Positions 1 to 64,000 of a stretch of DNA of 64,000 nt are shown here, piece after piece; position 1 is the first letter of the stretch; every line of letters starts with the position of its first letter. Under the pieces are notes generated by a model. That model saw only the letters and a program-made list of their open reading frames with translations. It was not told the origin of the DNA and made no database searches. The translations under genes and the position numbers were made by a program. The DNA is from Nitrosopumilus sp. (GTDB lineage: Archaea > Thermoproteota > Nitrososphaeria > Nitrososphaerales > Nitrosopumilaceae), in contig OZ250186.1 in assembly GCA_965238275.1 (NCBI GenBank), forward strand, positions 864,001 through 928,000. Reading direction: 5' to 3'.

Positions 1-364
1 AAAACTCCAGCATCGTCTGGTTCCCAGACATATCTGTCGGAAACAACTCTCCTGCAAATCTTATTTTTTGGACCGTCCGTCCTGGTCTGAAATCCTTTAA
101 GGCAGGATCAAGCGAATCCATTTCAACGCCGGCAGTATCCCAGCATCCGTCATAGTCATTGGGCCTTTGTTTCCCTGTAACAAAACTTCCATCAGTGTAT
201 GCCCGGGAACACCCCGTATGTCTGAGATTTTTTAACGCCTCACACATCCCACCCATCAGTCTTTTTCTGTGGCCGTTATAACCAAATTTTTCCTTGAATT
301 CATTCCATGCTGCAGTATGAATTCCCGGTGGTAGGTTTCCTCTGCTGTCAAATTCAGGTATCAT
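1..364 (-). CDS. DUF6932-like putative nucleotidyltransferase (runs off window edge)
   Basis: Manual translation from ATG at 364: MIPEFDSRGNLPPGIH...YTDGSFVTGKQRPNDYDGCWD. This gives a GS-x-DxD motif and the LPPGIH N-terminus typical of DUF6932. No stop before position 1; not in the ORF track. Confidence 0.75.
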   Translation of the reverse strand, partial: MIPEFDSRGNLPPGIHTAAWNEFKEKFGYNGHRKRLMGGMCEALKNLRHTGCSRAYTDGSFVTGKQRPNDYDGCWDTAGVEMDSLDPALKDFRPGRTVQKIRFAGELFPTDMSGNQTMLEF

Positions 365-787
365 GACTAACACAACATTATCATAGTGTTATCATTTATT
401 TAAACCACCTGCTGCGGTCGGCTGGTTGCGGCATGCGGCATACATGTCTCCCACCAGGATCCCCGTTCTGTTCTGCTCTCAGGTATGAATTCGTATTCTG
501 GATATGTCCTACGTGCTTGCGGTAGGCTGGTGCCTGCACATTCTTCGGTTTTATGGCATGTGTGGTCTAACGGTTGCACCATTCCATAAACCGCATCCTG
601 CGTGGGGGTCGTACCAAATGACTCCGTGTTCCATGTTGTCGAATCAGCGACTCTGATATTCTTGTTCACAGACGTATTCCCACATACAGTCCATGGCTTG
701 TCTTTCCTGCATGAATCCCGTGTGCCGTTTTTTGTACGCAACTCCAACTGGTTCTCCTGCTTAACCCTCATATACCCAGACCACAAC

Positions 788-1774
788 ATGATGTATGTGT
801 CCAAGGTAAGACTTGCAATCCCCAAGGGAAGCTTGGAGGCTGCCACCTTTAAGCTGCTTGAGCGGTCGTGGACGCGTGTTGACAGAAAGAGCCGCACGTA
901 CCGTGTCTATCTTGATGATCCTGAGATTGTAGTCAAGATGCTCAGGCCGCAGGAGATTCCGACACTGGTGGCAGAAGGACTCTATGATGTGGGAATTACC
1001 GGCAAAGACTGGGTCGGGGAGACCAACTCTGACGTGGATCCGCTGCTGGATCTGGAATACGGCACAATCCGGCTTGTCGTTGCATTTCCGGACAGCCACC
1101 GGTACCGCAGCCTTGATGCCATGATTGCAGACTATGCCAGAAGAAACAGGACCCTTAGAATATCCTCCGAATATCTGACCACTGCTGCAAGGTATGTCAT
1201 GCAGCTAAAGTCATACAAAAAGTACCACGGCGCCCAGGATCCGATGATCGTCACCCCGTGGATTCGTCAGGGCCAGAACAAAAAAGTACAGATTCATCTC
1301 TCATTTGGGGCCACCGAGGCCAAGCCGCCAGAGGACGTGGATGCCATTATTGATGTGACAGAGACCGGCACCACCCTGAGGCAGAACAAGCTGAGGATTG
1401 CAGACGAGATCCTCACATCCAGTGCGCACCTTATTGCAAACCGGGACTCCCTAAAGGATGCTGGCAAACGCGAAAAGATATTTGACATTGTAACCCTGCT
1501 GAGGGGGGCCGTACACGGCAAAAAGTACCTCCACATCTACCTGAATGTCAAGGAGAAGAACCTTGAGAGGCTTTTGCGACAGATGCCGTCACTCAAAAGA
1601 CCCACAGTGTCCCCGCTTGCCGAATCCGGATGGTTTGGCGTCAATACCGTAATCAGAAAGGACGAATTCCACAAACTAATCCCACATTTAAGGAAAATTG
1701 CCCAGGGCCTCGTGGTCCACGAGCCAAGGCAGATACTGGAGCTCGAGGAGATCAAACGCGACGAGGAAAACTGA
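788..1774 (+). CDS. hisG: ATP phosphoribosyltransferase (long form)
   Basis: AIPKGSL, RPQEIP, DVGITGKD, GATE, ETGTTLRQNKL motifs; start probably at 788-797, not 602. Confidence 0.95.
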   Translation: MMYVSKVRLAIPKGSLEAATFKLLERSWTRVDRKSRTYRVYLDDPEIVVKMLRPQEIPTLVAEGLYDVGITGKDWVGETNSDVDPLLDLEYGTIRLVVAFPDSHRYRSLDAMIADYARRNRTLRISSEYLTTAARYVMQLKSYKKYHGAQDPMIVTPWIRQGQNKKVQIHLSFGATEAKPPEDVDAIIDVTETGTTLRQNKLRIADEILTSSAHLIANRDSLKDAGKREKIFDIVTLLRGAVHGKKYLHIYLNVKEKNLERLLRQMPSLKRPTVSPLAESGWFGVNTVIRKDEFHKLIPHLRKIAQGLVVHEPRQILELEEIKRDEEN

Positions 1775-3042
1775 TGGAAAAAGTCAAAGTAACAAACACT
1801 AAAAAATTCCTGGCAACATTCCTCTCAGAATCGACACCTGCACCCATCGAACTCGTCAAGTCCATTATAGCTGCGGTTCGGGAGAAAGGCGATCCTGCAG
1901 TAATCCAATACGAGAACACGTTTGGCAACCAAAAGATCTCCTCACTACGGTTATCCAAAAGAGAGATTAAGAGTGCATACAAAAAGATATCCCCGGACCA
2001 GCTTGATGCAATACGTCTGGCAAAGGAGAGGCTTGAGAAGACAGAAAGGACAGTCATGTCCCTTTTGAAGGACAAGACCATCAGGGACGATGGCATCACA
2101 ATACGCAAAAGATTCGTTCCGATTCGGAGCGTCGGATGCTATGTCCCTGGTGGCAGGGCAAGATACCCAAGTTCTGCTGTAATGTCGATCACTCCGGCAA
2201 AGATGGTAGGCGTCAAGAGAATCGTGGTGGTATCCCCGCCTGATGCCAGTGGTAATCCGGATCCGATGACGATAGTGGCAGCCGATGTCTGCGGTGCCTC
2301 TGAGATCTACAGAACCGGCGGGGTACAGGCGATTGCGGCATTGGGGTATGGCACAAAATCCATTCCAAAAGTAGACAAGATAGTGGGACCCGGCGGTGCG
2401 TTTGTAACTGAGGCAAAGGCGCAGATCTCCATGGAAATTGGCATAGACATGCTTGCAGGGCCTACCGAGCTTGGCATAATTGCAGATGAGACAGCCGACC
2501 CCAAAACGGTAGCCCTAGACCTGATATCACAGGCCGAGCACGGTCCTGACATATCATGTTATCTGATAACAACTTCCAACGGCCTGGCGGATGCTGTCAA
2601 CAATGTGATCTCCGGACTTCTTCCGGGACTGGCCAGGATGGATCATGTGGATGCCAGCCTGTCGCACGGATTCATCGCAGTCTGCAAGACAGAGAAAATG
2701 ATGATAGAGATTGCCAACGAACTTGCCCCAGAACACCTCCAGATAATGACTGCAGACCCGGAATCCATCGCATCTGAGATTACCACCCCCGGTTTGATAC
2801 TGCTGGGGCATGACACCCCGTCTGCTGCAAGCGACTACCTGCTTGGCTCCAACCACATACTTCCCACCGACGGGAAAGGCAAGACCCGCGGCTCGCTGTC
2901 CGTGCTGGACTTTGTAAAACTGACCACGCATGTGTCTGCATCAAAAAAATCACTATCCAAGATATCAAGGCACCTTGAGGCACTGACCAGTGCAGAGGGC
3001 CTGCCAAACCACTACGAGGCAGTAAGGGGCAGGCTGTCATGA
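1774..3042 (+). CDS. hisD: Histidinol dehydrogenase
   Basis: GCYVPGG, KIVGPGG, DMLAGPTE, SQAEH, APEHL, GSNHILPT motifs; ATG overlaps the hisG TGA. Confidence 0.95.
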   Translation: MEKVKVTNTKKFLATFLSESTPAPIELVKSIIAAVREKGDPAVIQYENTFGNQKISSLRLSKREIKSAYKKISPDQLDAIRLAKERLEKTERTVMSLLKDKTIRDDGITIRKRFVPIRSVGCYVPGGRARYPSSAVMSITPAKMVGVKRIVVVSPPDASGNPDPMTIVAADVCGASEIYRTGGVQAIAALGYGTKSIPKVDKIVGPGGAFVTEAKAQISMEIGIDMLAGPTELGIIADETADPKTVALDLISQAEHGPDISCYLITTSNGLADAVNNVISGLLPGLARMDHVDASLSHGFIAVCKTEKMMIEIANELAPEHLQIMTADPESIASEITTPGLILLGHDTPSAASDYLLGSNHILPTDGKGKTRGSLSVLDFVKLTTHVSASKKSLSKISRHLEALTSAEGLPNHYEAVRGRLS

Positions 3043-4106
3043 AGGGGTGGTTTGAGGAGAGAATGGAGACACTCTCTGGAATCCAGGGGTACAAGAAACC
3101 GGACCTGCTTTCGGGCAGCGTCAAGCTTGATTCCAACGAGAACTATTCCATTCCAAAGCAGTTCCAAAACGAGATCATCCAGTCGGCCCGAAAAAGTTCC
3201 GATGTAAGGGAGTATCCTCTGGGAGGAACAGAGCGCCTCATCAAGGCAATCTCCGGGTATGCAAGGGTTCCGCCCTCGATGATCGGCGTTGGAAACGGCT
3301 CTGATCAGATACTGGATATAATACTGTCCAACTTTGCATCCCCTGGCACTAGGGCGCTTGTCTCGAATCCCACATTCGAGTTCTTTGAGAGGAGGTGCAG
3401 GCTGTACTCTGTTCCGCTGGTTGAAGTGCCCTTCTCAGACGGGATGGTGCTTGATGCAAAGGTGTTTACCCGGAACTCCTCCGAGGCAGACATCCTGTAC
3501 CTTGACTCACCCAACAATCCCACAGGATTCCAGTTTCCCAAGGCCGAGCTGTACAGGCTGATCAAGTCCTTTGAGGGGCTTGTAATAATTGACGAGGCGT
3601 ACGGGGAGTTTGGAGACTATACCGTTGCCGGGCTGGTCAGGAGGCAGAAGAACCTGATAGTGACCCGGACGCTTTCAAAGTCATTCGGGCTTGCAGGGCT
3701 CAGACTGGGATACCTCATATCAAACAGGAACATTGTCAGCCTCTTTACTGATGTACTGCAGTATCCGTACCCGCTTGGCACCATAACCATCGAGGCCGGA
3801 ATCGAGGCCATGGCGCGGCTGGATGTTGTGAGGAGTGCCATAGAGAGGACAAAGACAGAGAGGGCCAGAATAATCCGCACCCTGAGGGGCCACGACTCCT
3901 TTGAGGTCTTTGATTCCAGCGCAAACTTTGTCCTGTTTGATGCAGGCGGGGCGTACAAGAGGATTCATTCCGCCCTTGCCGAACAGGGAATCTCAATCCG
4001 CAGGCTGGGCCGGATAGGACAGTACGAGGGGTGTCTCCGGGTAACTGTGGGCACAAAGGAGATGAACTCAAAGTTTCTGCTTGCCGTGCGTGATCTGTTG
4101 GGGTGA
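3039..4106 (+). CDS. hisC: Histidinol-phosphate aminotransferase
   Basis: LDSNEN, GNGSDQ, SPNNPTG, DEAYGEF, RTLSKSFGLAGLRLGY (PLP lysine). Confidence 0.95.
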   Translation: MKGWFEERMETLSGIQGYKKPDLLSGSVKLDSNENYSIPKQFQNEIIQSARKSSDVREYPLGGTERLIKAISGYARVPPSMIGVGNGSDQILDIILSNFASPGTRALVSNPTFEFFERRCRLYSVPLVEVPFSDGMVLDAKVFTRNSSEADILYLDSPNNPTGFQFPKAELYRLIKSFEGLVIIDEAYGEFGDYTVAGLVRRQKNLIVTRTLSKSFGLAGLRLGYLISNRNIVSLFTDVLQYPYPLGTITIEAGIEAMARLDVVRSAIERTKTERARIIRTLRGHDSFEVFDSSANFVLFDAGGAYKRIHSALAEQGISIRRLGRIGQYEGCLRVTVGTKEMNSKFLLAVRDLLG

Positions 4107-4112
4107 CTGCCA

Positions 4113-5030
4113 GTGTCTGATGATACCTTGAAGGGAGTAATCCGGAATCTGGATGGCATCATATTTGACTGCGACGGCGTGCTGGTGGATGTCACAGAAT
4201 CGTACAGTGCTGCGATAATACGGACCGTGCGGTGCGTGTTGGATGGAATGGGGGTGTCTGGAAATATTGATCATGCCATGATTGGGGGGTTCAAGGATAC
4301 GGGCGGATTCAACGACGAGATTGATCTTGCGTATGCTGCAATCCTTGGTATCACTGCTGCCAGTACCTTGGGAAAAGAGCCTGGCGAGTATGTGTCCGAG
4401 GTGATACGCAATGCCGACTGCACCGGCATACGGTCAGTCGAGAAACAACTGGAAAAAGTCAACGGGATGCGTGATGTAATGGAGCGACTGGACTATCCGA
4501 AGGGACGCCTTGGGAGCGTCGTGTATCGCACGTTCAACGAGCTGTTCTACGGGCCTGTCCTGTACAAAAAGGCGTTCGGGGCAGAATCTGCACATTCTGA
4601 TCCGGGCCTGATTGACTCGGACCGGATAATTCCTGATGATTCCACCATGGATGTGCTGCATCAACGGTTTGGCTCCAAGATGGCGATGGTGACCGGAAGG
4701 GGGTACGAGCCTGCCCGGTATACCCTGGGGGACATGATGGAATACTTTGACGTGCCATGCTCGAAATTTCTTGAGGATCTGCCGCGCAAGTACGCAAAGC
4801 CAAACCCGTACTCCCTTGAGGAGGCCATCGGATGCATGGGATGCGGCATGGTGCTGTACGTGGGGGATTCTGCAGAAGACATGATGATGGCAGATGCCGT
4901 GGACTCTGCCGTATTCTGTGGGGTTGCAGGATCAGGTACACGCAGGCGTGATCTGTTTGAGAAGGGAGGAGCGGTCCTGATACTTGATTCCATACTGGAT
5001 CTTCCATGTGCATTGAATCTGTATCTCTGA
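4113..5030 (+). CDS. HAD-family hydrolase in his operon (candidate histidinol-phosphate phosphatase)
   Basis: IFDCDGVL (DxD), VTGR, KPNP, YVGDSAED HAD motifs. Confidence 0.85.
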   Translation: MSDDTLKGVIRNLDGIIFDCDGVLVDVTESYSAAIIRTVRCVLDGMGVSGNIDHAMIGGFKDTGGFNDEIDLAYAAILGITAASTLGKEPGEYVSEVIRNADCTGIRSVEKQLEKVNGMRDVMERLDYPKGRLGSVVYRTFNELFYGPVLYKKAFGAESAHSDPGLIDSDRIIPDDSTMDVLHQRFGSKMAMVTGRGYEPARYTLGDMMEYFDVPCSKFLEDLPRKYAKPNPYSLEEAIGCMGCGMVLYVGDSAEDMMMADAVDSAVFCGVAGSGTRRRDLFEKGGAVLILDSILDLPCALNLYL

Positions 5031-5198
5031 TCGTCTCTGTTGGGACTTGTGACATCTGTTCGTTCCATTGTTTTTCGAATGCCTGTCTGTACCGATTCAA
5101 ACAATCATAAAATCTATGTTTGATCATGAAAATATGACCACATCTGGTCTGAAATATCTGACCGAATACTTGAAATATGATTGGCATGATAACACAAC

Positions 5199-5795
5199 AT
5201 GCCCAGCTTCAAATCCAAATATGCGTATCCCCTGATGTACTATATGCTCTCGCACAGGCAATTCAAACAACGCCAGATGGCACGGGATTTGGGATTTAGG
5301 CATGGAGGCAGTATCAGTGGGTTTGTAACTTGGCTGGAGGATTTGAATCTAGTTGCAAAAACCAGGGATCCCCTGCACCGCACCAAGACATACCACGTTC
5401 CCTCGCCACTAAGCCTGATAAAATTTTACAGTAATTTTGCCAAAATGAAGAATCTATGCATATCCCGTGACGTGGGGCGTGATCGGAATGAGGTGATTGA
5501 ATATTTTAAAAGGAATAACAGCGTCTTTTGCCTAGCCACGGCATTGGAGCATTACTCTGACTACGTCCGAGATCCTGCAATCCATGTATATGTGGACAAT
5601 AATTGTTTGAACGAGGTAAAACATGAAGAGGGCAGCATCCGGGCGTATCTTTATCCATTGAAACCTTACCTGAAGGACAATATAATTGAAATAAATGGGA
5701 TGATGCTGACTACAAGACTTCGAACCCTGATTGATTTGTATTGTGATGACAAGGCTTATCTGGCAACCCCCCTGGTTAAACAATTATGGATTTGA
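5199..5795 (+). CDS. wHTH protein, AbiEi-like type IV antitoxin candidate
   Basis: N-terminal HTH-like segment (RQMARDLG...SISGFVTWLEDLNLV) and C-terminal TTRLRTLIDLY; overlaps the downstream NTase gene; AT-rich. Confidence 0.6.
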   Translation: MPSFKSKYAYPLMYYMLSHRQFKQRQMARDLGFRHGGSISGFVTWLEDLNLVAKTRDPLHRTKTYHVPSPLSLIKFYSNFAKMKNLCISRDVGRDRNEVIEYFKRNNSVFCLATALEHYSDYVRDPAIHVYVDNNCLNEVKHEEGSIRAYLYPLKPYLKDNIIEINGMMLTTRLRTLIDLYCDDKAYLATPLVKQLWI

Positions 5796-6541
5796 TTATC
5801 GATGAATACCTGCCGGAAGCCACCTCCCAGAGTTTGTTGGAACTTCGAAAATTCACAAAATGGCAAAAAGAAAACAATGGAGAATGGGCAAATATTATTG
5901 GTGGCTGGGCGGTCTGGGCATACTACGAACAAGGTCTTGGTTCCCGTGATATTGATTTGGTTCTTCCCAGAAATGACCACGTACGTTCGGAAATATTTAA
6001 TTCATATTTCCCAAACAACAATATTGACAAAAAGGCAAAAAATGTATTTGAAACCGAGGTGTATTATGCCAAGGACATCACTTTTCTCGGAAAAACAGAT
6101 GAGATAATATTTGATTTGTTTTATCCTGAAAACTTCAGACCAGACAATGACGGTTTGGACTTTACCATCAAATGGCAATGGATGTTGGATTACTCCATAA
6201 CACACCCGGTTGGAAATGATTGCTTTATTCAAATTCCTTGTCCAGAGCTGCTTTTGCCTACAAAAATGGTAGCCGCATTGTCTAGAATTGAGGAATTAAA
6301 ACATACAAGCGACATATCCAGAAAGCAATCCAAAATCTGGAAGGATTACTATGACGTTGGCATATTGAGTGGACATATAGATTTTGACTGGGATCATTTG
6401 GAACGGCATATGAAAAATATTGGTTTTACTCGTGATCTGGTAACCAGATTTTTGGATGGCTATATCAGTCGGGCAGATTCGCTTGAATATGCAAACACCA
6501 CACTCATTCAGGTAGCTGACAAAATTCCCCCATTAAGGTAG
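5786..6541 (+). CDS. AbiEii/DUF1814-like nucleotidyltransferase (type IV toxin candidate)
   Basis: IIGGWAV...GSRDIDLV NTase motif, TKMVAALSR and KDYYDV C-terminal motifs. Confidence 0.7.
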   Translation: MDLIIDEYLPEATSQSLLELRKFTKWQKENNGEWANIIGGWAVWAYYEQGLGSRDIDLVLPRNDHVRSEIFNSYFPNNNIDKKAKNVFETEVYYAKDITFLGKTDEIIFDLFYPENFRPDNDGLDFTIKWQWMLDYSITHPVGNDCFIQIPCPELLLPTKMVAALSRIEELKHTSDISRKQSKIWKDYYDVGILSGHIDFDWDHLERHMKNIGFTRDLVTRFLDGYISRADSLEYANTTLIQVADKIPPLR

Positions 6542-6849
6542 TATTTTGGTAACTGCTATCTTGCTCTGACCTTGTTACAAACAATTCACCGATCCCTACT
6601 TGTCAGCTATACCATCGAAATAAAATTTGAGATCATTCCGCTAAGAGATCGCCGTTAATTTTAGTTTCCAGACATTATTTCTCAGATTATTCTCCAGAAT
6701 GCATGCCTGTTTGTCTGATCAGTTGTTTGGTTTTGAACACTGCTGTGTGTATGTATTTCCGGAGTATTCCCAGAACGTTTTGGTAGGAATGTGTACAGAT
6801 ATGATGTCTGACGAGGAGATCAGGAAATCCCAAAAAGAGATGGCTGATC

Positions 6850-7191
6850 TTATAAAAAAAGAAAGGCGAAGGAACAGTCATGGTGATATCGTATCCTGCC
6901 AAGTCTGGCAAGAGAAAGTGGATCCGGTACGAGCGGATCTACTCTGATGCCATGTGACACGTCGACTGGCACGCCATGAAAGGCTACTGCATGAATGAGA
7001 TGAACCTGGTAATTTACCTGGATGACGCCTCGCGATGCATCACAGGGACCGGACTGCTCAAGGATGCGACGTCCGAGAACGCCGTCATCGTACTGCGCAA
7101 TGCCATCGGGAAGTTCGGTGCTCCGGCAACCGAACCAGTCCGGCATAATTTCGATATAATGCATCCATACGGAATCCGCCGAAGGTGTTAA
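6850..7191 (+). pseudogene. Degraded rve-integrase-type (IS481-like) transposase remnant
   Basis: Fragments ...VRYER.YSDAM*HVDWHAMK and LVIYLDDASRCITG...ATSENA...AIGKFGAP; interrupted and truncated. Confidence 0.65.
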
Positions 7192-7217
7192 ATTTGGAAT
7201 GACACCATGATGAATCC

Positions 7218-7808
7218 ATGGAACCACGAAAGGCATCCATCCGACGCGATACCAAGGAGACTGCATTATCAGTATCTGTCAACATTGACGGTACCGGCAG
7301 CACCAGCATTGTCACCGGCATTGACTTTCTTGATCACGTTATAACGTCATTTGGCAGGCATGCCATGCTAGACTTGGAGGTAAAGGCAGAATCAAACGAC
7401 AGAATAGCCCACCACCTGATAGAGGATACTGCAATAGCACTGGGCCAGGCACTGGATGAGGCTCTGGGCGAGCGGGACGGCATAGTACGATTTGGCCTTG
7501 CCTCGGTCCCAATGGACGAATCCCTTGCAGTGGCTGCCGTGGATCTGGTAAGGCGGCCATTCTCCAAGCTGACACTACCGCTTCAGCGTGACTCCGTCGA
7601 GGGGATCGCGCGGGAGGATCTAGAACACTTTTTCCTCTCACTGCTCCAGAATCTGAATTCCTGCATACACCTAGAGGTAAGATATGGGAGCAACGATCAC
7701 CACAAGGCGGAATCCGCCATAAAGTCCCTTGCAGTGGCGCTCCGGCAGGCCTGCGCACGGGATGCCATATCCAAGGGCCCTCCAAGCACGAAGGGTTCCA
7801 TGCGATGA
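7218..7808 (+). CDS. hisB: Imidazoleglycerol-phosphate dehydratase
   Basis: [33 protein letters not shown] motifs. Confidence 0.95.
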
Positions 7809-8404
7809 CGCATGTTGCAATATTTGACTACGGGGCCGGAAACATATTCAGCCTCAGGCACTCCCTTGAGAGGGCAGGTGCCACAGTCGACATCATTACA
7901 AACTTTGAAGGGCACAACACGTACTCGGGACTGCTCCTTCCGGGCGTGGGCCACTTTGATCCTGCGGTGCGCAGCATCGGGTCCGGCGACGGATTCACAG
8001 AGTATGTCAACGGGATGCCGGTCCTTGGGATATGCCTTGGAATGGAGATCTTCTTTGAGAGCAGCCAGGAGGGCAGCGAGCAGGGTCTTGGCGTGATGGG
8101 CGGAGACGTGGCAGTCCTTCCCCCTGTGATGAAGGTGCCCCACATGGGGTGGAACAGCCTTGAGACGGTGCGGCCAGGAAGGCTGCTTGACGGGATTGAG
8201 GACGGCTCTTGGGTGTATTTTGTCCACTCGTATATGGCGCGGCCTGATCCTGCCGGCGTGATAACTGCAGCATCAGACTATGGCATCAGCGTTCCTGCAG
8301 TGGTGGAGCAGGACAACCTGTTTGGGACGCAGTTTCATCCTGAAAAGTCAGGGGCCGTGGGGCGGCAGATGATAAGCAACTTTCTTGATGTGTGTAAGAG
8401 ATGA
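7805..8404 (+). CDS. hisH: IGP synthase glutaminase subunit
   Basis: DYGAGN, LPGVGHF, GICLG, VPHMGWN, YFVHSY, QFHPEKS. Confidence 0.95.
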
Positions 8405-9111
8405 TGATGATAATTCCTGCAATCGACTTGATGGGGGGCCAGGTGGTACGGCTGTACCAGGGGGATCCGGAACGCAAGACCGTCTACGGGGATGATCCTG
8501 TCGCAGTTGCCCGGGAGTGGGAGAGGCAGGGCGCAGACATGCTGCACCTGGTGGATCTTGATGCTACCCTGGGACGCGGCTCCAACTCCGGTCTGATCCG
8601 GAGCATATTGGATGCAGTCTCGGTTCCCGTGCAGGTTGCAGGCGGCCTGCGGAATGCAGAATCCGTCCGCACGGCAACTGACGCGGCAGGCAGGGCCGTA
8701 ATAGGTACGCTGGCATTTGAGGATGCAGCCATTCTGAGGGAACTGAGTGCGTCGCCGGGCCCTGACCGTATCGTGATATCTGCTGATCATAGGAACGGAA
8801 TCGTGGTGACCCGCGGGTGGCAGAAATCCGCCGGAATAGCACTCGTGGATGCCCTGAAGGGGTTTTTAGACATCGGGTTTACAGAGTTTCTTGTGACTGA
8901 TGTGGGCCGCGACGGGACGCTGAAGGGACCCGAGCTTGACTACCTTGCACAGCTGTGCAGACTGGAAGGGGCACACGTCATTGCAAGCGGCGGGATATCC
9001 GGCGTGCATGATGTGGAACAGGTCATGAGGGCAGGCGCCTCGGGGGTTATACTGGGACGGGCGCTGTATGACGGCAAGATTACAATCGGGGAGGCAGGGG
9101 CATGGCGCTGA
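8401..9111 (+). CDS. hisA: ProFAR isomerase
   Basis: [38 protein letters not shown]. Confidence 0.95.
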
Positions 9112-9905
9112 CCAAGCGGATAATACCGTGCCTTGATGTGCGGGACGGCAGGGTCGTCAAGGGGCTCCACTTTGAGTCCATCAGAGACGCAGGCGATCCC
9201 GTGGATCTTGCAAGGCGGTACGGCCAAGAGGGGGCAGATGAGCTGGTGTTTCTGGACATTACGGCATCCGGCGAGGGCCGCAAGACCATACGGGATCTTG
9301 TGCGGGGGGTGGCATCGGTCCTTGACATCCCGTTTACAGTCGGCGGCGGGGTCTCGTCCCTTGAGGATGCAAGGGGGATACTGCTGAACGGCGCAGACAA
9401 GGTCGGGATAAACACCGGGGCGGTAAGGAATCCGGGGCTGGTGACTGAACTGATGGGCCTCTTTGGGAGGCAGTGCGTGGTGGTGGCAGTCGATGCCAAG
9501 CGCAACTATACTACAAAGGACGGGACCGCCACATTCTGCGAGGACGGCAGGGAGTTCTGGTTTGAGGTGTTTGTGTACGGGGGGAGCAGGAAGACCGGAC
9601 TTGATGCAGTATCCTGGGCAAAACAGGTGCAGGACCTTGGCGCAGGCGAGATACTCCTTACCAGCATAGACAGGGACGGCACCAAGAACGGCTATGACAC
9701 CCTGCTCACAAAGTCGATTGTGGACGCAGTCTCGATTCCAGTCATTGCCTCCGGCGGATGCGGCAGCCCTTCAGACATGGCAGACGTCTTTGAGAGCACC
9801 GGGGTTGACGCAGCACTTGCAGCATCCATATTCCATTACAGGTCCTACGGAGTGGAAGGCGTCAAGAGGTACCTGAAGGAGCGGGGAATTCCCGTGAGAC
9901 TGTAG
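9102..9905 (+). CDS. hisF: IGP synthase cyclase subunit
   Basis: [48 protein letters not shown]. Confidence 0.95.
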
Positions 9906-9968
9906 CGGGTTTTGGAATTCATGGTACGTTTTCTCCAGATTGTTTCTGCATGTCACTGGTTCCTCCAC

Positions 9969-11068
9969 GCGGGTCTGTAGTTGAGTTTTGTCTCAGACAC
10001 GTCATGGGACAGTATGAACCTGCTGGCGCCGTCCATGACGGCAAAAAGCCACCGCGCCTGCGCGCGAACCTTGAAATGTATCTCGTCACAGTGCCACTTG
10101 TAATGCGCAGTCCACCTGTATATCGTGCTTGAATGCACGGTTGTTCCGTGACGGCAAAAAGCCCGTGCGCGGCTGCAGCCGCCTTGAATATTCACCCATC
10201 AGCGCCGAATAATGCGCAGTCCACCTGTATATCGTGCTTGAATGCACGGTTGTTCCGTCCTGTGCCATCACTGCCTGCACCGCAGCGCAGGACAGCCCGT
10301 ACGCTGCCTCCCTGAGTGCCCGGGATATCGCCTCTGGGCCGGCATGGCGCTTCTTGAAGCCCGGCCGTCCGGAGAATGTCCGGCCGCACGGCTTACACCG
10401 GTACCGCCGGATCGGCCCGTACGCGTTGTGTCGGTGCCCGTTGCGTGCAAACACAGTCGACTTGCAATGGTGGCATGCAGTCTGAGGCATGCTAATGACA
10501 ATTGTATTTTGGTTCCTGCACCGGTCCCACATCCGGCCAAGCAACACGTCCACTGCCCGCACGTGCTTGCACAGGCCGTCACAATTGACGTAATGCTGGC
10601 ACGCGCATACAAACCCGGCAGAGCCAAGAATCACCAGATACCACAGTCCTGGAATAGACTGCGATGCCACATTCCATCGTCTGAGACTTGTCATCCTCAC
10701 CTGCTTTGGGTCGTTGCTGATCACCTGTCCCTGCCTTGCCGCCGTTTTGGCGCGTTTTGCCCTGTTCATAAATAAACCAATTGGTATTATTACATAGATC
10801 TTTCTACCAGTCTTAAATAACAGGCAGCTAAAAAAAATTCATGACCCAGTGGGCCAAAGACGCCAAGGAATTTACCGTTTCTGTGATCAAAAACGAGAAG
10901 CGTCTGACAAACTACAGCTACATACCAAAACCGATACTTGAAATGCTTGGCAATCCCGACAAACTAAAGTTTGTCATTTCCGGCGATGACATAATGGTGC
11001 GCAGACCAGACGAGTGAATCTGGAGAAGATCCTGATTTTGTGTCACCAACCGATGATGCAGGAGAACC
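9969..11068 (-). mobile_element. Truncated copy of IS6-like element (SWIM/Zn-ribbon/DDE transposase fragment plus small divergent ORF; one TIR)
   Basis: Near-identical, in reverse orientation, to 20517-20936 plus 23676-24297. One TIR ends at 11068 (...GATGATGCAGGAGAACC). The transposase is frameshifted by a 58-nt insertion and is truncated. Confidence 0.85.
10841..11017 (+). CDS. 58-aa AbrB/SpoVT-like small protein carried by IS6-like element
   Basis: Manual translation MTQWAKDAKEFTVSVIKNEKRLTNYSYIPKPILEMLGNPDKLKFVISGDDIMVRRPDE; the IPKPI..LG pattern is AbrB-like; TATA-like TTAAATA upstream; second copy at 20568-20744. Confidence 0.6.
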   Translation: MTQWAKDAKEFTVSVIKNEKRLTNYSYIPKPILEMLGNPDKLKFVISGDDIMVRRPDE

Positions 11069-11082
11069 GATGTTAAACAAGG

Positions 11083-11089
11083 TTTATAA
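11083..11089 (+). promoter_or_regulatory. Archaeal TATA box of Rieske/cytochrome b operon
   Basis: TTTATAA about 27 nt upstream of ATG 11116 (leaderless spacing). Confidence 0.5.
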
Positions 11090-11115
11090 CCAAATTGGCG
11101 AGTATGTGAGCTTGG

Positions 11116-11721
11116 ATGTCGGAATTAGGAACAAAAAAGTCCTCCGGATTGTCCCGAAGAGACTTTCTGAAACTGATCGGCGCTGCAGGTACAGGACTGG
11201 CCTTTGCGCCTTTTGTGCCGTTTGGTAACTTTATGCCCAACCCGAACCAGGCATCCCTTGAAAAGGTCCCGGTATTACTGCCGGACGGCACGCAGGCAAA
11301 CATCAACACATACCCGATAAACACCGCAGATGTCATTACCTATCCTGCAACCGGCGATCCGGCACTTGATGCAGAGGCGTTTAGAAAGTGGCAGTTCATC
11401 AGGCTCCCAGAAGAGCTTGGAGGTGCAAACAGCGATGCCTCCTCGCTCCGGGTATTCAGCATGATCTGCCTCCACCTGTGGTGCCTGTGGAAGTACTGGC
11501 CGGATGAAGGCAGGAAGAGAGGCGAGTGTCCGTGCCATGGGTCCATGTACAACCCTGACACCGGAATTGCATTCCTTGGTCCTGCATCCGTACAGGCATC
11601 CCCCTCAAACACGCTGCCAAAGCTCACACTTGAGATAGAACCGTCGGGACTCATCTTCATACTGCCGCCGAGCTTTACCGCACACGAAAACGGAGTAATT
11701 GGATATGGCCGTTTCGCTTGA
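11116..11721 (+). CDS. petC: Rieske Fe-S protein with Tat signal (complex III)
   Basis: SRRDFLK twin-arginine signal; CLHLWC and CPCHGS Rieske ligands. Confidence 0.92.
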   Translation: MSELGTKKSSGLSRRDFLKLIGAAGTGLAFAPFVPFGNFMPNPNQASLEKVPVLLPDGTQANINTYPINTADVITYPATGDPALDAEAFRKWQFIRLPEELGGANSDASSLRVFSMICLHLWCLWKYWPDEGRKRGECPCHGSMYNPDTGIAFLGPASVQASPSNTLPKLTLEIEPSGLIFILPPSFTAHENGVIGYGRFA

Positions 11722-13273
11722 GAGAAGGACAGGGGTAGTAGCCTTCTTCTACTGGCTTTGGGACGGCATAGACAGGACCATATTTACCGCCATCAAGTTC
11801 TCGTTTCCGGCAAGGTTTGTAAGCCCGTTCGGGTTCCTTGGAATGCTCACGTTCGTCGTCTTTATCATACTGGGTGTCTCAGGCGCCCTTCTCATGTTCT
11901 ACTATCAGCCCATACTTGACCGGGCCTGGGACAGCGTCCAGTTCATCAACGACGACGTCCCATTCGGATTCCACATAAGAAACATCCACTATCACGGCTC
12001 CAATGCCATGGTGCTCCTTGCCGTGCTTCACATGTACTACCAGTACTTCAGCGGAAGGTACAAGATACGCAACGAGGTGCTCTGGATGACCGGCGTCATA
12101 CTTGGCGTGGTTACGATCCTTGAGGCCTTTACCGGATACGATGTGATATTCAGTGAAAGGGCCGAGCTTGCCATCAGCATTGCCGCGTCGCTGACCACGT
12201 CGATACCCGTGGTGGGGCCGCTTATACGGGACGCTGCGCTTGGCAGCGGATTCTCCGACTTTGTATTGCGGTTTTATGCCCAACATGTCTTCTTGCTTCC
12301 GATAGTGATGCTGGGGCTCATGGCAGTCCACTTCCCGCGGTTTCTGGTGTTTGACGTACCGATGGTCATGGCAATTTCAGGGGCCATTCTGATTACCGGA
12401 GGTGTGTTTCCAATCGACCTGGGCTTCAAGTTCGAGCCGTCAGTCGCACCCGGAGTCACCGTTCCCGAATGGTACCTTACTGGAATCTATGCCTTCATGC
12501 GGACGCAGTATGACAAGTTTGTTACCGGGTTGTTGTGGCCGTTGCTGTTCATAACATCGTTCGTGCTGATACCGTTCATAGACCGGTACAAGAAGTTCTC
12601 GTGGAGGGACCGACCCATAATCACGGCCTTTGGAATCACCAGCCTGGCCCAGATAATGGTGACGACCTACTGGGGGTTCTACATATCGCCGGACATCTCG
12701 ATTCCGCTGGTGGAGCGCCTTGTGATCGATCCCATATTCTTCTACGGTACCATGATCCTGCTCGTCCCGCTGGGATTCGGATTCACCTATATGATGATAA
12801 AGCTTGCAAACGAGGCCGAGCGCAAGTCAAAGCTTGCCAAAAAGACCGGACCGCAGAAGGTTGCCACCATCAACTTTTCTGAAAAGTGGATAAACTGGGT
12901 GCTTGTGGCACTGCTGGCATTCCAGGTGTTCCTGAACATTGCAGCATACAACGCCGCCCTGACAGGCATGAATAACGTCTCGCTGTTCTTTGTGGGAATA
13001 ATACTGCTGGTCTTTGCAGCGTTCTTCCACGTGTACAGGTATGGCATGAGCCAGGAGAAGAGTGCCCCGCCACCGGCGCCTGCATCAATCCTGGTAGAAA
13101 AGCCAAAACTGTCCGAGCTGGAGCCGCGGCGGCAGCAGCAGCCCAAGCTGGACTCTGAGGATGTGCCCAAAGTAGGCGACATCATGGTGGAGACTAGGGT
13201 TCTTCCGCCACCGGCAAGAGGCACGGGGGCTGCTGCTACTGCTGCAGGCAAGAGCGCAGACAGTACCAAGTGA
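11705..13273 (+). CDS. petB: Cytochrome b (complex III)
   Basis: RNIHYHGSN..LHM and RFYAQHV..VH haem ligands, PEWY motif, multiple TM helices. Confidence 0.93.
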   Translation: MAVSLERRTGVVAFFYWLWDGIDRTIFTAIKFSFPARFVSPFGFLGMLTFVVFIILGVSGALLMFYYQPILDRAWDSVQFINDDVPFGFHIRNIHYHGSNAMVLLAVLHMYYQYFSGRYKIRNEVLWMTGVILGVVTILEAFTGYDVIFSERAELAISIAASLTTSIPVVGPLIRDAALGSGFSDFVLRFYAQHVFLLPIVMLGLMAVHFPRFLVFDVPMVMAISGAILITGGVFPIDLGFKFEPSVAPGVTVPEWYLTGIYAFMRTQYDKFVTGLLWPLLFITSFVLIPFIDRYKKFSWRDRPIITAFGITSLAQIMVTTYWGFYISPDISIPLVERLVIDPIFFYGTMILLVPLGFGFTYMMIKLANEAERKSKLAKKTGPQKVATINFSEKWINWVLVALLAFQVFLNIAAYNAALTGMNNVSLFFVGIILLVFAAFFHVYRYGMSQEKSAPPPAPASILVEKPKLSELEPRRQQQPKLDSEDVPKVGDIMVETRVLPPPARGTGAAATAAGKSADSTK

Positions 13274-13326
13274 TGAGCGATGGATCCAAAGAAGCTTTAT
13301 AATGACTTGGAGGCGTCGATCGGATA

Positions 13327-13788
13327 ATGAGCGTCCAGGCATCAAGCCATGCCTATGGCATAGGAGTTATTTCACTGCTTGTTGGAATGTCAGTGGTTCT
13401 GGTATTTTACACGTCGTTTTATCTCCCAGAGTCCCTGTTAAAGCCGTCCGTAGACGAGCACATACTGGATCCTGAAAGAATACTTACAATCGACATAGTA
13501 CCCGGGGCGCTGACTGAGGGCAACGATGCGTACATTCCGCAGGATTCCAAAGTGCTGCTGACAGTTGACAACCATGTGGTGTGGACCAACAGCGACGAGA
13601 CTGCGCACACCGTTACGCCTGACCACCGGTATGCAGACTCGTACAGCGGCGAGTTTAATTCCCCCGGCGTCATCAAGCCTGGCGAGACATACGAGTTTGT
13701 GTTTACAGAGCCTGCAGAGATACACTATCACTGCACGCCGCATCCGTGGATGAAAGGCTCTATAACAATCGAGAAGAGCAGGTTCTAG
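13327..13788 (+). CDS. Membrane-anchored blue copper (cupredoxin) protein
   Basis: WTNSDETAHTVT and YHCTPHPWMKG type-1 copper ligands. Confidence 0.9.
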   Translation: MSVQASSHAYGIGVISLLVGMSVVLVFYTSFYLPESLLKPSVDEHILDPERILTIDIVPGALTEGNDAYIPQDSKVLLTVDNHVVWTNSDETAHTVTPDHRYADSYSGEFNSPGVIKPGETYEFVFTEPAEIHYHCTPHPWMKGSITIEKSRF

Positions 13789-14135
13789 ACGTAATACCTT
13801 GCAAAGATTATCTGGCTTTCGATCTCCTTGTGCTGCTCTATTATAGAGGCCCTGAACTTTACCTCGTACTCGTGCTCCGGAACAAACTTGATCGTTGCTG
13901 TAAACTCTGCCGTATCCCGGGGCATCGCCTCCCGAGGTATGAACAGCCTTGAGACGTTGTGCGAGATGATCTTTTTGTTGTAGGATTTGTAGGTTATGTG
14001 CTCGTTGGAGTCTGCGATCTGGGTGTTGATGACGACCCCGTCGTACCTTCCGGGGTATGCCACTGACACGGTTCCAATTATCTCAGAGTCCGGATGAATC
14101 TCAGTGGTGTTCAGGGAGAATCCGATGTCCTTCAT
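13785..14135 (-). CDS. Hypothetical protein
   Basis: Clean ORF convergent with the cupredoxin gene; beta-rich composition. Confidence 0.65.
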   Translation of the reverse strand: MKDIGFSLNTTEIHPDSEIIGTVSVAYPGRYDGVVINTQIADSNEHITYKSYNKKIISHNVSRLFIPREAMPRDTAEFTATIKFVPEHEYEVKFRASIIEQHKEIESQIIFARYYV

Positions 14136-14175
14136 GCTACCCCCACGCGTGGTCTGCATAAATAATTTTATCAGG

Positions 14176-14250
14176 CGGGCCCAAAGGGCTTCGATCCCTT
14201 GACCATTGGATTAGAAGTCCAACACTCTATCCATGCTGAGCTATGGGCCC
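14176..14250 (-). tRNA. tRNA-Arg (TCT)
   Basis: Reverse complement GGGCCCATAGCTCAGCATGGATAGAGTGTTGGACTTCTAATCCAATGGTCAAGGGATCGAAGCCCTTTGGGCCCG folds to a cloverleaf with anticodon TCT. Confidence 0.95.
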
Positions 14251-14485
14251 AAGAATTGAGGGGACAAATGCCATTTTAAGGGTTTAGAGCGGCAGTCTGC
14301 CGAAAACTCCGATGTAGTGGCGCCTGCTGCTCCGTCTGAGACATGTCCCTTCAGTCCGGTTCTGCAGCTAAACAGCCCATGCAGTCTGAAATGGTCCTGC
14401 ATGCTCCCAGATTCTACGCTGCATCATCTTCTCTGATGCACTGCCGTTGGGTCGGATTTAATTATGTGATTACGAGGCAAGTCTC

Positions 14486-14923
14486 ATGGTATCTGGGTAC
14501 GTACAATTCAACAAGAACATCTTGATATCGTTTGTGGTGGCCCTTATGGTGTCCGCAGCTGCCGCCGAGCTGCTCGCCGACCTGCCGGACTATCTTAATT
14601 CCACCTATGTAACAATCATCGATTATTCTGTATACTTTTTGATGTTTGGTGGTTTGTTCTACCTTGACAACCGGAAGAGGTATCGCTTGGAATCAGGGGA
14701 TACTGATAGGACAAGACTCAAAAGCGATCTGAAGAAGCTGTTTGCCTCCTTTGGAATTTCAGAGGTGGTATATGGCGTTTCCAGATGGCTCATACAGTAC
14801 TATCTTCTAGGTATCGCCTACGATCCGTATCTTGCGTCAGTCATTGCACAGTCCTTTGCATTTGTGATCTTCCTTGGAGTGATCAATTTCAGCATATGGT
14901 TTACAAAGATGTACCGGGACTAG
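14486..14923 (+). CDS. Four-TM membrane protein (GtrA-like), paralog of 43970-44374
   Basis: Hydrophobic helices; shares NKN..IS, DNRK.YRLESG.TD..RL..DLKK and PY.AS.I.Q with the paralog. Confidence 0.7.
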   Translation: MVSGYVQFNKNILISFVVALMVSAAAAELLADLPDYLNSTYVTIIDYSVYFLMFGGLFYLDNRKRYRLESGDTDRTRLKSDLKKLFASFGISEVVYGVSRWLIQYYLLGIAYDPYLASVIAQSFAFVIFLGVINFSIWFTKMYRD

Positions 14924-15047
14924 TCCCTGGCACGGTCACGTGCGTGTGGAATTGTCTGATGCATGCAGAAACACCGTGATGCAGTCAGAACGGTATGGGG
15001 AGTCTGCAGGAATGCTACAGCATACCTGGAACCGTCCAGAACAGTAT

Positions 15048-15863
15048 CTACAACCATCTTCTGCCGAGCCTCTCCCTTTCCATCTTGAAGAGAAACTGCT
15101 GGGCGTATCCTGCATACGGTCCAAAGTAGTCTACAATCTCCTCGTGAATCCTGCGGTACTGCAGCTGGGTTATCGTCTTTGTGCCCGGACTGAACCTGTC
15201 CGGGTAGTGCTCCCTTAGAATCCTGGTCGTCCACCTGTCGATTGGAAACGCCTCGGGCTTTTCAAGCGAGAACAGCATCACGCAGTCTGCCACCTTGTAT
15301 CCGACACCGGGCACCGTGCACACTGCATCACGTGCATGCTCGTAGTCCATGTCGCGCAGCTCCTGCAGGTCAATCCTGCCTGATGCCACCATCCGTGCAG
15401 CATCCCTGACAAATCCGGAGCGGTACCCGGTGCCGCACCTGCCAATCTCCTCCGGAGTGGCACCTGCAAGCCTCTCTGGTCTTGGAAACACGAAAAACTC
15501 CTCCCCGTCGACTGTGATCCCCTCCCCGTACATCCTGCACAGCCTCTCCAGGCATGTCCTGATCTTCTGTATGCTGGAGTTGGAGGATACGACAAACGAT
15601 ATCAGGCACTGGAATGGATCCTGCCGGAATATCCTGAGTCCGGGATACATGGCAACGGTCTCCCTTACCAGGGCATCTCCCGAAACTGATCTGATTATCG
15701 TATCCATGTCGTCGTCGCACCTTGCAAAGTCTGCCGCCTGGCCGGACAGCACTCCTGCAGGATCCAGCCTTATGACATTCTGGCCGTCAACGCCGTACCA
15801 CGCATCACCAATCTTTCTCCACAGGAATACCTGGCCGCTGTTTATGGAGCCGTCAACATCCAT
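15048..15863 (-). CDS. 8-oxoguanine DNA glycosylase (OGG1-like)
   Basis: SGQVFLW, GLRIFRQDPFQCLISF, HhH VPGVGYKVADCV, FPID, GPYAGYAQQFLF. Confidence 0.88.
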   Translation of the reverse strand: MDVDGSINSGQVFLWRKIGDAWYGVDGQNVIRLDPAGVLSGQAADFARCDDDMDTIIRSVSGDALVRETVAMYPGLRIFRQDPFQCLISFVVSSNSSIQKIRTCLERLCRMYGEGITVDGEEFFVFPRPERLAGATPEEIGRCGTGYRSGFVRDAARMVASGRIDLQELRDMDYEHARDAVCTVPGVGYKVADCVMLFSLEKPEAFPIDRWTTRILREHYPDRFSPGTKTITQLQYRRIHEEIVDYFGPYAGYAQQFLFKMERERLGRRWL

Positions 15864-15864
15864 C

Positions 15865-17184
15865 TCAGACAGTCACTGTCTGACCGGCTTCTGGTGCGTG
15901 CGCATCAAGGCCGAACCTCTCGTGAATCTCTTGGGCAAAGGTATCGCACGACTCGGCATCGCCGTGAACCGTAAGAACCTTGGGGTTCCCCTTGACTCTG
16001 CCTATCATCTCAAAGAGCTCGTTCCTGTCTGCATGGCCTGAAAACTCAAACTGCCTCACCTCGGCTGTAACCTTGGACTCCTTGCCCCTGGTAACGACCT
16101 TGCCCGTCTCCAAAAGCCTTCTTCCCGGGGTGCCCTCGCCCTGGTATGATACCAGCGCTATCCCGTTCTTCTCGTTAAATGATAGATTCTGCAGGTACAG
16201 TACGGCGTTTCCGCCAACCAGCATCCCTGCCGGCGAGATGACTGCGCACGGCTCCTCCATTGCGCGCCTGCGCTCCTTCTGGCTCCTTACTGACGTGGCC
16301 CCGTTTATGGCATCCTCAAAGACATCGGGATCGCGCAGATACTCTGGATGCCTGAACATGATGTCGTTGACCTTGAGTGCCATCCCGTCCATGATTATCC
16401 TGTGCTTGAACCTCGCATTTCTCAGGATGCATGCGATCTCCTGGGATCTCTCCACTGAAAACGACGGGATGAATATGGTGCCGCCCCTCTCAGTCACCTC
16501 GTTTGCAAACTCGACAAGATCCCTTTCTGATTCGGCCCTTGGCTTCTGTGTGGTCTGCGAGTATGTGCTTTCCGTAATTAGCAGATCGATCTCCCCCACG
16601 TCCAGGTCAGCCTCGCGCAGCATCCTTGAACCGCTGGTCTTGATGTCCCCGGTATAAAACAGCTTCTTTCCGGCCGACTCCACAAGGACGGTGCTGCCGC
16701 CTATGACGTGTCCGGACTCCCTTAGCTCAAAGGTGGCATCCTTTATTGCCACCTTCTGCCTGAAGGCAGTCTCCTTGGCATGTCTCATCATGTTGTCAAG
16801 CTCTGGCAGTTCAAAGATGTGCTGTTTTTCAATCTTCAGCATGTCCTCTATGAGAAGTCTTGTAAGGTCAAGCGTGGGAGGTGTGGCGTAGACGTCCGTG
16901 CCTCCGCTCATAAAGAGGGATGGCACGTTGCCCGAGTGATCCAGATGTGCATGGGTAATTATCACCGCATCGACATCCTTGGGCTTTACATGCATGGGGT
17001 ATCCGGGAGGCGTTCCCCGTCTTCCAAACATGACGCCATAATCAAGCAGAAGGCTGGCCTGGTCGCATTCTACTAGAAATCCGGATCTGCCTACCTCGCC
17101 TGCCGCCCCAAGTACTTTGATATTCAAGGATTCTGATGAATCATCATCCATGTTAATACCTTCTGGAACAAATCCTGATGACAT
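15865..17184 (-). CDS. MBL-fold beta-CASP ribonuclease
   Basis: LGAAGEVGRS, THAHLDHSG, GHVIG, YTGD, ESTY, FSGHAD. Confidence 0.9.
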   Translation of the reverse strand: MSSGFVPEGINMDDDSSESLNIKVLGAAGEVGRSGFLVECDQASLLLDYGVMFGRRGTPPGYPMHVKPKDVDAVIITHAHLDHSGNVPSLFMSGGTDVYATPPTLDLTRLLIEDMLKIEKQHIFELPELDNMMRHAKETAFRQKVAIKDATFELRESGHVIGGSTVLVESAGKKLFYTGDIKTSGSRMLREADLDVGEIDLLITESTYSQTTQKPRAESERDLVEFANEVTERGGTIFIPSFSVERSQEIACILRNARFKHRIIMDGMALKVNDIMFRHPEYLRDPDVFEDAINGATSVRSQKERRRAMEEPCAVISPAGMLVGGNAVLYLQNLSFNEKNGIALVSYQGEGTPGRRLLETGKVVTRGKESKVTAEVRQFEFSGHADRNELFEMIGRVKGNPKVLTVHGDAESCDTFAQEIHERFGLDAHAPEAGQTVTV

Positions 17185-17241
17185 TATATGTCTGCTGGAA
17201 TCTTCAAAAGCTTTAATTAGTGCAAGCTAAGATTGATTTCC

Positions 17242-17454
17242 ATGGGAAGAAGTTACCAAGAATGGTTAAATCAGCAAGATCAGGGGCTTGTAGCCAAGAC
17301 CCGTGCAGGCGACGAGGCAAACAAGCCATTGCTAAACCAGATTAACTGGATTTGGGTTGCCAATCTTATGAATAAGAAAGCCGACCTGAACCCCTCTTCT
17401 GCAGAGCTCCTTGACTGGGTAACATCCGGTCAGATCGACGCAATGAGAAAATAA
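17242..17454 (+). CDS. Small hypothetical protein
   Basis: ORF with upstream TTTAATTA box and downstream T-tract. Confidence 0.6.
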   Translation: MGRSYQEWLNQQDQGLVAKTRAGDEANKPLLNQINWIWVANLMNKKADLNPSSAELLDWVTSGQIDAMRK

Positions 17455-17663
17455 ATGTGTACACACACGGTTTTTTGTTTTTTAAGAGTTCCTAGCAGAC
17501 ACTCTGCATGCATTTCCAACGGAACCGGCATTTTCAGGCGTGCATCTGGCATGCCGTATTCATGATGCGGTCCTGCCGTAGCCGTCTGGCCAAGGCCATT
17601 TCATAACAGGGTTATGAATTTCGATCATAGTTTAAATATCAATCCCTCAGACGTAGTCTTGTA

Positions 17664-17966
17664 ATGCCAATAGCAATACTTCCAGACATTGACGAGCAGA
17701 GATGTATCGGATGCGCACTGTGCGTAGAGATCTGTACAACTCTTGGTCCAGATGTCCTTAGAGTAAAACCTGTTGAAGGCTGGAAGAGGGGTAAGGCATT
17801 TGTCTTTTATCCTGAGAGATGTATCTCTGATGGCGCATGCATAGGTGTATGCCCAACAAAGTCCATCTTTTGGATGAGGCCAATGAACTACACTGCTGGA
17901 CAACCAGTACCTCTTCACCAGAATGGTGTCTTCATCAAGGGTTGGGCAGAGGACGCAGCACCATAG
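17664..17966 (+). CDS. 2x[4Fe-4S] ferredoxin
   Basis: CIGCALCVEIC and CISDGACIGVCP; TATA box TTTAAATA upstream; T-tract downstream. Confidence 0.9.
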   Translation: MPIAILPDIDEQRCIGCALCVEICTTLGPDVLRVKPVEGWKRGKAFVFYPERCISDGACIGVCPTKSIFWMRPMNYTAGQPVPLHQNGVFIKGWAEDAAP

Positions 17967-18002
17967 CAGCGTTCTTTTGCAACACTCTTTTTTCTTTTTT
18001 CG

Positions 18003-19511
18003 CTACAGTGGATTCTCTGCGCATCCGTCCGGAAGCGTCCCTGCGTAGTACCTTAGAAACTCGTCATCCTTGTCGTAGCGTACCTCTGAGAACCTGTTGT
18101 TTTCAAGGAAGATTCTCCACGTGTCTGCAAATGCCTGGCATTGCCCCGGGTCAAAGCGTATCCTGGCAGTCTCGTGGTGTGCGGCAGGGAATATGTCTGA
18201 TATCTCGATCGGGATCAGCCCCAGGACGGGGTTGTACTGGCACACCTGCACCGAGTCCAAATCGGGCACGTCCCTTCTGAGTCTGGCGTACTGCGGCGAG
18301 AGGTATCCTGGTTTTACCTCTGATTCCCTTGTGATTAGCAGTATGTTCTTTTTTGACCTGAACCTTCTGACCATCCCGTGGTATGATGCCACCTCGGGGC
18401 GGAACTGATCCTCTGGCCCATACAGGAATGCGGCCTTTTTCTTGAACCGGGGCGTGGCAGTACTTAGCAGATCGCAGTTTCCGGTGAGCACCTCCACTGC
18501 CTCAAAGAGTCTCGGGTGGGCCCTTGCCTTCTTCATGACATACTCCCAGAGTCTGCCTTCGTGGATTGCCTGTCTGGTTCTGTCGACTTCAAGGCCTATG
18601 GCGTACAGGTTGTGGACGGCAAGGCTGTCTGTCCTTGCACCGGCCTCAAGCCCGCGCAGCTCGGCAGGGGTGTGTCCTGTACAGATCCTGCACCCGCAGG
18701 GAAATACCGATATCTCGTCAAGGTTTCTGGTGCCGTCCTCTGTGATGTATCTATTCTGTCTGGCATAGAGGATGTATGATGCCGAGTCAAACGTGTCGCA
18801 TCCCAGTGCAACTGCAAGCGGTATGGTAAGGGGGTGTCCGGCTCCGAAGAGGTGCAGGGGTATGGAGTGCGGCATGTTTCTTTTTGCCGCCACTATCATC
18901 TGGGCTAAGAGTTTGTACTGGTATGACTCCATGAACTCTACCGGGCTTCCAAGGGCCAGCATCTGAAAGCCGGCGCGTACAAGGCCTCTGGTTGATCCTG
19001 CCACAAGATCAAAATGCTCGCCGCCCTGGATGGGGCCGACCCATATCTGGCCGTTGTCTGCACTGTCCTTGAGGGTTTGTTTTGAGACCCTCAGGGTGTG
19101 TCTTACGTACGACTCTGCCTTTTTGAGCGGGAGTCCGAATCCGGTGGGCCGGTCAAGCGGAATTGCAATGTCCGTCATGATCTCCCTTTCAAACTCTGCC
19201 ATCTCCGATGGCTTGACGCTGAGATCGCCGTACTCCAGAACCTGGTATCCTCCGGAATCTGTCATGACTGAGCCGTCAAAGTCCGTTATGTCGTGGATTC
19301 CCCTCTTTATGGCCTCGTCCCCGAACCTGTTTCTGGTGATGTATGCGTTGGTGATTATCAGGTCAAAGCCCATCTTTTTGATCTCTTTGGTCGGGATGGT
19401 CTGCTTGACGGGGTGGACTACCGGAACGTATGCAGGCGTCATGATCTTTCCATGGTTTGTCTGGATGGCGCCTATCCTTCCTGCCAGATCCGTCTTGTAT
19501 ATCTCAAACAA
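18003..19511 (-). CDS. tgtA: Archaeosine tRNA-guanine(15) transglycosylase
   Basis: MTDSGGYQ, PIQGG, HLFGAGHP, GCDTFDSASY, CGCRIC...HNL. Confidence 0.93.
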   Translation of the reverse strand: MFEIYKTDLAGRIGAIQTNHGKIMTPAYVPVVHPVKQTIPTKEIKKMGFDLIITNAYITRNRFGDEAIKRGIHDITDFDGSVMTDSGGYQVLEYGDLSVKPSEMAEFEREIMTDIAIPLDRPTGFGLPLKKAESYVRHTLRVSKQTLKDSADNGQIWVGPIQGGEHFDLVAGSTRGLVRAGFQMLALGSPVEFMESYQYKLLAQMIVAAKRNMPHSIPLHLFGAGHPLTIPLAVALGCDTFDSASYILYARQNRYITEDGTRNLDEISVFPCGCRICTGHTPAELRGLEAGARTDSLAVHNLYAIGLEVDRTRQAIHEGRLWEYVMKKARAHPRLFEAVEVLTGNCDLLSTATPRFKKKAAFLYGPEDQFRPEVASYHGMVRRFRSKKNILLITRESEVKPGYLSPQYARLRRDVPDLDSVQVCQYNPVLGLIPIEISDIFPAAHHETARIRFDPGQCQAFADTWRIFLENNRFSEVRYDKDDEFLRYYAGTLPDGCAENPL

Positions 19512-20567
19512 GCAACATCACACCATGCTGCCGGGTATTTAACATGTGAGCGGGAAATCCCACACCATTTATGGGTGGGATGAAAGCGAACAATGCAACT
19601 GCCACGCATGTTATATTCTATAGTGAAAAGCGAAAGTTCGTGCAATTTTTTGGGCACCTTTTTAAGAAAATAAATCCCAACTACAGGTATGATTGTCAGT
19701 AAAATCATCAAGATAACACAATCTCGGGAACTGTCACGCAAGATCGTGAAATGCTCCCGGGAAACAGACATCATTTACGACATGACAATCATGATGAAAC
19801 TTGCACATCCCGGGATCACACAGTTTGACATCAACAACCTGATAACAGGATGGCGCAGGGAATTCAACCTGGCCAGCAGCGTCCGCATGCATGAGGCCGC
19901 CTCAAAACAGGCTTTCCAGGCGGCAGTCAAATTCCGCAAGGCAAACCGGCTCAAGCACAACAAGCGCATCTGGCGCAAGAAACAGATCAAGCTGGGGAAA
20001 AAGAAGACGTACAAGCACAATCGGTGGACCGAGCCGTCCAGCCTGATGAGGCGCGGCAGGAAAACAACCAGGCTGCGCTCGCTGAATTCACGCGGAAAGC
20101 CAAAACTGCGAGACAGTGGAGCCGTATTTCTGCCCGGACTCGGGGAAGCAAGGCCACGCACGAAGGTTCCAGAAGGCAGGCTCGTGTCATTCCAGATGAT
20201 TGACACCACGGGCAAGGTCACGCGCAAGACCAAGGATGGTGATCGCGAATTCAAACTGCATTTGCAGATAGAAGTCCCAGACCCCGAACCCGCGACAGGC
20301 GGTGGTGGCGGCGGATGCAAGGCAGGGCTAGATCTTGGAGTCAGGCACCTTGCGGCAGTCGCAGACGAGCATGGGAACGAAAGGCTGTACGACGTCCCCG
20401 GAGGCTGCAAGAGGCATGACGGCGACAGAATTGATCAGCTGAAATCACTTAGATCAAGATGCCAGGCAGGCTCCAGAAGATGGAAAGAGATCGGCCGCAA
20501 GGTAACGCATGAATTGGGTTCTCCTGCATCATCGGTTGGTGACACAAAATCAGGATCTTCTCCAGAT

Positions 20568-20744
20568 TCACTCGTCTGGTCTGCGCACCATTATGTCATC
20601 GCCGGAAATGACAAACTTTAGTTTGTCGGGATTGCCAAGCATTTCAAGTATCGGTTTTGGTATGTAGCTGTAGTTTGTCAGACGCTTCTCGTTTTTGATC
20701 ACAGAAACGGTAAATTCCTTGGCGTCTTTGGCCCACTGGGTCAT
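20568..20744 (-). CDS. 58-aa AbrB-like small protein (second copy)
   Basis: Reverse-complement copy of 10841-11017. Confidence 0.6.
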   Translation of the reverse strand: MTQWAKDAKEFTVSVIKNEKRLTNYSYIPKPILEMLGNPDKLKFVISGDDIMVRRPDE

Positions 20745-20936
20745 GAATTTTTTTTAGCTGCCTGTTATTTAAGACTGGTAGAAAGATCTATGTAATAATA
20801 CCAATTGGTTTATTTATGAACAGGGCAAAACGCGCCAAAACGGCGGCAAGGCAGGGACAGGTGATCAGCAACGACCCAAAGCAGGTGAGGATGACAAGTC
20901 TCAGACGATGGAATGTGGCATCGCAGTCTATTCCAG

Positions 20937-23672
20937 AGACATAATCCGTAATTAGAAATTGTGCATATTTTCCTATATTGTGTAGGTTTTTTGACTCCTA
21001 CCCGATTGCTTCCCGGACTAGGAGAACCCTGAGGTTGGCAAATCCGCAAACGATGTCATTGATGGTGTCATATTTTTTCAGGCGGTTTCGGTAGACACCG
21101 CCCATTATGCGAAACCGTTTGACCCTGCGGATGGCGTGCTCCACATACACCCGTACCTTTGAGTGTTTTTTGTTGAATTCCTTCTGCTCGGGGGACAATT
21201 CTGCACCTTTTTGCTTCTTGTACGGCACTACGGCATCCCGGTCAGGAAACTCCTTGTTGATCCCCTGGTATCCGCCATCCAGGATCTCTCTGACCTTGAT
21301 CCTTTTCTTGTCCTTGCTCCCGTCCTTGCGTGGAAGGTTGTCAGGGAATGTCGGGTGTTTCTTTTTGAATACTGCAAAGTCGTGGATCCTGCCCGGGGAA
21401 TGCCGGGTCTTGTGAAGGATGAGGCCGTCCGTGGCCGATGTGTACTGGACCTTGGACGTGTGCCTGTGTGCCTTGCCCGAGTAGTGGGACCGTTCCATGT
21501 CCTTGCGCCCGGGACGTTGTATCTGCTGCTCGGAGGCATCAATCAGGGCAGTCAGGCCCGGAATGATCTCCTCAAGATCGTCAAGCGTCTTGGTGGCCTT
21601 GATGCTGGCGTAGATCTTTGACGGAAGCGGAACGCACTGCCGGATCGACGGCTCCAGTGCCCCCATGCTGCGGGACACGCTAGCCTGGCCCACCTGAAAC
21701 ACCATGGCAAGAAGATCCTGTGTGGCGTATGTCCTGTAATAAAACAGGACCAGAAGAAACCTGTTTTTGTAACTGTGTAGTTTTTTGATCAAATGGTGAA
21801 TTCCATGCCTACAAAAAACTATGTATTTTTTTTAACATGGAACCAGATTCTCGCGCAGGACCGTGCAAAAATCATCTCCCCTTGCCTTGCATGTCTGCTT
21901 GATGCTCATCAGCACGGCAATCGCGTCTGCGCCCTTCTTTGACCTGCTCCCGTTGCTGTTCTTGCGAAGAATGACGTACGGCCTGATGGCCCGCTCTGCC
22001 CGGTTGTTGTGGTATTCGACATCGTCTGTCTCCAGAAACGCAAACAGGTGATCCCTTTCCCGCACCAGCCTCTTGCGCATCCTGTTGCAGTGCTTGCAGT
22101 CGCGGTCCTTCTCGAGCCTGCCTATCAGGAACGCGATGCGACGGTCCAGCCTCTTCTTTGTGGCAAGCGCGTCTGCTCCTCCCGGAATGGCACCGTCGAC
22201 GTGCGAGTCCCACAGTATGCTGCGCAGCGTCCTTGCGTGCCGCCGGTAGTCCTGGCCGGGATTTTTGTATCTCAGGGTGTCCTTGATGTCCCGGGCGTAA
22301 TGCAGGTGGCACTTTTGGTGCATGGTTCCTATGACGTTCCACGCTCCCCACGAGTCAGACGTCACGCATCCCGAATAGTCCTTGCCAAGCATCTTTTTTG
22401 GAACCTTCGAGTTCCTGCGGCGGTGTACCTCGTAGATTACGGCGTACTTTGTTACCACCGCCCACAGCCAATAGTTGGTGCCGTTGACGCGCCAGACAGA
22501 CTCGTCCCCATTTATCGCAGGCGAGCGCCTCACCTCCTCCTTGATCTTCTCGTACAGCGGCCCAAGCTCCCGTGCCATCCTGCACACCATGCGGTTTATG
22601 GCAGATTCGGTGATCCTTGCAGAGTACGTTAGCAGGACAATCTGGCATATCCTGAGGTCTGACATGCCGTGCAGCCTGAGGATGACCATCATTATCATAA
22701 AGTTGATCCCGTACCTGGAGTTTGGCAGTGCCAGCGGGGTCCTGCCGGACACGGTCTTCTTGCAGTTCCTGCAGCGCCTTCTCTTTACTGTCACCTTGAT
22801 GTGCTCTAGTTCCAACTGGCAGCCTCCCTTACGACCTTTGTGTACGTGGATACGCACTCGGAGAGGTCGGAGCTGCCGCAGTTGTCGCACGTGTGGGGAT
22901 CTGCCGTCTCCTCCGCGTCTATTCTTTCAGGACGCCTGAGGCCGGTACGTCTGTGGTCGCTTGACTTGCCCTTGGCCTTTGTGCGGCGTCTGGCACCGCC
23001 GGTCTTTTTGTCAGGTTTTGCGCCGATGCTCCTTGCAACGGCAGCCGATATGACGCCCTTTGCTTCCTGCAACTCTGCCGTGAGGTGGCTGTCGGAAGTA
23101 AAGATCAGCGAGATTGGCCAGCTGACGGTCTGGCCAGCTGCCCTGCCATCATCTCCACTTTTTCCTCCAGTTCTGCAATCCTTGACTCGGAATTATCATC
23201 AGGCATAATGCAAACCCTGATGATCTAAAAATTAATAAATCAAGGATTAAAAATAGTTTCAAAAAAAACTACACAGACGTTTGTAGGCATGGAATTCAAC
23301 GTTTGATCAAAAAAACACAGTTACCTGTTTTTCAGATCCAGTTTCCACCTGCGTCCGGCACCAATGCCGCGCACCCTGCTTCTTTTGGAGAGTCGCTTTT
23401 GCTCTGCCCTGGGGTATTTTTTTGCCAGCCGCCCTGCCACCAAATTAAATTCGGAGACTGTCAGTCCAGTGCACCGGATGAACAGTTTGGGCTTTTTTGC
23501 TAATTTGTCGTATAATGACATGCTTTGACATGGGCAATCAGAATAAAACACGGCTGACGTATAGTTTTGATCATCGGGTAAGTTCGAATTGACATGCAAT
23601 TCCGTGCAATCAACCGGATTTGTCCTGCAATGCGTCCAATCGTGTGGTTATACCCAATTACGGATTATGTCT
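20937..23672 (-). mobile_element. IS5-family (ISL2-like, DDE_Tnp_4) element, transposase split by IS66-like insertion
   Basis: 17-bp TIR AGACATAATCCGTAATT and 3-bp TSD CAG. ORF 23521-23325 plus 21760-20998 is 960 nt in frame, with IDASEQ, YSGK, DGGYQG and RVYVEHAIRRVK. Confidence 0.88.
21769..23324 (-). mobile_element. IS66-family (single-ORF) element, frameshifted transposase
   Basis: GTAACTGTGT..TGATCAAA..GAATTCCATGCCTACAAA TIRs, 8-bp TSD CTGTTTTT; GDESVW, SDSW, QKCHLHYAR, NNRAERAIR; ORF broken near 22820 and 23110. Confidence 0.9.
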
Positions 23673-24730
23673 CAGGACTGTGGTATCTGGTGATTCTTGG
23701 CTCTGCCGGGTTTGTATGCGCGTGCCAGCATTACGTCAATTGTGACGGCCTGTGCAAGCACGTGCGGGCAGTGGACGTGTTGCTTGGCCGGATGTGGGAC
23801 CGGTGCAGGAACCAAAATACAATTGTCATTAGCATGCCTCAGACTGCATGCCACCATTGCAAGTCGACTGTGTTTGCACGCAACGGGCACCGACACAACG
23901 CGTACGGGCCGATCCGGCGGTACCGGTGTAAGCCGCGCGGCCGGACATTCTCCGGACGGCCGGGCTTCAAGAAGCGCCATGCCGGCCCAGAGGCGATATC
24001 CCGGGCACTCAGGGAGGCAGCGTACGGGCTGTCCTGCGCTGCGGTGCAGGCAGTGATGGCACAGGACGGAACAACCGTGCATTCAAGCACGATATACAGG
24101 TGGACTGCGCATTATTCGGCGCTGATGGGTGAATATTCAAGGCGGCTGCAGCCGCGCACGGGCTACAAGTGGCACTGTGACGAGATACATTTCAAGGTTC
24201 GCGCGCAGGCGCGGTGGCTTTTTGCCGTCATGGACGGCGCCAGCAGGTTCATACTGTCCCATGACGTGTCTGAGACAAAACTCAACTACAGACCCGCCCC
24301 CCTGTTTGCAGCCGCAAGGAATCTGGCCGGAACCACCCCGTGGGTGCTGGTAACAGACGGCCTGCAGGCGTTTTGTCCTGCCGCCCGCAGGGCGTTTTGG
24401 AGACGCAACGGCTTCAGGCTGATCCACGTCCGGGAGATTCACCTGAAGAACCGCTTCAGTCATAACAACAAGCACGAGAGGCTTAACGGTGAATTCAAGG
24501 ATCGCATCAAGACCGCCCGCGAGTTCGGGACAGAAAGTCCCGCGCTTGTGCGGCTGATGATCGTCCACCACAACTTTTTCCGCCCCCATGGCGGCATTGG
24601 CAAAATTACACCCGCAGAGGCCGCAGGGATCGTCATATCTGGAACGGACAAGCAGATCACCCTCATCAGTAATGCATAGTAGGGGCCAGAGCAATCCGAT
24701 CACCGTGGGTCATTAATTCCACAAATTACC

Positions 24731-25933
24731 ATGTCTCATGGGATAATCTACCCGTCATTACTACAGTCAGATTGCCGCCGAGATACATTCAGATCACAGG
24801 CACACGCCCACGTGCTTATGATGATTGCAGCCGACGGAAAGCAAGGCGTTGCCGAATCAGTCCATCACGCAAAGGCAAGTTCAGTACCGGATTCCAGGCA
24901 AAAGAAGCTCGAGGTTGGATCCCGGTTCATGCCGAACGTGAGCAAAAAGAAGCTGGTGCGGGCGTGCGCAAAAGAGAAGAACAAGCTGGCCAAGATCAGG
25001 CTGCTTGCGTGCATCCTGAGAAAACGGGGACGCAGCATCCGGAATATATGCAAGGAACTGGTCATGCCGTATTCCACAGTGCGCGACTGGCTGGTGCGGA
25101 TGCAGGGACGGGGGTTGAAAGCCCGGTTCAACCGAACGCGCGGGGGCAGGAAAAGCAAGATGCCCAAATCATTTTCCAGGACGGTTAGGGTGTGGCTTGG
25201 CAACAAGCCGAAAAAGTACGGATTCGAGTCAGGCTCCTGGCAGCTCAACTTGATACTGGAGATGATCCGGCGGACGTTTGGACTGGATTGCTGCAAGGCG
25301 CGCACGTTGCGAAGGATGCTCAAAAAGATCGGGTTCTCTTACAGAAAAACCCGGCCCGTTCCGCCCAAATCCGCCTCCAAAAGCGAGCAAGAGGAGTTCA
25401 AGGCAAGGGCCGGCAGGAAGGCGGGGGATCTGGCCAATGAAGGGTATGCCGTGTTCGTCGAAGACGAGGCTGCAGTCGGCATGTCACAGGAACCGGGCTA
25501 CGGGTGGAGGCCCACGGGAGGACGCGACGAGATCCAGACTGGGTTCTCGAAAAAGGCCGTCAGCCTGCTTGGCATCATGGGCACAGACACCCTCTACGTC
25601 CGCATGGCGGATTCTGCAAACTCGGAGACGTTCAAGGAATTCCTCGAGGATGTCCGCAAGAGCCATCCGAAATTCTACATGGTCCTGGACAACGCGTCGT
25701 ACCACAAGTCGCACAAGGTCAGAGAATACGTGGCCGGCACTGGCGGTGACGTCGAGCTGGAATTTCTCCCGCCCCGCACGCCGCAGCTGAACCAGATCGA
25801 AAACGTCTGGAGGGATCTCAAGAGACGGCTGGCAGGCCGGTACTTTGAGTCACCGGAGGAGCTAAAGGCGGCAATAGCGATAATCCTTGAAAAAGAGATG
25901 GGCAACCGACTTGTGGGTTATCTGGTAAATTAG
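24731..25933 (+). CDS. IS630-family transposase (inside IS6-like element)
   Basis: HTH, FVEDEA, MVLDNASYHKS, FLPPRTPQLNQIENVW; start likely downstream (~24929); element ends not clearly resolved. Confidence 0.88.
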   Translation: MSHGIIYPSLLQSDCRRDTFRSQAHAHVLMMIAADGKQGVAESVHHAKASSVPDSRQKKLEVGSRFMPNVSKKKLVRACAKEKNKLAKIRLLACILRKRGRSIRNICKELVMPYSTVRDWLVRMQGRGLKARFNRTRGGRKSKMPKSFSRTVRVWLGNKPKKYGFESGSWQLNLILEMIRRTFGLDCCKARTLRRMLKKIGFSYRKTRPVPPKSASKSEQEEFKARAGRKAGDLANEGYAVFVEDEAAVGMSQEPGYGWRPTGGRDEIQTGFSKKAVSLLGIMGTDTLYVRMADSANSETFKEFLEDVRKSHPKFYMVLDNASYHKSHKVREYVAGTGGDVELEFLPPRTPQLNQIENVWRDLKRRLAGRYFESPEELKAAIAIILEKEMGNRLVGYLVN

Positions 25934-26102
25934 CCACATTAGTGTGAAAATTTATTCTGGCGTGTGGAATAATACGAATCTTTGTTTGCCTGTCGCCTGA
26001 TTTCTGTGCAAGCCGTGGTTTCAACCACGCCAGGTTTGACGAGATGCAGGATTGTATGAATAATTTAGCCAAAGGTGAGCGGATTGTTCTGGCCAATACT
26101 AT

Positions 26103-26172
26103 GCAGCAGCTGCTGCAGCAGCAGCGTAGTCGCAGCAGCAGCAGCAGCAACGGCAGCTGTAGCAACGGCAGC
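26103..26172. repeat. Imperfect (CAG/GCA)n trinucleotide tract
   Basis: gcagcagctgctgcagcagcagcgtagtcgcagcagcagcagcagcaacggcagc. Confidence 0.7.
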
Positions 26173-27108
26173 GACACACGTAGCCCAGACTGGCCTTGGC
26201 GTGATGGATGTCCCATCAATGCATGTCATGGCAATGACTGGGATTATCCATCACAACTGGCAGATTCTCCCTAGAGGAATTATGATTTAATGGGGAATGG
26301 CATAACGGTGCGTAAAACAGCAAGTAAATCTGGAGAAGATCCTGAATTTGTGCCACCAACCGATGATGCAGGAGAACCCATGAATTGAAAAAGATATCAA
26401 ACAGGCAAAAACACAACGAGATCGACATTGCCAGGCGGATAACAAAAGGACTGTCCGTATTGTTCTTGGAAGATCTGGATTTGACCAAGATGAGGCGATC
26501 CTGCGGGGCGGCTTCAAAGACGGGGTTGAACCGCGAGATGGCCTATTCCAGAATGGGCGAGTTCAGGATCCAGCTTGAATGGCAGATGAAAAAGAAAGGC
26601 GGAATTTCAAGACGCGTGGAACACGCACATACAAGCCAGAGATGCGCTGCCTGCGGGGTAGTGGACAAAAAGTCCAGGAACGGCGAATCATTTGTCTGCA
26701 CCTCATGCGGATGGTGCCACCATGCCGACAAGAACGCGGCAAAAAACATTCTGGATAATAACTGTCCCCATACGGAGGAGACTGGCGGCCAAGCCCACGG
26801 GAATCGTGGAGGCACCATTGCAGGTGTCGAGGTCGTCACAAGGCGCGAGGATCACGGATCGGATAGTTCTGGAATGAACAATTCGACAGGTCGGCTTGGA
26901 TCCGACAACGACGACAATATTGGAAGGTCTGACAGAGCGCCGGAAAGAGCATCAGGACACGCTACAGAGAGATCTGTTTGCACGAATTTTCGCTCGCCGC
27001 TATACGCACACGTATAACAAACATGTGTGGCTTTGTCTTGACCCACAACCATGGTCAAGCAGGCTCGTTGAACGAGGAAGCCAACGGCTTTAGTCGTTGG
27101 TAGTTCAC

Positions 27109-27642
27109 TCAGTAGCCAAAGAACCTTTGCAGGTCGCCTTTTTGTGTCACCTCTTCAAGCCAGTCTATCCTGGCGTGCGGCGCATCCCCTGATATTGCAG
27201 ACATGACTGCCGATGTCGACTCGTCTATGCCGGATCCTGTGGTGTCGATCTCAAATGCCTTTTCTCCGAACTTTTCAAGCGAGTATGCTGCAATCACTCC
27301 GAGTATCTCGCTGCCTGCGTTGTCCCTTATCTTCTCCTCGGGGTATCCCCTGGACTGGTACACCCGGACCAGCTCGTACGGGTTTCGCCTTAGTATGATT
27401 ACTGTGCCTGTCTGGCCTGCATCCAGTGCGTACGGTGCCAGGTGTCCCACTATCACTGCCTCGTCTGTGGGGCCCATCATGCTGCCAAGCATGTCTGTGT
27501 CCACCACGCCGTCTGGACCGGCAAGGCCTGCATCTGCTGCCACCCTGTTTGTGTCGATGATGGCATATCCTAGCCTTTTGGCAATCTTTTTGGATATGGT
27601 GTGTTTGCCGACCCCAGGACTTCCCGTGATTACTACTGACAT
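27109..27642 (-). CDS. Adenylate kinase 6/Fap7-like nucleotide kinase
   Basis: ITGSPGVGKHT, IVGHLA, RGY..EKIRDNAGSEILG. Confidence 0.85.
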   Translation of the reverse strand: MSVVITGSPGVGKHTISKKIAKRLGYAIIDTNRVAADAGLAGPDGVVDTDMLGSMMGPTDEAVIVGHLAPYALDAGQTGTVIILRRNPYELVRVYQSRGYPEEKIRDNAGSEILGVIAAYSLEKFGEKAFEIDTTGSGIDESTSAVMSAISGDAPHARIDWLEEVTQKGDLQRFFGY

Positions 27643-27887
27643 GGTGTGGAGTTGATGCAGCCTTGTTAAATCATTTTCAGGTTGGTGACTGAGGCGGCAA
27701 TAGCATGTGTGGCGCAGACGGCCCTTCTCCAAATACGGGTGATGTGTGCTGGCCTGCATCCATGCATCAGTATGCCTGGGAACAAAGTATGTCCAGGATG
27801 GTGCCGTCCATGGACGATCCGGCTGCCACCTGTGCATGAGAACCCCCGCGGCTTAATACTAATAAATAGAATCGTGTTTCTGAATGT

Positions 27888-29075
27888 GTGCAGATAGGTC
27901 TGATAGGCAAGGCAAACGTGGGCAAGTCGACATTCTTCTCGGCTGCAACACAGACTGATGTGGCATCTGGCAACTTTCCATTTACCACGATAGAGCCAAA
28001 CATCGGCGTGGCGTTTGTCAGGACCGGCTGCGCATGCAGGCACTTTGGCATTACGCACCAAAACGATCTATGCGTCGATGGCACCCGGCTTGTTCCGGTA
28101 AAGCTTGTGGATGTGGCGGGGCTGGTCCCCGGCGCGCATGACGGAAAGGGCCTCGGGAACCAGTTTCTTGATGATGCAAGGCAGGCACACGTGCTGGTGC
28201 ATGTGGTGGATGCTGCCGGAGCCACCGACATCCAGGGACAGCCTGTTCCTGCAGGAACGCATGATCCACTTGAGGATGTCGCCTTTGTCCAGGACGAGTT
28301 TGACCAGTGGTTTGCAGACATACTCCGAAGGGAATGGTACAAGGTTATCCGCGAGGTGGACCAAAAGAGGGCAAAGATTGTAGACGGCATTGCAAAGCGG
28401 TTTACAGGTCTTGGAATTACGGATTCGCAGGTGCAGGACATACTGCAGAGGATTGGCCTTATCTCCAAGAATCCAAAGGAGTGGACAGACCCTGACATCA
28501 TGGCATTTGTCAGGGAGCTGAGGAGCGGTACCAAACCCATGATAATTGCGGCAAACAAGGCAGACTTGTGCAGGGACATCTCAATACTTGACAGGGTTGA
28601 ATCGGTTGCAATTCCGTGCAGCGCAGAAACCGAACTGCTTTTGCGAAAGGCATCCGGTGCAGGCATGATAAAATACTCGCCTGGCGACGGGGACTTTGCA
28701 GTACGGGAGGGGGTGAATCCCTCGCCCCCGCAGCAAAAGGCCCTTGATCTTGCACGATCCGTCTTCTCCAAGATTCCGTCTACCGGAATCCAAAAGATAC
28801 TGGACACTGCAGTCTTTGAGAGTCTGGGGTATATCGTGGCGTATCCTGTGGAGGATGAGACAAAACTTACCGACAAGAACGGCAGGATACTCCCGGATGC
28901 AAAACTGCTCCCGCCTGGCTCCACTGCCAGGGATCTGGCAGGACTGGTTCATGCAGATATTGCCAAGGGATTCCTGCACGCAATCGACTGCAAGACCAGA
29001 CAGAGGATAGGGGGCAGCCACGTCCTCAAGGACGGCGACGTAGTCAAGGTGGTATCGACCCTGGGCAGGGGATAG
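27888..29075 (+). CDS. ychF: YchF/OLA1-related Obg-family NTPase
   Basis: GKANVGKST, NFPFTTIEPN, DVAGLVPGA, GLGNQFL, ANKAD, C-terminal TGS. Confidence 0.88.
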   Translation: MQIGLIGKANVGKSTFFSAATQTDVASGNFPFTTIEPNIGVAFVRTGCACRHFGITHQNDLCVDGTRLVPVKLVDVAGLVPGAHDGKGLGNQFLDDARQAHVLVHVVDAAGATDIQGQPVPAGTHDPLEDVAFVQDEFDQWFADILRREWYKVIREVDQKRAKIVDGIAKRFTGLGITDSQVQDILQRIGLISKNPKEWTDPDIMAFVRELRSGTKPMIIAANKADLCRDISILDRVESVAIPCSAETELLLRKASGAGMIKYSPGDGDFAVREGVNPSPPQQKALDLARSVFSKIPSTGIQKILDTAVFESLGYIVAYPVEDETKLTDKNGRILPDAKLLPPGSTARDLAGLVHADIAKGFLHAIDCKTRQRIGGSHVLKDGDVVKVVSTLGRG

Positions 29076-29076
29076 C

Positions 29077-30060
29077 ATGCTGGGATTGGGAATAGAGAGC
29101 ACTGCGCACACGTTCTCATGTGCTGTAATGGAGAGAAACGGGGACCAGGGACGCATACTGTCTGATGTCAGGAAGATATACCGGCCAGAGAAGGGCGAGG
29201 GGATTCATCCGCGGGAGGCATCAAGGCACCATGCCGCAGAAAGTTCGGATGTGCTGGCACAGTGCCTTACAGATGCAGGTGTACGAATAGGGGATCTTGA
29301 CATTGTTTCGTATGCTGCAGGACCCGGACTCGGACCGTGCCTGCGCGTGGGCGCGGTGGTCGCGCGATCGCTTGCGTCATTTTATGACATTCCGATATAT
29401 CCTGTGAATCATGCAATAGGACACATCGAGCTGGGACGATTACTCACCGGTGCAAGGAATCCGCTTGTGCTTTTGGTGTCCGGGGGGCACACCATGCTTC
29501 TTGCGTTTCTAAACAGGCAGTGGCGCGTCTTTGGCGAGACCCTTGACATTACGCTGGGGCAGCTGCTGGACCAGTTCGGACGATCCATCGGGTTTGCCTC
29601 CCCGTGCGGGCCTGACATAGAGAGGCTTGCATCAGACTCGTCCGGGTACGTCCCGCTGCCCTACTCTGTAAAGGGAAACGACGTCTCGTTTTCGGGCCTG
29701 TTGTCTGCTGCAAAGTCTGCAGCGCAGGGCAGCAGAAATGATGCATGCTACTCGCTCCAGGAGACGGCATTTGCCATGATTTGCGAGACAGTGGAACGCG
29801 CCCTGTCCTTTACAGGCAAGAGGGAGCTGATGATAGTGGGAGGGGTTGCGGCAAACAAGAGACTCTCTGAGATGCTAAGGGATGTATGTGCAAGGCACGC
29901 ATGCAGGCTTTTCGTGGTACCGCTAAAGTATGCCGGCGACTGTGGGAGCCAGATATGCTGGACCGGCCTTCTTGAATCCACGGTCAAGGAGGGTACGCCT
30001 CTTGAGGATACCTTTGTCACCCAGTCATGGCGGCTGGACTCCGTGGTTGTGCAATACTAA
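29077..30060 (+). CDS. kae1: KEOPS t6A synthase Kae1
   Basis: GIESTAHT, GIHPREA, GPGLGPCL, NHAIGHIE, VSGGHT, GGVAAN. Confidence 0.95.
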   Translation: MLGLGIESTAHTFSCAVMERNGDQGRILSDVRKIYRPEKGEGIHPREASRHHAAESSDVLAQCLTDAGVRIGDLDIVSYAAGPGLGPCLRVGAVVARSLASFYDIPIYPVNHAIGHIELGRLLTGARNPLVLLVSGGHTMLLAFLNRQWRVFGETLDITLGQLLDQFGRSIGFASPCGPDIERLASDSSGYVPLPYSVKGNDVSFSGLLSAAKSAAQGSRNDACYSLQETAFAMICETVERALSFTGKRELMIVGGVAANKRLSEMLRDVCARHACRLFVVPLKYAGDCGSQICWTGLLESTVKEGTPLEDTFVTQSWRLDSVVVQY

Positions 30061-30091
30061 ACCTTCGACCCGGTACAGGTTGTGCGGGGAC

Positions 30092-30424
30092 TTACACTGC
30101 TGCTGCTGCTGCATCCATTGCAGCCTGGATGGACTTGAGCCAGCCCTTTGTGTTGAATACGCCAAACTTGTATGTCTGGGAACCGTCCTGTGTTTCTGCA
30201 GTAAAACATACCTTCTTCATAAGCAGGCCCTCCTTCCACACCCTTGTAACGTCCCCTAGCGGCACGTCCAGTATGGTATCGCCGATGTGTTTTGAAAAAT
30301 CCATCATCCTTGCGCGGGTCTTGTCAAAGGCCAGCCTCTGGTTTGTCAAGGTCAGGATTCCAAGGCCAAGCTTGTCCTCGCTGCAGTCCTCCTGCTTGAG
30401 CCTCTTCTCCCCATCCTCCATCAA
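30092..30424 (-). CDS. Hypothetical protein (PH/GRAM-like)
   Basis: G.LTLTNQRLAF pattern; antisense between kae1 and bud32. Confidence 0.6.
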   Translation of the reverse strand: MMEDGEKRLKQEDCSEDKLGLGILTLTNQRLAFDKTRARMMDFSKHIGDTILDVPLGDVTRVWKEGLLMKKVCFTAETQDGSQTYKFGVFNTKGWLKSIQAAMDAAAAAV

Positions 30425-30449
30425 CTTTTATTGAATTTCTCTGGTTATA

Positions 30450-31076
30450 ATGTTAATGAAGCTGCTAAAGAGGGGCGCGGAGGCTGACATATACCAGACA
30501 GTCTGGCACGGTGCAGAGGCGATCCTCAAGATCCGCACGCCCCGCAAATACCGCAACCCGGTGCTTGACCTTAGGATACGGAGGCAGAGGACCGTAAGGG
30601 AGTCGCAGATGATATCCCATGTAAAGTCCCTTGGGGTTCCGACCCCGCTTGTCTATTTTGTAAACCACAAGCAGACGTCCATAGTAATGCAGATGATTCG
30701 CGGAACGCCGATTCACGACCTGCCAGAATCCCGGATAGTAGACGCATCCGGAGGTATGGGGAAACTGGTCGGCACGCTGCACAGGAATGGCGTAATGCAC
30801 GGGGATCTTACCACATCCAACTTTATCCTCCTTGGGGACACGCTCTTCATCATCGACTTTGGGCTGTCCCAGAGCACCATAAAGCCTGAGGACCATGCAG
30901 TGGACCTGAGGCTGATCAAGGAGATTCTCAACAGTGCGCATACCCAGGTTATGGAGCAGGCATGGAAGAATTTTCTTGCAGGGTACAAGTCTGTAGTGGG
31001 GCGTCCCCGTTATGCCATGATTACAAGACTGGTCTCTGAGATTGAGGGACGCGGGAGGTACGCCCGGGTTGTCTGA
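30450..31076 (+). CDS. bud32: KEOPS kinase Bud32
   Basis: RGAEA, KYRNPVLD, HGDLTTSN, IDFGL, IEGRGRY. Confidence 0.95.
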   Translation: MLMKLLKRGAEADIYQTVWHGAEAILKIRTPRKYRNPVLDLRIRRQRTVRESQMISHVKSLGVPTPLVYFVNHKQTSIVMQMIRGTPIHDLPESRIVDASGGMGKLVGTLHRNGVMHGDLTTSNFILLGDTLFIIDFGLSQSTIKPEDHAVDLRLIKEILNSAHTQVMEQAWKNFLAGYKSVVGRPRYAMITRLVSEIEGRGRYARVV

Positions 31077-31614
31077 TCTTGCCTTTGTCTCATCAAACCA
31101 GAACAAGTACCGGGAGGCCCAGACGATACTGGAATCCCTTGGGGTAGGCATTGAATTTCTCAGGCATGATCTCCCAGAGATCCAGTCTGACTCCCTGGAG
31201 ATCATCGCCTCGGCCAAGGCCAGGGAGGCGTTTTCGGAGTTTGCAAGGCCCGTGCTGGTAGAGGATGCAGGGCTGTTCATAGACTCCCTGCAGGGATTCC
31301 CCGGGCCGTACTCCTCGTACGTGCTTGGAACCATCGGATGCAGGGGAATAATTAATCTGACCGGGCAGGACAGGGCGGCAAGGTTTGTCTCAGTCGTCGC
31401 ATACTGTGACGGAGATGCCCTAAAGTCGTTTGAAGGCAGGATATGCGGTACCATATCCGAGTTCGCTAGGGGAGCCGGCTGGGGGTACGACCCTGTCTTC
31501 ATACCTGATGGATCAGAACAGACGTTTGCCGAGATGGATGTCAAGGACGAAATATCCCACAGGCATCGCTCCCTGGAGGTCTTTTCTAGGTGGTATCTGA
31601 ATAGGCGCGTATAA
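31069..31614 (+). CDS. rdgB: Non-canonical purine NTP pyrophosphatase (Ham1/RdgB)
   Basis: SSNQNKYRE, EDAGLFI..L.GFPGPYS, GWGYDPVF, KDEISHR. Confidence 0.92.
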   Translation: MSDLAFVSSNQNKYREAQTILESLGVGIEFLRHDLPEIQSDSLEIIASAKAREAFSEFARPVLVEDAGLFIDSLQGFPGPYSSYVLGTIGCRGIINLTGQDRAARFVSVVAYCDGDALKSFEGRICGTISEFARGAGWGYDPVFIPDGSEQTFAEMDVKDEISHRHRSLEVFSRWYLNRRV

Positions 31615-32586
31615 ACCGGTCAATGGGACGGCTGCTGTTCTGCAGGACGGATATTCTTGAGACATAGCTTTCGTCCATAACTGAAAAGATCCCGCTCTGC
31701 TCTGCAGCCGTGTTGCTGAAATCCCTGACCTCCTGCATGTCCAGCATGTCTGAATGCTCCAGCCTGTTTGTAGAACGGCCTATGTGCATGTATGATTTTA
31801 TCTCTATGAAATGGGGGCTTGATCGCCTGAACATCTCTGCAAACGGCTTGATCATGTCCTGGTGATCGTTATATCCGCGGATCAGCGTAACCCTCAGGAC
31901 GGTCCTGGTATCAAGGTGCCTTAGCATGTCAAGGGTTCTGTTCCATCTCTCCCACGAGTCGTCATACCTTGGCTTGTTTATCCTGATGAAAGAGTCATAG
32001 TCTGCTGCATTTGTAGACAGGTAGAGCTGTGTAGGCAGTGCGTCCTCGTCCTGCAGCCTTTGAATCATCTCTGGCTCCTGGCCGTTGGTTACAAGAAAGA
32101 CTGACTTTGTAGCCTCCTGAGATACCTGATACATGGTGTGGGCTCCCCTGAAAGCGAGATGGCATAGTGGCTGGGCAGGAGCGACTCGTCAAGCCTCTGT
32201 TTGTCGTTTCTGGAATCCCCATAGTATCCGTTGATAAGCCTCTTCCTCTCGGCCATCAGTTTTGTCAGTATCTCCTCAGGCGGTGCCACCTGTTCGGGGT
32301 TCATCTCCATGGAGTCATAAAACTCCATGGGCCTCCAGCAGTAGACACAGCGGTTCTCACAGTGCATCCCTGCAGGGGAAAACTCCATACACCTGTGCGT
32401 GGAGATTCCATAGAACTTGTGCTTGTAGCAGTTGCCCTCGTGCTTGAATGACTTTTTTGTCCAGTGGCACAGCCCCACTGTGGAGTGGTCTGCCACGCCG
32501 TACTTTGCCTTTTTTAGCTGCGCAGATATCGCAGGCCTGATCTGAATCAGCCCGTCTTCTGTAACAGTCTCTCCAGAGCAGCTCAT
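31586..32586 (-). pseudogene. taw1: 4-demethylwyosine synthase TYW1/Taw1 (frameshifted near 32115-32140)
   Basis: CHWT, CYKHKFYGI.THRC, CENRCVYCWR and SLSGEPT in one frame; FLVTNG, PTQLYLS and FIEIKSYMH in another. Confidence 0.85.
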
Positions 32587-32855
32587 CGTCCCCGTTCTCT
32601 GTATCGGTTTACTTAAATTGATCGGGATCTTGCCTGCATGCATCTGCCTGCAAACTACATCCTGCCTGGAGGTGCCATGCATGACTACGCTGCATCTGAC
32701 AGTGTCATGCCGGCTCCGGACTGGTGGAGCCCAACCGATCTGCTGCTGTTTATTCCTGCATGGCATGGATAATGACGTCTGATTTTGTGCCTGAATCCAA
32801 TCCGGGATCGGTCTTACAGTGAGGTTTAATTACTGGATCCTAGAAACCTTTTGTA

Positions 32856-35291
32856 TTGGTAAAAATAAACAATGTTTCATTTCTACTATTACTTATTGCA
32901 GTATTGACCAGCATGCCGTTCAGCCCGATCTTTGCCGATGATGATCTGGATAATGACGGAATACCTGACGTAGTGGATCTGTGTCCAAACCTGCAGGAGG
33001 ATTACGAGGGTGCAGAGGACGGCTGCCCGTCCAACTTTGTTCCATGGTATGATGAGGACTATGACGCAATAGAGGATCATAACGACGCGTGTCCCAGCGC
33101 CAGGGAGAACTATAACGGATATGAAGATGAGGACGGATGTCCTGACATTCCTCCAGTGACTACAGGCAGCAACATAGCCGATTCTGATAATGACGGCTTT
33201 GCAGACCTAAATGATCTGTGCCCAAACCAGCCTGAGACATTCAACGGGGTGGATGACCGGGACGGCTGTCCTGACTCGTTTAGCAGCGGTGATCGCGACC
33301 GGGACGGCGTTAACGATCTACTGGATCAGTGCCCGCTGAGTGCAGAAAACTACAACAGGTTCCAGGATGCAGACGGATGCCCTGACTCTACCACTGACAC
33401 CGCCTTTGCTGATACTGATAACGACGGAATCGAGGATCGCTTGGACCTGTGCCCTGAAGAACCGGAGGTGTATAACGGCTATCGCGATGTGGACGGATGT
33501 GCCGACGTGGTACGCGAAGTATCTGCTGCTGATGCTGACGGTGACGGCATTGCCGACCAGTTTGACGACTGTCCTTTAAACCCCGAGACTGTCAACAGGT
33601 TTGCCGACTATGACGGATGCCCCGACTCTGTTCCCCATTTCATAGGCTCCCCTGACGATGCAGACGGCGATCAGATACCTGATGATATAGACCAGTGCCT
33701 GAACGCACCTGAAAGATACAACCATTTCATGGATGATGACGGCTGTCCTGACATACCGCCATACTCCTCATCACAGGATTCTGACTTTGACGGAATCATC
33801 AACAGCCTTGACCAGTGTCCGGAGGATGCAGAAACCTACAACAGGTTCCAGGATGCAGACGGATGCCCTGACTCCCAATCAGACACCAGAGGAATTCCTG
33901 ACTCTGACGGGGACGGGATAAATGATTACGTGGATCTGTGTCCCAGCCAGCCTGAGACATTCAACGGCCTGTTTGATATAGACGGCTGCCCTGACTCGTT
34001 TAGAAGCGGTGATCGTGACCGGGACGGCGTTCCTGACGATCTGGATGCGTGTCCATTTGTCCAGGAGATATGGAACAGCTTTCAGGATACGGACGGATGC
34101 CCTGATAGCACATCCGGATTTTTGGCACTTGACTATGACGGGGACGGCATCGTAGACCTTAAGGACAGCTGTCCGCTGCAGTCAGAAGTATTCAACGGGT
34201 ATCAGGATGCCGACGGATGCCCTGATGAAGAGGTGCCAGACTCTGACGGCGACGGAGTCCGGGACTCGCAGGATCGGTGCCCTGACACAGCCGAGACATG
34301 GAACCGATACCTGGACAATGACGGCTGTCCGGATGACCCCGTAGTGTCTGACTCTGATTATGATGGAATCTTGGACGAGATAGATCAGTGCCCGCTGGCT
34401 AGGGAGAGATATAATGGATTTGAAGATGACGACGGCTGCCCCGACCAGATTGAGATCACCCTGGTAGCTGATCTGGACTTTGACGGAATCTCAGATGATG
34501 TGGACCAATGCCCACTGGTTCCAGAGATATACAACAGATTCAATGATGACGACGGCTGTCCAGACTACATAGCAGACTTTTCTCCAATACCAGACTCTGA
34601 CGGCGACGGACTCAACGACTACGTGGATCACTGTCCAAACCAGCCTGAGACGTTCAACGGCATCCTTGACAGGGACGGCTGTCCTGACGATCTCAACACG
34701 CTGATTGACCGGGACCATGATGGAATCTATGACGGAATCGACGCATGCCCAACCTCGCCTGAGACGTGGAACCGCTATCAGGATGCTGACGGCTGTCCAG
34801 ACTTTATAGTCGAGTCCATGACTGTCGACTCTGATAACGATGGAATTTATGATGCAGACGATGCCTGCCCACTGGTTGCAGAGAACTTCAACGGGTATGA
34901 GGACGCCGACGGCTGTCCTGACGTGGACGACACCCAGGTTGATACTGACGGCGACGGGGTTGCAGACGTGATGGATCGGTGTCCTGACACGGCAGAGATC
35001 TGGAATAGGTATCTAGACTATGACGGATGTCCTGATGCGCTGCCTGTATTCGAGCGCACTCTTGACAGCGACAACGACGGTCTTCCTGATGATGTAGACC
35101 TGTGTCCCGGCCTTGCAGAGAACTGGAACAAGTACAACGACGATGACGGGTGTCCTGACATCGTTCCCGAGCAGTCCCGCTACAAGCATGATCATGATCT
35201 AGACAACATTATAAACGAGCATGATGCGTGTCCTTTCGAACCTGAAGACTATGATGGTAATTTTGATAGCGACGGCTGTCCTGATGAATAG
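32856..35291 (+). CDS. Secreted thrombospondin type-3 repeat (Ca-binding) protein 1
   Basis: Signal peptide, then roughly 20 repeats of DxDxDGxxDxxDxCPxxxExYNxxxDxDGCPD. Confidence 0.9.
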   Translation: MVKINNVSFLLLLIAVLTSMPFSPIFADDDLDNDGIPDVVDLCPNLQEDYEGAEDGCPSNFVPWYDEDYDAIEDHNDACPSARENYNGYEDEDGCPDIPPVTTGSNIADSDNDGFADLNDLCPNQPETFNGVDDRDGCPDSFSSGDRDRDGVNDLLDQCPLSAENYNRFQDADGCPDSTTDTAFADTDNDGIEDRLDLCPEEPEVYNGYRDVDGCADVVREVSAADADGDGIADQFDDCPLNPETVNRFADYDGCPDSVPHFIGSPDDADGDQIPDDIDQCLNAPERYNHFMDDDGCPDIPPYSSSQDSDFDGIINSLDQCPEDAETYNRFQDADGCPDSQSDTRGIPDSDGDGINDYVDLCPSQPETFNGLFDIDGCPDSFRSGDRDRDGVPDDLDACPFVQEIWNSFQDTDGCPDSTSGFLALDYDGDGIVDLKDSCPLQSEVFNGYQDADGCPDEEVPDSDGDGVRDSQDRCPDTAETWNRYLDNDGCPDDPVVSDSDYDGILDEIDQCPLARERYNGFEDDDGCPDQIEITLVADLDFDGISDDVDQCPLVPEIYNRFNDDDGCPDYIADFSPIPDSDGDGLNDYVDHCPNQPETFNGILDRDGCPDDLNTLIDRDHDGIYDGIDACPTSPETWNRYQDADGCPDFIVESMTVDSDNDGIYDADDACPLVAENFNGYEDADGCPDVDDTQVDTDGDGVADVMDRCPDTAEIWNRYLDYDGCPDALPVFERTLDSDNDGLPDDVDLCPGLAENWNKYNDDDGCPDIVPEQSRYKHDHDLDNIINEHDACPFEPEDYDGNFDSDGCPDE

Positions 35292-35303
35292 GAGCCTGTT
35301 GGC

Positions 35304-37475
35304 ATGAAAGGAATGCATCATCTAGGGTTTCTACTCTTGTTTGTATCCGCAGCTGGAATGCTTTCTGGTGCCCATGCAGTTGACAACGACTTTGATGATG
35401 ACGGCGTTCCCAACTCCGTTGACCTGTGTCCCAATCTCCAGGAGGACTATGATCCACAGTATGCCGAGAACATAGACGGCTGTCCTGCAGACTTTGTCCC
35501 ATGGTATGATGCTGACTTTGACGGGATACAGGATCACATTGATGACTGTCCCACTACAAAGGAGACTTACAACCGGGTTGCAGACGATGACGGGTGTCCT
35601 GATCTGATCGGCGTTACAGACGTCCCGATTCCGGACTCTGACGGCGACGGCTATCCGGACTATCTGGACCTGTGCCCAACATTGCCTGAGACCTTCAACG
35701 GTATTGATGACAGGGACGGATGCCCTGACGACGACACGTCCCTGGATGACACAGACTCTGACGGACTCTCTGACCTCGCAGACGGCTGTCCTACCGAGCC
35801 TGAGACTTACAACAGGTTCATGGATGCTGACGGCTGTCCTGATACAGTAGCAGCAGCAGATCCCCTTACAAGTTATGCATTCCCGGATTCTGACGGCGAC
35901 GGGATGGACGACAGGTGGGACTCCTGTGTAAACGAGCCTGAAAACTACAACGGCTATCTTGACTGGGACGGCTGCCCTGACTCCCCTGGTGCCGAATCCT
36001 TTGCGATACCTGATGCCGACTCTGACAGTATTCCTGATTACCTTGATGCCTGTCCTCTGGAGCGGGAGAACTTTAACAGGTTCCAAGATGAGGACGGCTG
36101 CCCCGACAAGCTGGTATTTACAGTTGTCGGCGATGCTGATGGTGACGGCATTCTGGATCCTGACGACTCCTGTCCGTTCCAGCCGGAGATATACAACAGG
36201 ATTGCAGACGAGGACGGCTGTCCTGATGCAGTTGCATACGACATGACTGCCAGCGACTCTGACGGCGACGGATTCATAGATCAGATCGACAGGTGTCCTT
36301 TGGACCCTGAGACCTTCAACGGCATTGATGATACTGACGGCTGCCCTGACGACGTATCGGATCATGCCGATACTGACAATGATGGAATTTCTGACGGGAC
36401 AGACGCATGTCCAATGGAACCTGAGGTATACAACAGGTTCCAGGATGCAGACGGATGTCCTGATTCAGTGGATGTCGTACTGTCCGTGTTTACCTTCCCG
36501 GATTCTGACGGCGACGGGATAGATGACAGGTGGGATTCCTGTGTAAACGAGCCTGAAAACTACAACGACTATCTTGACTGGGACGGCTGCCCTGACGTTC
36601 CAGGAACTGCATACATGATCACAACGGATGCTGACTCTGACGGGGTGCCGGATCTTATAGACGAGTGTCCTGATTTGGCCGAACGATACAACGGATTCCA
36701 AGATGATGACGGCTGTCCTGACAGCGTAGCGTACGTGACTGTAATCGACTCTGACAGCGACGGAATATATGATGATGTGGACCAATGCCCAGGCATCCCA
36801 GAGAACTACAACCGGTTCATGGATGAGGACGGCTGCCCCGACCACATAACCGACCACCGGGCTGCTGCTGACTCTGACGGCGACGGACTGATTGACACGC
36901 TGGACCTGTGCCCCACCCAGCCTGAGACATACAATGGCCTGGAAGACTGGGACGGCTGTCCTGACAGTACGCGGTCATTCTCTGATGTTGATCGGGACGG
37001 AATTTCTGATGATCTAGATGCCTGTCCTCTTATGCCCGAGACTTGGAACAGGTTCCAGGATGCAGACGGATGTCCTGATTCAGTGGATGTCGTACTGTCC
37101 GTGTTTACCTTCCCTGATTCTGACGGCGACGGGATGGACGACAGGTGGGATTCCTGTGTAAACGAGCCTGAAAACTACAACGACTATCTTGACTGGGACG
37201 GCTGCCCTGACGTTCCTGGTGCAGAATCAGTTGCAGTCACAGTACTTGATTCAGACTCTGACGGATACCCTGACAGTATTGACGGCTGTCCTACAAGTCC
37301 TGAGACCTGGAACAAGTACCTGGATTACGACGGCTGCCCTGACGCGGCTCCAGAACAGCAGAGGTTCGTCCATGACACTGATCTTGATGGCATCATAAAT
37401 GACGCGGACATATGCCCAATGGAGCGGGAGGATTATGATGGCTATATGGATGAAGACGGCTGTTATGACCCATAG
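35304..37475 (+). CDS. Secreted thrombospondin type-3 repeat protein 2
   Basis: Signal peptide; same repeat. Confidence 0.9.
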   Translation: MKGMHHLGFLLLFVSAAGMLSGAHAVDNDFDDDGVPNSVDLCPNLQEDYDPQYAENIDGCPADFVPWYDADFDGIQDHIDDCPTTKETYNRVADDDGCPDLIGVTDVPIPDSDGDGYPDYLDLCPTLPETFNGIDDRDGCPDDDTSLDDTDSDGLSDLADGCPTEPETYNRFMDADGCPDTVAAADPLTSYAFPDSDGDGMDDRWDSCVNEPENYNGYLDWDGCPDSPGAESFAIPDADSDSIPDYLDACPLERENFNRFQDEDGCPDKLVFTVVGDADGDGILDPDDSCPFQPEIYNRIADEDGCPDAVAYDMTASDSDGDGFIDQIDRCPLDPETFNGIDDTDGCPDDVSDHADTDNDGISDGTDACPMEPEVYNRFQDADGCPDSVDVVLSVFTFPDSDGDGIDDRWDSCVNEPENYNDYLDWDGCPDVPGTAYMITTDADSDGVPDLIDECPDLAERYNGFQDDDGCPDSVAYVTVIDSDSDGIYDDVDQCPGIPENYNRFMDEDGCPDHITDHRAAADSDGDGLIDTLDLCPTQPETYNGLEDWDGCPDSTRSFSDVDRDGISDDLDACPLMPETWNRFQDADGCPDSVDVVLSVFTFPDSDGDGMDDRWDSCVNEPENYNDYLDWDGCPDVPGAESVAVTVLDSDSDGYPDSIDGCPTSPETWNKYLDYDGCPDAAPEQQRFVHDTDLDGIINDADICPMEREDYDGYMDEDGCYDP

Positions 37476-37763
37476 TGCATCATCCCATCACACTGTCCAA
37501 TGATTCATTTTCCTGCATCAGTCTCTATGGTATGGCATACAGCCTCCTACAGAATCGCTCATGAATCCGGGAACCTCTTTTGCCGGTATGGCAGTCCCGT
37601 GTGTATGGCTCTTAACTTCATGGAATGCAGATATCCTGACAGCTACAAGCCCCTCCATTAGGTATGTGATGTGCCGCTTACCGTGATATTTTTGGCACGA
37701 TCACAAAATGGACTCCCATTAGTGAAACTTAATAGATACTAAAATCTATCTGAGATTGCAAAG

Positions 37764-39947
37764 ATGAACCGATATTGTATTATGGGATTCATGATCCTGC
37801 TTGTGTTGACTATAGGAATGCCTCTTGATGTGCATGCCGCAGATGCAGATTCTGACGGTGACGGCGTACCAAACCCCGTAGACCTGTGCCCAAATCTCCA
37901 GGAGGATTATGATCCGCAGTATGGTGAGAATATTGACGGATGTCCTGCTGACTTTGTCCCATGGTATGATGCTGACTTTGACGGGATACAGGATCACATT
38001 GATGACTGTCCCACTACAAAGGAGAATTACAACCGGGTTGCAGACGAGGACGGCTGTCCTGATCTGATTGGTATTGCCGGCATCTCGATTCCGGACTCTG
38101 ACGGTGACGGCTATCCAGATTATCGGGATCTGTGCCCCTCGCTGCCTGAGACATTCAACGGCCTTGATGATACTGACGGCTGTCCTGACGATGATGTAAA
38201 CCTGACTGATACTGACTCTGACGGACTTTCTGATAATTCAGACTCGTGTCCCACAGAACCTGAGACATACAACCGATTCCAGGATGACGACGGCTGTCCT
38301 GATACAGTAGCAGCAGCAGATCCCCTTGCAAGTTATGCATTCCCTGACGCTGATGCCGACGGGGTAGACGACCGGCGGGATGCATGCCTGAACGAGCCTG
38401 AAAACTACAACGACTATCTTGACTGGGACGGCTGCCACGATGTTCCGGGAATCTCCACCCCATTGCCTGCCGATTCTGATTCTGACCATATCTTAGACAC
38501 GGATGATGCATGCCCGCTGGAACGGGAGGTCTATAACGGATTCCAGGATGACGACGGCTGTCCCGATGCGGTTCTCCTGCATGTTGTTCGTGATCTTGAC
38601 CGTGACGGCGTCTCAGACATCTTTGACCAGTGCCCCCACCTCCCCGAGACCTACAACAGGATTGCAGACGAGGACGGCTGTCCTGACAGTGTAGTGGTGC
38701 ACCGGCTGGCGACAGACTCGGACGGGGACGGCATCATAGATCGCATGGACTATTGCCCAAACCAGCCTGAGACCTACAACGGCTTCTTGGACTCTGACGG
38801 CTGTCCTGACGAATTCAGTCCGACAGCCGACTTGGACCGTGACGGCGTCATAGACGGGCTTGACCAGTGTCCGCTGGAGCCTGAGACCTACAACCTGTTC
38901 CAGGACTCTGACGGCTGTCCTGATGCAGTAGTAGCAGCAGATCCCCTTGCAAGTTATGCATTCCCTGACGCTGATGCCGACGGGGTAGACGACCGGCGGG
39001 ATGCATGCCTGAACGAGCCTGAAAACTACAACAATTATCTGGATCACGACGGATGCCCTGATGTCTCCGGAATCTCAACCCCTCCGCCTTCCGACTCGGA
39101 CGGGGACGGCATTCCCGATGTCGATGATCTATGTCCAACAATAAGAGAACGATACAACGGATTAATGGATGAGGACGGATGCCCTGATGTATTGGCATAC
39201 AGTTCCACAGGTGATACTGATCGTGACGGGATAAACAACGATGTTGACCAGTGTCCAAACTCCAAAGAGACCTACAACAGGATTGCAGACGAGGACGGAT
39301 GTCCTGATGCCGTTGTAGCCGGTTTGGCGGTGGCCGATTCAGACGGGGACGGCATCATAGATCGCATGGACTATTGCCCAACCCAGCCTGAGACCTACAA
39401 CGGCTTCTTGGACTCTGACGGCTGTCCTGACGAATTCAGTCCGACAGCCGACTCGGACCGTGACGGCGTCCTAGACGGGCTTGACCAGTGTCCGCTGGAG
39501 CCTGAGACCTACAACCTGTTCCTGGACTCTGACGGCTGTCCCGATACGGTTGTAATCGATCCTGGTACCGGTTATGCATTCCCTGACACTGACGCTGACG
39601 GGATAGACGACCGGTGGGATGCATGTCCGAACATTCCTGAAAACTATAACGACTATCTTGATCACGACGGATGTCCTGACGTTCCCGGCGCAGAATCCAC
39701 CCCACCTACAAGCTTGGACTCTGATAATGACGGATATCATGACAGCGTAGATGCATGCCCGACAAACCCTGAAACTTGGAACAAGTACAACGATCACGAC
39801 GGATGTCCTGACACGGCTCCAGAACAGCAGAGGTTTGTCCATGATACTGATCTTGACGGCATCATAAACTCCGAGGATCTGTGTCCTCTGGATCCGGAGA
39901 ACTATAACGGCTTCGAGGATGACGACGGCTGTCCGGATTCTTCATGA
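37764..39947 (+). CDS. Secreted thrombospondin type-3 repeat protein 3
   Basis: Signal peptide; same repeat. Confidence 0.9.
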   Translation: MNRYCIMGFMILLVLTIGMPLDVHAADADSDGDGVPNPVDLCPNLQEDYDPQYGENIDGCPADFVPWYDADFDGIQDHIDDCPTTKENYNRVADEDGCPDLIGIAGISIPDSDGDGYPDYRDLCPSLPETFNGLDDTDGCPDDDVNLTDTDSDGLSDNSDSCPTEPETYNRFQDDDGCPDTVAAADPLASYAFPDADADGVDDRRDACLNEPENYNDYLDWDGCHDVPGISTPLPADSDSDHILDTDDACPLEREVYNGFQDDDGCPDAVLLHVVRDLDRDGVSDIFDQCPHLPETYNRIADEDGCPDSVVVHRLATDSDGDGIIDRMDYCPNQPETYNGFLDSDGCPDEFSPTADLDRDGVIDGLDQCPLEPETYNLFQDSDGCPDAVVAADPLASYAFPDADADGVDDRRDACLNEPENYNNYLDHDGCPDVSGISTPPPSDSDGDGIPDVDDLCPTIRERYNGLMDEDGCPDVLAYSSTGDTDRDGINNDVDQCPNSKETYNRIADEDGCPDAVVAGLAVADSDGDGIIDRMDYCPTQPETYNGFLDSDGCPDEFSPTADSDRDGVLDGLDQCPLEPETYNLFLDSDGCPDTVVIDPGTGYAFPDTDADGIDDRWDACPNIPENYNDYLDHDGCPDVPGAESTPPTSLDSDNDGYHDSVDACPTNPETWNKYNDHDGCPDTAPEQQRFVHDTDLDGIINSEDLCPLDPENYNGFEDDDGCPDSS

Positions 39948-39999
39948 GAGCGTCACACTACCGGACATGATAGATATACCCGAACCATAAAACCATACA

Positions 40000-40965
40000 A
40001 TGCTTCCAAAATTTTCAAGCAGGGCATTCCTGGCCCCGATGGCAGGCGTGTCTGATCCGGCACTCAGGCTGCAGTGTAAGATGATGGGAGCCGGCCTTGT
40101 TGTGACTGAGTTTACCAACATTCACAGCATAGTGGCCAAGGCAGAGCAGCTCAGGGCACAGCTGAAGACGATTCAGGAGTTTATCCGGTTCTCCGAGGAG
40201 GAGAGGCCTCTCTCAGTCCAGCTGTTCGGATCCGATCTTGCAGTGCTGGAGAAGGCTGCCAAGATAGTAGAGCCATTCTTTGACATGATAGACTACAACA
40301 TGGGATGTCCTGCGCCGCACATTACAAGGCAGATGGCAGGCGGTGCCCTGCTGCAGCATGCGGATGTGACCCGGAAGATTCTTGCCACCCTTGTCGGTGC
40401 AGTAAGAAAGCCTGTCACCATCAAGATCCGTTCTGGAACCACCGATGCTGACCGGTACCTGTTCCGGGAGATTGCAGGTATCGCCGAAGATGAGGGGATT
40501 CAGATGATTACGCTTCATCCAAGAACGGTCAGTCAGGGCTACTCTGGAAGTGCAGACTGGAATATGATAAGGGATCTCAAGGAGACTGCCGGGGTTCCAA
40601 TCGTCGGTAATGGCGACATTGCGACCCCTGAGGACGCCCGGGCGATGCTTGATGATACCGGTTGCGACTATGTGATGATCGGCCGCGGCGCCATGGGAAA
40701 CCCATTCCTGTTTGAACAGATCAACGACTATCTGAAGACAGGCTCATACCACGAGTACCTGCTTGAAGACAGACTGGATGCATTCTTTGAGTATCTGCAC
40801 ATGACTGCCGGATATGGAATCCGATTTGCAAACATCAAGGGCCAGGCAATGCGGTTTACGCGGGGGATGCAGAGGGGCTCCAGACTGCGCCCCCGGATTA
40901 CCCTCTCTGAGGATATAGACCAGCTTGAAAGAGTCATGCATGATGCATATACATCCTGCAACTGA
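40000..40965 (+). CDS. dus: tRNA-dihydrouridine synthase (DusB-like)
   Basis: LAPMAGVSD, QLFGSD, NMGCPA, KIRSG, LHPRT, GNGDI, MIGRGAMGNP. Confidence 0.92.
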   Translation: MLPKFSSRAFLAPMAGVSDPALRLQCKMMGAGLVVTEFTNIHSIVAKAEQLRAQLKTIQEFIRFSEEERPLSVQLFGSDLAVLEKAAKIVEPFFDMIDYNMGCPAPHITRQMAGGALLQHADVTRKILATLVGAVRKPVTIKIRSGTTDADRYLFREIAGIAEDEGIQMITLHPRTVSQGYSGSADWNMIRDLKETAGVPIVGNGDIATPEDARAMLDDTGCDYVMIGRGAMGNPFLFEQINDYLKTGSYHEYLLEDRLDAFFEYLHMTAGYGIRFANIKGQAMRFTRGMQRGSRLRPRITLSEDIDQLERVMHDAYTSCN

Positions 40966-41191
40966 CCGGCGGCATGCACAACGTACCCCTCTTGGCATGG
41001 TGCCTGTACGGCATTGCTCCAAACCAATTCCTTCCAGCCGGCTGCCAAAATTGCACTGTCCTGGCATGACTTAGGCCTGTCACAAGTCAGGCATGCCTGT
41101 CAGAAGGATCCGCCTTGGCAGGTTCCCGCTTTGATTATTCTTATATATCTGAAGCCGGTCTTTTATGTATGAGCATGGGAGTTGTGTCCTA

Positions 41192-41431
41192 ATGGCTACT
41201 GCGTATGTACTCATAAACTGTGAGCTGGGTTCGGAGGAGTCTGTAATATCAGAACTCAAGTCCATTGACGCCGTCATTGAGGTTCACGGTACATTCGGCG
41301 CATATGACATACTGGCCAAGGTGGCATCAGATCAGGTTGAGGCGCTACGTGAGACCATCACATGGAAGATTCGAAAGATACCAAAAATAAGATCGACTCT
41401 GACGTTGATGGGTATTGAGGGACAGCAATAG
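41192..41431 (+). CDS. Lrp/AsnC ligand-binding domain protein
   Basis: AYVLINCELG, FGAYDILAKV, IRSTLTL. Confidence 0.88.
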   Translation: MATAYVLINCELGSEESVISELKSIDAVIEVHGTFGAYDILAKVASDQVEALRETITWKIRKIPKIRSTLTLMGIEGQQ

Positions 41432-41470
41432 GTCTCTCCACCCTTTTGTCTTCATGTGTTGAACTTTGGG

Positions 41471-41818
41471 TTAGAGCGCCTCAGAATTTTTCTTTTTGCT
41501 TGCAATATTGAACACGTCCTGTACATCTGAGACTGTGATGATGCCGTCACCTGACTTTCCGGTAAATACTGCATCCGAAATGGCCGTGGTAACCCTTTCC
41601 ACATCTTTCTCATCTACAATGGTTCTGATGGTTTCAACCTTGTTGAATTCTGCTATGAATGTGCCTGTGCCTCTGCCTGCCCTTATCGTCTGTCTCTCCG
41701 AGGATCCTCTTCCGCTTCCTTCCAGAATGGTAAATCCCCCCACAATGTCCTTGATGGCATCTGAGACGTGACCTGCCTTGTCGGCATTTACTGTAGCTTC
41801 TAATAGCTTCATAGCCAC
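41471..41818 (-). CDS. glnB: P-II family nitrogen regulator
   Basis: GFTI..GSGRG T-loop, TGKSGDGII. Confidence 0.85.
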   Translation of the reverse strand: MAMKLLEATVNADKAGHVSDAIKDIVGGFTILEGSGRGSSERQTIRAGRGTGTFIAEFNKVETIRTIVDEKDVERVTTAISDAVFTGKSGDGIITVSDVQDVFNIASKKKNSEAL

Positions 41819-42049
41819 AGATACCCAGGGATCATTTAAAAAACATTCCTGTAGGATTCTCCTGCAGAATCAGTCGATGGCCACAATGACTGACCCGGAC
41901 ATGTCTGCTACCTGAGAATCATGTTTTGGGCGGATTTGTCTGCAATCCTCTTGATGGATATGGATGGCGGACTGGAATTCTGTGACATGCCCGTGTCCCG
42001 ACATTTCATGCCCACCCCGTCAAGATATTCATAAATATTCATTTAACGA

Positions 42050-42790
42050 ATGGATCACATGGTTGATTCTCTTCTGCATGATGTGCAGAGACTAATGGAT
42101 ATAGGATTCGGGGATGACAGAATCCTGAGGCAGATCTACAGGGCGTGTAAGAACAACGAAGCCATCAGCAACTATGAAAGAAACTATGTCCGAACCCTGG
42201 TTGATGAACATCTTACCAAAAGTACCCAGATCCCCGAGCCCGAACCTGAAAAAGAGATACCGGCGCATCCTGGTGCCGTGGTTCCAAATCCGGCCCTGCC
42301 CCAACTGGTGGTGAAGACCAAGCCACAACGTGGTTTCAAAGGCATCATGTCCTGGTCGATGAGAAGAAAGCTCGTGCTTGGCATTGCAGCGTTACTTCTG
42401 ATAGGCACCATCACTGCTGCAGCATCATTTAACAGCACCACCGGTGGCGTTTTTCCACTCCCGCCTCCCCCCGTTGACCCTCCTCCTGATGTAATCCCCC
42501 CGCCGCCTCTAGAGATGCCGGCATTCTCTGTTGCAACCGATCTTGTGTCGTATGACAGGCTGGATCTTATCCTGATTAGCGGCGCATCCGTAGACTCTGA
42601 TGCCATTACACTCTCAATCGTAAGTCCGGACGGCCAGACTATCTGGGCTGAAACGGTATCCGTGCGGGACAACCGGTACTCGACTCTTACCATTGCAGGG
42701 GGTATGGGGTGGGATGATTCCGGGGTATATACACTAGAGGCATTCAACGGGGTCGACAGGGCATTTGGGGAGTTTACGTTTAATCCGTAG
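42050..42790 (+). CDS. Membrane protein with Pro-rich linker and Ig-like extracellular domain
   Basis: One TM helix, PPPP tracts, WDDSGVYTL C-terminus. Confidence 0.7.
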   Translation: MDHMVDSLLHDVQRLMDIGFGDDRILRQIYRACKNNEAISNYERNYVRTLVDEHLTKSTQIPEPEPEKEIPAHPGAVVPNPALPQLVVKTKPQRGFKGIMSWSMRRKLVLGIAALLLIGTITAAASFNSTTGGVFPLPPPPVDPPPDVIPPPPLEMPAFSVATDLVSYDRLDLILISGASVDSDAITLSIVSPDGQTIWAETVSVRDNRYSTLTIAGGMGWDDSGVYTLEAFNGVDRAFGEFTFNP

Positions 42791-42970
42791 GGTCTGTCAT
42801 GACAGGCATCTGAAAGTGCCGCCTGTCTGATAATAATACCATGTTGGCAGTGTTCCAGTCGCGTGCCAGAACCTCCCCGTCTGCGTGTCATGGCAAATCG
42901 CGCCATCGGGTTTAAAGTGATGCTCTCTGAGGGGCCGGCGCAATTGCATAATGCGGCATCATCACCATCA

Positions 42971-43201
42971 TCATCTGTAGCAAAACTCCCCGTCTGTTCC
43001 CCTGTACAGTACCAGGTATTCGTCGGGATTCTTTCTGTCCTTCTTTGCCTTCAGTGCATCCTGATACATCTCAAAATGCTCGATCAGGTACAGCTGGCCT
43101 CTGGAATCCGAAAGATAATCTATCCCGACCAAGGCAAACCCCGATTCCGGGGTAAGGCCTTCCCTGCCTACACCGAATTTGTCTGCAGTCAATTTACTCA
43201 A
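42971..43201 (-). CDS. Small hypothetical protein downstream of tbp
   Basis: ORF 7 nt after the tbp stop. Confidence 0.6.
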   Translation of the reverse strand: MSKLTADKFGVGREGLTPESGFALVGIDYLSDSRGQLYLIEHFEMYQDALKAKKDRKNPDEYLVLYRGTDGEFCYR

Positions 43202-43207
43202 GTGAGA

Positions 43208-43768
43208 CTAGTCGTAGATCATCAGATCCTTCTCTTCTAAAAGCGAGTGCAGATTGTGAACCGAGCGGAATACGTCTGATTCCTTCTTGGCCCCCGTGCA
43301 TACCAGCTTGCCGGATGCAAACAGCAGTATTACCGTCTTTGGGTCAAGCATCCTGTGGATGAGCCCCGGGAACTGCTCGGGTTCGTACATGCTTCTTGGC
43401 AGGGTCCTTGCAGCCTTTTCAAGGTGGATTCTTCCACACAGATTGATTGCAGCCACTATGTTCTGGACGGTAACCACTGCGTCGTTTTTTATCCTGATTC
43501 TACCCTTTCTGAGCTTCTGTACCACTGTATTTACAGCCTTGACTGCCATCTCCTCTGACTTGGCCCCCGTGCACACCATCTTACCGGTTCGAAATATCAG
43601 TGTGGCAGTCCTTGGTTCGGCCAGCCTAAAAACCAGTCCTGGAAACTGCTCTGGATGATACTCTGTGTCGGGAAACTTTTCGGTAATCTTGATTAGATCT
43701 ATCTTCTGTTCCACCGATGCGGATGCAACAACATTCTCTACATTTACAATTGGCTTGGTCTGGGGCAT
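43208..43768 (-). CDS. tbp: TATA-box binding protein
   Basis: Two repeats: NVVAS..YHPEQFPGL..LIFRTGKMVCTGAK / NIVAA..YEPEQFPGL..LFASGKLVCTGAK. Confidence 0.97.
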   Translation of the reverse strand: MPQTKPIVNVENVVASASVEQKIDLIKITEKFPDTEYHPEQFPGLVFRLAEPRTATLIFRTGKMVCTGAKSEEMAVKAVNTVVQKLRKGRIRIKNDAVVTVQNIVAAINLCGRIHLEKAARTLPRSMYEPEQFPGLIHRMLDPKTVILLFASGKLVCTGAKKESDVFRSVHNLHSLLEEKDLMIYD

Positions 43769-43969
43769 GACATCTCCTTTAAATATGCCCTTTATATATA
43801 CTAGTAAAATTTACCATTCAAGCCTCCCCATGGTCTGCAGATACGCACCATGAGCTGTTTGCTACTGCAGATGGGGATGGCACCTGTCATGCAGTTGCGC
43901 GACGCCGGGGGAATGCGGCCACTCCCAAAAGAGTCGCATGGGTGACTTGCCTTCCTGCAGGTGTTGCAC

Positions 43970-44374
43970 CTAGTACAGCTTGGTCTTCCTTGCAGCCATG
44001 TTGATCATGGCAAGCAGTGTGATGCTGGCTATGGTCTGGGATATGATCGAGGCGATGTACGGTTCTTGTCCAATGGTGAGCAGATAATACAGCCCGGCCC
44101 CTATCCCGAAGGAGAAGACGATCTTCTTCAGGTCGGTTCTGAGTCTTACCATGTCAGTCTTGCCGGACTCAAGCCGGTACTCCTTCCTGTTGTCGATATA
44201 GTATGATGTACTGAATACGGTGTAATAGACGACATATCCTAAAATCAGGGTATACGTGGAGTTCAGATAGTCCTCCTGTCCGCTTAGCGCCTCTGCGATC
44301 ACCGCCGAGAGCGAAATTGAGGCTATTAGGGATATGATGACATTCTTGTTGAGCATGAGATAACCTGTTACCAT
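43970..44374 (-). CDS. GtrA-like membrane protein, paralog of 14486-14923
   Basis: Shared motifs; about 9 aa shorter in the third helix. Confidence 0.65.
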   Translation of the reverse strand: MVTGYLMLNKNVIISLIASISLSAVIAEALSGQEDYLNSTYTLILGYVVYYTVFSTSYYIDNRKEYRLESGKTDMVRLRTDLKKIVFSFGIGAGLYYLLTIGQEPYIASIISQTIASITLLAMINMAARKTKLY

Positions 44375-44689
44375 ATCCCGTCTGCGATGATCCCCGATTA
44401 AATTGTTACCTGCTCATTCTGGTATAATCTCGGGTGCGGTCCGGAGCCATTCACGCAATCCGGGCATGCTGCCATGCAACAACTGCATGGATGGCATCAT
44501 GCACTGATGGAACCGGTTCCCAGAAAGCAAAAACGACCCTTCCCCAACAACAAGACTGCCGCCGATCCCCCCTCCATGCATCAGACGTTTGCGACTGTGC
44601 CTGTGTGGTGGTGGCGTCCCATCCACTGACTCTGGTAGATTTTGGTGATCAGATCACAAATTTACGAGCCCATCCACTCGTATCTGTGC

Positions 44690-46205
44690 TATAGACAAAA
44701 ACCAAAAGTTCATGCAATTTTTTGGGCACCTTTTTAAGAAAATAAATCCCAACTACAGGTATGATTGTCAGTAAAATCATCAAGATAACACAATCTCGGG
44801 AACTGTCACGCAAGATCGTGAAATGCTCCCGGGAAACAGACATCGTTTACGACATGACGATCATGATGAAACTTGCACACCCGGGGATCACACAGTTTGA
44901 TGTCAACAACCTGATAACAGGATGGCGCAGGGAATTCAACCTGACCAGCAGCGTCCGCATGCATGAGGCCGCCTCAAAGCAGGCTTTCCAGGCGGCAGTC
45001 AAATTCCGCAAGGCAAACCGGCTCAAGCACAACAAGCGCATCTGGCGCAAGACACAGATCAAGCTGGGGAAAAAGAAAACGTGCAAGCACAATCGGTGGA
45101 CCGAGCCGTCCAGCCTGATGAGGCGCGGCAGGAAAACAACCAGGCTGCGCTCGCTGAATTCACGCGCAAAGCCAAAACTGCGAGACAGTGGAGCCGTGTT
45201 TCTGCCCGGACTCGGGGAAGCAAGGCCACGCACGAAGGTTCCAGAAGGCAGGCTCGTGTCATTCCAGATGATTGACACCACAGGCAAGGTCACGCGTAAG
45301 ACCAAGGATGGTGATCGCGAATTCAAACTGCATTTGCAGATAGAAGTCCCAGACCCCGAACCCGCGACAGGCGGTGGCGGCGGCGGATGCAAGGCAGGGC
45401 TGGATCTTGGAGTCAGGCACCTTGCGGCAGTCGCAGACGAGCATGGGAACGAAAAACTGCACAATGTCCCCGGAGGCTGCAAGAGGCATGACGGCGACAG
45501 GATTGATCAGCTGAAATCACTTAGATCAAGATGCCATGCAGGTTCCAGAAGATGGAAAGAGATCGGCCGCAAGGTAACGCATGAATTGAAAAAGACATCA
45601 AACAGGCAAAAACACAACGAGGCCGACATTGCCAGGCGGATAACAAAAGGACTGTCCGTATTGTTCTTGGAAGATCTGGATTTGACCAAGATGAGGCGAT
45701 CCTGCGGGGCGGCTTCAAAGACGGGGTTGAACCGCGAGATGGCCTATTCCAGAATGGGCGAGTTCAGGATCCAGCTTGAATGGCAGATGAAAAAGAAAGG
45801 CGGAATTTCAAGACGCGTGGAACACGCACATACAAGCCAGAGATGCGCTGCCTGCGGGGTAGTGGACAAGAAATCCAGGAACGGCGAATCATTTGTCTGC
45901 GTCTCATGCGGATGGTGCCACCATGCCGACAAGAACGCGGCAAAAAACATTTTGGATAATGACTGTCTCCATACGGAGGAGACTGGCGGCCAAGCCCACG
46001 GGAATCGTGGAGGCACCATTGCAGGTGTCGAGGTCGTCACAAGGCGCGAGGATCACGGATCGGATAGTTCTGGAATGAACAATTCGACAGGTCGGCTTGG
46101 ATCCGGCAACGACGACAATATTGGAAGGTCTGACAGAGTGCCGGAAAGAGCATCAGGACATGCTACAGAGAGATCTGTTTGCACAAACTTTTGCTCGCCG
46201 CTATA
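44690..46205 (+). mobile_element. TIR-bounded TnpB element, copy 2 (uninterrupted)
   Basis: Ends TATAGACAAAAACCAAAAGTTCATGCAA / TTGCACAAACTTTTGCTCGCCGCTATA; both flanks C; no IS605 hairpins, no transposase. Confidence 0.8.
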
Positions 46206-46374
46206 CTCGTCAATAATCTGTCAGACACTACCATACTCATCAATGGCTGCCTTTGGCAGTTTGGCCTCAAAGAAGCCCAGCTGTCCTGCGTACGGAACGG
46301 GAGCCATGAATGTTCTGGGGTTTCTGAGCATGAACCCAAAGGCCCTTGCAGGATGGCCGTCTCCTGCATGGTGA
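44761..46374 (+). CDS. tnpB: TnpB RNA-guided nuclease (RuvC D-E-D intact); ORF reads through element end
   Basis: AGLDLGVRHL (RuvC-I), FLEDLDL (RuvC-II), TSQRCAACG/CVSCG Zn finger, HADKNAAKNI (RuvC-III). Confidence 0.92.
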   Translation: MIVSKIIKITQSRELSRKIVKCSRETDIVYDMTIMMKLAHPGITQFDVNNLITGWRREFNLTSSVRMHEAASKQAFQAAVKFRKANRLKHNKRIWRKTQIKLGKKKTCKHNRWTEPSSLMRRGRKTTRLRSLNSRAKPKLRDSGAVFLPGLGEARPRTKVPEGRLVSFQMIDTTGKVTRKTKDGDREFKLHLQIEVPDPEPATGGGGGGCKAGLDLGVRHLAAVADEHGNEKLHNVPGGCKRHDGDRIDQLKSLRSRCHAGSRRWKEIGRKVTHELKKTSNRQKHNEADIARRITKGLSVLFLEDLDLTKMRRSCGAASKTGLNREMAYSRMGEFRIQLEWQMKKKGGISRRVEHAHTSQRCAACGVVDKKSRNGESFVCVSCGWCHHADKNAAKNILDNDCLHTEETGGQAHGNRGGTIAGVEVVTRREDHGSDSSGMNNSTGRLGSGNDDNIGRSDRVPERASGHATERSVCTNFCSPLYSSIICQTLPYSSMAAFGSLASKKPSCPAYGTGAMNVLGFLSMNPKALAGWPSPAW

Positions 46375-46628
46375 AGACTGTCGTCTGCGCTGAGGGACTC
46401 TGCCGTGTCATACCTTTTCACATCATACAGCTCGGCCATTCCCACAATGGCGCCTGTGACCGGTCTTTTGTCAACGCCAAGCCTTGCACAGTCTGCCGTT
46501 CTTATCCTGAGGGGCGCATGCACAAGAAAATCGCCCCGGAACCTGGTGTTCCACACCCTCAGCTCAATGCTCTTTCTGCCTGATGTGATAAGATCTGCAA
46601 ACGGCTGGCATACTGAGAGACACTTCAA
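46221..46628 (-). CDS. ASCH domain protein
   Basis: LSVCQPFADLITSGRKSIELRVWNTRFRG, GAIVG, GQLGFF. Confidence 0.88.
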   Translation of the reverse strand: MKCLSVCQPFADLITSGRKSIELRVWNTRFRGDFLVHAPLRIRTADCARLGVDKRPVTGAIVGMAELYDVKRYDTAESLSADDSLHHAGDGHPARAFGFMLRNPRTFMAPVPYAGQLGFFEAKLPKAAIDEYGSV

Positions 46629-46632
46629 GGCG

Positions 46633-48174
46633 CTACTCTGTGGCCACTCTTACAAGCCTGCCCGGATTTATGCCCATTCCATCCGGGAGGTTGGTTATTC
46701 CGCCGGTAAGGCTCTCTGCGGCCACGCCCTTGTTTGTAAGTATGTTGACTGCCATGAGTGACGTGTTTCCTGCCATGCATACCAGCAGGGACTTGCCGCC
46801 TGTACCAAGGGATCCGGCAAGGTCTTCGGGAATCTGCTGCGTCATGAGCAGCCTTCCTATGGTGCTTGCCTTGGGTACTGTAATCCTTGACTTGTCCACG
46901 CCAAGCGACCTTGCAATAAGCTCCAGCCCCTCCTCCTTTGGAGTGTACTGGGTGTGAACCCATATTATGTTGTCATATTCGGATATGCCTGATGCGGCAT
47001 CCTGCAGGGAGACCTGGGTGCGGCGATCTTTCTTTGCGGCCTGCTCCTCCATGCTCTTTTTGTACTTTTGTATGCCGTCTGCCATTATTACTACGAATCT
47101 TGTACCGTTTCCAGAGTGCGCCATCCCTATTGCAGCATAAAGTGCCAGTGCGCTGCTCTCGCCTATGTCGTGGCCCTTGTCTACAAGGAACTTCAAAAGA
47201 GGCCTTGCCTGCTCAAAGTCGACCTCGTGTTCTCCTGCATATGACTCTGGCCTGTACAGGCCAAGTCCTCTTGCCTTGTCCCGGGTTCTGATGCCTGCAA
47301 CATCCTGGCCTGCAGGTGGAAATACCAGGTGCACGGATTTTCCCCCGTACGTGTCTTGGATGTATCTGTCAATTCCTCCCGACGTGCCTCCCGTGCCAAA
47401 TGCACAAAATACCTTGTAGTCGCCCAGCGACTGGCCGTCTGTCTGCAGCTGCTGGTCTATCTCTGCTGCGGTGATTCTCCTGTGCACCTCTATGTTCATC
47501 TCATTGTCGTACTGCTCAGGACAGAACATCCCGTATATCCTTGCAAGCACCTTTGCCAGGTTTATGATGTCTTGTGATGCAAGAAGTGCCTCTATCTCCT
47601 GGTATGACTCGTCAAAGGTTGCAGGATCAAAGCCCATCTCTGTCAGCTGTGAGCGTATGTTGGCAGCTGCTGCGCGCGCTGCAAGCATGTTCTGGCTGCC
47701 CTCCATTCCGGGTGCAGGACATACGTCCATGTCAAGATCCATTATGCGAATACTTCCGTTTCGAAGCTCCTCAAAGACTCCCTCCTGCAGCCTCCTTGAG
47801 ACCAGCGAGACTACAGTCAGTCCCATCTTGGCTATCTCCCCAAGGGCTATCCCGAAGTTGCCTGAGGTTGCCTCGATTACAGTCTGCCCGCCCTTCAGCT
47901 TTCCTGTGCTGATGGCGTCATGGATGATGTAGACTGCGGGCCTGATCTTGATGGAGCCTGTAGGCAGATTGGAGTCAAACTTGCCAAACACCCTCAAGTC
48001 GTCTGGCAGGCCCGTCTTGTAGATCCGCCTTGCACACTCCCTGAGATCCTCTGTAAGGTCAGTCAGGGGGGTCGCATTGACAATTCCTGCCTGTCCCTCT
48101 CCGGGATGTGGCATCCTGCTCCATATCCCCTGCTCAAACCGCTCAAGCAGATCCCCGTCTACATCTTCGCCCAT
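46633..48174 (-). CDS. PLP-dependent cysteine-synthase-like enzyme with C-terminal rhodanese-like domain
   Basis: PTGSIKIR (PLP Lys), EATSGNFG, GTGGTSGG, GESS; C-terminal LLVCMAGNTS..SLTGG. Confidence 0.82.
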   Translation of the reverse strand: MGEDVDGDLLERFEQGIWSRMPHPGEGQAGIVNATPLTDLTEDLRECARRIYKTGLPDDLRVFGKFDSNLPTGSIKIRPAVYIIHDAISTGKLKGGQTVIEATSGNFGIALGEIAKMGLTVVSLVSRRLQEGVFEELRNGSIRIMDLDMDVCPAPGMEGSQNMLAARAAAANIRSQLTEMGFDPATFDESYQEIEALLASQDIINLAKVLARIYGMFCPEQYDNEMNIEVHRRITAAEIDQQLQTDGQSLGDYKVFCAFGTGGTSGGIDRYIQDTYGGKSVHLVFPPAGQDVAGIRTRDKARGLGLYRPESYAGEHEVDFEQARPLLKFLVDKGHDIGESSALALYAAIGMAHSGNGTRFVVIMADGIQKYKKSMEEQAAKKDRRTQVSLQDAASGISEYDNIIWVHTQYTPKEEGLELIARSLGVDKSRITVPKASTIGRLLMTQQIPEDLAGSLGTGGKSLLVCMAGNTSLMAVNILTNKGVAAESLTGGITNLPDGMGINPGRLVRVATE

Positions 48175-48303
48175 GCCTCCAAGGCAGTCTGGGGCTCATA
48201 TAAAATATCTGCTGGCAGTGCGGTGGCAGGCGGCACACTCGCCGGCATCCTGCATGGCACCATGCCGCCTCCTCTCCTCCATTGTGCTGCTGCATGTGTG
48301 ATC

Positions 48304-49866
48304 TCACGCCTGCAGGATACTCATGACCTTGCCCGGTATGTCCCTTAGCCTGCTGACTGCCACGGTCTTCTCATAGCCCAGGTGCCTGAGGTTGCCTGCA
48401 ATCATGGTGGCCCTTACGGTGTTGGGGCCCAGGCCCAGCGCCACCATGCTGATTCCCAGACCCTTCAGCGTCTTTATCATGCCCCTTACGGCGTCCGGAT
48501 CAGACGGCTCCCCGTCAGTCAGGGTCAGGAGGATATCCGGGCTCCTTGTCTGCATGACTGGAAATATCCTGTCGTATATCTCTGCCAGCGGGGTGGAGCC
48601 GTTTGCAACTATCTGGGCCAGCCGCCTGGCAGCAGTCCTGTTCCACTTTGCGCCTTCCGGCTTTATCGACCAGCAGACGATTGACCTGCTCTGGGTGCTG
48701 AAGGCATACACGGCAAACCCCACCTTGAGAAAGGAGAGGACCTCGCAGAGGGCCAGTGTTGCCTTTTTGTACTCGAGGGCATCTGAGGATATGCTTGAGG
48801 AGTGGTCAAGCAGGATCACTATCCTTGTCCTGATGGACTTTCTTATGTCGGTAAGGAACGGGCTGCCCCCGTCGATGTAGCCCTCCTCGTCAAACTCGTC
48901 GCCGGCGCGCGCATGCTGTTCGGTCCATCCTGACTTCCACTCCCTCATCCTGGTCTTCAGGCCGCCTATGAGCCGCATGTCATACATTGCAGTCTCATCA
49001 ACATCCTTCCCCGAAGGCGTCTGGATTCCTACAGGCTCGGGGGCAAGCCCCTTGTTCTGATTCCTCTGCGTCTCGTCTAACAGTATCCTGTACTCGCCAT
49101 GCATGTCATCGCCCTTCATGACTGCATGCGGGTCTGCAGATCCAAAGTCGCCCTCCCTGTTGTCTGCGACGATCTTGATGATTCTTCTCAGCTCCTCCTC
49201 GGTGAGGGCCATGCCTGCCTTCATGAACGGCAGCGATACTGGAATGGTCATGAGCGAGTCAATCTCAAGTATCCTTATGATGCTGCCTACGTGGCCCTCG
49301 AGCCATTTGGTGTCGCGCTCCTCCCTGACTGCCTGGTCTGTGACCCTGCATGCATGGGATGCAGCCTCCCTGATCTTCTCAAGGCGGCTTGATTGAACCT
49401 CGCCTTTTATCGTGCCAAACATGAACTGCTGGTAAAACGCCTCTGCTATTCTTGCGCCTCCGTATACTGTGTGAAGCTGCGGCCTCTCTGCCAGCGTGCA
49501 TGCATAGTTGAAGATGATCTCCCCGTCCATTCCCCTCCACAGCCTTCTCCCAAGACCCTCCACCCTCCGGGTCTCCATGGCATTGAGGATGAACCCAAAG
49601 GCATGGTCATTGCTTAGAATCTTCTGGCAGTGTTTTGCCCTCATGGCCTCGTACCAGAGCGAGGCCCTGAACTGCCTGTACCTCTGAAAGTCATCACCGA
49701 TTCTCTTGTCCGGCGCCGTGATGATCACCCTGCTGTCTGCAAGGCTGGTTCTAGTCCCCACCCGATCCGATATCCGTACAGTCATGTCCTGCCTTCCGGA
49801 CCACCTTCGCACCAGAAACATCGCAATGTCCATCAGGGAGTCTCTCTGGAGCCGGATCGGCTGCAT
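48304..49866 (-). CDS. vWA domain protein (CbbO/NorD-like)
   Basis: MIDAS LLDHSSS, GSTPL, LTDGEP. Confidence 0.85.
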   Translation of the reverse strand: MQPIRLQRDSLMDIAMFLVRRWSGRQDMTVRISDRVGTRTSLADSRVIITAPDKRIGDDFQRYRQFRASLWYEAMRAKHCQKILSNDHAFGFILNAMETRRVEGLGRRLWRGMDGEIIFNYACTLAERPQLHTVYGGARIAEAFYQQFMFGTIKGEVQSSRLEKIREAASHACRVTDQAVREERDTKWLEGHVGSIIRILEIDSLMTIPVSLPFMKAGMALTEEELRRIIKIVADNREGDFGSADPHAVMKGDDMHGEYRILLDETQRNQNKGLAPEPVGIQTPSGKDVDETAMYDMRLIGGLKTRMREWKSGWTEQHARAGDEFDEEGYIDGGSPFLTDIRKSIRTRIVILLDHSSSISSDALEYKKATLALCEVLSFLKVGFAVYAFSTQSRSIVCWSIKPEGAKWNRTAARRLAQIVANGSTPLAEIYDRIFPVMQTRSPDILLTLTDGEPSDPDAVRGMIKTLKGLGISMVALGLGPNTVRATMIAGNLRHLGYEKTVAVSRLRDIPGKVMSILQA

Positions 49867-50658
49867 TCAACCACCGCCAAACATGGATGCTATGATGTCG
49901 CTTACCTTCTGGTGTTCTATGCCGCCCCACTGGGCGTATACGTTTCCAAATACAAATTCTGCAGCCTTTCTTGCAGGCATGCCGCCTTCAAGCAGCCGCC
50001 CAAATGCTATGGTCTCCCTCAGGCTTGGCGAGTAGAAGAGCTCCTCTACTGTCGCTGCCTCCCTGAGCGTGTTTGCAAGCCTGATGGCCTGGAGCAGTTC
50101 TTCATCGTGGCTGCCTGCTATGTGGCTCCTTGCAATCTCAAACTCCGTCTTCTCCGGGGGATACTCCAGCCTGATCCTTACTGGAAACCTGCTCAGAATC
50201 TGCGGCGGAAGCTCCTTTGTCCCGGTATGTGTCAGCGGGTTGATGGTTGCTGCCACAAACCAGTTGCTGTCTGCCCTGACGGTCTCCCCTGTGGACTCTT
50301 TTAGAACTATCTGCCTCCTGTCATCAAGTGCCTCGTCAAGCCTTAGCAGGACGTCTGCCTCTGCAGCATTAATCTCATCAAGATACAGCATGCCGCCCTC
50401 CCTCATCGATCTGGTCAGGAGCCCCTCCTCAAACGTGACGGTTCCGTCGTTGAGGGTCTTTGTTCCGATCAGATGGCTCTCCCTGGTTCGGAGGCTGAAG
50501 TTTATCGACTCGAGTTTCAGGTTCTTTCTGTCTGCAAACTCCCTGACCAAAGACGTCTTTCCGGTCCCCTTCGGGCCTATGATCAGCACGAACAGCCCGG
50601 CCTCGTAGGCCTTTTCAATAATACCAACAGAGTTGTTCCAGTCAAGATACTGCATCAC
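49867..50658 (-). CDS. MoxR-type AAA+ ATPase (CbbQ/NirQ/NorQ-like)
   Basis: GPKGTGKT, YLDEIN, ATINP, ILSRF, SPSLRE. Confidence 0.88.
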   Translation of the reverse strand: MMQYLDWNNSVGIIEKAYEAGLFVLIIGPKGTGKTSLVREFADRKNLKLESINFSLRTRESHLIGTKTLNDGTVTFEEGLLTRSMREGGMLYLDEINAAEADVLLRLDEALDDRRQIVLKESTGETVRADSNWFVAATINPLTHTGTKELPPQILSRFPVRIRLEYPPEKTEFEIARSHIAGSHDEELLQAIRLANTLREAATVEELFYSPSLRETIAFGRLLEGGMPARKAAEFVFGNVYAQWGGIEHQKVSDIIASMFGGG

Positions 50659-50832
50659 ACTGAGTCTGAGTGGGTTTGTTCGGTATTTAATGCTAGTTGG
50701 ACGGCATCACGCTCCTGCCAGGGATCACCGGGACTCTACCCGGATCCGTTCCGGCGCATGGCATCTCACTGGAATGTAAGACGGCATCCTGGCGCCTGCA
50801 GATGAAACGGGAACCGCCATAAGGTAGCCTGC

Positions 50833-52290
50833 CTAGTTGCCAAACGCTGCGACCCTTTCAAAGGCCGCATCCATCCTCTTGTGGAGTGCCTTGTTCCACT
50901 CCTCAAAGCCTTCGGGCCTTGTAGGATAGTTGTTGTAGTGTTCGACCAACCACTGGTTCTCCTTTGATGTGAACCTGAGGCCGTCTGCAACCGTCTTGTT
51001 CATTACACCCCTGATGATCATCCCGATCTTTCCCAGTCCGGAAAAGTCAGGATGCTCGCCCTTGCTTATAGACTCCACGTCAAGGTTTCCAAGAAAGTGC
51101 TTCATGCCGTAGCTTATCTGCTCGTTGGTCATCTGCTGGACAAGCCTTCTGAACAGTTCAAGGCCTGCCGTCTTGTATCCGTACTCCTCTATGAAGTCCA
51201 GATTGTACTTCCAGAGGCCGGCCTCCGAGACATCGCCTGCCTCGATGGCCTGTGTGATGCTGCTTCCGAGTATTGTTCCTGCAATCAGTGCAGGGCCTAT
51301 CCCGCCTGCGTCAATCGGTTTTGGCATCCACGCAGAATCCCCCACCATGACATACCCGCCTGACACCATGCAGTCGTTCTGCCTTCTGACTGACACCTGG
51401 AAGATTCCGGTGTTGTTGTTGATGTCAGCTTCATCCTCTGACAGCCTTGGGCTTGTAATTGCAGTATTCCTTACAAGGTACTCCTTCATGAGGGACTCGA
51501 CGTTGTCTCTTTTTCCAAGTCTCTTGTTCCGCCTTTCCAGTAATGACTTTTCCACGCCCAGCCCTATGTTGACCTTGTCGTCTCCCTTTGGAAACACCCA
51601 CCCGTAGCCGCCGGGTGCAATGTCCTGGTCAAGATGAATTATGCAGTAATCCGAATCAAACTCTGCCAGATTCTTCTGGCCGGGTTCAAAGTACATTATA
51701 TATCTGCCAGTCGACTCCAAATCCCTCCTGTCGATGCGCCTTTCAATCCGGGTGGTGTTTTTGATGCCGTTTCTGAGCATCGATGTGACTCCTGTCGCAT
51801 CCACCACGACTTTTGCAGTCTTGACAAAGGGCTGCTTGGTCTTGTTGTCGATCCCGCGCACTCCGGTCACCTGCCCGTCATCATATGTCATTCCCATGAG
51901 GTTGATCTCGTATTCAAACTCGATTCCGGCGCTTATGCACCTTGCATTCTGAATCTCAGGCAGCCTCTGGCGGTTCAGCATGAATCCGTCCCCGTCAAAG
52001 GGTATTGCAGTCTCCATGTCCGGCGAGTATGCCATGACCCCCTTGACGTCATGCTCGATCTCCGGCTTGGTCCATCTCACCCCGATCCTCTCTGACATAA
52101 AGTCCACTGCCTCCTTTGAGCACGCGTCACCGCACACCCATCCTGCAAGCGACTTTCTTCCCGGCATGAACTCCGGGTTCCTGTCCACCACCAGTATCCT
52201 GGCGTTCTGTTTGGAGTAGTGTGATACTGCCTGTGCCGTAACCGTTCCGGCAAGGCCGCCCCCTGCAATTATGACATCATAGTCTGTCAT
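50833..52290 (-). CDS. Geranylgeranyl reductase family flavoprotein
   Basis: DVIIAGGGLAG, CGDA, DATG, PGGYGWVFP, VGDSA..PIDAGGI. Confidence 0.85.
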   Translation of the reverse strand: MTDYDVIIAGGGLAGTVTAQAVSHYSKQNARILVVDRNPEFMPGRKSLAGWVCGDACSKEAVDFMSERIGVRWTKPEIEHDVKGVMAYSPDMETAIPFDGDGFMLNRQRLPEIQNARCISAGIEFEYEINLMGMTYDDGQVTGVRGIDNKTKQPFVKTAKVVVDATGVTSMLRNGIKNTTRIERRIDRRDLESTGRYIMYFEPGQKNLAEFDSDYCIIHLDQDIAPGGYGWVFPKGDDKVNIGLGVEKSLLERRNKRLGKRDNVESLMKEYLVRNTAITSPRLSEDEADINNNTGIFQVSVRRQNDCMVSGGYVMVGDSAWMPKPIDAGGIGPALIAGTILGSSITQAIEAGDVSEAGLWKYNLDFIEEYGYKTAGLELFRRLVQQMTNEQISYGMKHFLGNLDVESISKGEHPDFSGLGKIGMIIRGVMNKTVADGLRFTSKENQWLVEHYNNYPTRPEGFEEWNKALHKRMDAAFERVAAFGN

Positions 52291-52428
52291 GATGATCAAG
52301 TCTTGTTCATCTGTATTTAAAACAATACCATCAGCAGTACGGGTCGGTTCGTCGCGGGGTCATCATGGCTGCGGCTCAGACTGGAGCGGCTGTTATCTCC
52401 TCATTCCCAAGGAATGCTGTGCGGATTC

Positions 52429-52884
52429 CTATTTAACCTGCTTGGATGCCTCCGGCGCATGTCCCACCCTTAGGATCTCCAAAAACGCCCCTACCGTGTC
52501 ATCCTTGCAGTAGATGGGAGTCTGGATTCCTATCTTTATGGAGCCGTCGTCTGTTGCCGATGCGGTACCCCTGACCAGATCCTGCTTGTCCAGCCTCATG
52601 TGGAATCGGGAGTTTGCCGTCCTCTCCGGTATCTGATTAATCAGGGAGTCTACCTGCCCGTCAGGCAGCAGCCCTGTCATTCTTCTGACGAATTCTGTTG
52701 CCTGTCCCCTTGCAAGCCTGCAGCCCAGCATGGTTATTGGGTTGCCAAAATATCCTGTGGTGCGGCTCACTGCAAAGTCGTCTGCCTCCAGTCCCAGGAC
52801 GTCTTCAAATGCCTGCAGGATCTTTGAGACGTCCTCAGTAGAGTGCACTATTACGTCGACTGTAACCTCGATCTTCCGGCTCAA
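52429..52884 (-). CDS. DUF54 archaeal RNA-binding protein
   Basis: VHSTED..KI, GYFGNPI, HMRLDKQ. Confidence 0.8.
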   Translation of the reverse strand: MSRKIEVTVDVIVHSTEDVSKILQAFEDVLGLEADDFAVSRTTGYFGNPITMLGCRLARGQATEFVRRMTGLLPDGQVDSLINQIPERTANSRFHMRLDKQDLVRGTASATDDGSIKIGIQTPIYCKDDTVGAFLEILRVGHAPEASKQVK

Positions 52885-52888
52885 GCGG

Positions 52889-53500
52889 CTATGCCTTGAG
52901 CAGTATGGTCTCTTTTGCCGCGGTTCGGACAAGCTTTACCTTTTCAAGGCCCACGTGTCTTATCCTTATTACCTTCTTGAATGCGGCCATAATGTCCGAG
53001 TTGATCTTGCTGTAGCACGTGGCCTGGACAAACTGCGCAATCGTCATGTCCGGAATCGTGTTGTTAATGACGTCCTTTGCGATGAGCCTGAGGGCATGCT
53101 TTCTGGACGTGTTGAGCTGCCTGTGGGTGAGTGCGATTATCTTGATTCGAAATATGTAACCGTCCTTGGTCTTGATGTCGATTATAAAGTTGATCTTCGA
53201 CGATCCGCGCCTGACCAGGCTTCGCAGAAACTCCTTGGAATACTCGAACCTCTTGAAGATCGTCGTGGCACTGTCGCCGTCAACCTTGTCAATCTGGAAG
53301 TATATCTTGTACTGGTGCTGTGAGGAGTCCCCCTTGACGATGTCATAGAGGGTAACCTCGATGACCCGGCCCTCTGCATTCTTGTCGTCTGTAATTGGAA
53401 TGTACGCTATTGGCACGTTGTTAAACGAGTCAGGAGCATATGCTGTGATCCAACGCTTCTCTCTCCACTTGTCTTTTACCCTGCCCTTTCTGCGTGCCAA
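52889..53500 (-). CDS. rps3ae: 30S ribosomal protein S3Ae (eS1)
   Basis: KDKWREKRW, GRVIEVTL, LRSLVRRGSSK, TKDGY. Confidence 0.95.
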   Translation of the reverse strand: MARRKGRVKDKWREKRWITAYAPDSFNNVPIAYIPITDDKNAEGRVIEVTLYDIVKGDSSQHQYKIYFQIDKVDGDSATTIFKRFEYSKEFLRSLVRRGSSKINFIIDIKTKDGYIFRIKIIALTHRQLNTSRKHALRLIAKDVINNTIPDMTIAQFVQATCYSKINSDIMAAFKKVIRIRHVGLEKVKLVRTAAKETILLKA

Positions 53501-53549
53501 TTAGTATTGACCTTCCAGCCCAAAATATAAGGGTATGTTGGATTGTCGG

Positions 53550-55198
53550 GTATGGACTCAGGTCCGTGCCTAGATTTTAATCGCTTGTGCATCAAATTAG
53601 ACCATGCCGATTTATTGATCTCGGAATCCGCGAACCCACGTGAGCAAATCAGAGATATCGCTCCTACGCAGGGAGCTGGCAAGGGTAGTGACGGAGTTCG
53701 AGAAGTTTAAGAAAACGATGTACAAGACAAATGCCGAACTCACCAAGAAGGTGACGCTGCTCGAGATTGAAAACGACCGCCTGACCCTGGAAAACGCGGG
53801 GTACCGCAGGAGGCTCCGCAAATACGAGAACCCCAACATGTCCTCGTCCACATATTCGTTGTACAACTCGGACCGCACGGCATTCAGGAAGCGGATGGAC
53901 ATGGAGGCCAAGATGGAGTCCGATGGCAGCGGGCCCAAGGAAGGAGAAAAGTCCGAATCGGAAGGCGGACCTGAATCAGAAGGCGAAGGCGCCGGAGACA
54001 AGACCCGCAAGGGACCGCCGGCAGGACACGCCGGCGCCTCGCACAAGAACAAGGCCGAGAGGACCGAGAGTCTGCCAGTGTGCAGGTGCGAAAAGTGCGG
54101 ACGCGGACACCTGGTCCGGATGCCGTCCATTGTCAAGATGGTGTATGATTTTCCCGACTACGGCGCCATGAGGATCGAGCGCGTCGCGTACCTGGTGGGA
54201 CAGGGGTTGTGCAAGAGGTGCAATCACGTCAGCTCTGCCGTGCCTCCCACGATCCCCGGCACGTCGCTTGGCCCCAAGGCCCTGGGGTTTGTGGAGGAGT
54301 ACTACGACAAGAGGAGCACGGACTACACCGTATCATACTATTTCAAGGCGCTGTACGGGTTTGGCATATCGCCAAACGCCATATGGAACGCGCGCAAGGC
54401 CCTCAAAAAGATCCTCAAGGGCGCGTACGAGGGCATACTGGCCCACATCGCCGAGGCCGCGTTCGTGCAGTTTGACGAGTCCCACATGAAGATGAACGGG
54501 AAGAAGGGGTACGTGTGGCTGGTCACCGCCGGGGACGCCACGTATCTGGTGGCCGCCCCGAGCAGGGCGGCCCTCGTGATAAACGCGCATTTTGCCCGGC
54601 TGCTTGGCAAGCCGGTGGTGGTGGATGGGTACACCGTCTACAACATGTTCCCAGTCAAGCAGAGGTGCTGGGTGCACCTGCTGCGCGCCGCAGAAGAGTA
54701 CGCCATCAAGAACGGCGGCAACGATCTTGCCTGCTACCGCAGGCTGCTTGCCCTGTACCGGTCAGTCAAGGACAGGGAGTCTGCCGGATCCGGCGAGTGC
54801 CTGGACCTGGAAAGGACGGTGCTCCAAATCGCCTCGGACTACGGGGAGTCCCACGACTTCCGCACGACGCTTGAGAACGCGGCCCCGTGCATGTTCACGT
54901 TCCTCAGGCATCCGGGCATGCCGCCGCATAACAACGCAGCAGAGCTTGAGATACGCGACACTGCGGTGCTGCACGGGAACGTGCGGCACCAGCTGTCCGA
55001 ACCCGAGGGGCGGGAGGTCTTCTCGGTGCTGATATCAGTGGCGCGCACCTGCCACAGGCAGGGCATCTTCCCGCGCCAAGCAGTCGAGAACATCATCATG
55101 GATCCTGGCTGGAGCATATTCAAGCCACCCGAACAATATCAGACGGTTTCTGTACCCGCAGTGGCAGCGTAGCGCAGTTTGGCGACCTGAGTCCATAC
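53550..55198 (+). mobile_element. IS66-family element with intact transposase (53640-55172)
   Basis: 15-bp TIR GTATGGACTCAGGTC, 8-bp TSD ATTGTCGG; FDES, VDGY, QRCWVHLLR, NNAAELEIR. Confidence 0.92.
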
Positions 55199-55254
55199 AT
55201 TGTCGGTCCCGGTACAAATAATGCATTTGTGCAAACCGCGAAACTGCACCATCA

Positions 55255-56529
55255 TCAGATCCGCACCATCTCCTTCTGGCCTCCCATGTATCCCTGCAGG
55301 GCATCTGGAATCCTGACATGCCCGTCCTTTGTCTGAAAGTCCTCGATGATGGCGACCATCACCCTGGTAGTTGCCACAAGGGTGCTGTTGAGCGTGTGCA
55401 GGTACTGCGTCTCTTCGTTTGTCTTGTCCCGGAACCTTATCTTCAGCCTCCTTGCCTGGTAGTCAAGGCAGTTGGAGCACGAGACTACCTCCCTGTAGGC
55501 GTTCTGCCCTGCCATCCACGCCTCTATGTCGTACGTCTTTGCCGAGACCTTTCCCAGATCCCCTGCGCAGAGCAGCATCACCCTGTACGGGATGCCCAGC
55601 ATCCGGTAGAACTCTTCTGCAGCCTCCAGCATCTGCTCGTGCTCCCTGCGCGAGTTCTCCGGCCTTGCAAACACAAACTGCTCGATCTTCTCAAACTGGT
55701 GTACCCTGAATATCCCCTTCTGATCCCTGCCGTGGGCCCCTGCCTCCTTCCTGAAGCACGGGCTGACGCCGGCATACCTGATGGGAAGGTCTGCCCCGTC
55801 AACAATCTCGCCTGAGTGCATTGCGGCCATGGCGTGCTCGGAGGTGCCTATCATGTAGAGGTCCTCGCCTTCTATCTTGTATATGACATCCTCAAAGTCT
55901 TCTGCAATCACTGCGCCCTCCATGGACTCCCGATTTATCATGTACGGCGGCTGTACCAGAGAGTACTGCCTCTTTGCAAGAAAGTCAAGTGCAAAGTGGA
56001 TTAGGGACTGGTTGAGCCTCACCAGATCATTTCTCAGGTAGTAGAATCTGGCGCCTGCCACCTTTGCCGCCCTCTTGAGATCCACCAGGTCCAAGGCCTC
56101 GGAGATGTCGATGTGGTCGCGCACCTCAAAGCCAAACGTCGGAATGCTGCCCCATTCCCTCACCTTCCTGTTGAAGCTCTCGTCGGTGCCCGGGGGGACA
56201 GTCTTGTCCACCAGGTTGGGAACTGTAAATGCAAGTCTGGCATACGTCTCCTCTGCCCTTTGCTGTTCTGACTCCAGTGCCGCAATCTCTGCTGAGACGC
56301 CCTTCATCTCTGCCAAGGCGGCTGCTGCATCCTCCCCTGCCTTCTTCTGTCTTGCAATGGCCTGTCCCGCCTCGTTTCTCTTCTGGCGCAGCTGGTCTGT
56401 ACCGATGATCAGCCTGCGCCTCTCCGTGTCTGATCTTACCAGGGCATCCAGATCAAAGTCCACTGATCTTGCCCTGAGCATCTCCTGTATCGCCTGCGGG
56501 CTCTCCCTGATCAGTCTGGGGTCAAGCAC
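55255..56529 (-). CDS. serS: Seryl-tRNA synthetase
   Basis: GTSEH, CFRKEAGAHG, FRVHQFEK, EVVSCSNC, HTLNST. Confidence 0.97.
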   Translation of the reverse strand: MLDPRLIRESPQAIQEMLRARSVDFDLDALVRSDTERRRLIIGTDQLRQKRNEAGQAIARQKKAGEDAAAALAEMKGVSAEIAALESEQQRAEETYARLAFTVPNLVDKTVPPGTDESFNRKVREWGSIPTFGFEVRDHIDISEALDLVDLKRAAKVAGARFYYLRNDLVRLNQSLIHFALDFLAKRQYSLVQPPYMINRESMEGAVIAEDFEDVIYKIEGEDLYMIGTSEHAMAAMHSGEIVDGADLPIRYAGVSPCFRKEAGAHGRDQKGIFRVHQFEKIEQFVFARPENSRREHEQMLEAAEEFYRMLGIPYRVMLLCAGDLGKVSAKTYDIEAWMAGQNAYREVVSCSNCLDYQARRLKIRFRDKTNEETQYLHTLNSTLVATTRVMVAIIEDFQTKDGHVRIPDALQGYMGGQKEMVRI

Positions 56530-56765
56530 TACTGGATCACCTTCAGCGCGACCCCGACGTGTCCAAGCATCTCGTCTACCGTACCTATCAGGTGTCCCAT
56601 GTCTCCTGCACTCTCAAAGTTGAATATCAGCTTGTCGCCGGCATCCTCCATTTTGATGCTCAGCCCCTCTGGAATATTCACATTGTCCGGTTCCAGGGCG
56701 CTTCTTACTGCCCTGGCCCTCTCTGCGGAGATCTCATTTATGACTATCTGCACCTGACACAGCAA
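56529..56765 (-). CDS. pcc1: KEOPS subunit Pcc1-like
   Basis: ALEPDN, L...VDEML; usual position between DHH gene and serS. Confidence 0.75.
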   Translation of the reverse strand: MLCQVQIVINEISAERARAVRSALEPDNVNIPEGLSIKMEDAGDKLIFNFESAGDMGHLIGTVDEMLGHVGVALKVIQ

Positions 56766-58152
56766 TGTTTTCCTCCAAGTAGTTTAGAAACTCGTCCAGC
56801 TTGTCCTTGGTTATCTTGGCCCCTGCTGCCATGCTGTGGCCTCCGCCGACGCCGCCAACACTCCGCGCCCCTGCGCCCATCAGGTGGCTCAGGTTTATCT
56901 CCGATCTGCATCCGATGGCCTTTCTTGAGGAGAACTTTACCGTGTTGCCGTCTCCGTCTGCCCTCAGAATGACCACCCTTCCCGTGTTTCTTGGGGATCC
57001 TGCAATCAGCGATGAGATGGTACCTGTCATCATCTCCGGCACCACTCCCTGGCCGTTGACCATGATGTAGTCGTCCTTCTCCAGAATCCTCCACCTCTCG
57101 TTTGATATTATGTTCATGTAATCCTTGATCCTGCTCCTGTATTCCTTGAGGATGGTCTCTGCCTCCCTCAGGGCCATGTTCCTGTCCCCCATGCACACTG
57201 AGATTCCGATGCTGGAGCGGCCTATCCTCCCGCATGAGTTGAGCATGGTAGAAAACTCCCTGCACTCCCTCAGAAAGCTCCTCCTGTCCTCCAATGGAAA
57301 CGTGTAGGTGTATCCTATCATCTCGGAGGCTATCTCGGTGGCGTTGCCTCCTGAGGCAAACCTGCAGATTGACTCTATTACCTGTTTCTTCTCCTCCTCT
57401 TCAAGTTCTGCCGGAACCCTCCACCTGCCGCCGTCCTTGAGCCGGATCCCTGAGGAGTTGAGAATGGAGAGGCATGCGGCCCTGTTCCATGTCAGCCCGT
57501 CGATGAATGGCTGCGAGGTAAATGCCAATGCGTCTGACAGCGGCCTGGTCTCCCTGCCGACCAGCAGAAGATCCAGATCCACCTCAAGCATGCCCAGACG
57601 CTTTGCAGTCTCTGCAATCTCAAAGTTTTTGCCAACAAGCGACTTTCTCTCCCCCTGGTCCTGCCTGTCTCCCAGCGCCGAGACTACTGCAGTTGCGGCA
57701 AGATCCTCGTTTCTCCGATCCAGGGAGACTGCTGCAAGATATGCCATTCCGCCTGCACAGATGTCCACCCCTCCGTCGATCCCGTATCTCCAGGCATTGA
57801 TGACATTGGGATTGTCCATCTCCGCGTCGGGAATCTGGTGGTGATCCAGAATGAACCAGTCCTCGCCCAGAACGCGGCCCAAATCATCTGCAAAACCGCC
57901 CCCAAGATCCGTTATGATGTGAAAATCCCTGGAGTCGTTTCCGAACGACTCTGCAGTGTCCTTGCTGAACTCCTTGGCGGTTCTGACTGTGCACTTGGCA
58001 CCGGCCCTGATAAGGGCCTTTGTGATGATTCCCCCCGATGTCAGCCCGTCGCAGTCAATGTGGGTTGTGACAAGGATCGGCCTTCCGGACTTTATGCATT
58101 CTGATATTCTGTCTTCAAAGAGTGAAAGTGATTCTTCAAGCGATCCTGCCAT
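56734..58152 (-). CDS. DHH/DHHA1 RecJ-like nuclease
   Basis: HIDCDG, TDLG, LDHH, GDRQD, GGGHSMAAGA. Confidence 0.9.
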   Translation of the reverse strand: MAGSLEESLSLFEDRISECIKSGRPILVTTHIDCDGLTSGGIITKALIRAGAKCTVRTAKEFSKDTAESFGNDSRDFHIITDLGGGFADDLGRVLGEDWFILDHHQIPDAEMDNPNVINAWRYGIDGGVDICAGGMAYLAAVSLDRRNEDLAATAVVSALGDRQDQGERKSLVGKNFEIAETAKRLGMLEVDLDLLLVGRETRPLSDALAFTSQPFIDGLTWNRAACLSILNSSGIRLKDGGRWRVPAELEEEEKKQVIESICRFASGGNATEIASEMIGYTYTFPLEDRRSFLRECREFSTMLNSCGRIGRSSIGISVCMGDRNMALREAETILKEYRSRIKDYMNIISNERWRILEKDDYIMVNGQGVVPEMMTGTISSLIAGSPRNTGRVVILRADGDGNTVKFSSRKAIGCRSEINLSHLMGAGARSVGGVGGGHSMAAGAKITKDKLDEFLNYLEENIAVSGADSHK

Positions 58153-58601
58153 TATTCCAATTGGGCTACCACAGATTTATATTTCCAGGTCTTGGGAATT
58201 CGCCCGATTCTTTTGTAGTATACTGAGAGCCTGTGTACCTTGGCCTCGATGAGTTCCAGGGATCTGACGTTTCTCCTGTCTCCCTTGTTTGCCTTGAGGT
58301 GCTTTTGAAGGCCTACTGCCTTCTTGACGATGTTCTCAAGATCCTCAGGCATGTCCGGTCTTAGATCCTTCTCCTCCAGAATCTGACCCATGCTCTTTTT
58401 GGTGACTGCCTTGATTAGGGGTATGGAGTGCTGATCCCTGAGCTTTATTCCAATCTGGCTTGGCGTCATGCCGTCCTTGGAGTATTTGACTACCAGTGAC
58501 TCGATATCTGACGCACTCTGCGTGACCCATGACGGGGTGCTCAGCACGGTCGGCCTGATCGAGTGTGACTTTCCATGCCTGCGTGTATGCATTCTACCCA
58601 T
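58152..58601 (-). CDS. rps15: 30S ribosomal protein S15 (uS15)
   Basis: MGRMH..GKSHS.RP, SQIGIKLRDQH, PEDL, RLSVYYK. Confidence 0.96.
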   Translation of the reverse strand: MGRMHTRRHGKSHSIRPTVLSTPSWVTQSASDIESLVVKYSKDGMTPSQIGIKLRDQHSIPLIKAVTKKSMGQILEEKDLRPDMPEDLENIVKKAVGLQKHLKANKGDRRNVRSLELIEAKVHRLSVYYKRIGRIPKTWKYKSVVAQLE

Positions 58602-58798
58602 GAACTGGTTGGCTTGCGTAGTGGAATTAAACGTTACTTGTCGGTATGGATTCAGTTGCCCTGTGTGCCTGACTCGGATGCCAGGACGTCAGTCCATGCC
58701 AGGCTGCATCCACACGGCACGTGCAGAACCGGACTGCATCATGCGGCCCCTGCCGCATTTCAAAAAATTCTATATTGGTACGACTGGTATCATCCGGT

Positions 58799-60469
58799 AT
58801 GGCAGTACAGGAGGACTGGATCGCGCGTCTCACCAGATCGATGATACAGGACTTGTGCCCTGCCCACGTGTACAAGAAGGGGCAGTCCTATTATACATCC
58901 GGAAGAGTGCGTTATGTGCGCCTCGTGGAAGATACGCTGCATGCAGTTGTGACCGGACGGAGTGATTACACCGTGGCAGTCCGCGGCGACCGGACCCTGG
59001 GAGTCAATGCAGGATGCACCTGCCCGTACAGCGAGTACTATTACGGCGCGTGCAAGCACATAGTCGCTGCCATGATACACCTGATTGAAAATCTTGAGGA
59101 GATTTTAAGCGATAATGAGACCCGGGTGTCCACCGTTAAGCACATGGTTACCCTTGTGCCGCCAGAGAAGGCGGTGGAGTTTCTGACCGATGTGATGATC
59201 ATGGATGAATCCGTACGGCAGAGATTTGTCGACACGTTCGGACTGGGACACGTGCGCCCGGTAACCAACTACAAATCCAGCATGGACCGGCTCTATTCCG
59301 GCGCGAAAGGATCCGATGGCAAGATCAGTCATCCCCTGAACTTTGATCGCTATTTTGACAATGCCCGGGCAAGCCAGTCCGGCGGCGAGTTTGCAGATGC
59401 AGCAAAGATATACCAGACGATCTCAGAGAAGATATCCGAAAATATGGGTGCCGTGGACGACTCGGGCAGATACTACACTGACTGCTTTATGGAGGCCTTG
59501 GACGGCATGGCCGAATCCATAATCCGGAATGAGATGCCGGCTGGCAAAAAACACGAACACGTCTCGTACCTGTTTGAAAAACTTATGGAAGGCAGGCCTG
59601 TCCGGTTCGTCCCGTACTACCGCAGCGCCCTTGAGACTGTCTGCACCACAGACGAGGACACTGTATTCCTGCACGACACAATCGATTCGCACCTGCATGC
59701 AGACGGTCCCGTGCCGGATGGCACGATGGCAGAGATGGTACACATGCAGGCAGATGCACTCGAGAGGCTGACCAGGACGGCTGAACTTGTCTCGCTTTTA
59801 GAGGAATTCTATTATCTGGACAGCAGACTGTGCGTCAGGTATCTTGGCATGCTACACAACGACGACGACGACGACGACGCCGCCGCAGCCGCAGCCGATC
59901 CGGACCAAGTCCTGCAGGCAATCCATGATGCCACGGATGCGTTTCCCGACAATCTGGGGGTGATGGAGGCAGTCCTTGAGCTCTATCCTGAAACCGCCCC
60001 GGGATATGTCTCCACACTCAGGGAGATGTTTGTGGCTACAGGGGACTGGAAGTACTTTTTCAGGATCAGGGATGCATCATGTGACTGGCATGCCGATGTG
60101 GAGGCCGTTGTCATGAGGTTTAGGGAAAAGCCAGATCCGGGCATGGCCGTCAATGCCTATCTGAAGGGGAGCATGACAGATGAGGCCATGAACCTGCTAG
60201 AGTCCATTGATGACGCGGATCTGTTTGCAGCATACCGCACAAAACTGGCACCGGCGTACCCTGGCAGGTATTTTGCCGCGTATGGCACGCTGATCAGACG
60301 GTTTGCCAAGAGTACGACCGGCAGGGATCACTACGCGCGTGTCTGCAGGCACCTTGCCAGCATAAAGGCGATTCCCGGCGGGGATCGCTCGTATGGGGAA
60401 CTGATACTGAATATCAGGCGTGAGAACTCTGGCAGGCGCGTCCTGCTGGAACTCATTAGAGGCATGTAA
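58799..60469 (+). CDS. SWIM zinc-finger protein with helical C-terminus
   Basis: KGQSYY..GRV, V.G...Y.V, CTCP....CKHIVA; C-terminal R.HY...L..I...RR. Confidence 0.82.
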   Translation: MAVQEDWIARLTRSMIQDLCPAHVYKKGQSYYTSGRVRYVRLVEDTLHAVVTGRSDYTVAVRGDRTLGVNAGCTCPYSEYYYGACKHIVAAMIHLIENLEEILSDNETRVSTVKHMVTLVPPEKAVEFLTDVMIMDESVRQRFVDTFGLGHVRPVTNYKSSMDRLYSGAKGSDGKISHPLNFDRYFDNARASQSGGEFADAAKIYQTISEKISENMGAVDDSGRYYTDCFMEALDGMAESIIRNEMPAGKKHEHVSYLFEKLMEGRPVRFVPYYRSALETVCTTDEDTVFLHDTIDSHLHADGPVPDGTMAEMVHMQADALERLTRTAELVSLLEEFYYLDSRLCVRYLGMLHNDDDDDDAAAAAADPDQVLQAIHDATDAFPDNLGVMEAVLELYPETAPGYVSTLREMFVATGDWKYFFRIRDASCDWHADVEAVVMRFREKPDPGMAVNAYLKGSMTDEAMNLLESIDDADLFAAYRTKLAPAYPGRYFAAYGTLIRRFAKSTTGRDHYARVCRHLASIKAIPGGDRSYGELILNIRRENSGRRVLLELIRGM

Positions 60470-60714
60470 CATCTGTCCGTAACAACTCCTGTAAAGACTG
60501 ACGGTTTTGCATCCGTGGTTGCACTGCATGATTCCGGGCGCGGTTCCGTACCAAACCATGCAGGATGCAACACGGGAAGACACCGGCAGGAATGCAGCCT
60601 GCTCCTCCTTGCCTGGTGGGGGAAGGCTGCCAGTGGTTGGCAGACATCCTGCAGATTCAGTGCAGTCCGGGGAATGCATCAAAAGGCTATGTGGCGCATC
60701 TGTGCTTGGACACC

Positions 60715-63700
60715 TTAGACTGCCGTGGGGAATCTGCCTGGACCCACCATGTCTGCCAGTGCCATTACCTGATCCTGATCGGCCTCGTATCCTGATGGAG
60801 TATCTGCCACTGCCAGCACGCCTGCCGGGTCTCTTAATACGTATGGCTTCTTCCTGCCGCCGCCCCCGTGCAGATACAGATAGCAGTTTTCCTGAAGCGT
60901 CTTTGTCCGGAGCCACTCGTTGGGAGTAAAGACTACGGATCCTGTCGTGCTTGCCGGCTTTGCCAGTATGTACCGGGTGGATCCGCTGGGGTCTATCGAT
61001 CTGACATCAAAACCGTAGCCCTCTCCTGATACGAGTTCGGGCTTTCTGCCGTGGCTACGCTCAAACTTGATCAGGGAATCAAGCGCCTGGTGTTTGAGGC
61101 GTGCGGCATCCTCAGAGCCCGGCAACACGCGGGCGATGCCTATCACCGATGTCCTGCCAATGCTCAGATTGCCATCCATCCTTGCCTGCGCGGCCATGTC
61201 CCTTCTGGCAGTCCTGTATCTTCTGCGGCTCTCCCTCTTGTTTCTGATGGCCAGATCCACCCTGGCGCCCCTTCGTTTCTTTGCAAGCAGTACCATGATG
61301 TCATCCCTTATCATGTCCATGTGGGTGTCTAGCGACTTCATTCCGTACCTTTGCACTAGCATTGCATGCCTGTCACGCTCTCCGGAGAGGGTGCCTGCGT
61401 AATCTGCCATCATCTCGGCGGATTTGGCAACTGCCATCTTCATGACCCTGTCATGATCTTCTCCGGGTTCGTAGGCTGCAGGGTGCATGTCAAGATCCAG
61501 CATTACTGACGGGGAGACGGATCGAATACTGCCTCCTGCCCTGTCCACAAAACAGGCAAGCATCTGCCTGCCTGCCAGCCTTCCGGATCCGTCAGTCACG
61601 CTGCCTTCACAAAACACCAGGTGGCCATCCATGATGCCTGCCGGGTCCACAAACACGGATCCGCCCAGCGCGGCATCTGCGTATTCCTGCTCCGCCCAGT
61701 CCAGCACCGCGTCAAACACGGGATGCCCAAAGGTGATCAGTTCGATGCCGGGTTCTGCCATCCGAACCTTCTTGTCAAACGTGACTGCCTCGTACGAGGG
61801 CAATATCTGCCTGCCGTGTTTTGTCCTTGCCGGTCCGAGTATGCCGCCTGGCAGTTGGATGGATGCCCGATCGTCGTTCCCGTCAATCCGGCCCCCGGCA
61901 GCCTCCAATATCTTCCCGAACAGATACCTGGTGTATTCGGGCACCATCTGCACCTCCAGTGCCTTCTCGCGTATCCCCTTTAGTTTGGTATGGTCGATGT
62001 ATTTGGTGGCCAGGCTGTCTTTCATGCAGTCGATTACGCGGTCATTGTCTGCTGCAACCGAGTCCTTCAGCTCCGAGATTATCTCTGACTGTTTTCTTGC
62101 ACGGACTGTCGCATCCAGCAGCATCTGCGAGAGACTCTTTCCCTGAACGACCTCGCTTATGACATCAAAGATCTTGTCGCTTCCCATGGCATTCTTTATC
62201 TCTTCGAGTTTTTCAAAGAGTACCTGCATTATCTCCCCCTCCCGTGTATCTGCTGCCACCAGATTGAATACCGACACTGGAAACCTCTGGCCGTACCTGT
62301 GTATCCTGCCCATTCTCTGCTCAAGCCTGTTGGGGTTCCAGGGAAGATCATAATTTATCATCAGATGGCAGAACTGGAGATTGATTCCCTCGCCTGCAGC
62401 CTCTGTTGCAACCATTACACGGGTCCTGTCACGGAAGACTGCCTCGGCGTCCTTTCTTTTACCGGCCGGCATGGCGCCGTGTATGGTGTTTACCGAGTAG
62501 CCCCATGACTGTATGTTCCTTACCAGATAGTTCAGCGTATCCCTGGACTCGGTAAATATCAGTATCTTCTTTTCTGGATGGTGCCTGTCCATCTCTTTCA
62601 TGGTTGACTTTAGCTGGTTCAGTTTTGCCTCGTACCCGTCGTCGATGATCTTTTCGGCCATCGTTATCAGATTGTCCAGAATATGAATCTCCATGCCAAG
62701 CTCCTTCTTGTTTTTGGCCATGCTGATCAACTCCCATCTTTTCTCCTCGTCCCACTGCTCCCTCTCTGTCATTCCTTCCGTATAGCCGTATGAGCCTGCC
62801 TGTGCCTGTCTTATGGCGTCTTTTCTCCCCGTCCCGCCCTCCATCTGCCTTAGTTTGTTCCTTCTTCTCCTGAGGGATTCCAGCAGGGCAAACGTGCTTG
62901 ATGCAAACCTGCGCTGGAGGATTATTAGTGCAAATGTGATGTTGTGACGCTTGACGGATCTGGTGGCCAGGTTGTACTGTTCTGTGATGTATCTCGACAT
63001 TGCATTGTACAGTTTCTTTTCAGGGGCCGAGAGTCTTACATCCGGCGTCATTACGCTGCGCGGTGCAAAGAGCGGCCTGCCATCAAAATCCACCATGTCC
63101 TCCTTGGCACGTCTCAGAAACAACGGATTGTCCTGGTTTTTTATCGACTCCTCCATCATGTCGTCTGTGGCAAAAAACCCCGGTTCAAGCAGATCCAAAA
63201 GCAGTCGGAAGTTCTGGGTGTCTCCCTTGTGCGGCGTTGCAGTCAGAAACATGATGTGCCTGCTCATTACAGAGAGTGTCTCCCCCAGCCTGTAGCGCCT
63301 GGTTTTGGCAGTGCTGCTGCCATGCAGGTACGCGCTCATCTTGTGTGCCTCGTCTACTATTATCAGGTCAAACCGGGCGCCGTTCATTGAGGATATCACG
63401 TCATCTTGTTTTGCAAAATCGATCGAGGTTATCAGGCTCTCGCCGGCCCAGATCTCCGCCCTGCTGTCGTCTGCGAAGCTGCTGCGATCCACTATCGTAA
63501 AATCCTCATCAAACTTGTCCTGAAGCTCCCATCTCCACTGTTCCTTGAGCTGGCCTGGAACCACTATCAGGACACGCCGTATGTCTCCCCTCATCTTCAG
63601 CTCCTTGATTATCAGTCCTGCCATGATCGTCTTTCCAGCACCGGGATCATGGGCCAGCATGAACCGTATCCTGGATTTTCCAAGTACGTATTTGTACACT

Positions 63701-63882
63701 GCCTCTATCTGGTGCGGCAGGGGATCCACCTTCGAGACACTCACTGCAAGGATTGGATCATACTCGAAGGCATACCTGAATCTTTTGGCCTCCAGCGCCA
63801 GAAACGCATGCCATGAGTTTGTTGACATGACTTTACGGTTGACAACATGAGCGTCTTCGGAGTCATCTTCTGTCTTGTTCAT
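60715..63882 (-). CDS. SNF2-family helicase with C-terminal DUF3883-like domain
   Basis: PLPHQ, DPGAGKT, DEAH, TATPH, QRRFASS, EGINLQ, PWNPNRLEQRMGRIHRYGQ; GFDVRS..TPNEW; start uncertain (63882-63981). Confidence 0.88.
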   Translation of the reverse strand: MNKTEDDSEDAHVVNRKVMSTNSWHAFLALEAKRFRYAFEYDPILAVSVSKVDPLPHQIEAVYKYVLGKSRIRFMLAHDPGAGKTIMAGLIIKELKMRGDIRRVLIVVPGQLKEQWRWELQDKFDEDFTIVDRSSFADDSRAEIWAGESLITSIDFAKQDDVISSMNGARFDLIIVDEAHKMSAYLHGSSTAKTRRYRLGETLSVMSRHIMFLTATPHKGDTQNFRLLLDLLEPGFFATDDMMEESIKNQDNPLFLRRAKEDMVDFDGRPLFAPRSVMTPDVRLSAPEKKLYNAMSRYITEQYNLATRSVKRHNITFALIILQRRFASSTFALLESLRRRRNKLRQMEGGTGRKDAIRQAQAGSYGYTEGMTEREQWDEEKRWELISMAKNKKELGMEIHILDNLITMAEKIIDDGYEAKLNQLKSTMKEMDRHHPEKKILIFTESRDTLNYLVRNIQSWGYSVNTIHGAMPAGKRKDAEAVFRDRTRVMVATEAAGEGINLQFCHLMINYDLPWNPNRLEQRMGRIHRYGQRFPVSVFNLVAADTREGEIMQVLFEKLEEIKNAMGSDKIFDVISEVVQGKSLSQMLLDATVRARKQSEIISELKDSVAADNDRVIDCMKDSLATKYIDHTKLKGIREKALEVQMVPEYTRYLFGKILEAAGGRIDGNDDRASIQLPGGILGPARTKHGRQILPSYEAVTFDKKVRMAEPGIELITFGHPVFDAVLDWAEQEYADAALGGSVFVDPAGIMDGHLVFCEGSVTDGSGRLAGRQMLACFVDRAGGSIRSVSPSVMLDLDMHPAAYEPGEDHDRVMKMAVAKSAEMMADYAGTLSGERDRHAMLVQRYGMKSLDTHMDMIRDDIMVLLAKKRRGARVDLAIRNKRESRRRYRTARRDMAAQARMDGNLSIGRTSVIGIARVLPGSEDAARLKHQALDSLIKFERSHGRKPELVSGEGYGFDVRSIDPSGSTRYILAKPASTTGSVVFTPNEWLRTKTLQENCYLYLHGGGGRKKPYVLRDPAGVLAVADTPSGYEADQDQVMALADMVGPGRFPTAV

Positions 63883-64000
63883 TTCCGCATGGCCATGGTA
63901 TTTCTTACAGACGTTCACCGAATTGTCCATTAAAATATAACGTCTGTCGTGGTGTGGGCCGGAGACGCGGGACGCACGCACGCACGACGGCCGTTGCCAA

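What the first reader, a model, noticed from the sequence alone, without database searches (positions are those of the whole stretch)
44690..46205. TnpB in an element with terminal inverted repeats and TA duplication (IS630/mariner-like ends), present twice
Seen: two near-identical ~1.5-kb units (44690-46205; 19619-27004, interrupted) whose shared sequence stops at C|TATAG... and ...CTATA|C. The ends are ~27-bp imperfect inverted repeats in register (copy 1: TATAG-5nt-AGCGAAAGTTCGTGCAA vs reverse complement TATAG-5nt-AGCGAAAATTCGTGCAA). One position co-varies: G at both ends of copy 1, A at both ends of copy 2. Both reconstructed empty sites read CTAC. The only gene is a TnpB with intact RuvC D/E/D and Zn finger. 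Known: prokaryotic TnpB usually rides IS200/IS605 (hairpin ends, no TSD) or IS607, whereas TIRs with TA duplication typify IS630/Tc1-mariner, which carry some eukaryotic Fanzors. Inference: a non-autonomous DDE-mobilised TnpB element in an archaeon, Fanzor-like in architecture. Alternative: a recombinase-mobilised element with a CTATA core.
Basis: partly seen in the sequence, partly recalled or inferred. Interest (0 to 1): 0.9.

Follow-up and report, generated by a model that had tools for sequence, protein, structure and literature searches.

The report
TnpB riding an IS630-type transposon
A small mobile element in an ammonia-oxidising archaeon carries only the RNA-guided nuclease TnpB and its guide RNA, yet has the inverted-repeat ends and TA duplication of IS630/mariner transposons, so it is most likely moved by transposases encoded elsewhere in the genome, an arrangement already described in 2023.

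Summary
The 1.5-kb unit occurs about 22 times in the 2.2-Mb genome.

**Ends.** All copies end N|C-TA-TAG…CTA-TA|N, with 27-nt inverted repeats.

**TA duplication.** Five of five alignable empty sites hold exactly C plus 2 nt. Two read CTA, and two lie in a conserved reading frame. A CTATA core is therefore excluded.

The right-hand C of "CTAC" and the "co-varying" base are chance.

**Who moves it.** The genome has 0 Y1 and 0 serine-recombinase hits but 32 IS630 DDE_3 hits. TnpB-less IS630 elements share the repeats, at best 23/27 against a chance mean of 10.5. At least two encode intact HTH+DDE_3 transposases.

**Guide RNA.** The last ~240 nt fold into a conserved ωRNA-like structure: 23 of 55 pairs are compensatory, and 97% pair against 32-46% when partners are slid.

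**Left-flank C.** The base 5' of the left TA is C in 37/37 insertions. It is C in 17/42 right ends, 17/32 TnpB-less ends and 17% of TA sites genome-wide. I read this as a TAM filter, which is inference.

**Novelty.** IS630-linked and solo TnpBs with symmetric ends are in print (PMC10691335). This is a new member of a known kind.

The parts
44687..44691 (+). Predicted TAM of copy 1: T-G-C followed by the left TA (C at 44689; TA 44690-44691 is the left copy of the target duplication)
   Evidence: C at -1 in 37/37 left ends of two genomes versus 17/42 right ends and 17/32 TnpB-less ends. T at -3 in 17/21 left ends of this genome. That it acts as a TAM is inference.
44690..44717 (+). Left terminal inverted repeat including the duplicated TA (this copy is aberrant: TATAGACAAAAACCAAAAGTTCATGCAA, one base longer than the family consensus TATAGTGAAAAGCGAAAGTTCGTGCAA)
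44761..46205 (+). tnpB reading frame. The catalytic core ends near residue 400 (about 45960). The frame has no stop inside the element and in this copy runs on to 46374.
45939..46203 (+). ωRNA-like scaffold (11 helices, 55 pairs) overlapping the 3' end of the tnpB frame and the right inverted repeat
   Evidence: 97.3% of cells paired versus 32-46% with slid partners; 23 pairs with compensatory change versus 2-5
46179..46205 (-). Right terminal inverted repeat including the duplicated TA (46204-46205)
46206..46225 (+). Predicted guide template (flank read through from the right end). The length is assumed by analogy with TnpB/Fanzor.
   Evidence: Inference only. Right flanks are unrelated between copies.
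19616..20516 (+). Copy 2, left part: flank T-T-C, TA (19619-19620), left repeat, and the 5' 276 codons of tnpB
20517..26378 (.). Foreign 5.86-kb insertion that splits copy 2 (about 55-bp inverted repeats; 9-bp duplication CATGAATTG at 20508-20516 and 26379-26387); carries four transposase ORFs
26379..27004 (+). Copy 2, right part: 3' part of tnpB, ωRNA region, right repeat, TA (27003-27004)

Best explanation
The unit is a non-autonomous member of the IS630 (Tc1/mariner-type) transposon family whose only cargo is a TnpB nuclease gene and its ωRNA.

**Movement.** It is cut and pasted into TA dinucleotides, which are duplicated. The enzyme would be an IS630 DDE transposase supplied in trans by TnpB-less IS630 elements of the same genome that carry closely similar inverted repeats.

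**Guide RNA.** Transcription through the 3' end yields an RNA whose scaffold overlaps the end of tnpB and the right repeat. Its 3' tail is copied from the flanking DNA.

**TnpB's role.** By analogy with TnpB and Fanzor, TnpB-ωRNA would cut the unoccupied or rejoined site, read as (T)NC-TA followed by the flank. Recombination with an occupied copy would then restore the element.

**Insertion filter.** Only insertions whose left flank supplies the motif C (+TA) are retained, which would explain why every left end has a C.

**Shown:** copies, ends, TA duplication, shared repeats, presence and absence of transposase types, conserved RNA structure, left-flank bias.

**Inferred:** which transposase acts, that the RNA is made and guides cleavage, and that the C is a TAM.
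For: - **Copy number.** 34 matches and about 22 near-full copies at unique sites, 78-98.9% alike.
- **Uniform ends.** C|TATAG…CTATA|N.
- **Empty sites.**
  - The G000 site orthologous to the G017 element at 1102061 reads AAAC-TA-CGTCC exactly.
  - The site for G017 1659514 reads GGC-TA-GG.
  - The G017 ortholog of G000 copy 426719-428238 has CCA in a K+ channel gene. Rebuilding with CTA keeps the frame …LTTIGYGD.
  - Paralogs of two further sites have CTG (in frame, Leu) and CAA.
  - That makes 5 of 5 alignable sites with 3 nt.
- **A TnpB-less relative.** The IS630 element at G000 1873253-1874348 sits in a (GTA)n run whose phase is kept by a single TA.
- **Shared repeats.** IS630-A type ends match 17-23 of 27 positions. 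The best is the intact element at 1873253 (23/27, equal to left versus right end of the TnpB element itself). The chance mean is 10.5. The same sharing, plus 150-bp MITEs, is seen in G017.
- **Transposase census.** DDE_3: 32 hits over cut-off. Y1_Tnp: 0. Resolvase: 0. The genome is one contig, 99.92% complete. ORFs of 354 and 337 aa have HTH + DDE_3.
- **RNA structure.**
- **Left-flank bias.** C at -1 is 37/37 at the left end versus 17/42 at the right (Fisher 1.6e-9), 17/32 at TnpB-less ends (1e-6), and 0.17 genome-wide. A 38th left end in another species' record, L146, also has T-T-C-TA.
- **Catalytic residues.**
- **Literature precedent.** PMC10691335 and PMC13565253 (passages read).
Against: - No transposase lies inside the element, and none of the resident IS630 elements has identical repeats (best 23/27). 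The trans partner is therefore not identified.
- No two of the 13 copies compared are more than 98.9% alike. I found no insertion polymorphism or excision joint in four public runs laid on the window copy, so current activity is not shown.
- Three of the five empty sites differ from CTA by one base (CCA, CTG, CAA) in homologs that are 76-92% alike. They prove the spacing, not the TA itself.
- T at -3 is also enriched at right ends (13/24). That position may reflect transposase preference rather than a TAM.
- RNA evidence is one metatranscriptome contig, which cannot prove transcription.
- Nuclease activity, TAM and guide use are untested.
Confidence: 0.85

Rival explanations
1. Same IS630-type non-autonomous element, but the invariant left C is not a TnpB TAM. 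It would reflect an intrinsic asymmetric target preference of the mobilising transposase, for example because the left and right repeats differ in their 5-nt spacer.
For: IS630-A type ends without TnpB are also enriched for C at -1 (17/32 versus 0.17 background). The classical IS630 target CTAG is recalled from the literature, not read here. T at -3 is enriched at both ends in G000 (17/21 and 13/24).
Against: In complete TnpB-less elements the C shows no consistent side relative to the transposase gene. The bias is 37/37 only at the end upstream of tnpB, and it holds in three TnpB subfamilies (45-100% aa identity) whose repeats differ. In Fanzor the 5' TSD is part of the TAM (PMC13565253, passage read).
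Confidence: 0.2
2. An IS607-like element moved by a serine recombinase that exchanges strands at a TA core. The apparent 2-bp duplication would be the core present at both junctions.
For: A 2-bp repeat at both ends and precise empty sites are also what a serine recombinase would leave. The abutted ends would form the palindrome CTATATAG (read directly from the sequence).
Against: 0 Resolvase-domain hits in the complete genome, while the same search rings in 12 of 14 control genomes. The ends are shared with elements that encode DDE_3 transposases. A palindromic core gives no directionality (general knowledge).
Confidence: 0.03
3. An IS200/IS605 (IS1341-type) solo TnpB element moved by a Y1 TnpA, inserting 3' of a CTA or CTATA target without duplication.
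For: Most solo TnpBs belong here (passage of PMC10691335 read). Left-only target conservation is typical of IS605.
Against: 0 Y1_Tnp hits. There are true 27-nt inverted repeats in register rather than different subterminal hairpins. The terminal TA is absent from empty sites at one end, so it is duplicated.
Confidence: 0.02
4. The copies are relics: the element was spread by a transposase now lost from the genome, and the TnpB genes are decaying or serve another role.
For: No two of the 13 copies compared exceed 98.9% identity. Several copies are broken by frameshifts or insertions. No polymorphism was seen in the runs.
Against: At least 11 of 17 complete G000 copies keep a full frame of 479 aa or more. 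The catalytic residues are invariant across subfamilies. The RNA structure is kept by compensatory changes. Intact IS630 transposases are present.
Confidence: 0.15

Closest known systems
IS630-associated TnpB ('DDE-6' branch) and solo TnpBs between DDE-type ends (Altae-Tran et al. 2023, PNAS, PMC10691335; passages read, supplements not seen)
   Same: TnpB inside an element with symmetric inverted-repeat ends of the IS630 family. The tnpB 3' end lies within 250 bp of the transposon end. Solo forms are proposed to be mobilised in trans.
   Different: - Here no transposase or separate HTH gene lies inside the element.
- The partner candidates are separate TnpB-less IS630 copies.
- The host is an archaeon of the Nitrosopumilus group, whereas the paper's text stresses giant viruses.
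- I could not check whether this family is in their DDE-6 branch, because the supplements are closed.
Fanzor1 in Tc1/mariner transposons of eukaryotes (as summarised in PMC13565253 and PMC10711439; passages read)
   Same: TIRs and TA duplication. The guide RNA scaffold runs through the right repeat. The 5' copy of the duplication is expected to be part of the TAM. The nuclease is cargo of a DDE cut-and-paste element.
   Different: - Prokaryotic host.
- The protein is of TnpB size, with a canonical D/E/D arrangement aligned to ISDra2.
- No chain named Fanzor appears among 33 PDB matches at E up to 1.
- Fanzors are said to descend from TnpBs with a derived active site (PMC10711439 introduction), so this is probably an independent capture.
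IS200/IS605 TnpB (ISDra2 type) and IS607 TnpB
   Same: Same protein family. An ωRNA overlaps the 3' end of the gene. The presumed homing role is shared.
   Different: The ends are true inverted repeats with a TA duplication. No Y1 or serine recombinase is present in the genome.
IS630-derived MITEs
   Same: A non-autonomous element sharing repeats and the TA target with IS630. Such MITEs of about 150 bp are present in G017.
   Different: This one carries a 1.4-kb functional-looking cargo, TnpB plus ωRNA.

Membership tests
IS630 family (as a non-autonomous derivative) | Terminal inverted repeats | tested here: met
   27-nt repeats, 23/27 between the ends, in all complete copies
IS630 family (as a non-autonomous derivative) | Insertion at TA with duplication of TA | tested here: met
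   5 of 5 alignable empty sites hold C + 2 nt; 2 read CTA exactly; 2 are in a conserved reading frame
IS630 family (as a non-autonomous derivative) | DDE_3 transposase encoded in the element | tested here: not met
   The only ORF is tnpB. No IS630 transposase hit lies beside a full-length copy of this family. The only hit within 3 kb is 2.4 kb from the right-end fragment at 193573-194028 and belongs to a separate IS630-B element. Hence non-autonomous.
IS630 family (as a non-autonomous derivative) | Ends related to those of autonomous IS630 elements in the same host | tested here: met
   17-23 of 27 identities with IS630-A type ends versus a chance mean of 10.5. Intact HTH+DDE_3 ORFs are present. 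Actual mobilisation was not tested.
TnpB (OMEGA nuclease) | RuvC D/E/D and zinc-finger cysteines | tested here: met
   D215, E304, D390 and C362/365/380/383 are invariant and aligned to ISDra2 TnpB. Pfam PF01385 and PF07282 both match.
TnpB (OMEGA nuclease) | Structured ωRNA at the 3' end reaching the transposon end | tested here: met
   55 pairs, 23 with compensatory change, controls passed. No Rfam family matches. The transcript itself is not shown.
TnpB (OMEGA nuclease) | TAM next to the left end; RNA-guided cleavage | not testable with these tools
   Only the flank bias, C at -1 in 37/37. Needs a TAM-depletion or cleavage assay.
IS200/IS605 | Y1 (HUH) TnpA available; hairpin ends; no duplication | tested here: not met
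   0 PF01797 hits. The ends are inverted repeats and TA is duplicated.
IS607 | Serine recombinase TnpA | tested here: not met
   0 PF00239 hits in the genome; the control rings in 12 of 14 genomes
Fanzor | Eukaryotic or giant-virus host; descent from TnpBs with a derived active site | tested here: not met
   Archaeal genome (record title of L146; PEFG-type C-terminal signal in flanking genes). Canonical E position. No chain named Fanzor among the PDB matches.
DDE-6 branch of Altae-Tran 2023 | Placement in that branch of the published TnpB tree | not testable with these tools
   The tree and sequence lists are in supplements, which are closed. 0 relatives in viral contigs.

The most novel reading that the evidence does not exclude
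The invariant C 5' of the left TA is a natural 'TAM footprint'. On this reading, an IS630 cut-and-paste element carrying TnpB persists only at TA sites that also offer TnpB's motif in the correct orientation. It would be 38 of 38 independent insertions in three genomes and three TnpB subfamilies. TnpB-guided restoration would then be needed for the long-term survival of a DDE transposon in an archaeon. It would also give a prokaryotic, independently evolved counterpart of the Fanzor1/mariner partnership, with a predicted TAM ((T)NC-TA), ωRNA and candidate transposase all in hand for testing.
Probability: 0.45. Interest if true: 0.7.

Novelty: new member of a known kind. Interest (0 to 1): 0.45.

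Why it matters
TnpB's proposed job, cutting the emptied site so that the transposon is copied back, was worked out for IS605/IS607 elements, which excise without a scar. How the same nuclease helps a cut-and-paste DDE transposon is discussed mostly for eukaryotic Fanzors.

This archaeal family offers a compact natural data set:
- dozens of independent insertions
- exact empty sites
- a covariation-supported guide RNA
- intact candidate transposases
- a strong, orientation-specific flank bias that predicts the TAM

It makes the question testable in a prokaryote. It also documents that, in a genome with no Y1 or serine TnpA at all, TnpB families live entirely on DDE-type elements.

Tried and rejected
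**CTATA core or 5-nt target.** Rejected by the 3-nt empty sites.

**In-genome empty sites.** Only 2 of 18 copies had paralogous flanks that bridge the junction.

**Orthologous empty sites in G017.** Of 18 G000 copies, one (c428) aligned cleanly across the junction. c710 hit a paralog, c1560 aligned only with gaps (uninformative), and the rest did not reach the junction. In the other direction, 3 of 16 G017 elements had both flanks reaching the junction in G000. Two were clean, and one (855282) was not alignable.

**Public runs.**
- 24 runs were listed and four were laid.
- Contigs break at the repeat.
- There was no joint across the element. The single 60-nt skip, 44657 to 44718, sat in one contig with a side of 30, and I do not interpret it.
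- In three DNA runs the left flank departs from the window from about 44661 on.
- The 1,404-nt contig of RNA run X17 over 44698-46004 cannot prove transcription.

**Rfam.** 0 matches at E up to 1.

**Wider relatives.**
- Genome contigs with one protein gave 1 locus.
- Viral contigs gave 0.
- Metagenome contigs gave 0.
- 150 other genomes of the order gave 0 at E 1e-40.
- 3 of 81 genus genomes were positive at 1e-60.
- The protein database gave 21 clusters at 45% identity or more, then a drop to 31% or less.

**Composite TnpB + IS630 element.** None found within 3 kb for this family in G000 or G017.

**Literature.**
- 'TnpB' + 'IS630' found 16 papers.
- 'TnpB' + 'DDE transposase' + 'terminal inverted repeat' + 'TAM' found 5 papers.
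- 'TnpB' + 'Nitrosopumil' found 0 papers.
- I read passages only of PMC10691335, PMC13565253, PMC10711439 and bioRxiv 10.1101/2023.03.14.532601. The last uses IS630 only as a control.
- The supplements of PMC10691335 (Additional Files 10 and 11, Tables S1 and S2) may list this very family. They are closed.

Full report
**1. What is in the sequence**

- Window 44690-46205 and 19619-27004 are two copies of one 1.5-kb unit.
- The second copy is split at 20517-26378 by a 5.86-kb insertion. That insertion has its own repeats of about 55 bp and a 9-bp duplication, CATGAATTG.
- The window is G000:C1:864001-928000, in a single-contig genome of 2,216,668 bp with 52.7% G+C.
- A search of that genome with the unit gives 34 matches. 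Nineteen single-piece matches cover 1.38 kb or more and three copies are split, so about 22 are near-full. There are also fragments and solo ends.
- Thirteen complete copies are 78-98.9% alike.
- The only gene is a TnpB: Pfam OrfB_IS605 and Cas12f1-like_TNB.
- D215, E304, D390 and four zinc-finger cysteines are invariant in three subfamilies. They align to the D/E/D columns of ISDra2 TnpB.

**2. Boundaries**

- Lining up all ends gives N|C-TATAG-TGAAA-AGCGAAAGTTCGTGCAA … TTGCACGAACTTTCGCT-CGCCG-CTATA|N.
- The two ends are inverted repeats, 23/27 identical and in register.
- The C before TATAG is present in 21 of 21 left ends. The base after CTATA varies.
- The 'co-varying' base is not general.
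- Three copies have the outer left repeat replaced by an unrelated shared sequence. The window's copy 1 has an aberrant left repeat.

**3. Target duplication**

If TA is duplicated, an empty site should read flank-C-TA-flank (3 nt). With a CTATA core it would hold 5 nt.

- G000 copy 426719-428238 interrupts a K+ channel gene. The G017 ortholog reads …GCTGAC-CAC-CATAGGATACGGCGAC…. The reconstruction with CTA keeps the frame and the LTTIGYGD motif.
- G000 copy 708708-710217 interrupts a gene with a PEFG-type C-terminal signal. Two paralogs and a G017 homolog have CTG (Leu), in frame, where CTA (Leu) is reconstructed.
- Window copy 2 has two paralogous sites with CAA.
- Conversely, two G017 elements have orthologous empty sites in G000 that read AAAC-TA-CGTCC and GGC-TA-GG.
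- Thus 5 of 5 alignable sites have the 3-nt spacing and 2 show CTA itself.
- One further pair (G017 855282) could not be aligned, and c1560 was uninformative.
- A TnpB-less IS630 element at G000 1873253-1874348 lies in a (GTA)n run that stays in phase with one TA.

**4. Who moves it**

- The genome has no Y1_Tnp hit and no Resolvase hit. The same searches ring in 6 and 12 of 14 control genomes. It has 32 DDE_3 (IS630) hits over the cut-off.
- A motif scan shows that the TnpB-less IS630 elements of this genome and of the closest relative G017 begin with the same kind of repeat: TATA[C/G], 7 nt, then xAAAGTTxxTGCA.
- IS630-A type ends share 17-23 of 27 positions with the TnpB element. Chance gives a mean of 10.5 and a 95th percentile of 14.
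- The best match is the element at 1873253-1874348. Its 354-aa ORF has HTH domains and DDE_3. A second element (2123842-2124945) has a 337-aa ORF of the same make-up.
- G017 also holds 150-bp MITEs with these ends.
- No copy of this TnpB family has an IS630 transposase inside or directly beside it.
- The simplest reading is trans-mobilisation. This is inferred, not shown, and no resident element has identical repeats.

**5. The RNA**

- I aligned the last 280 nt of 14 copies from three subfamilies (G000 family; G017 families at about 55% and 45% aa identity).
- RNAalifold gives 55 pairs in 11 helices, 23 of them with compensatory changes.
- On a count, 97.3% of cells pair, against 32-46% when partners are slid by 1-3 columns. 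There are 23 pairs with double changes against 2-5, and 0 of 500 shuffles reach the observed covariation score.
- The structure spans window 45939-46203. It overlaps the C-terminal 80 codons of the frame and the right repeat.
- No Rfam family matches.
- In the G000 family the tnpB frame has no internal stop. Its last codon is the terminal TA plus the first flank base. Copies followed by A or G stop there, and the others read on. In the G017 families the stop lies 34 nt inside, so this is a family quirk.

**6. The left-flank bias**

| Site class | C at position -1 (just 5' of the TA) |
|---|---|
| Left ends, unique flanks | 37/37 (21 G000, 16 G017) |
| Right ends | 17/42 |
| IS630-A type ends without TnpB | 17/32 |
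| All TA sites genome-wide | 17% |

- The Fisher tests give 1.6e-9 (left versus right ends) and 1e-6 (left ends versus TnpB-less ends).
- A further copy in another species' record (L146) has T-T-C-TA.
- All five empty sites keep the C, so it belongs to the target, not to the element.
- T at -3 is found in 17/21 G000 left ends and 2/16 G017 left ends, but also in 13/24 G000 right ends. It is a weaker and ambiguous signal.
- In Fanzors the 5' copy of the duplication is part of the TAM and the 3' copy lies in the RNA scaffold (PMC13565253, passage read).
- By analogy I predict TAM = (T)NC-TA and a guide starting after 46205.
- I read the bias as retention of only those insertions that TnpB can restore. 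A transposase preference is the rival explanation.

**7. Distribution**

- The family was found in 3 of 81 genomes of the genus (G000 with 22 matches, G017 with 20, G212 with 1 partial).
- It was found in 0 of 150 other genomes sampled from the order.
- It was found in one further record titled as a Nitrosopumilus sp. MAG.
- It was found in 0 viral and 0 JGI metagenome contigs.
- In the protein database, 21 clusters have 45% identity or more. The next relatives are at 31% or less.
- G017 also has a distant TnpB family with different 26-28-nt repeats and 8-9-bp duplications.

**8. Comparison with what is known**

- Altae-Tran et al. 2023 (PMC10691335; passages read) describe TnpBs associated with IS630 DDE transposases plus an HTH protein ('DDE-6').
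- A 2026 review repeats this (PMC13565253).
- Hence the kind is known. This is a new, archaeal, purely non-autonomous, high-copy member.
- By sequence it is an ordinary TnpB. The best PDB matches are TnpB and Cas12f-type chains, and no chain named Fanzor appears at E up to 1.
- Its glutamate is at the canonical position. Fanzors are said to derive from TnpBs with a derived active site (PMC10711439). An independent capture by IS630 is therefore the likeliest history, by inference.

**9. Verdict**

- The novelty is modest.
- The most interesting residue is the orientation-specific C, which predicts the TAM and suggests that TnpB shapes which insertions survive.

Noticed in passing
window 20517-26378 (duplication 20508-20516 / 26379-26387); related end at window 11013-11072: A 5.86-kb insertion with inverted repeats of about 55 bp and a 9-bp duplication splits TnpB copy 2. 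It holds four different transposase ORFs: DDE_Tnp_4, IS66, rve and IS630 DDE_3. It is probably a nest of insertion sequences.
   Followed up: partly
G000:C1:950965-951040 (outside the window; locus L020): Directly after the right end of one copy lies a second, diverged 76-nt right end that again finishes with CTATA. Both are absent from the G017 ortholog. The origin is unexplained; it could be a tandem end or a recombination relic.
   Followed up: partly
G000:C1 near 828588, 2148269 and 502660 (outside the window): In three copies, two of this family and one of a 44%-identity family, the outer part of the left repeat is replaced at the same point (…AAAG|TTCGTGCAA) by a shared unrelated sequence. 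This suggests another element that targets this repeat.
   Followed up: partly
G017:C1:1144164-1145357, 1501063-1502256, 1691578-1692771 (loci L108, L126, L135): A distant TnpB family (about 29% aa identity) sits between 26-28-nt inverted repeats (GGAATTATATACGTAAGTTACATGT) with duplications of about 8-9 bp. That is a second, different DDE-type carrier of TnpB in this lineage.
   Followed up: partly
window 46203-46206 and all G000 copies: The tnpB frame of this family has no stop codon inside the element. The last codon is the duplicated TA plus the first flank base, so the protein's C-terminus depends on the insertion site.
   Followed up: yes
window 33000-40000: A long array of diverged repeats of about 114-123 nt, encoding units ending in D-D-G-C-P-D (thrombospondin type 3-like calcium-binding repeats, named from recall), in one very large gene.
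   Followed up: no
G000:C1:426719-428238 (outside the window): One TnpB copy interrupts a potassium-channel gene just upstream of the selectivity-filter motif TIGYGD. The G017 ortholog is intact.
   Followed up: partly
G000:C1:615467-615557, 643115-643205 and 1821627-1821716: Insertions of about 90 nt inside three TnpB copies, probably MITEs. The 614929-616534 and 642577-644183 copies share the same insertion, and the second has lost its outer left repeat.
   Followed up: no
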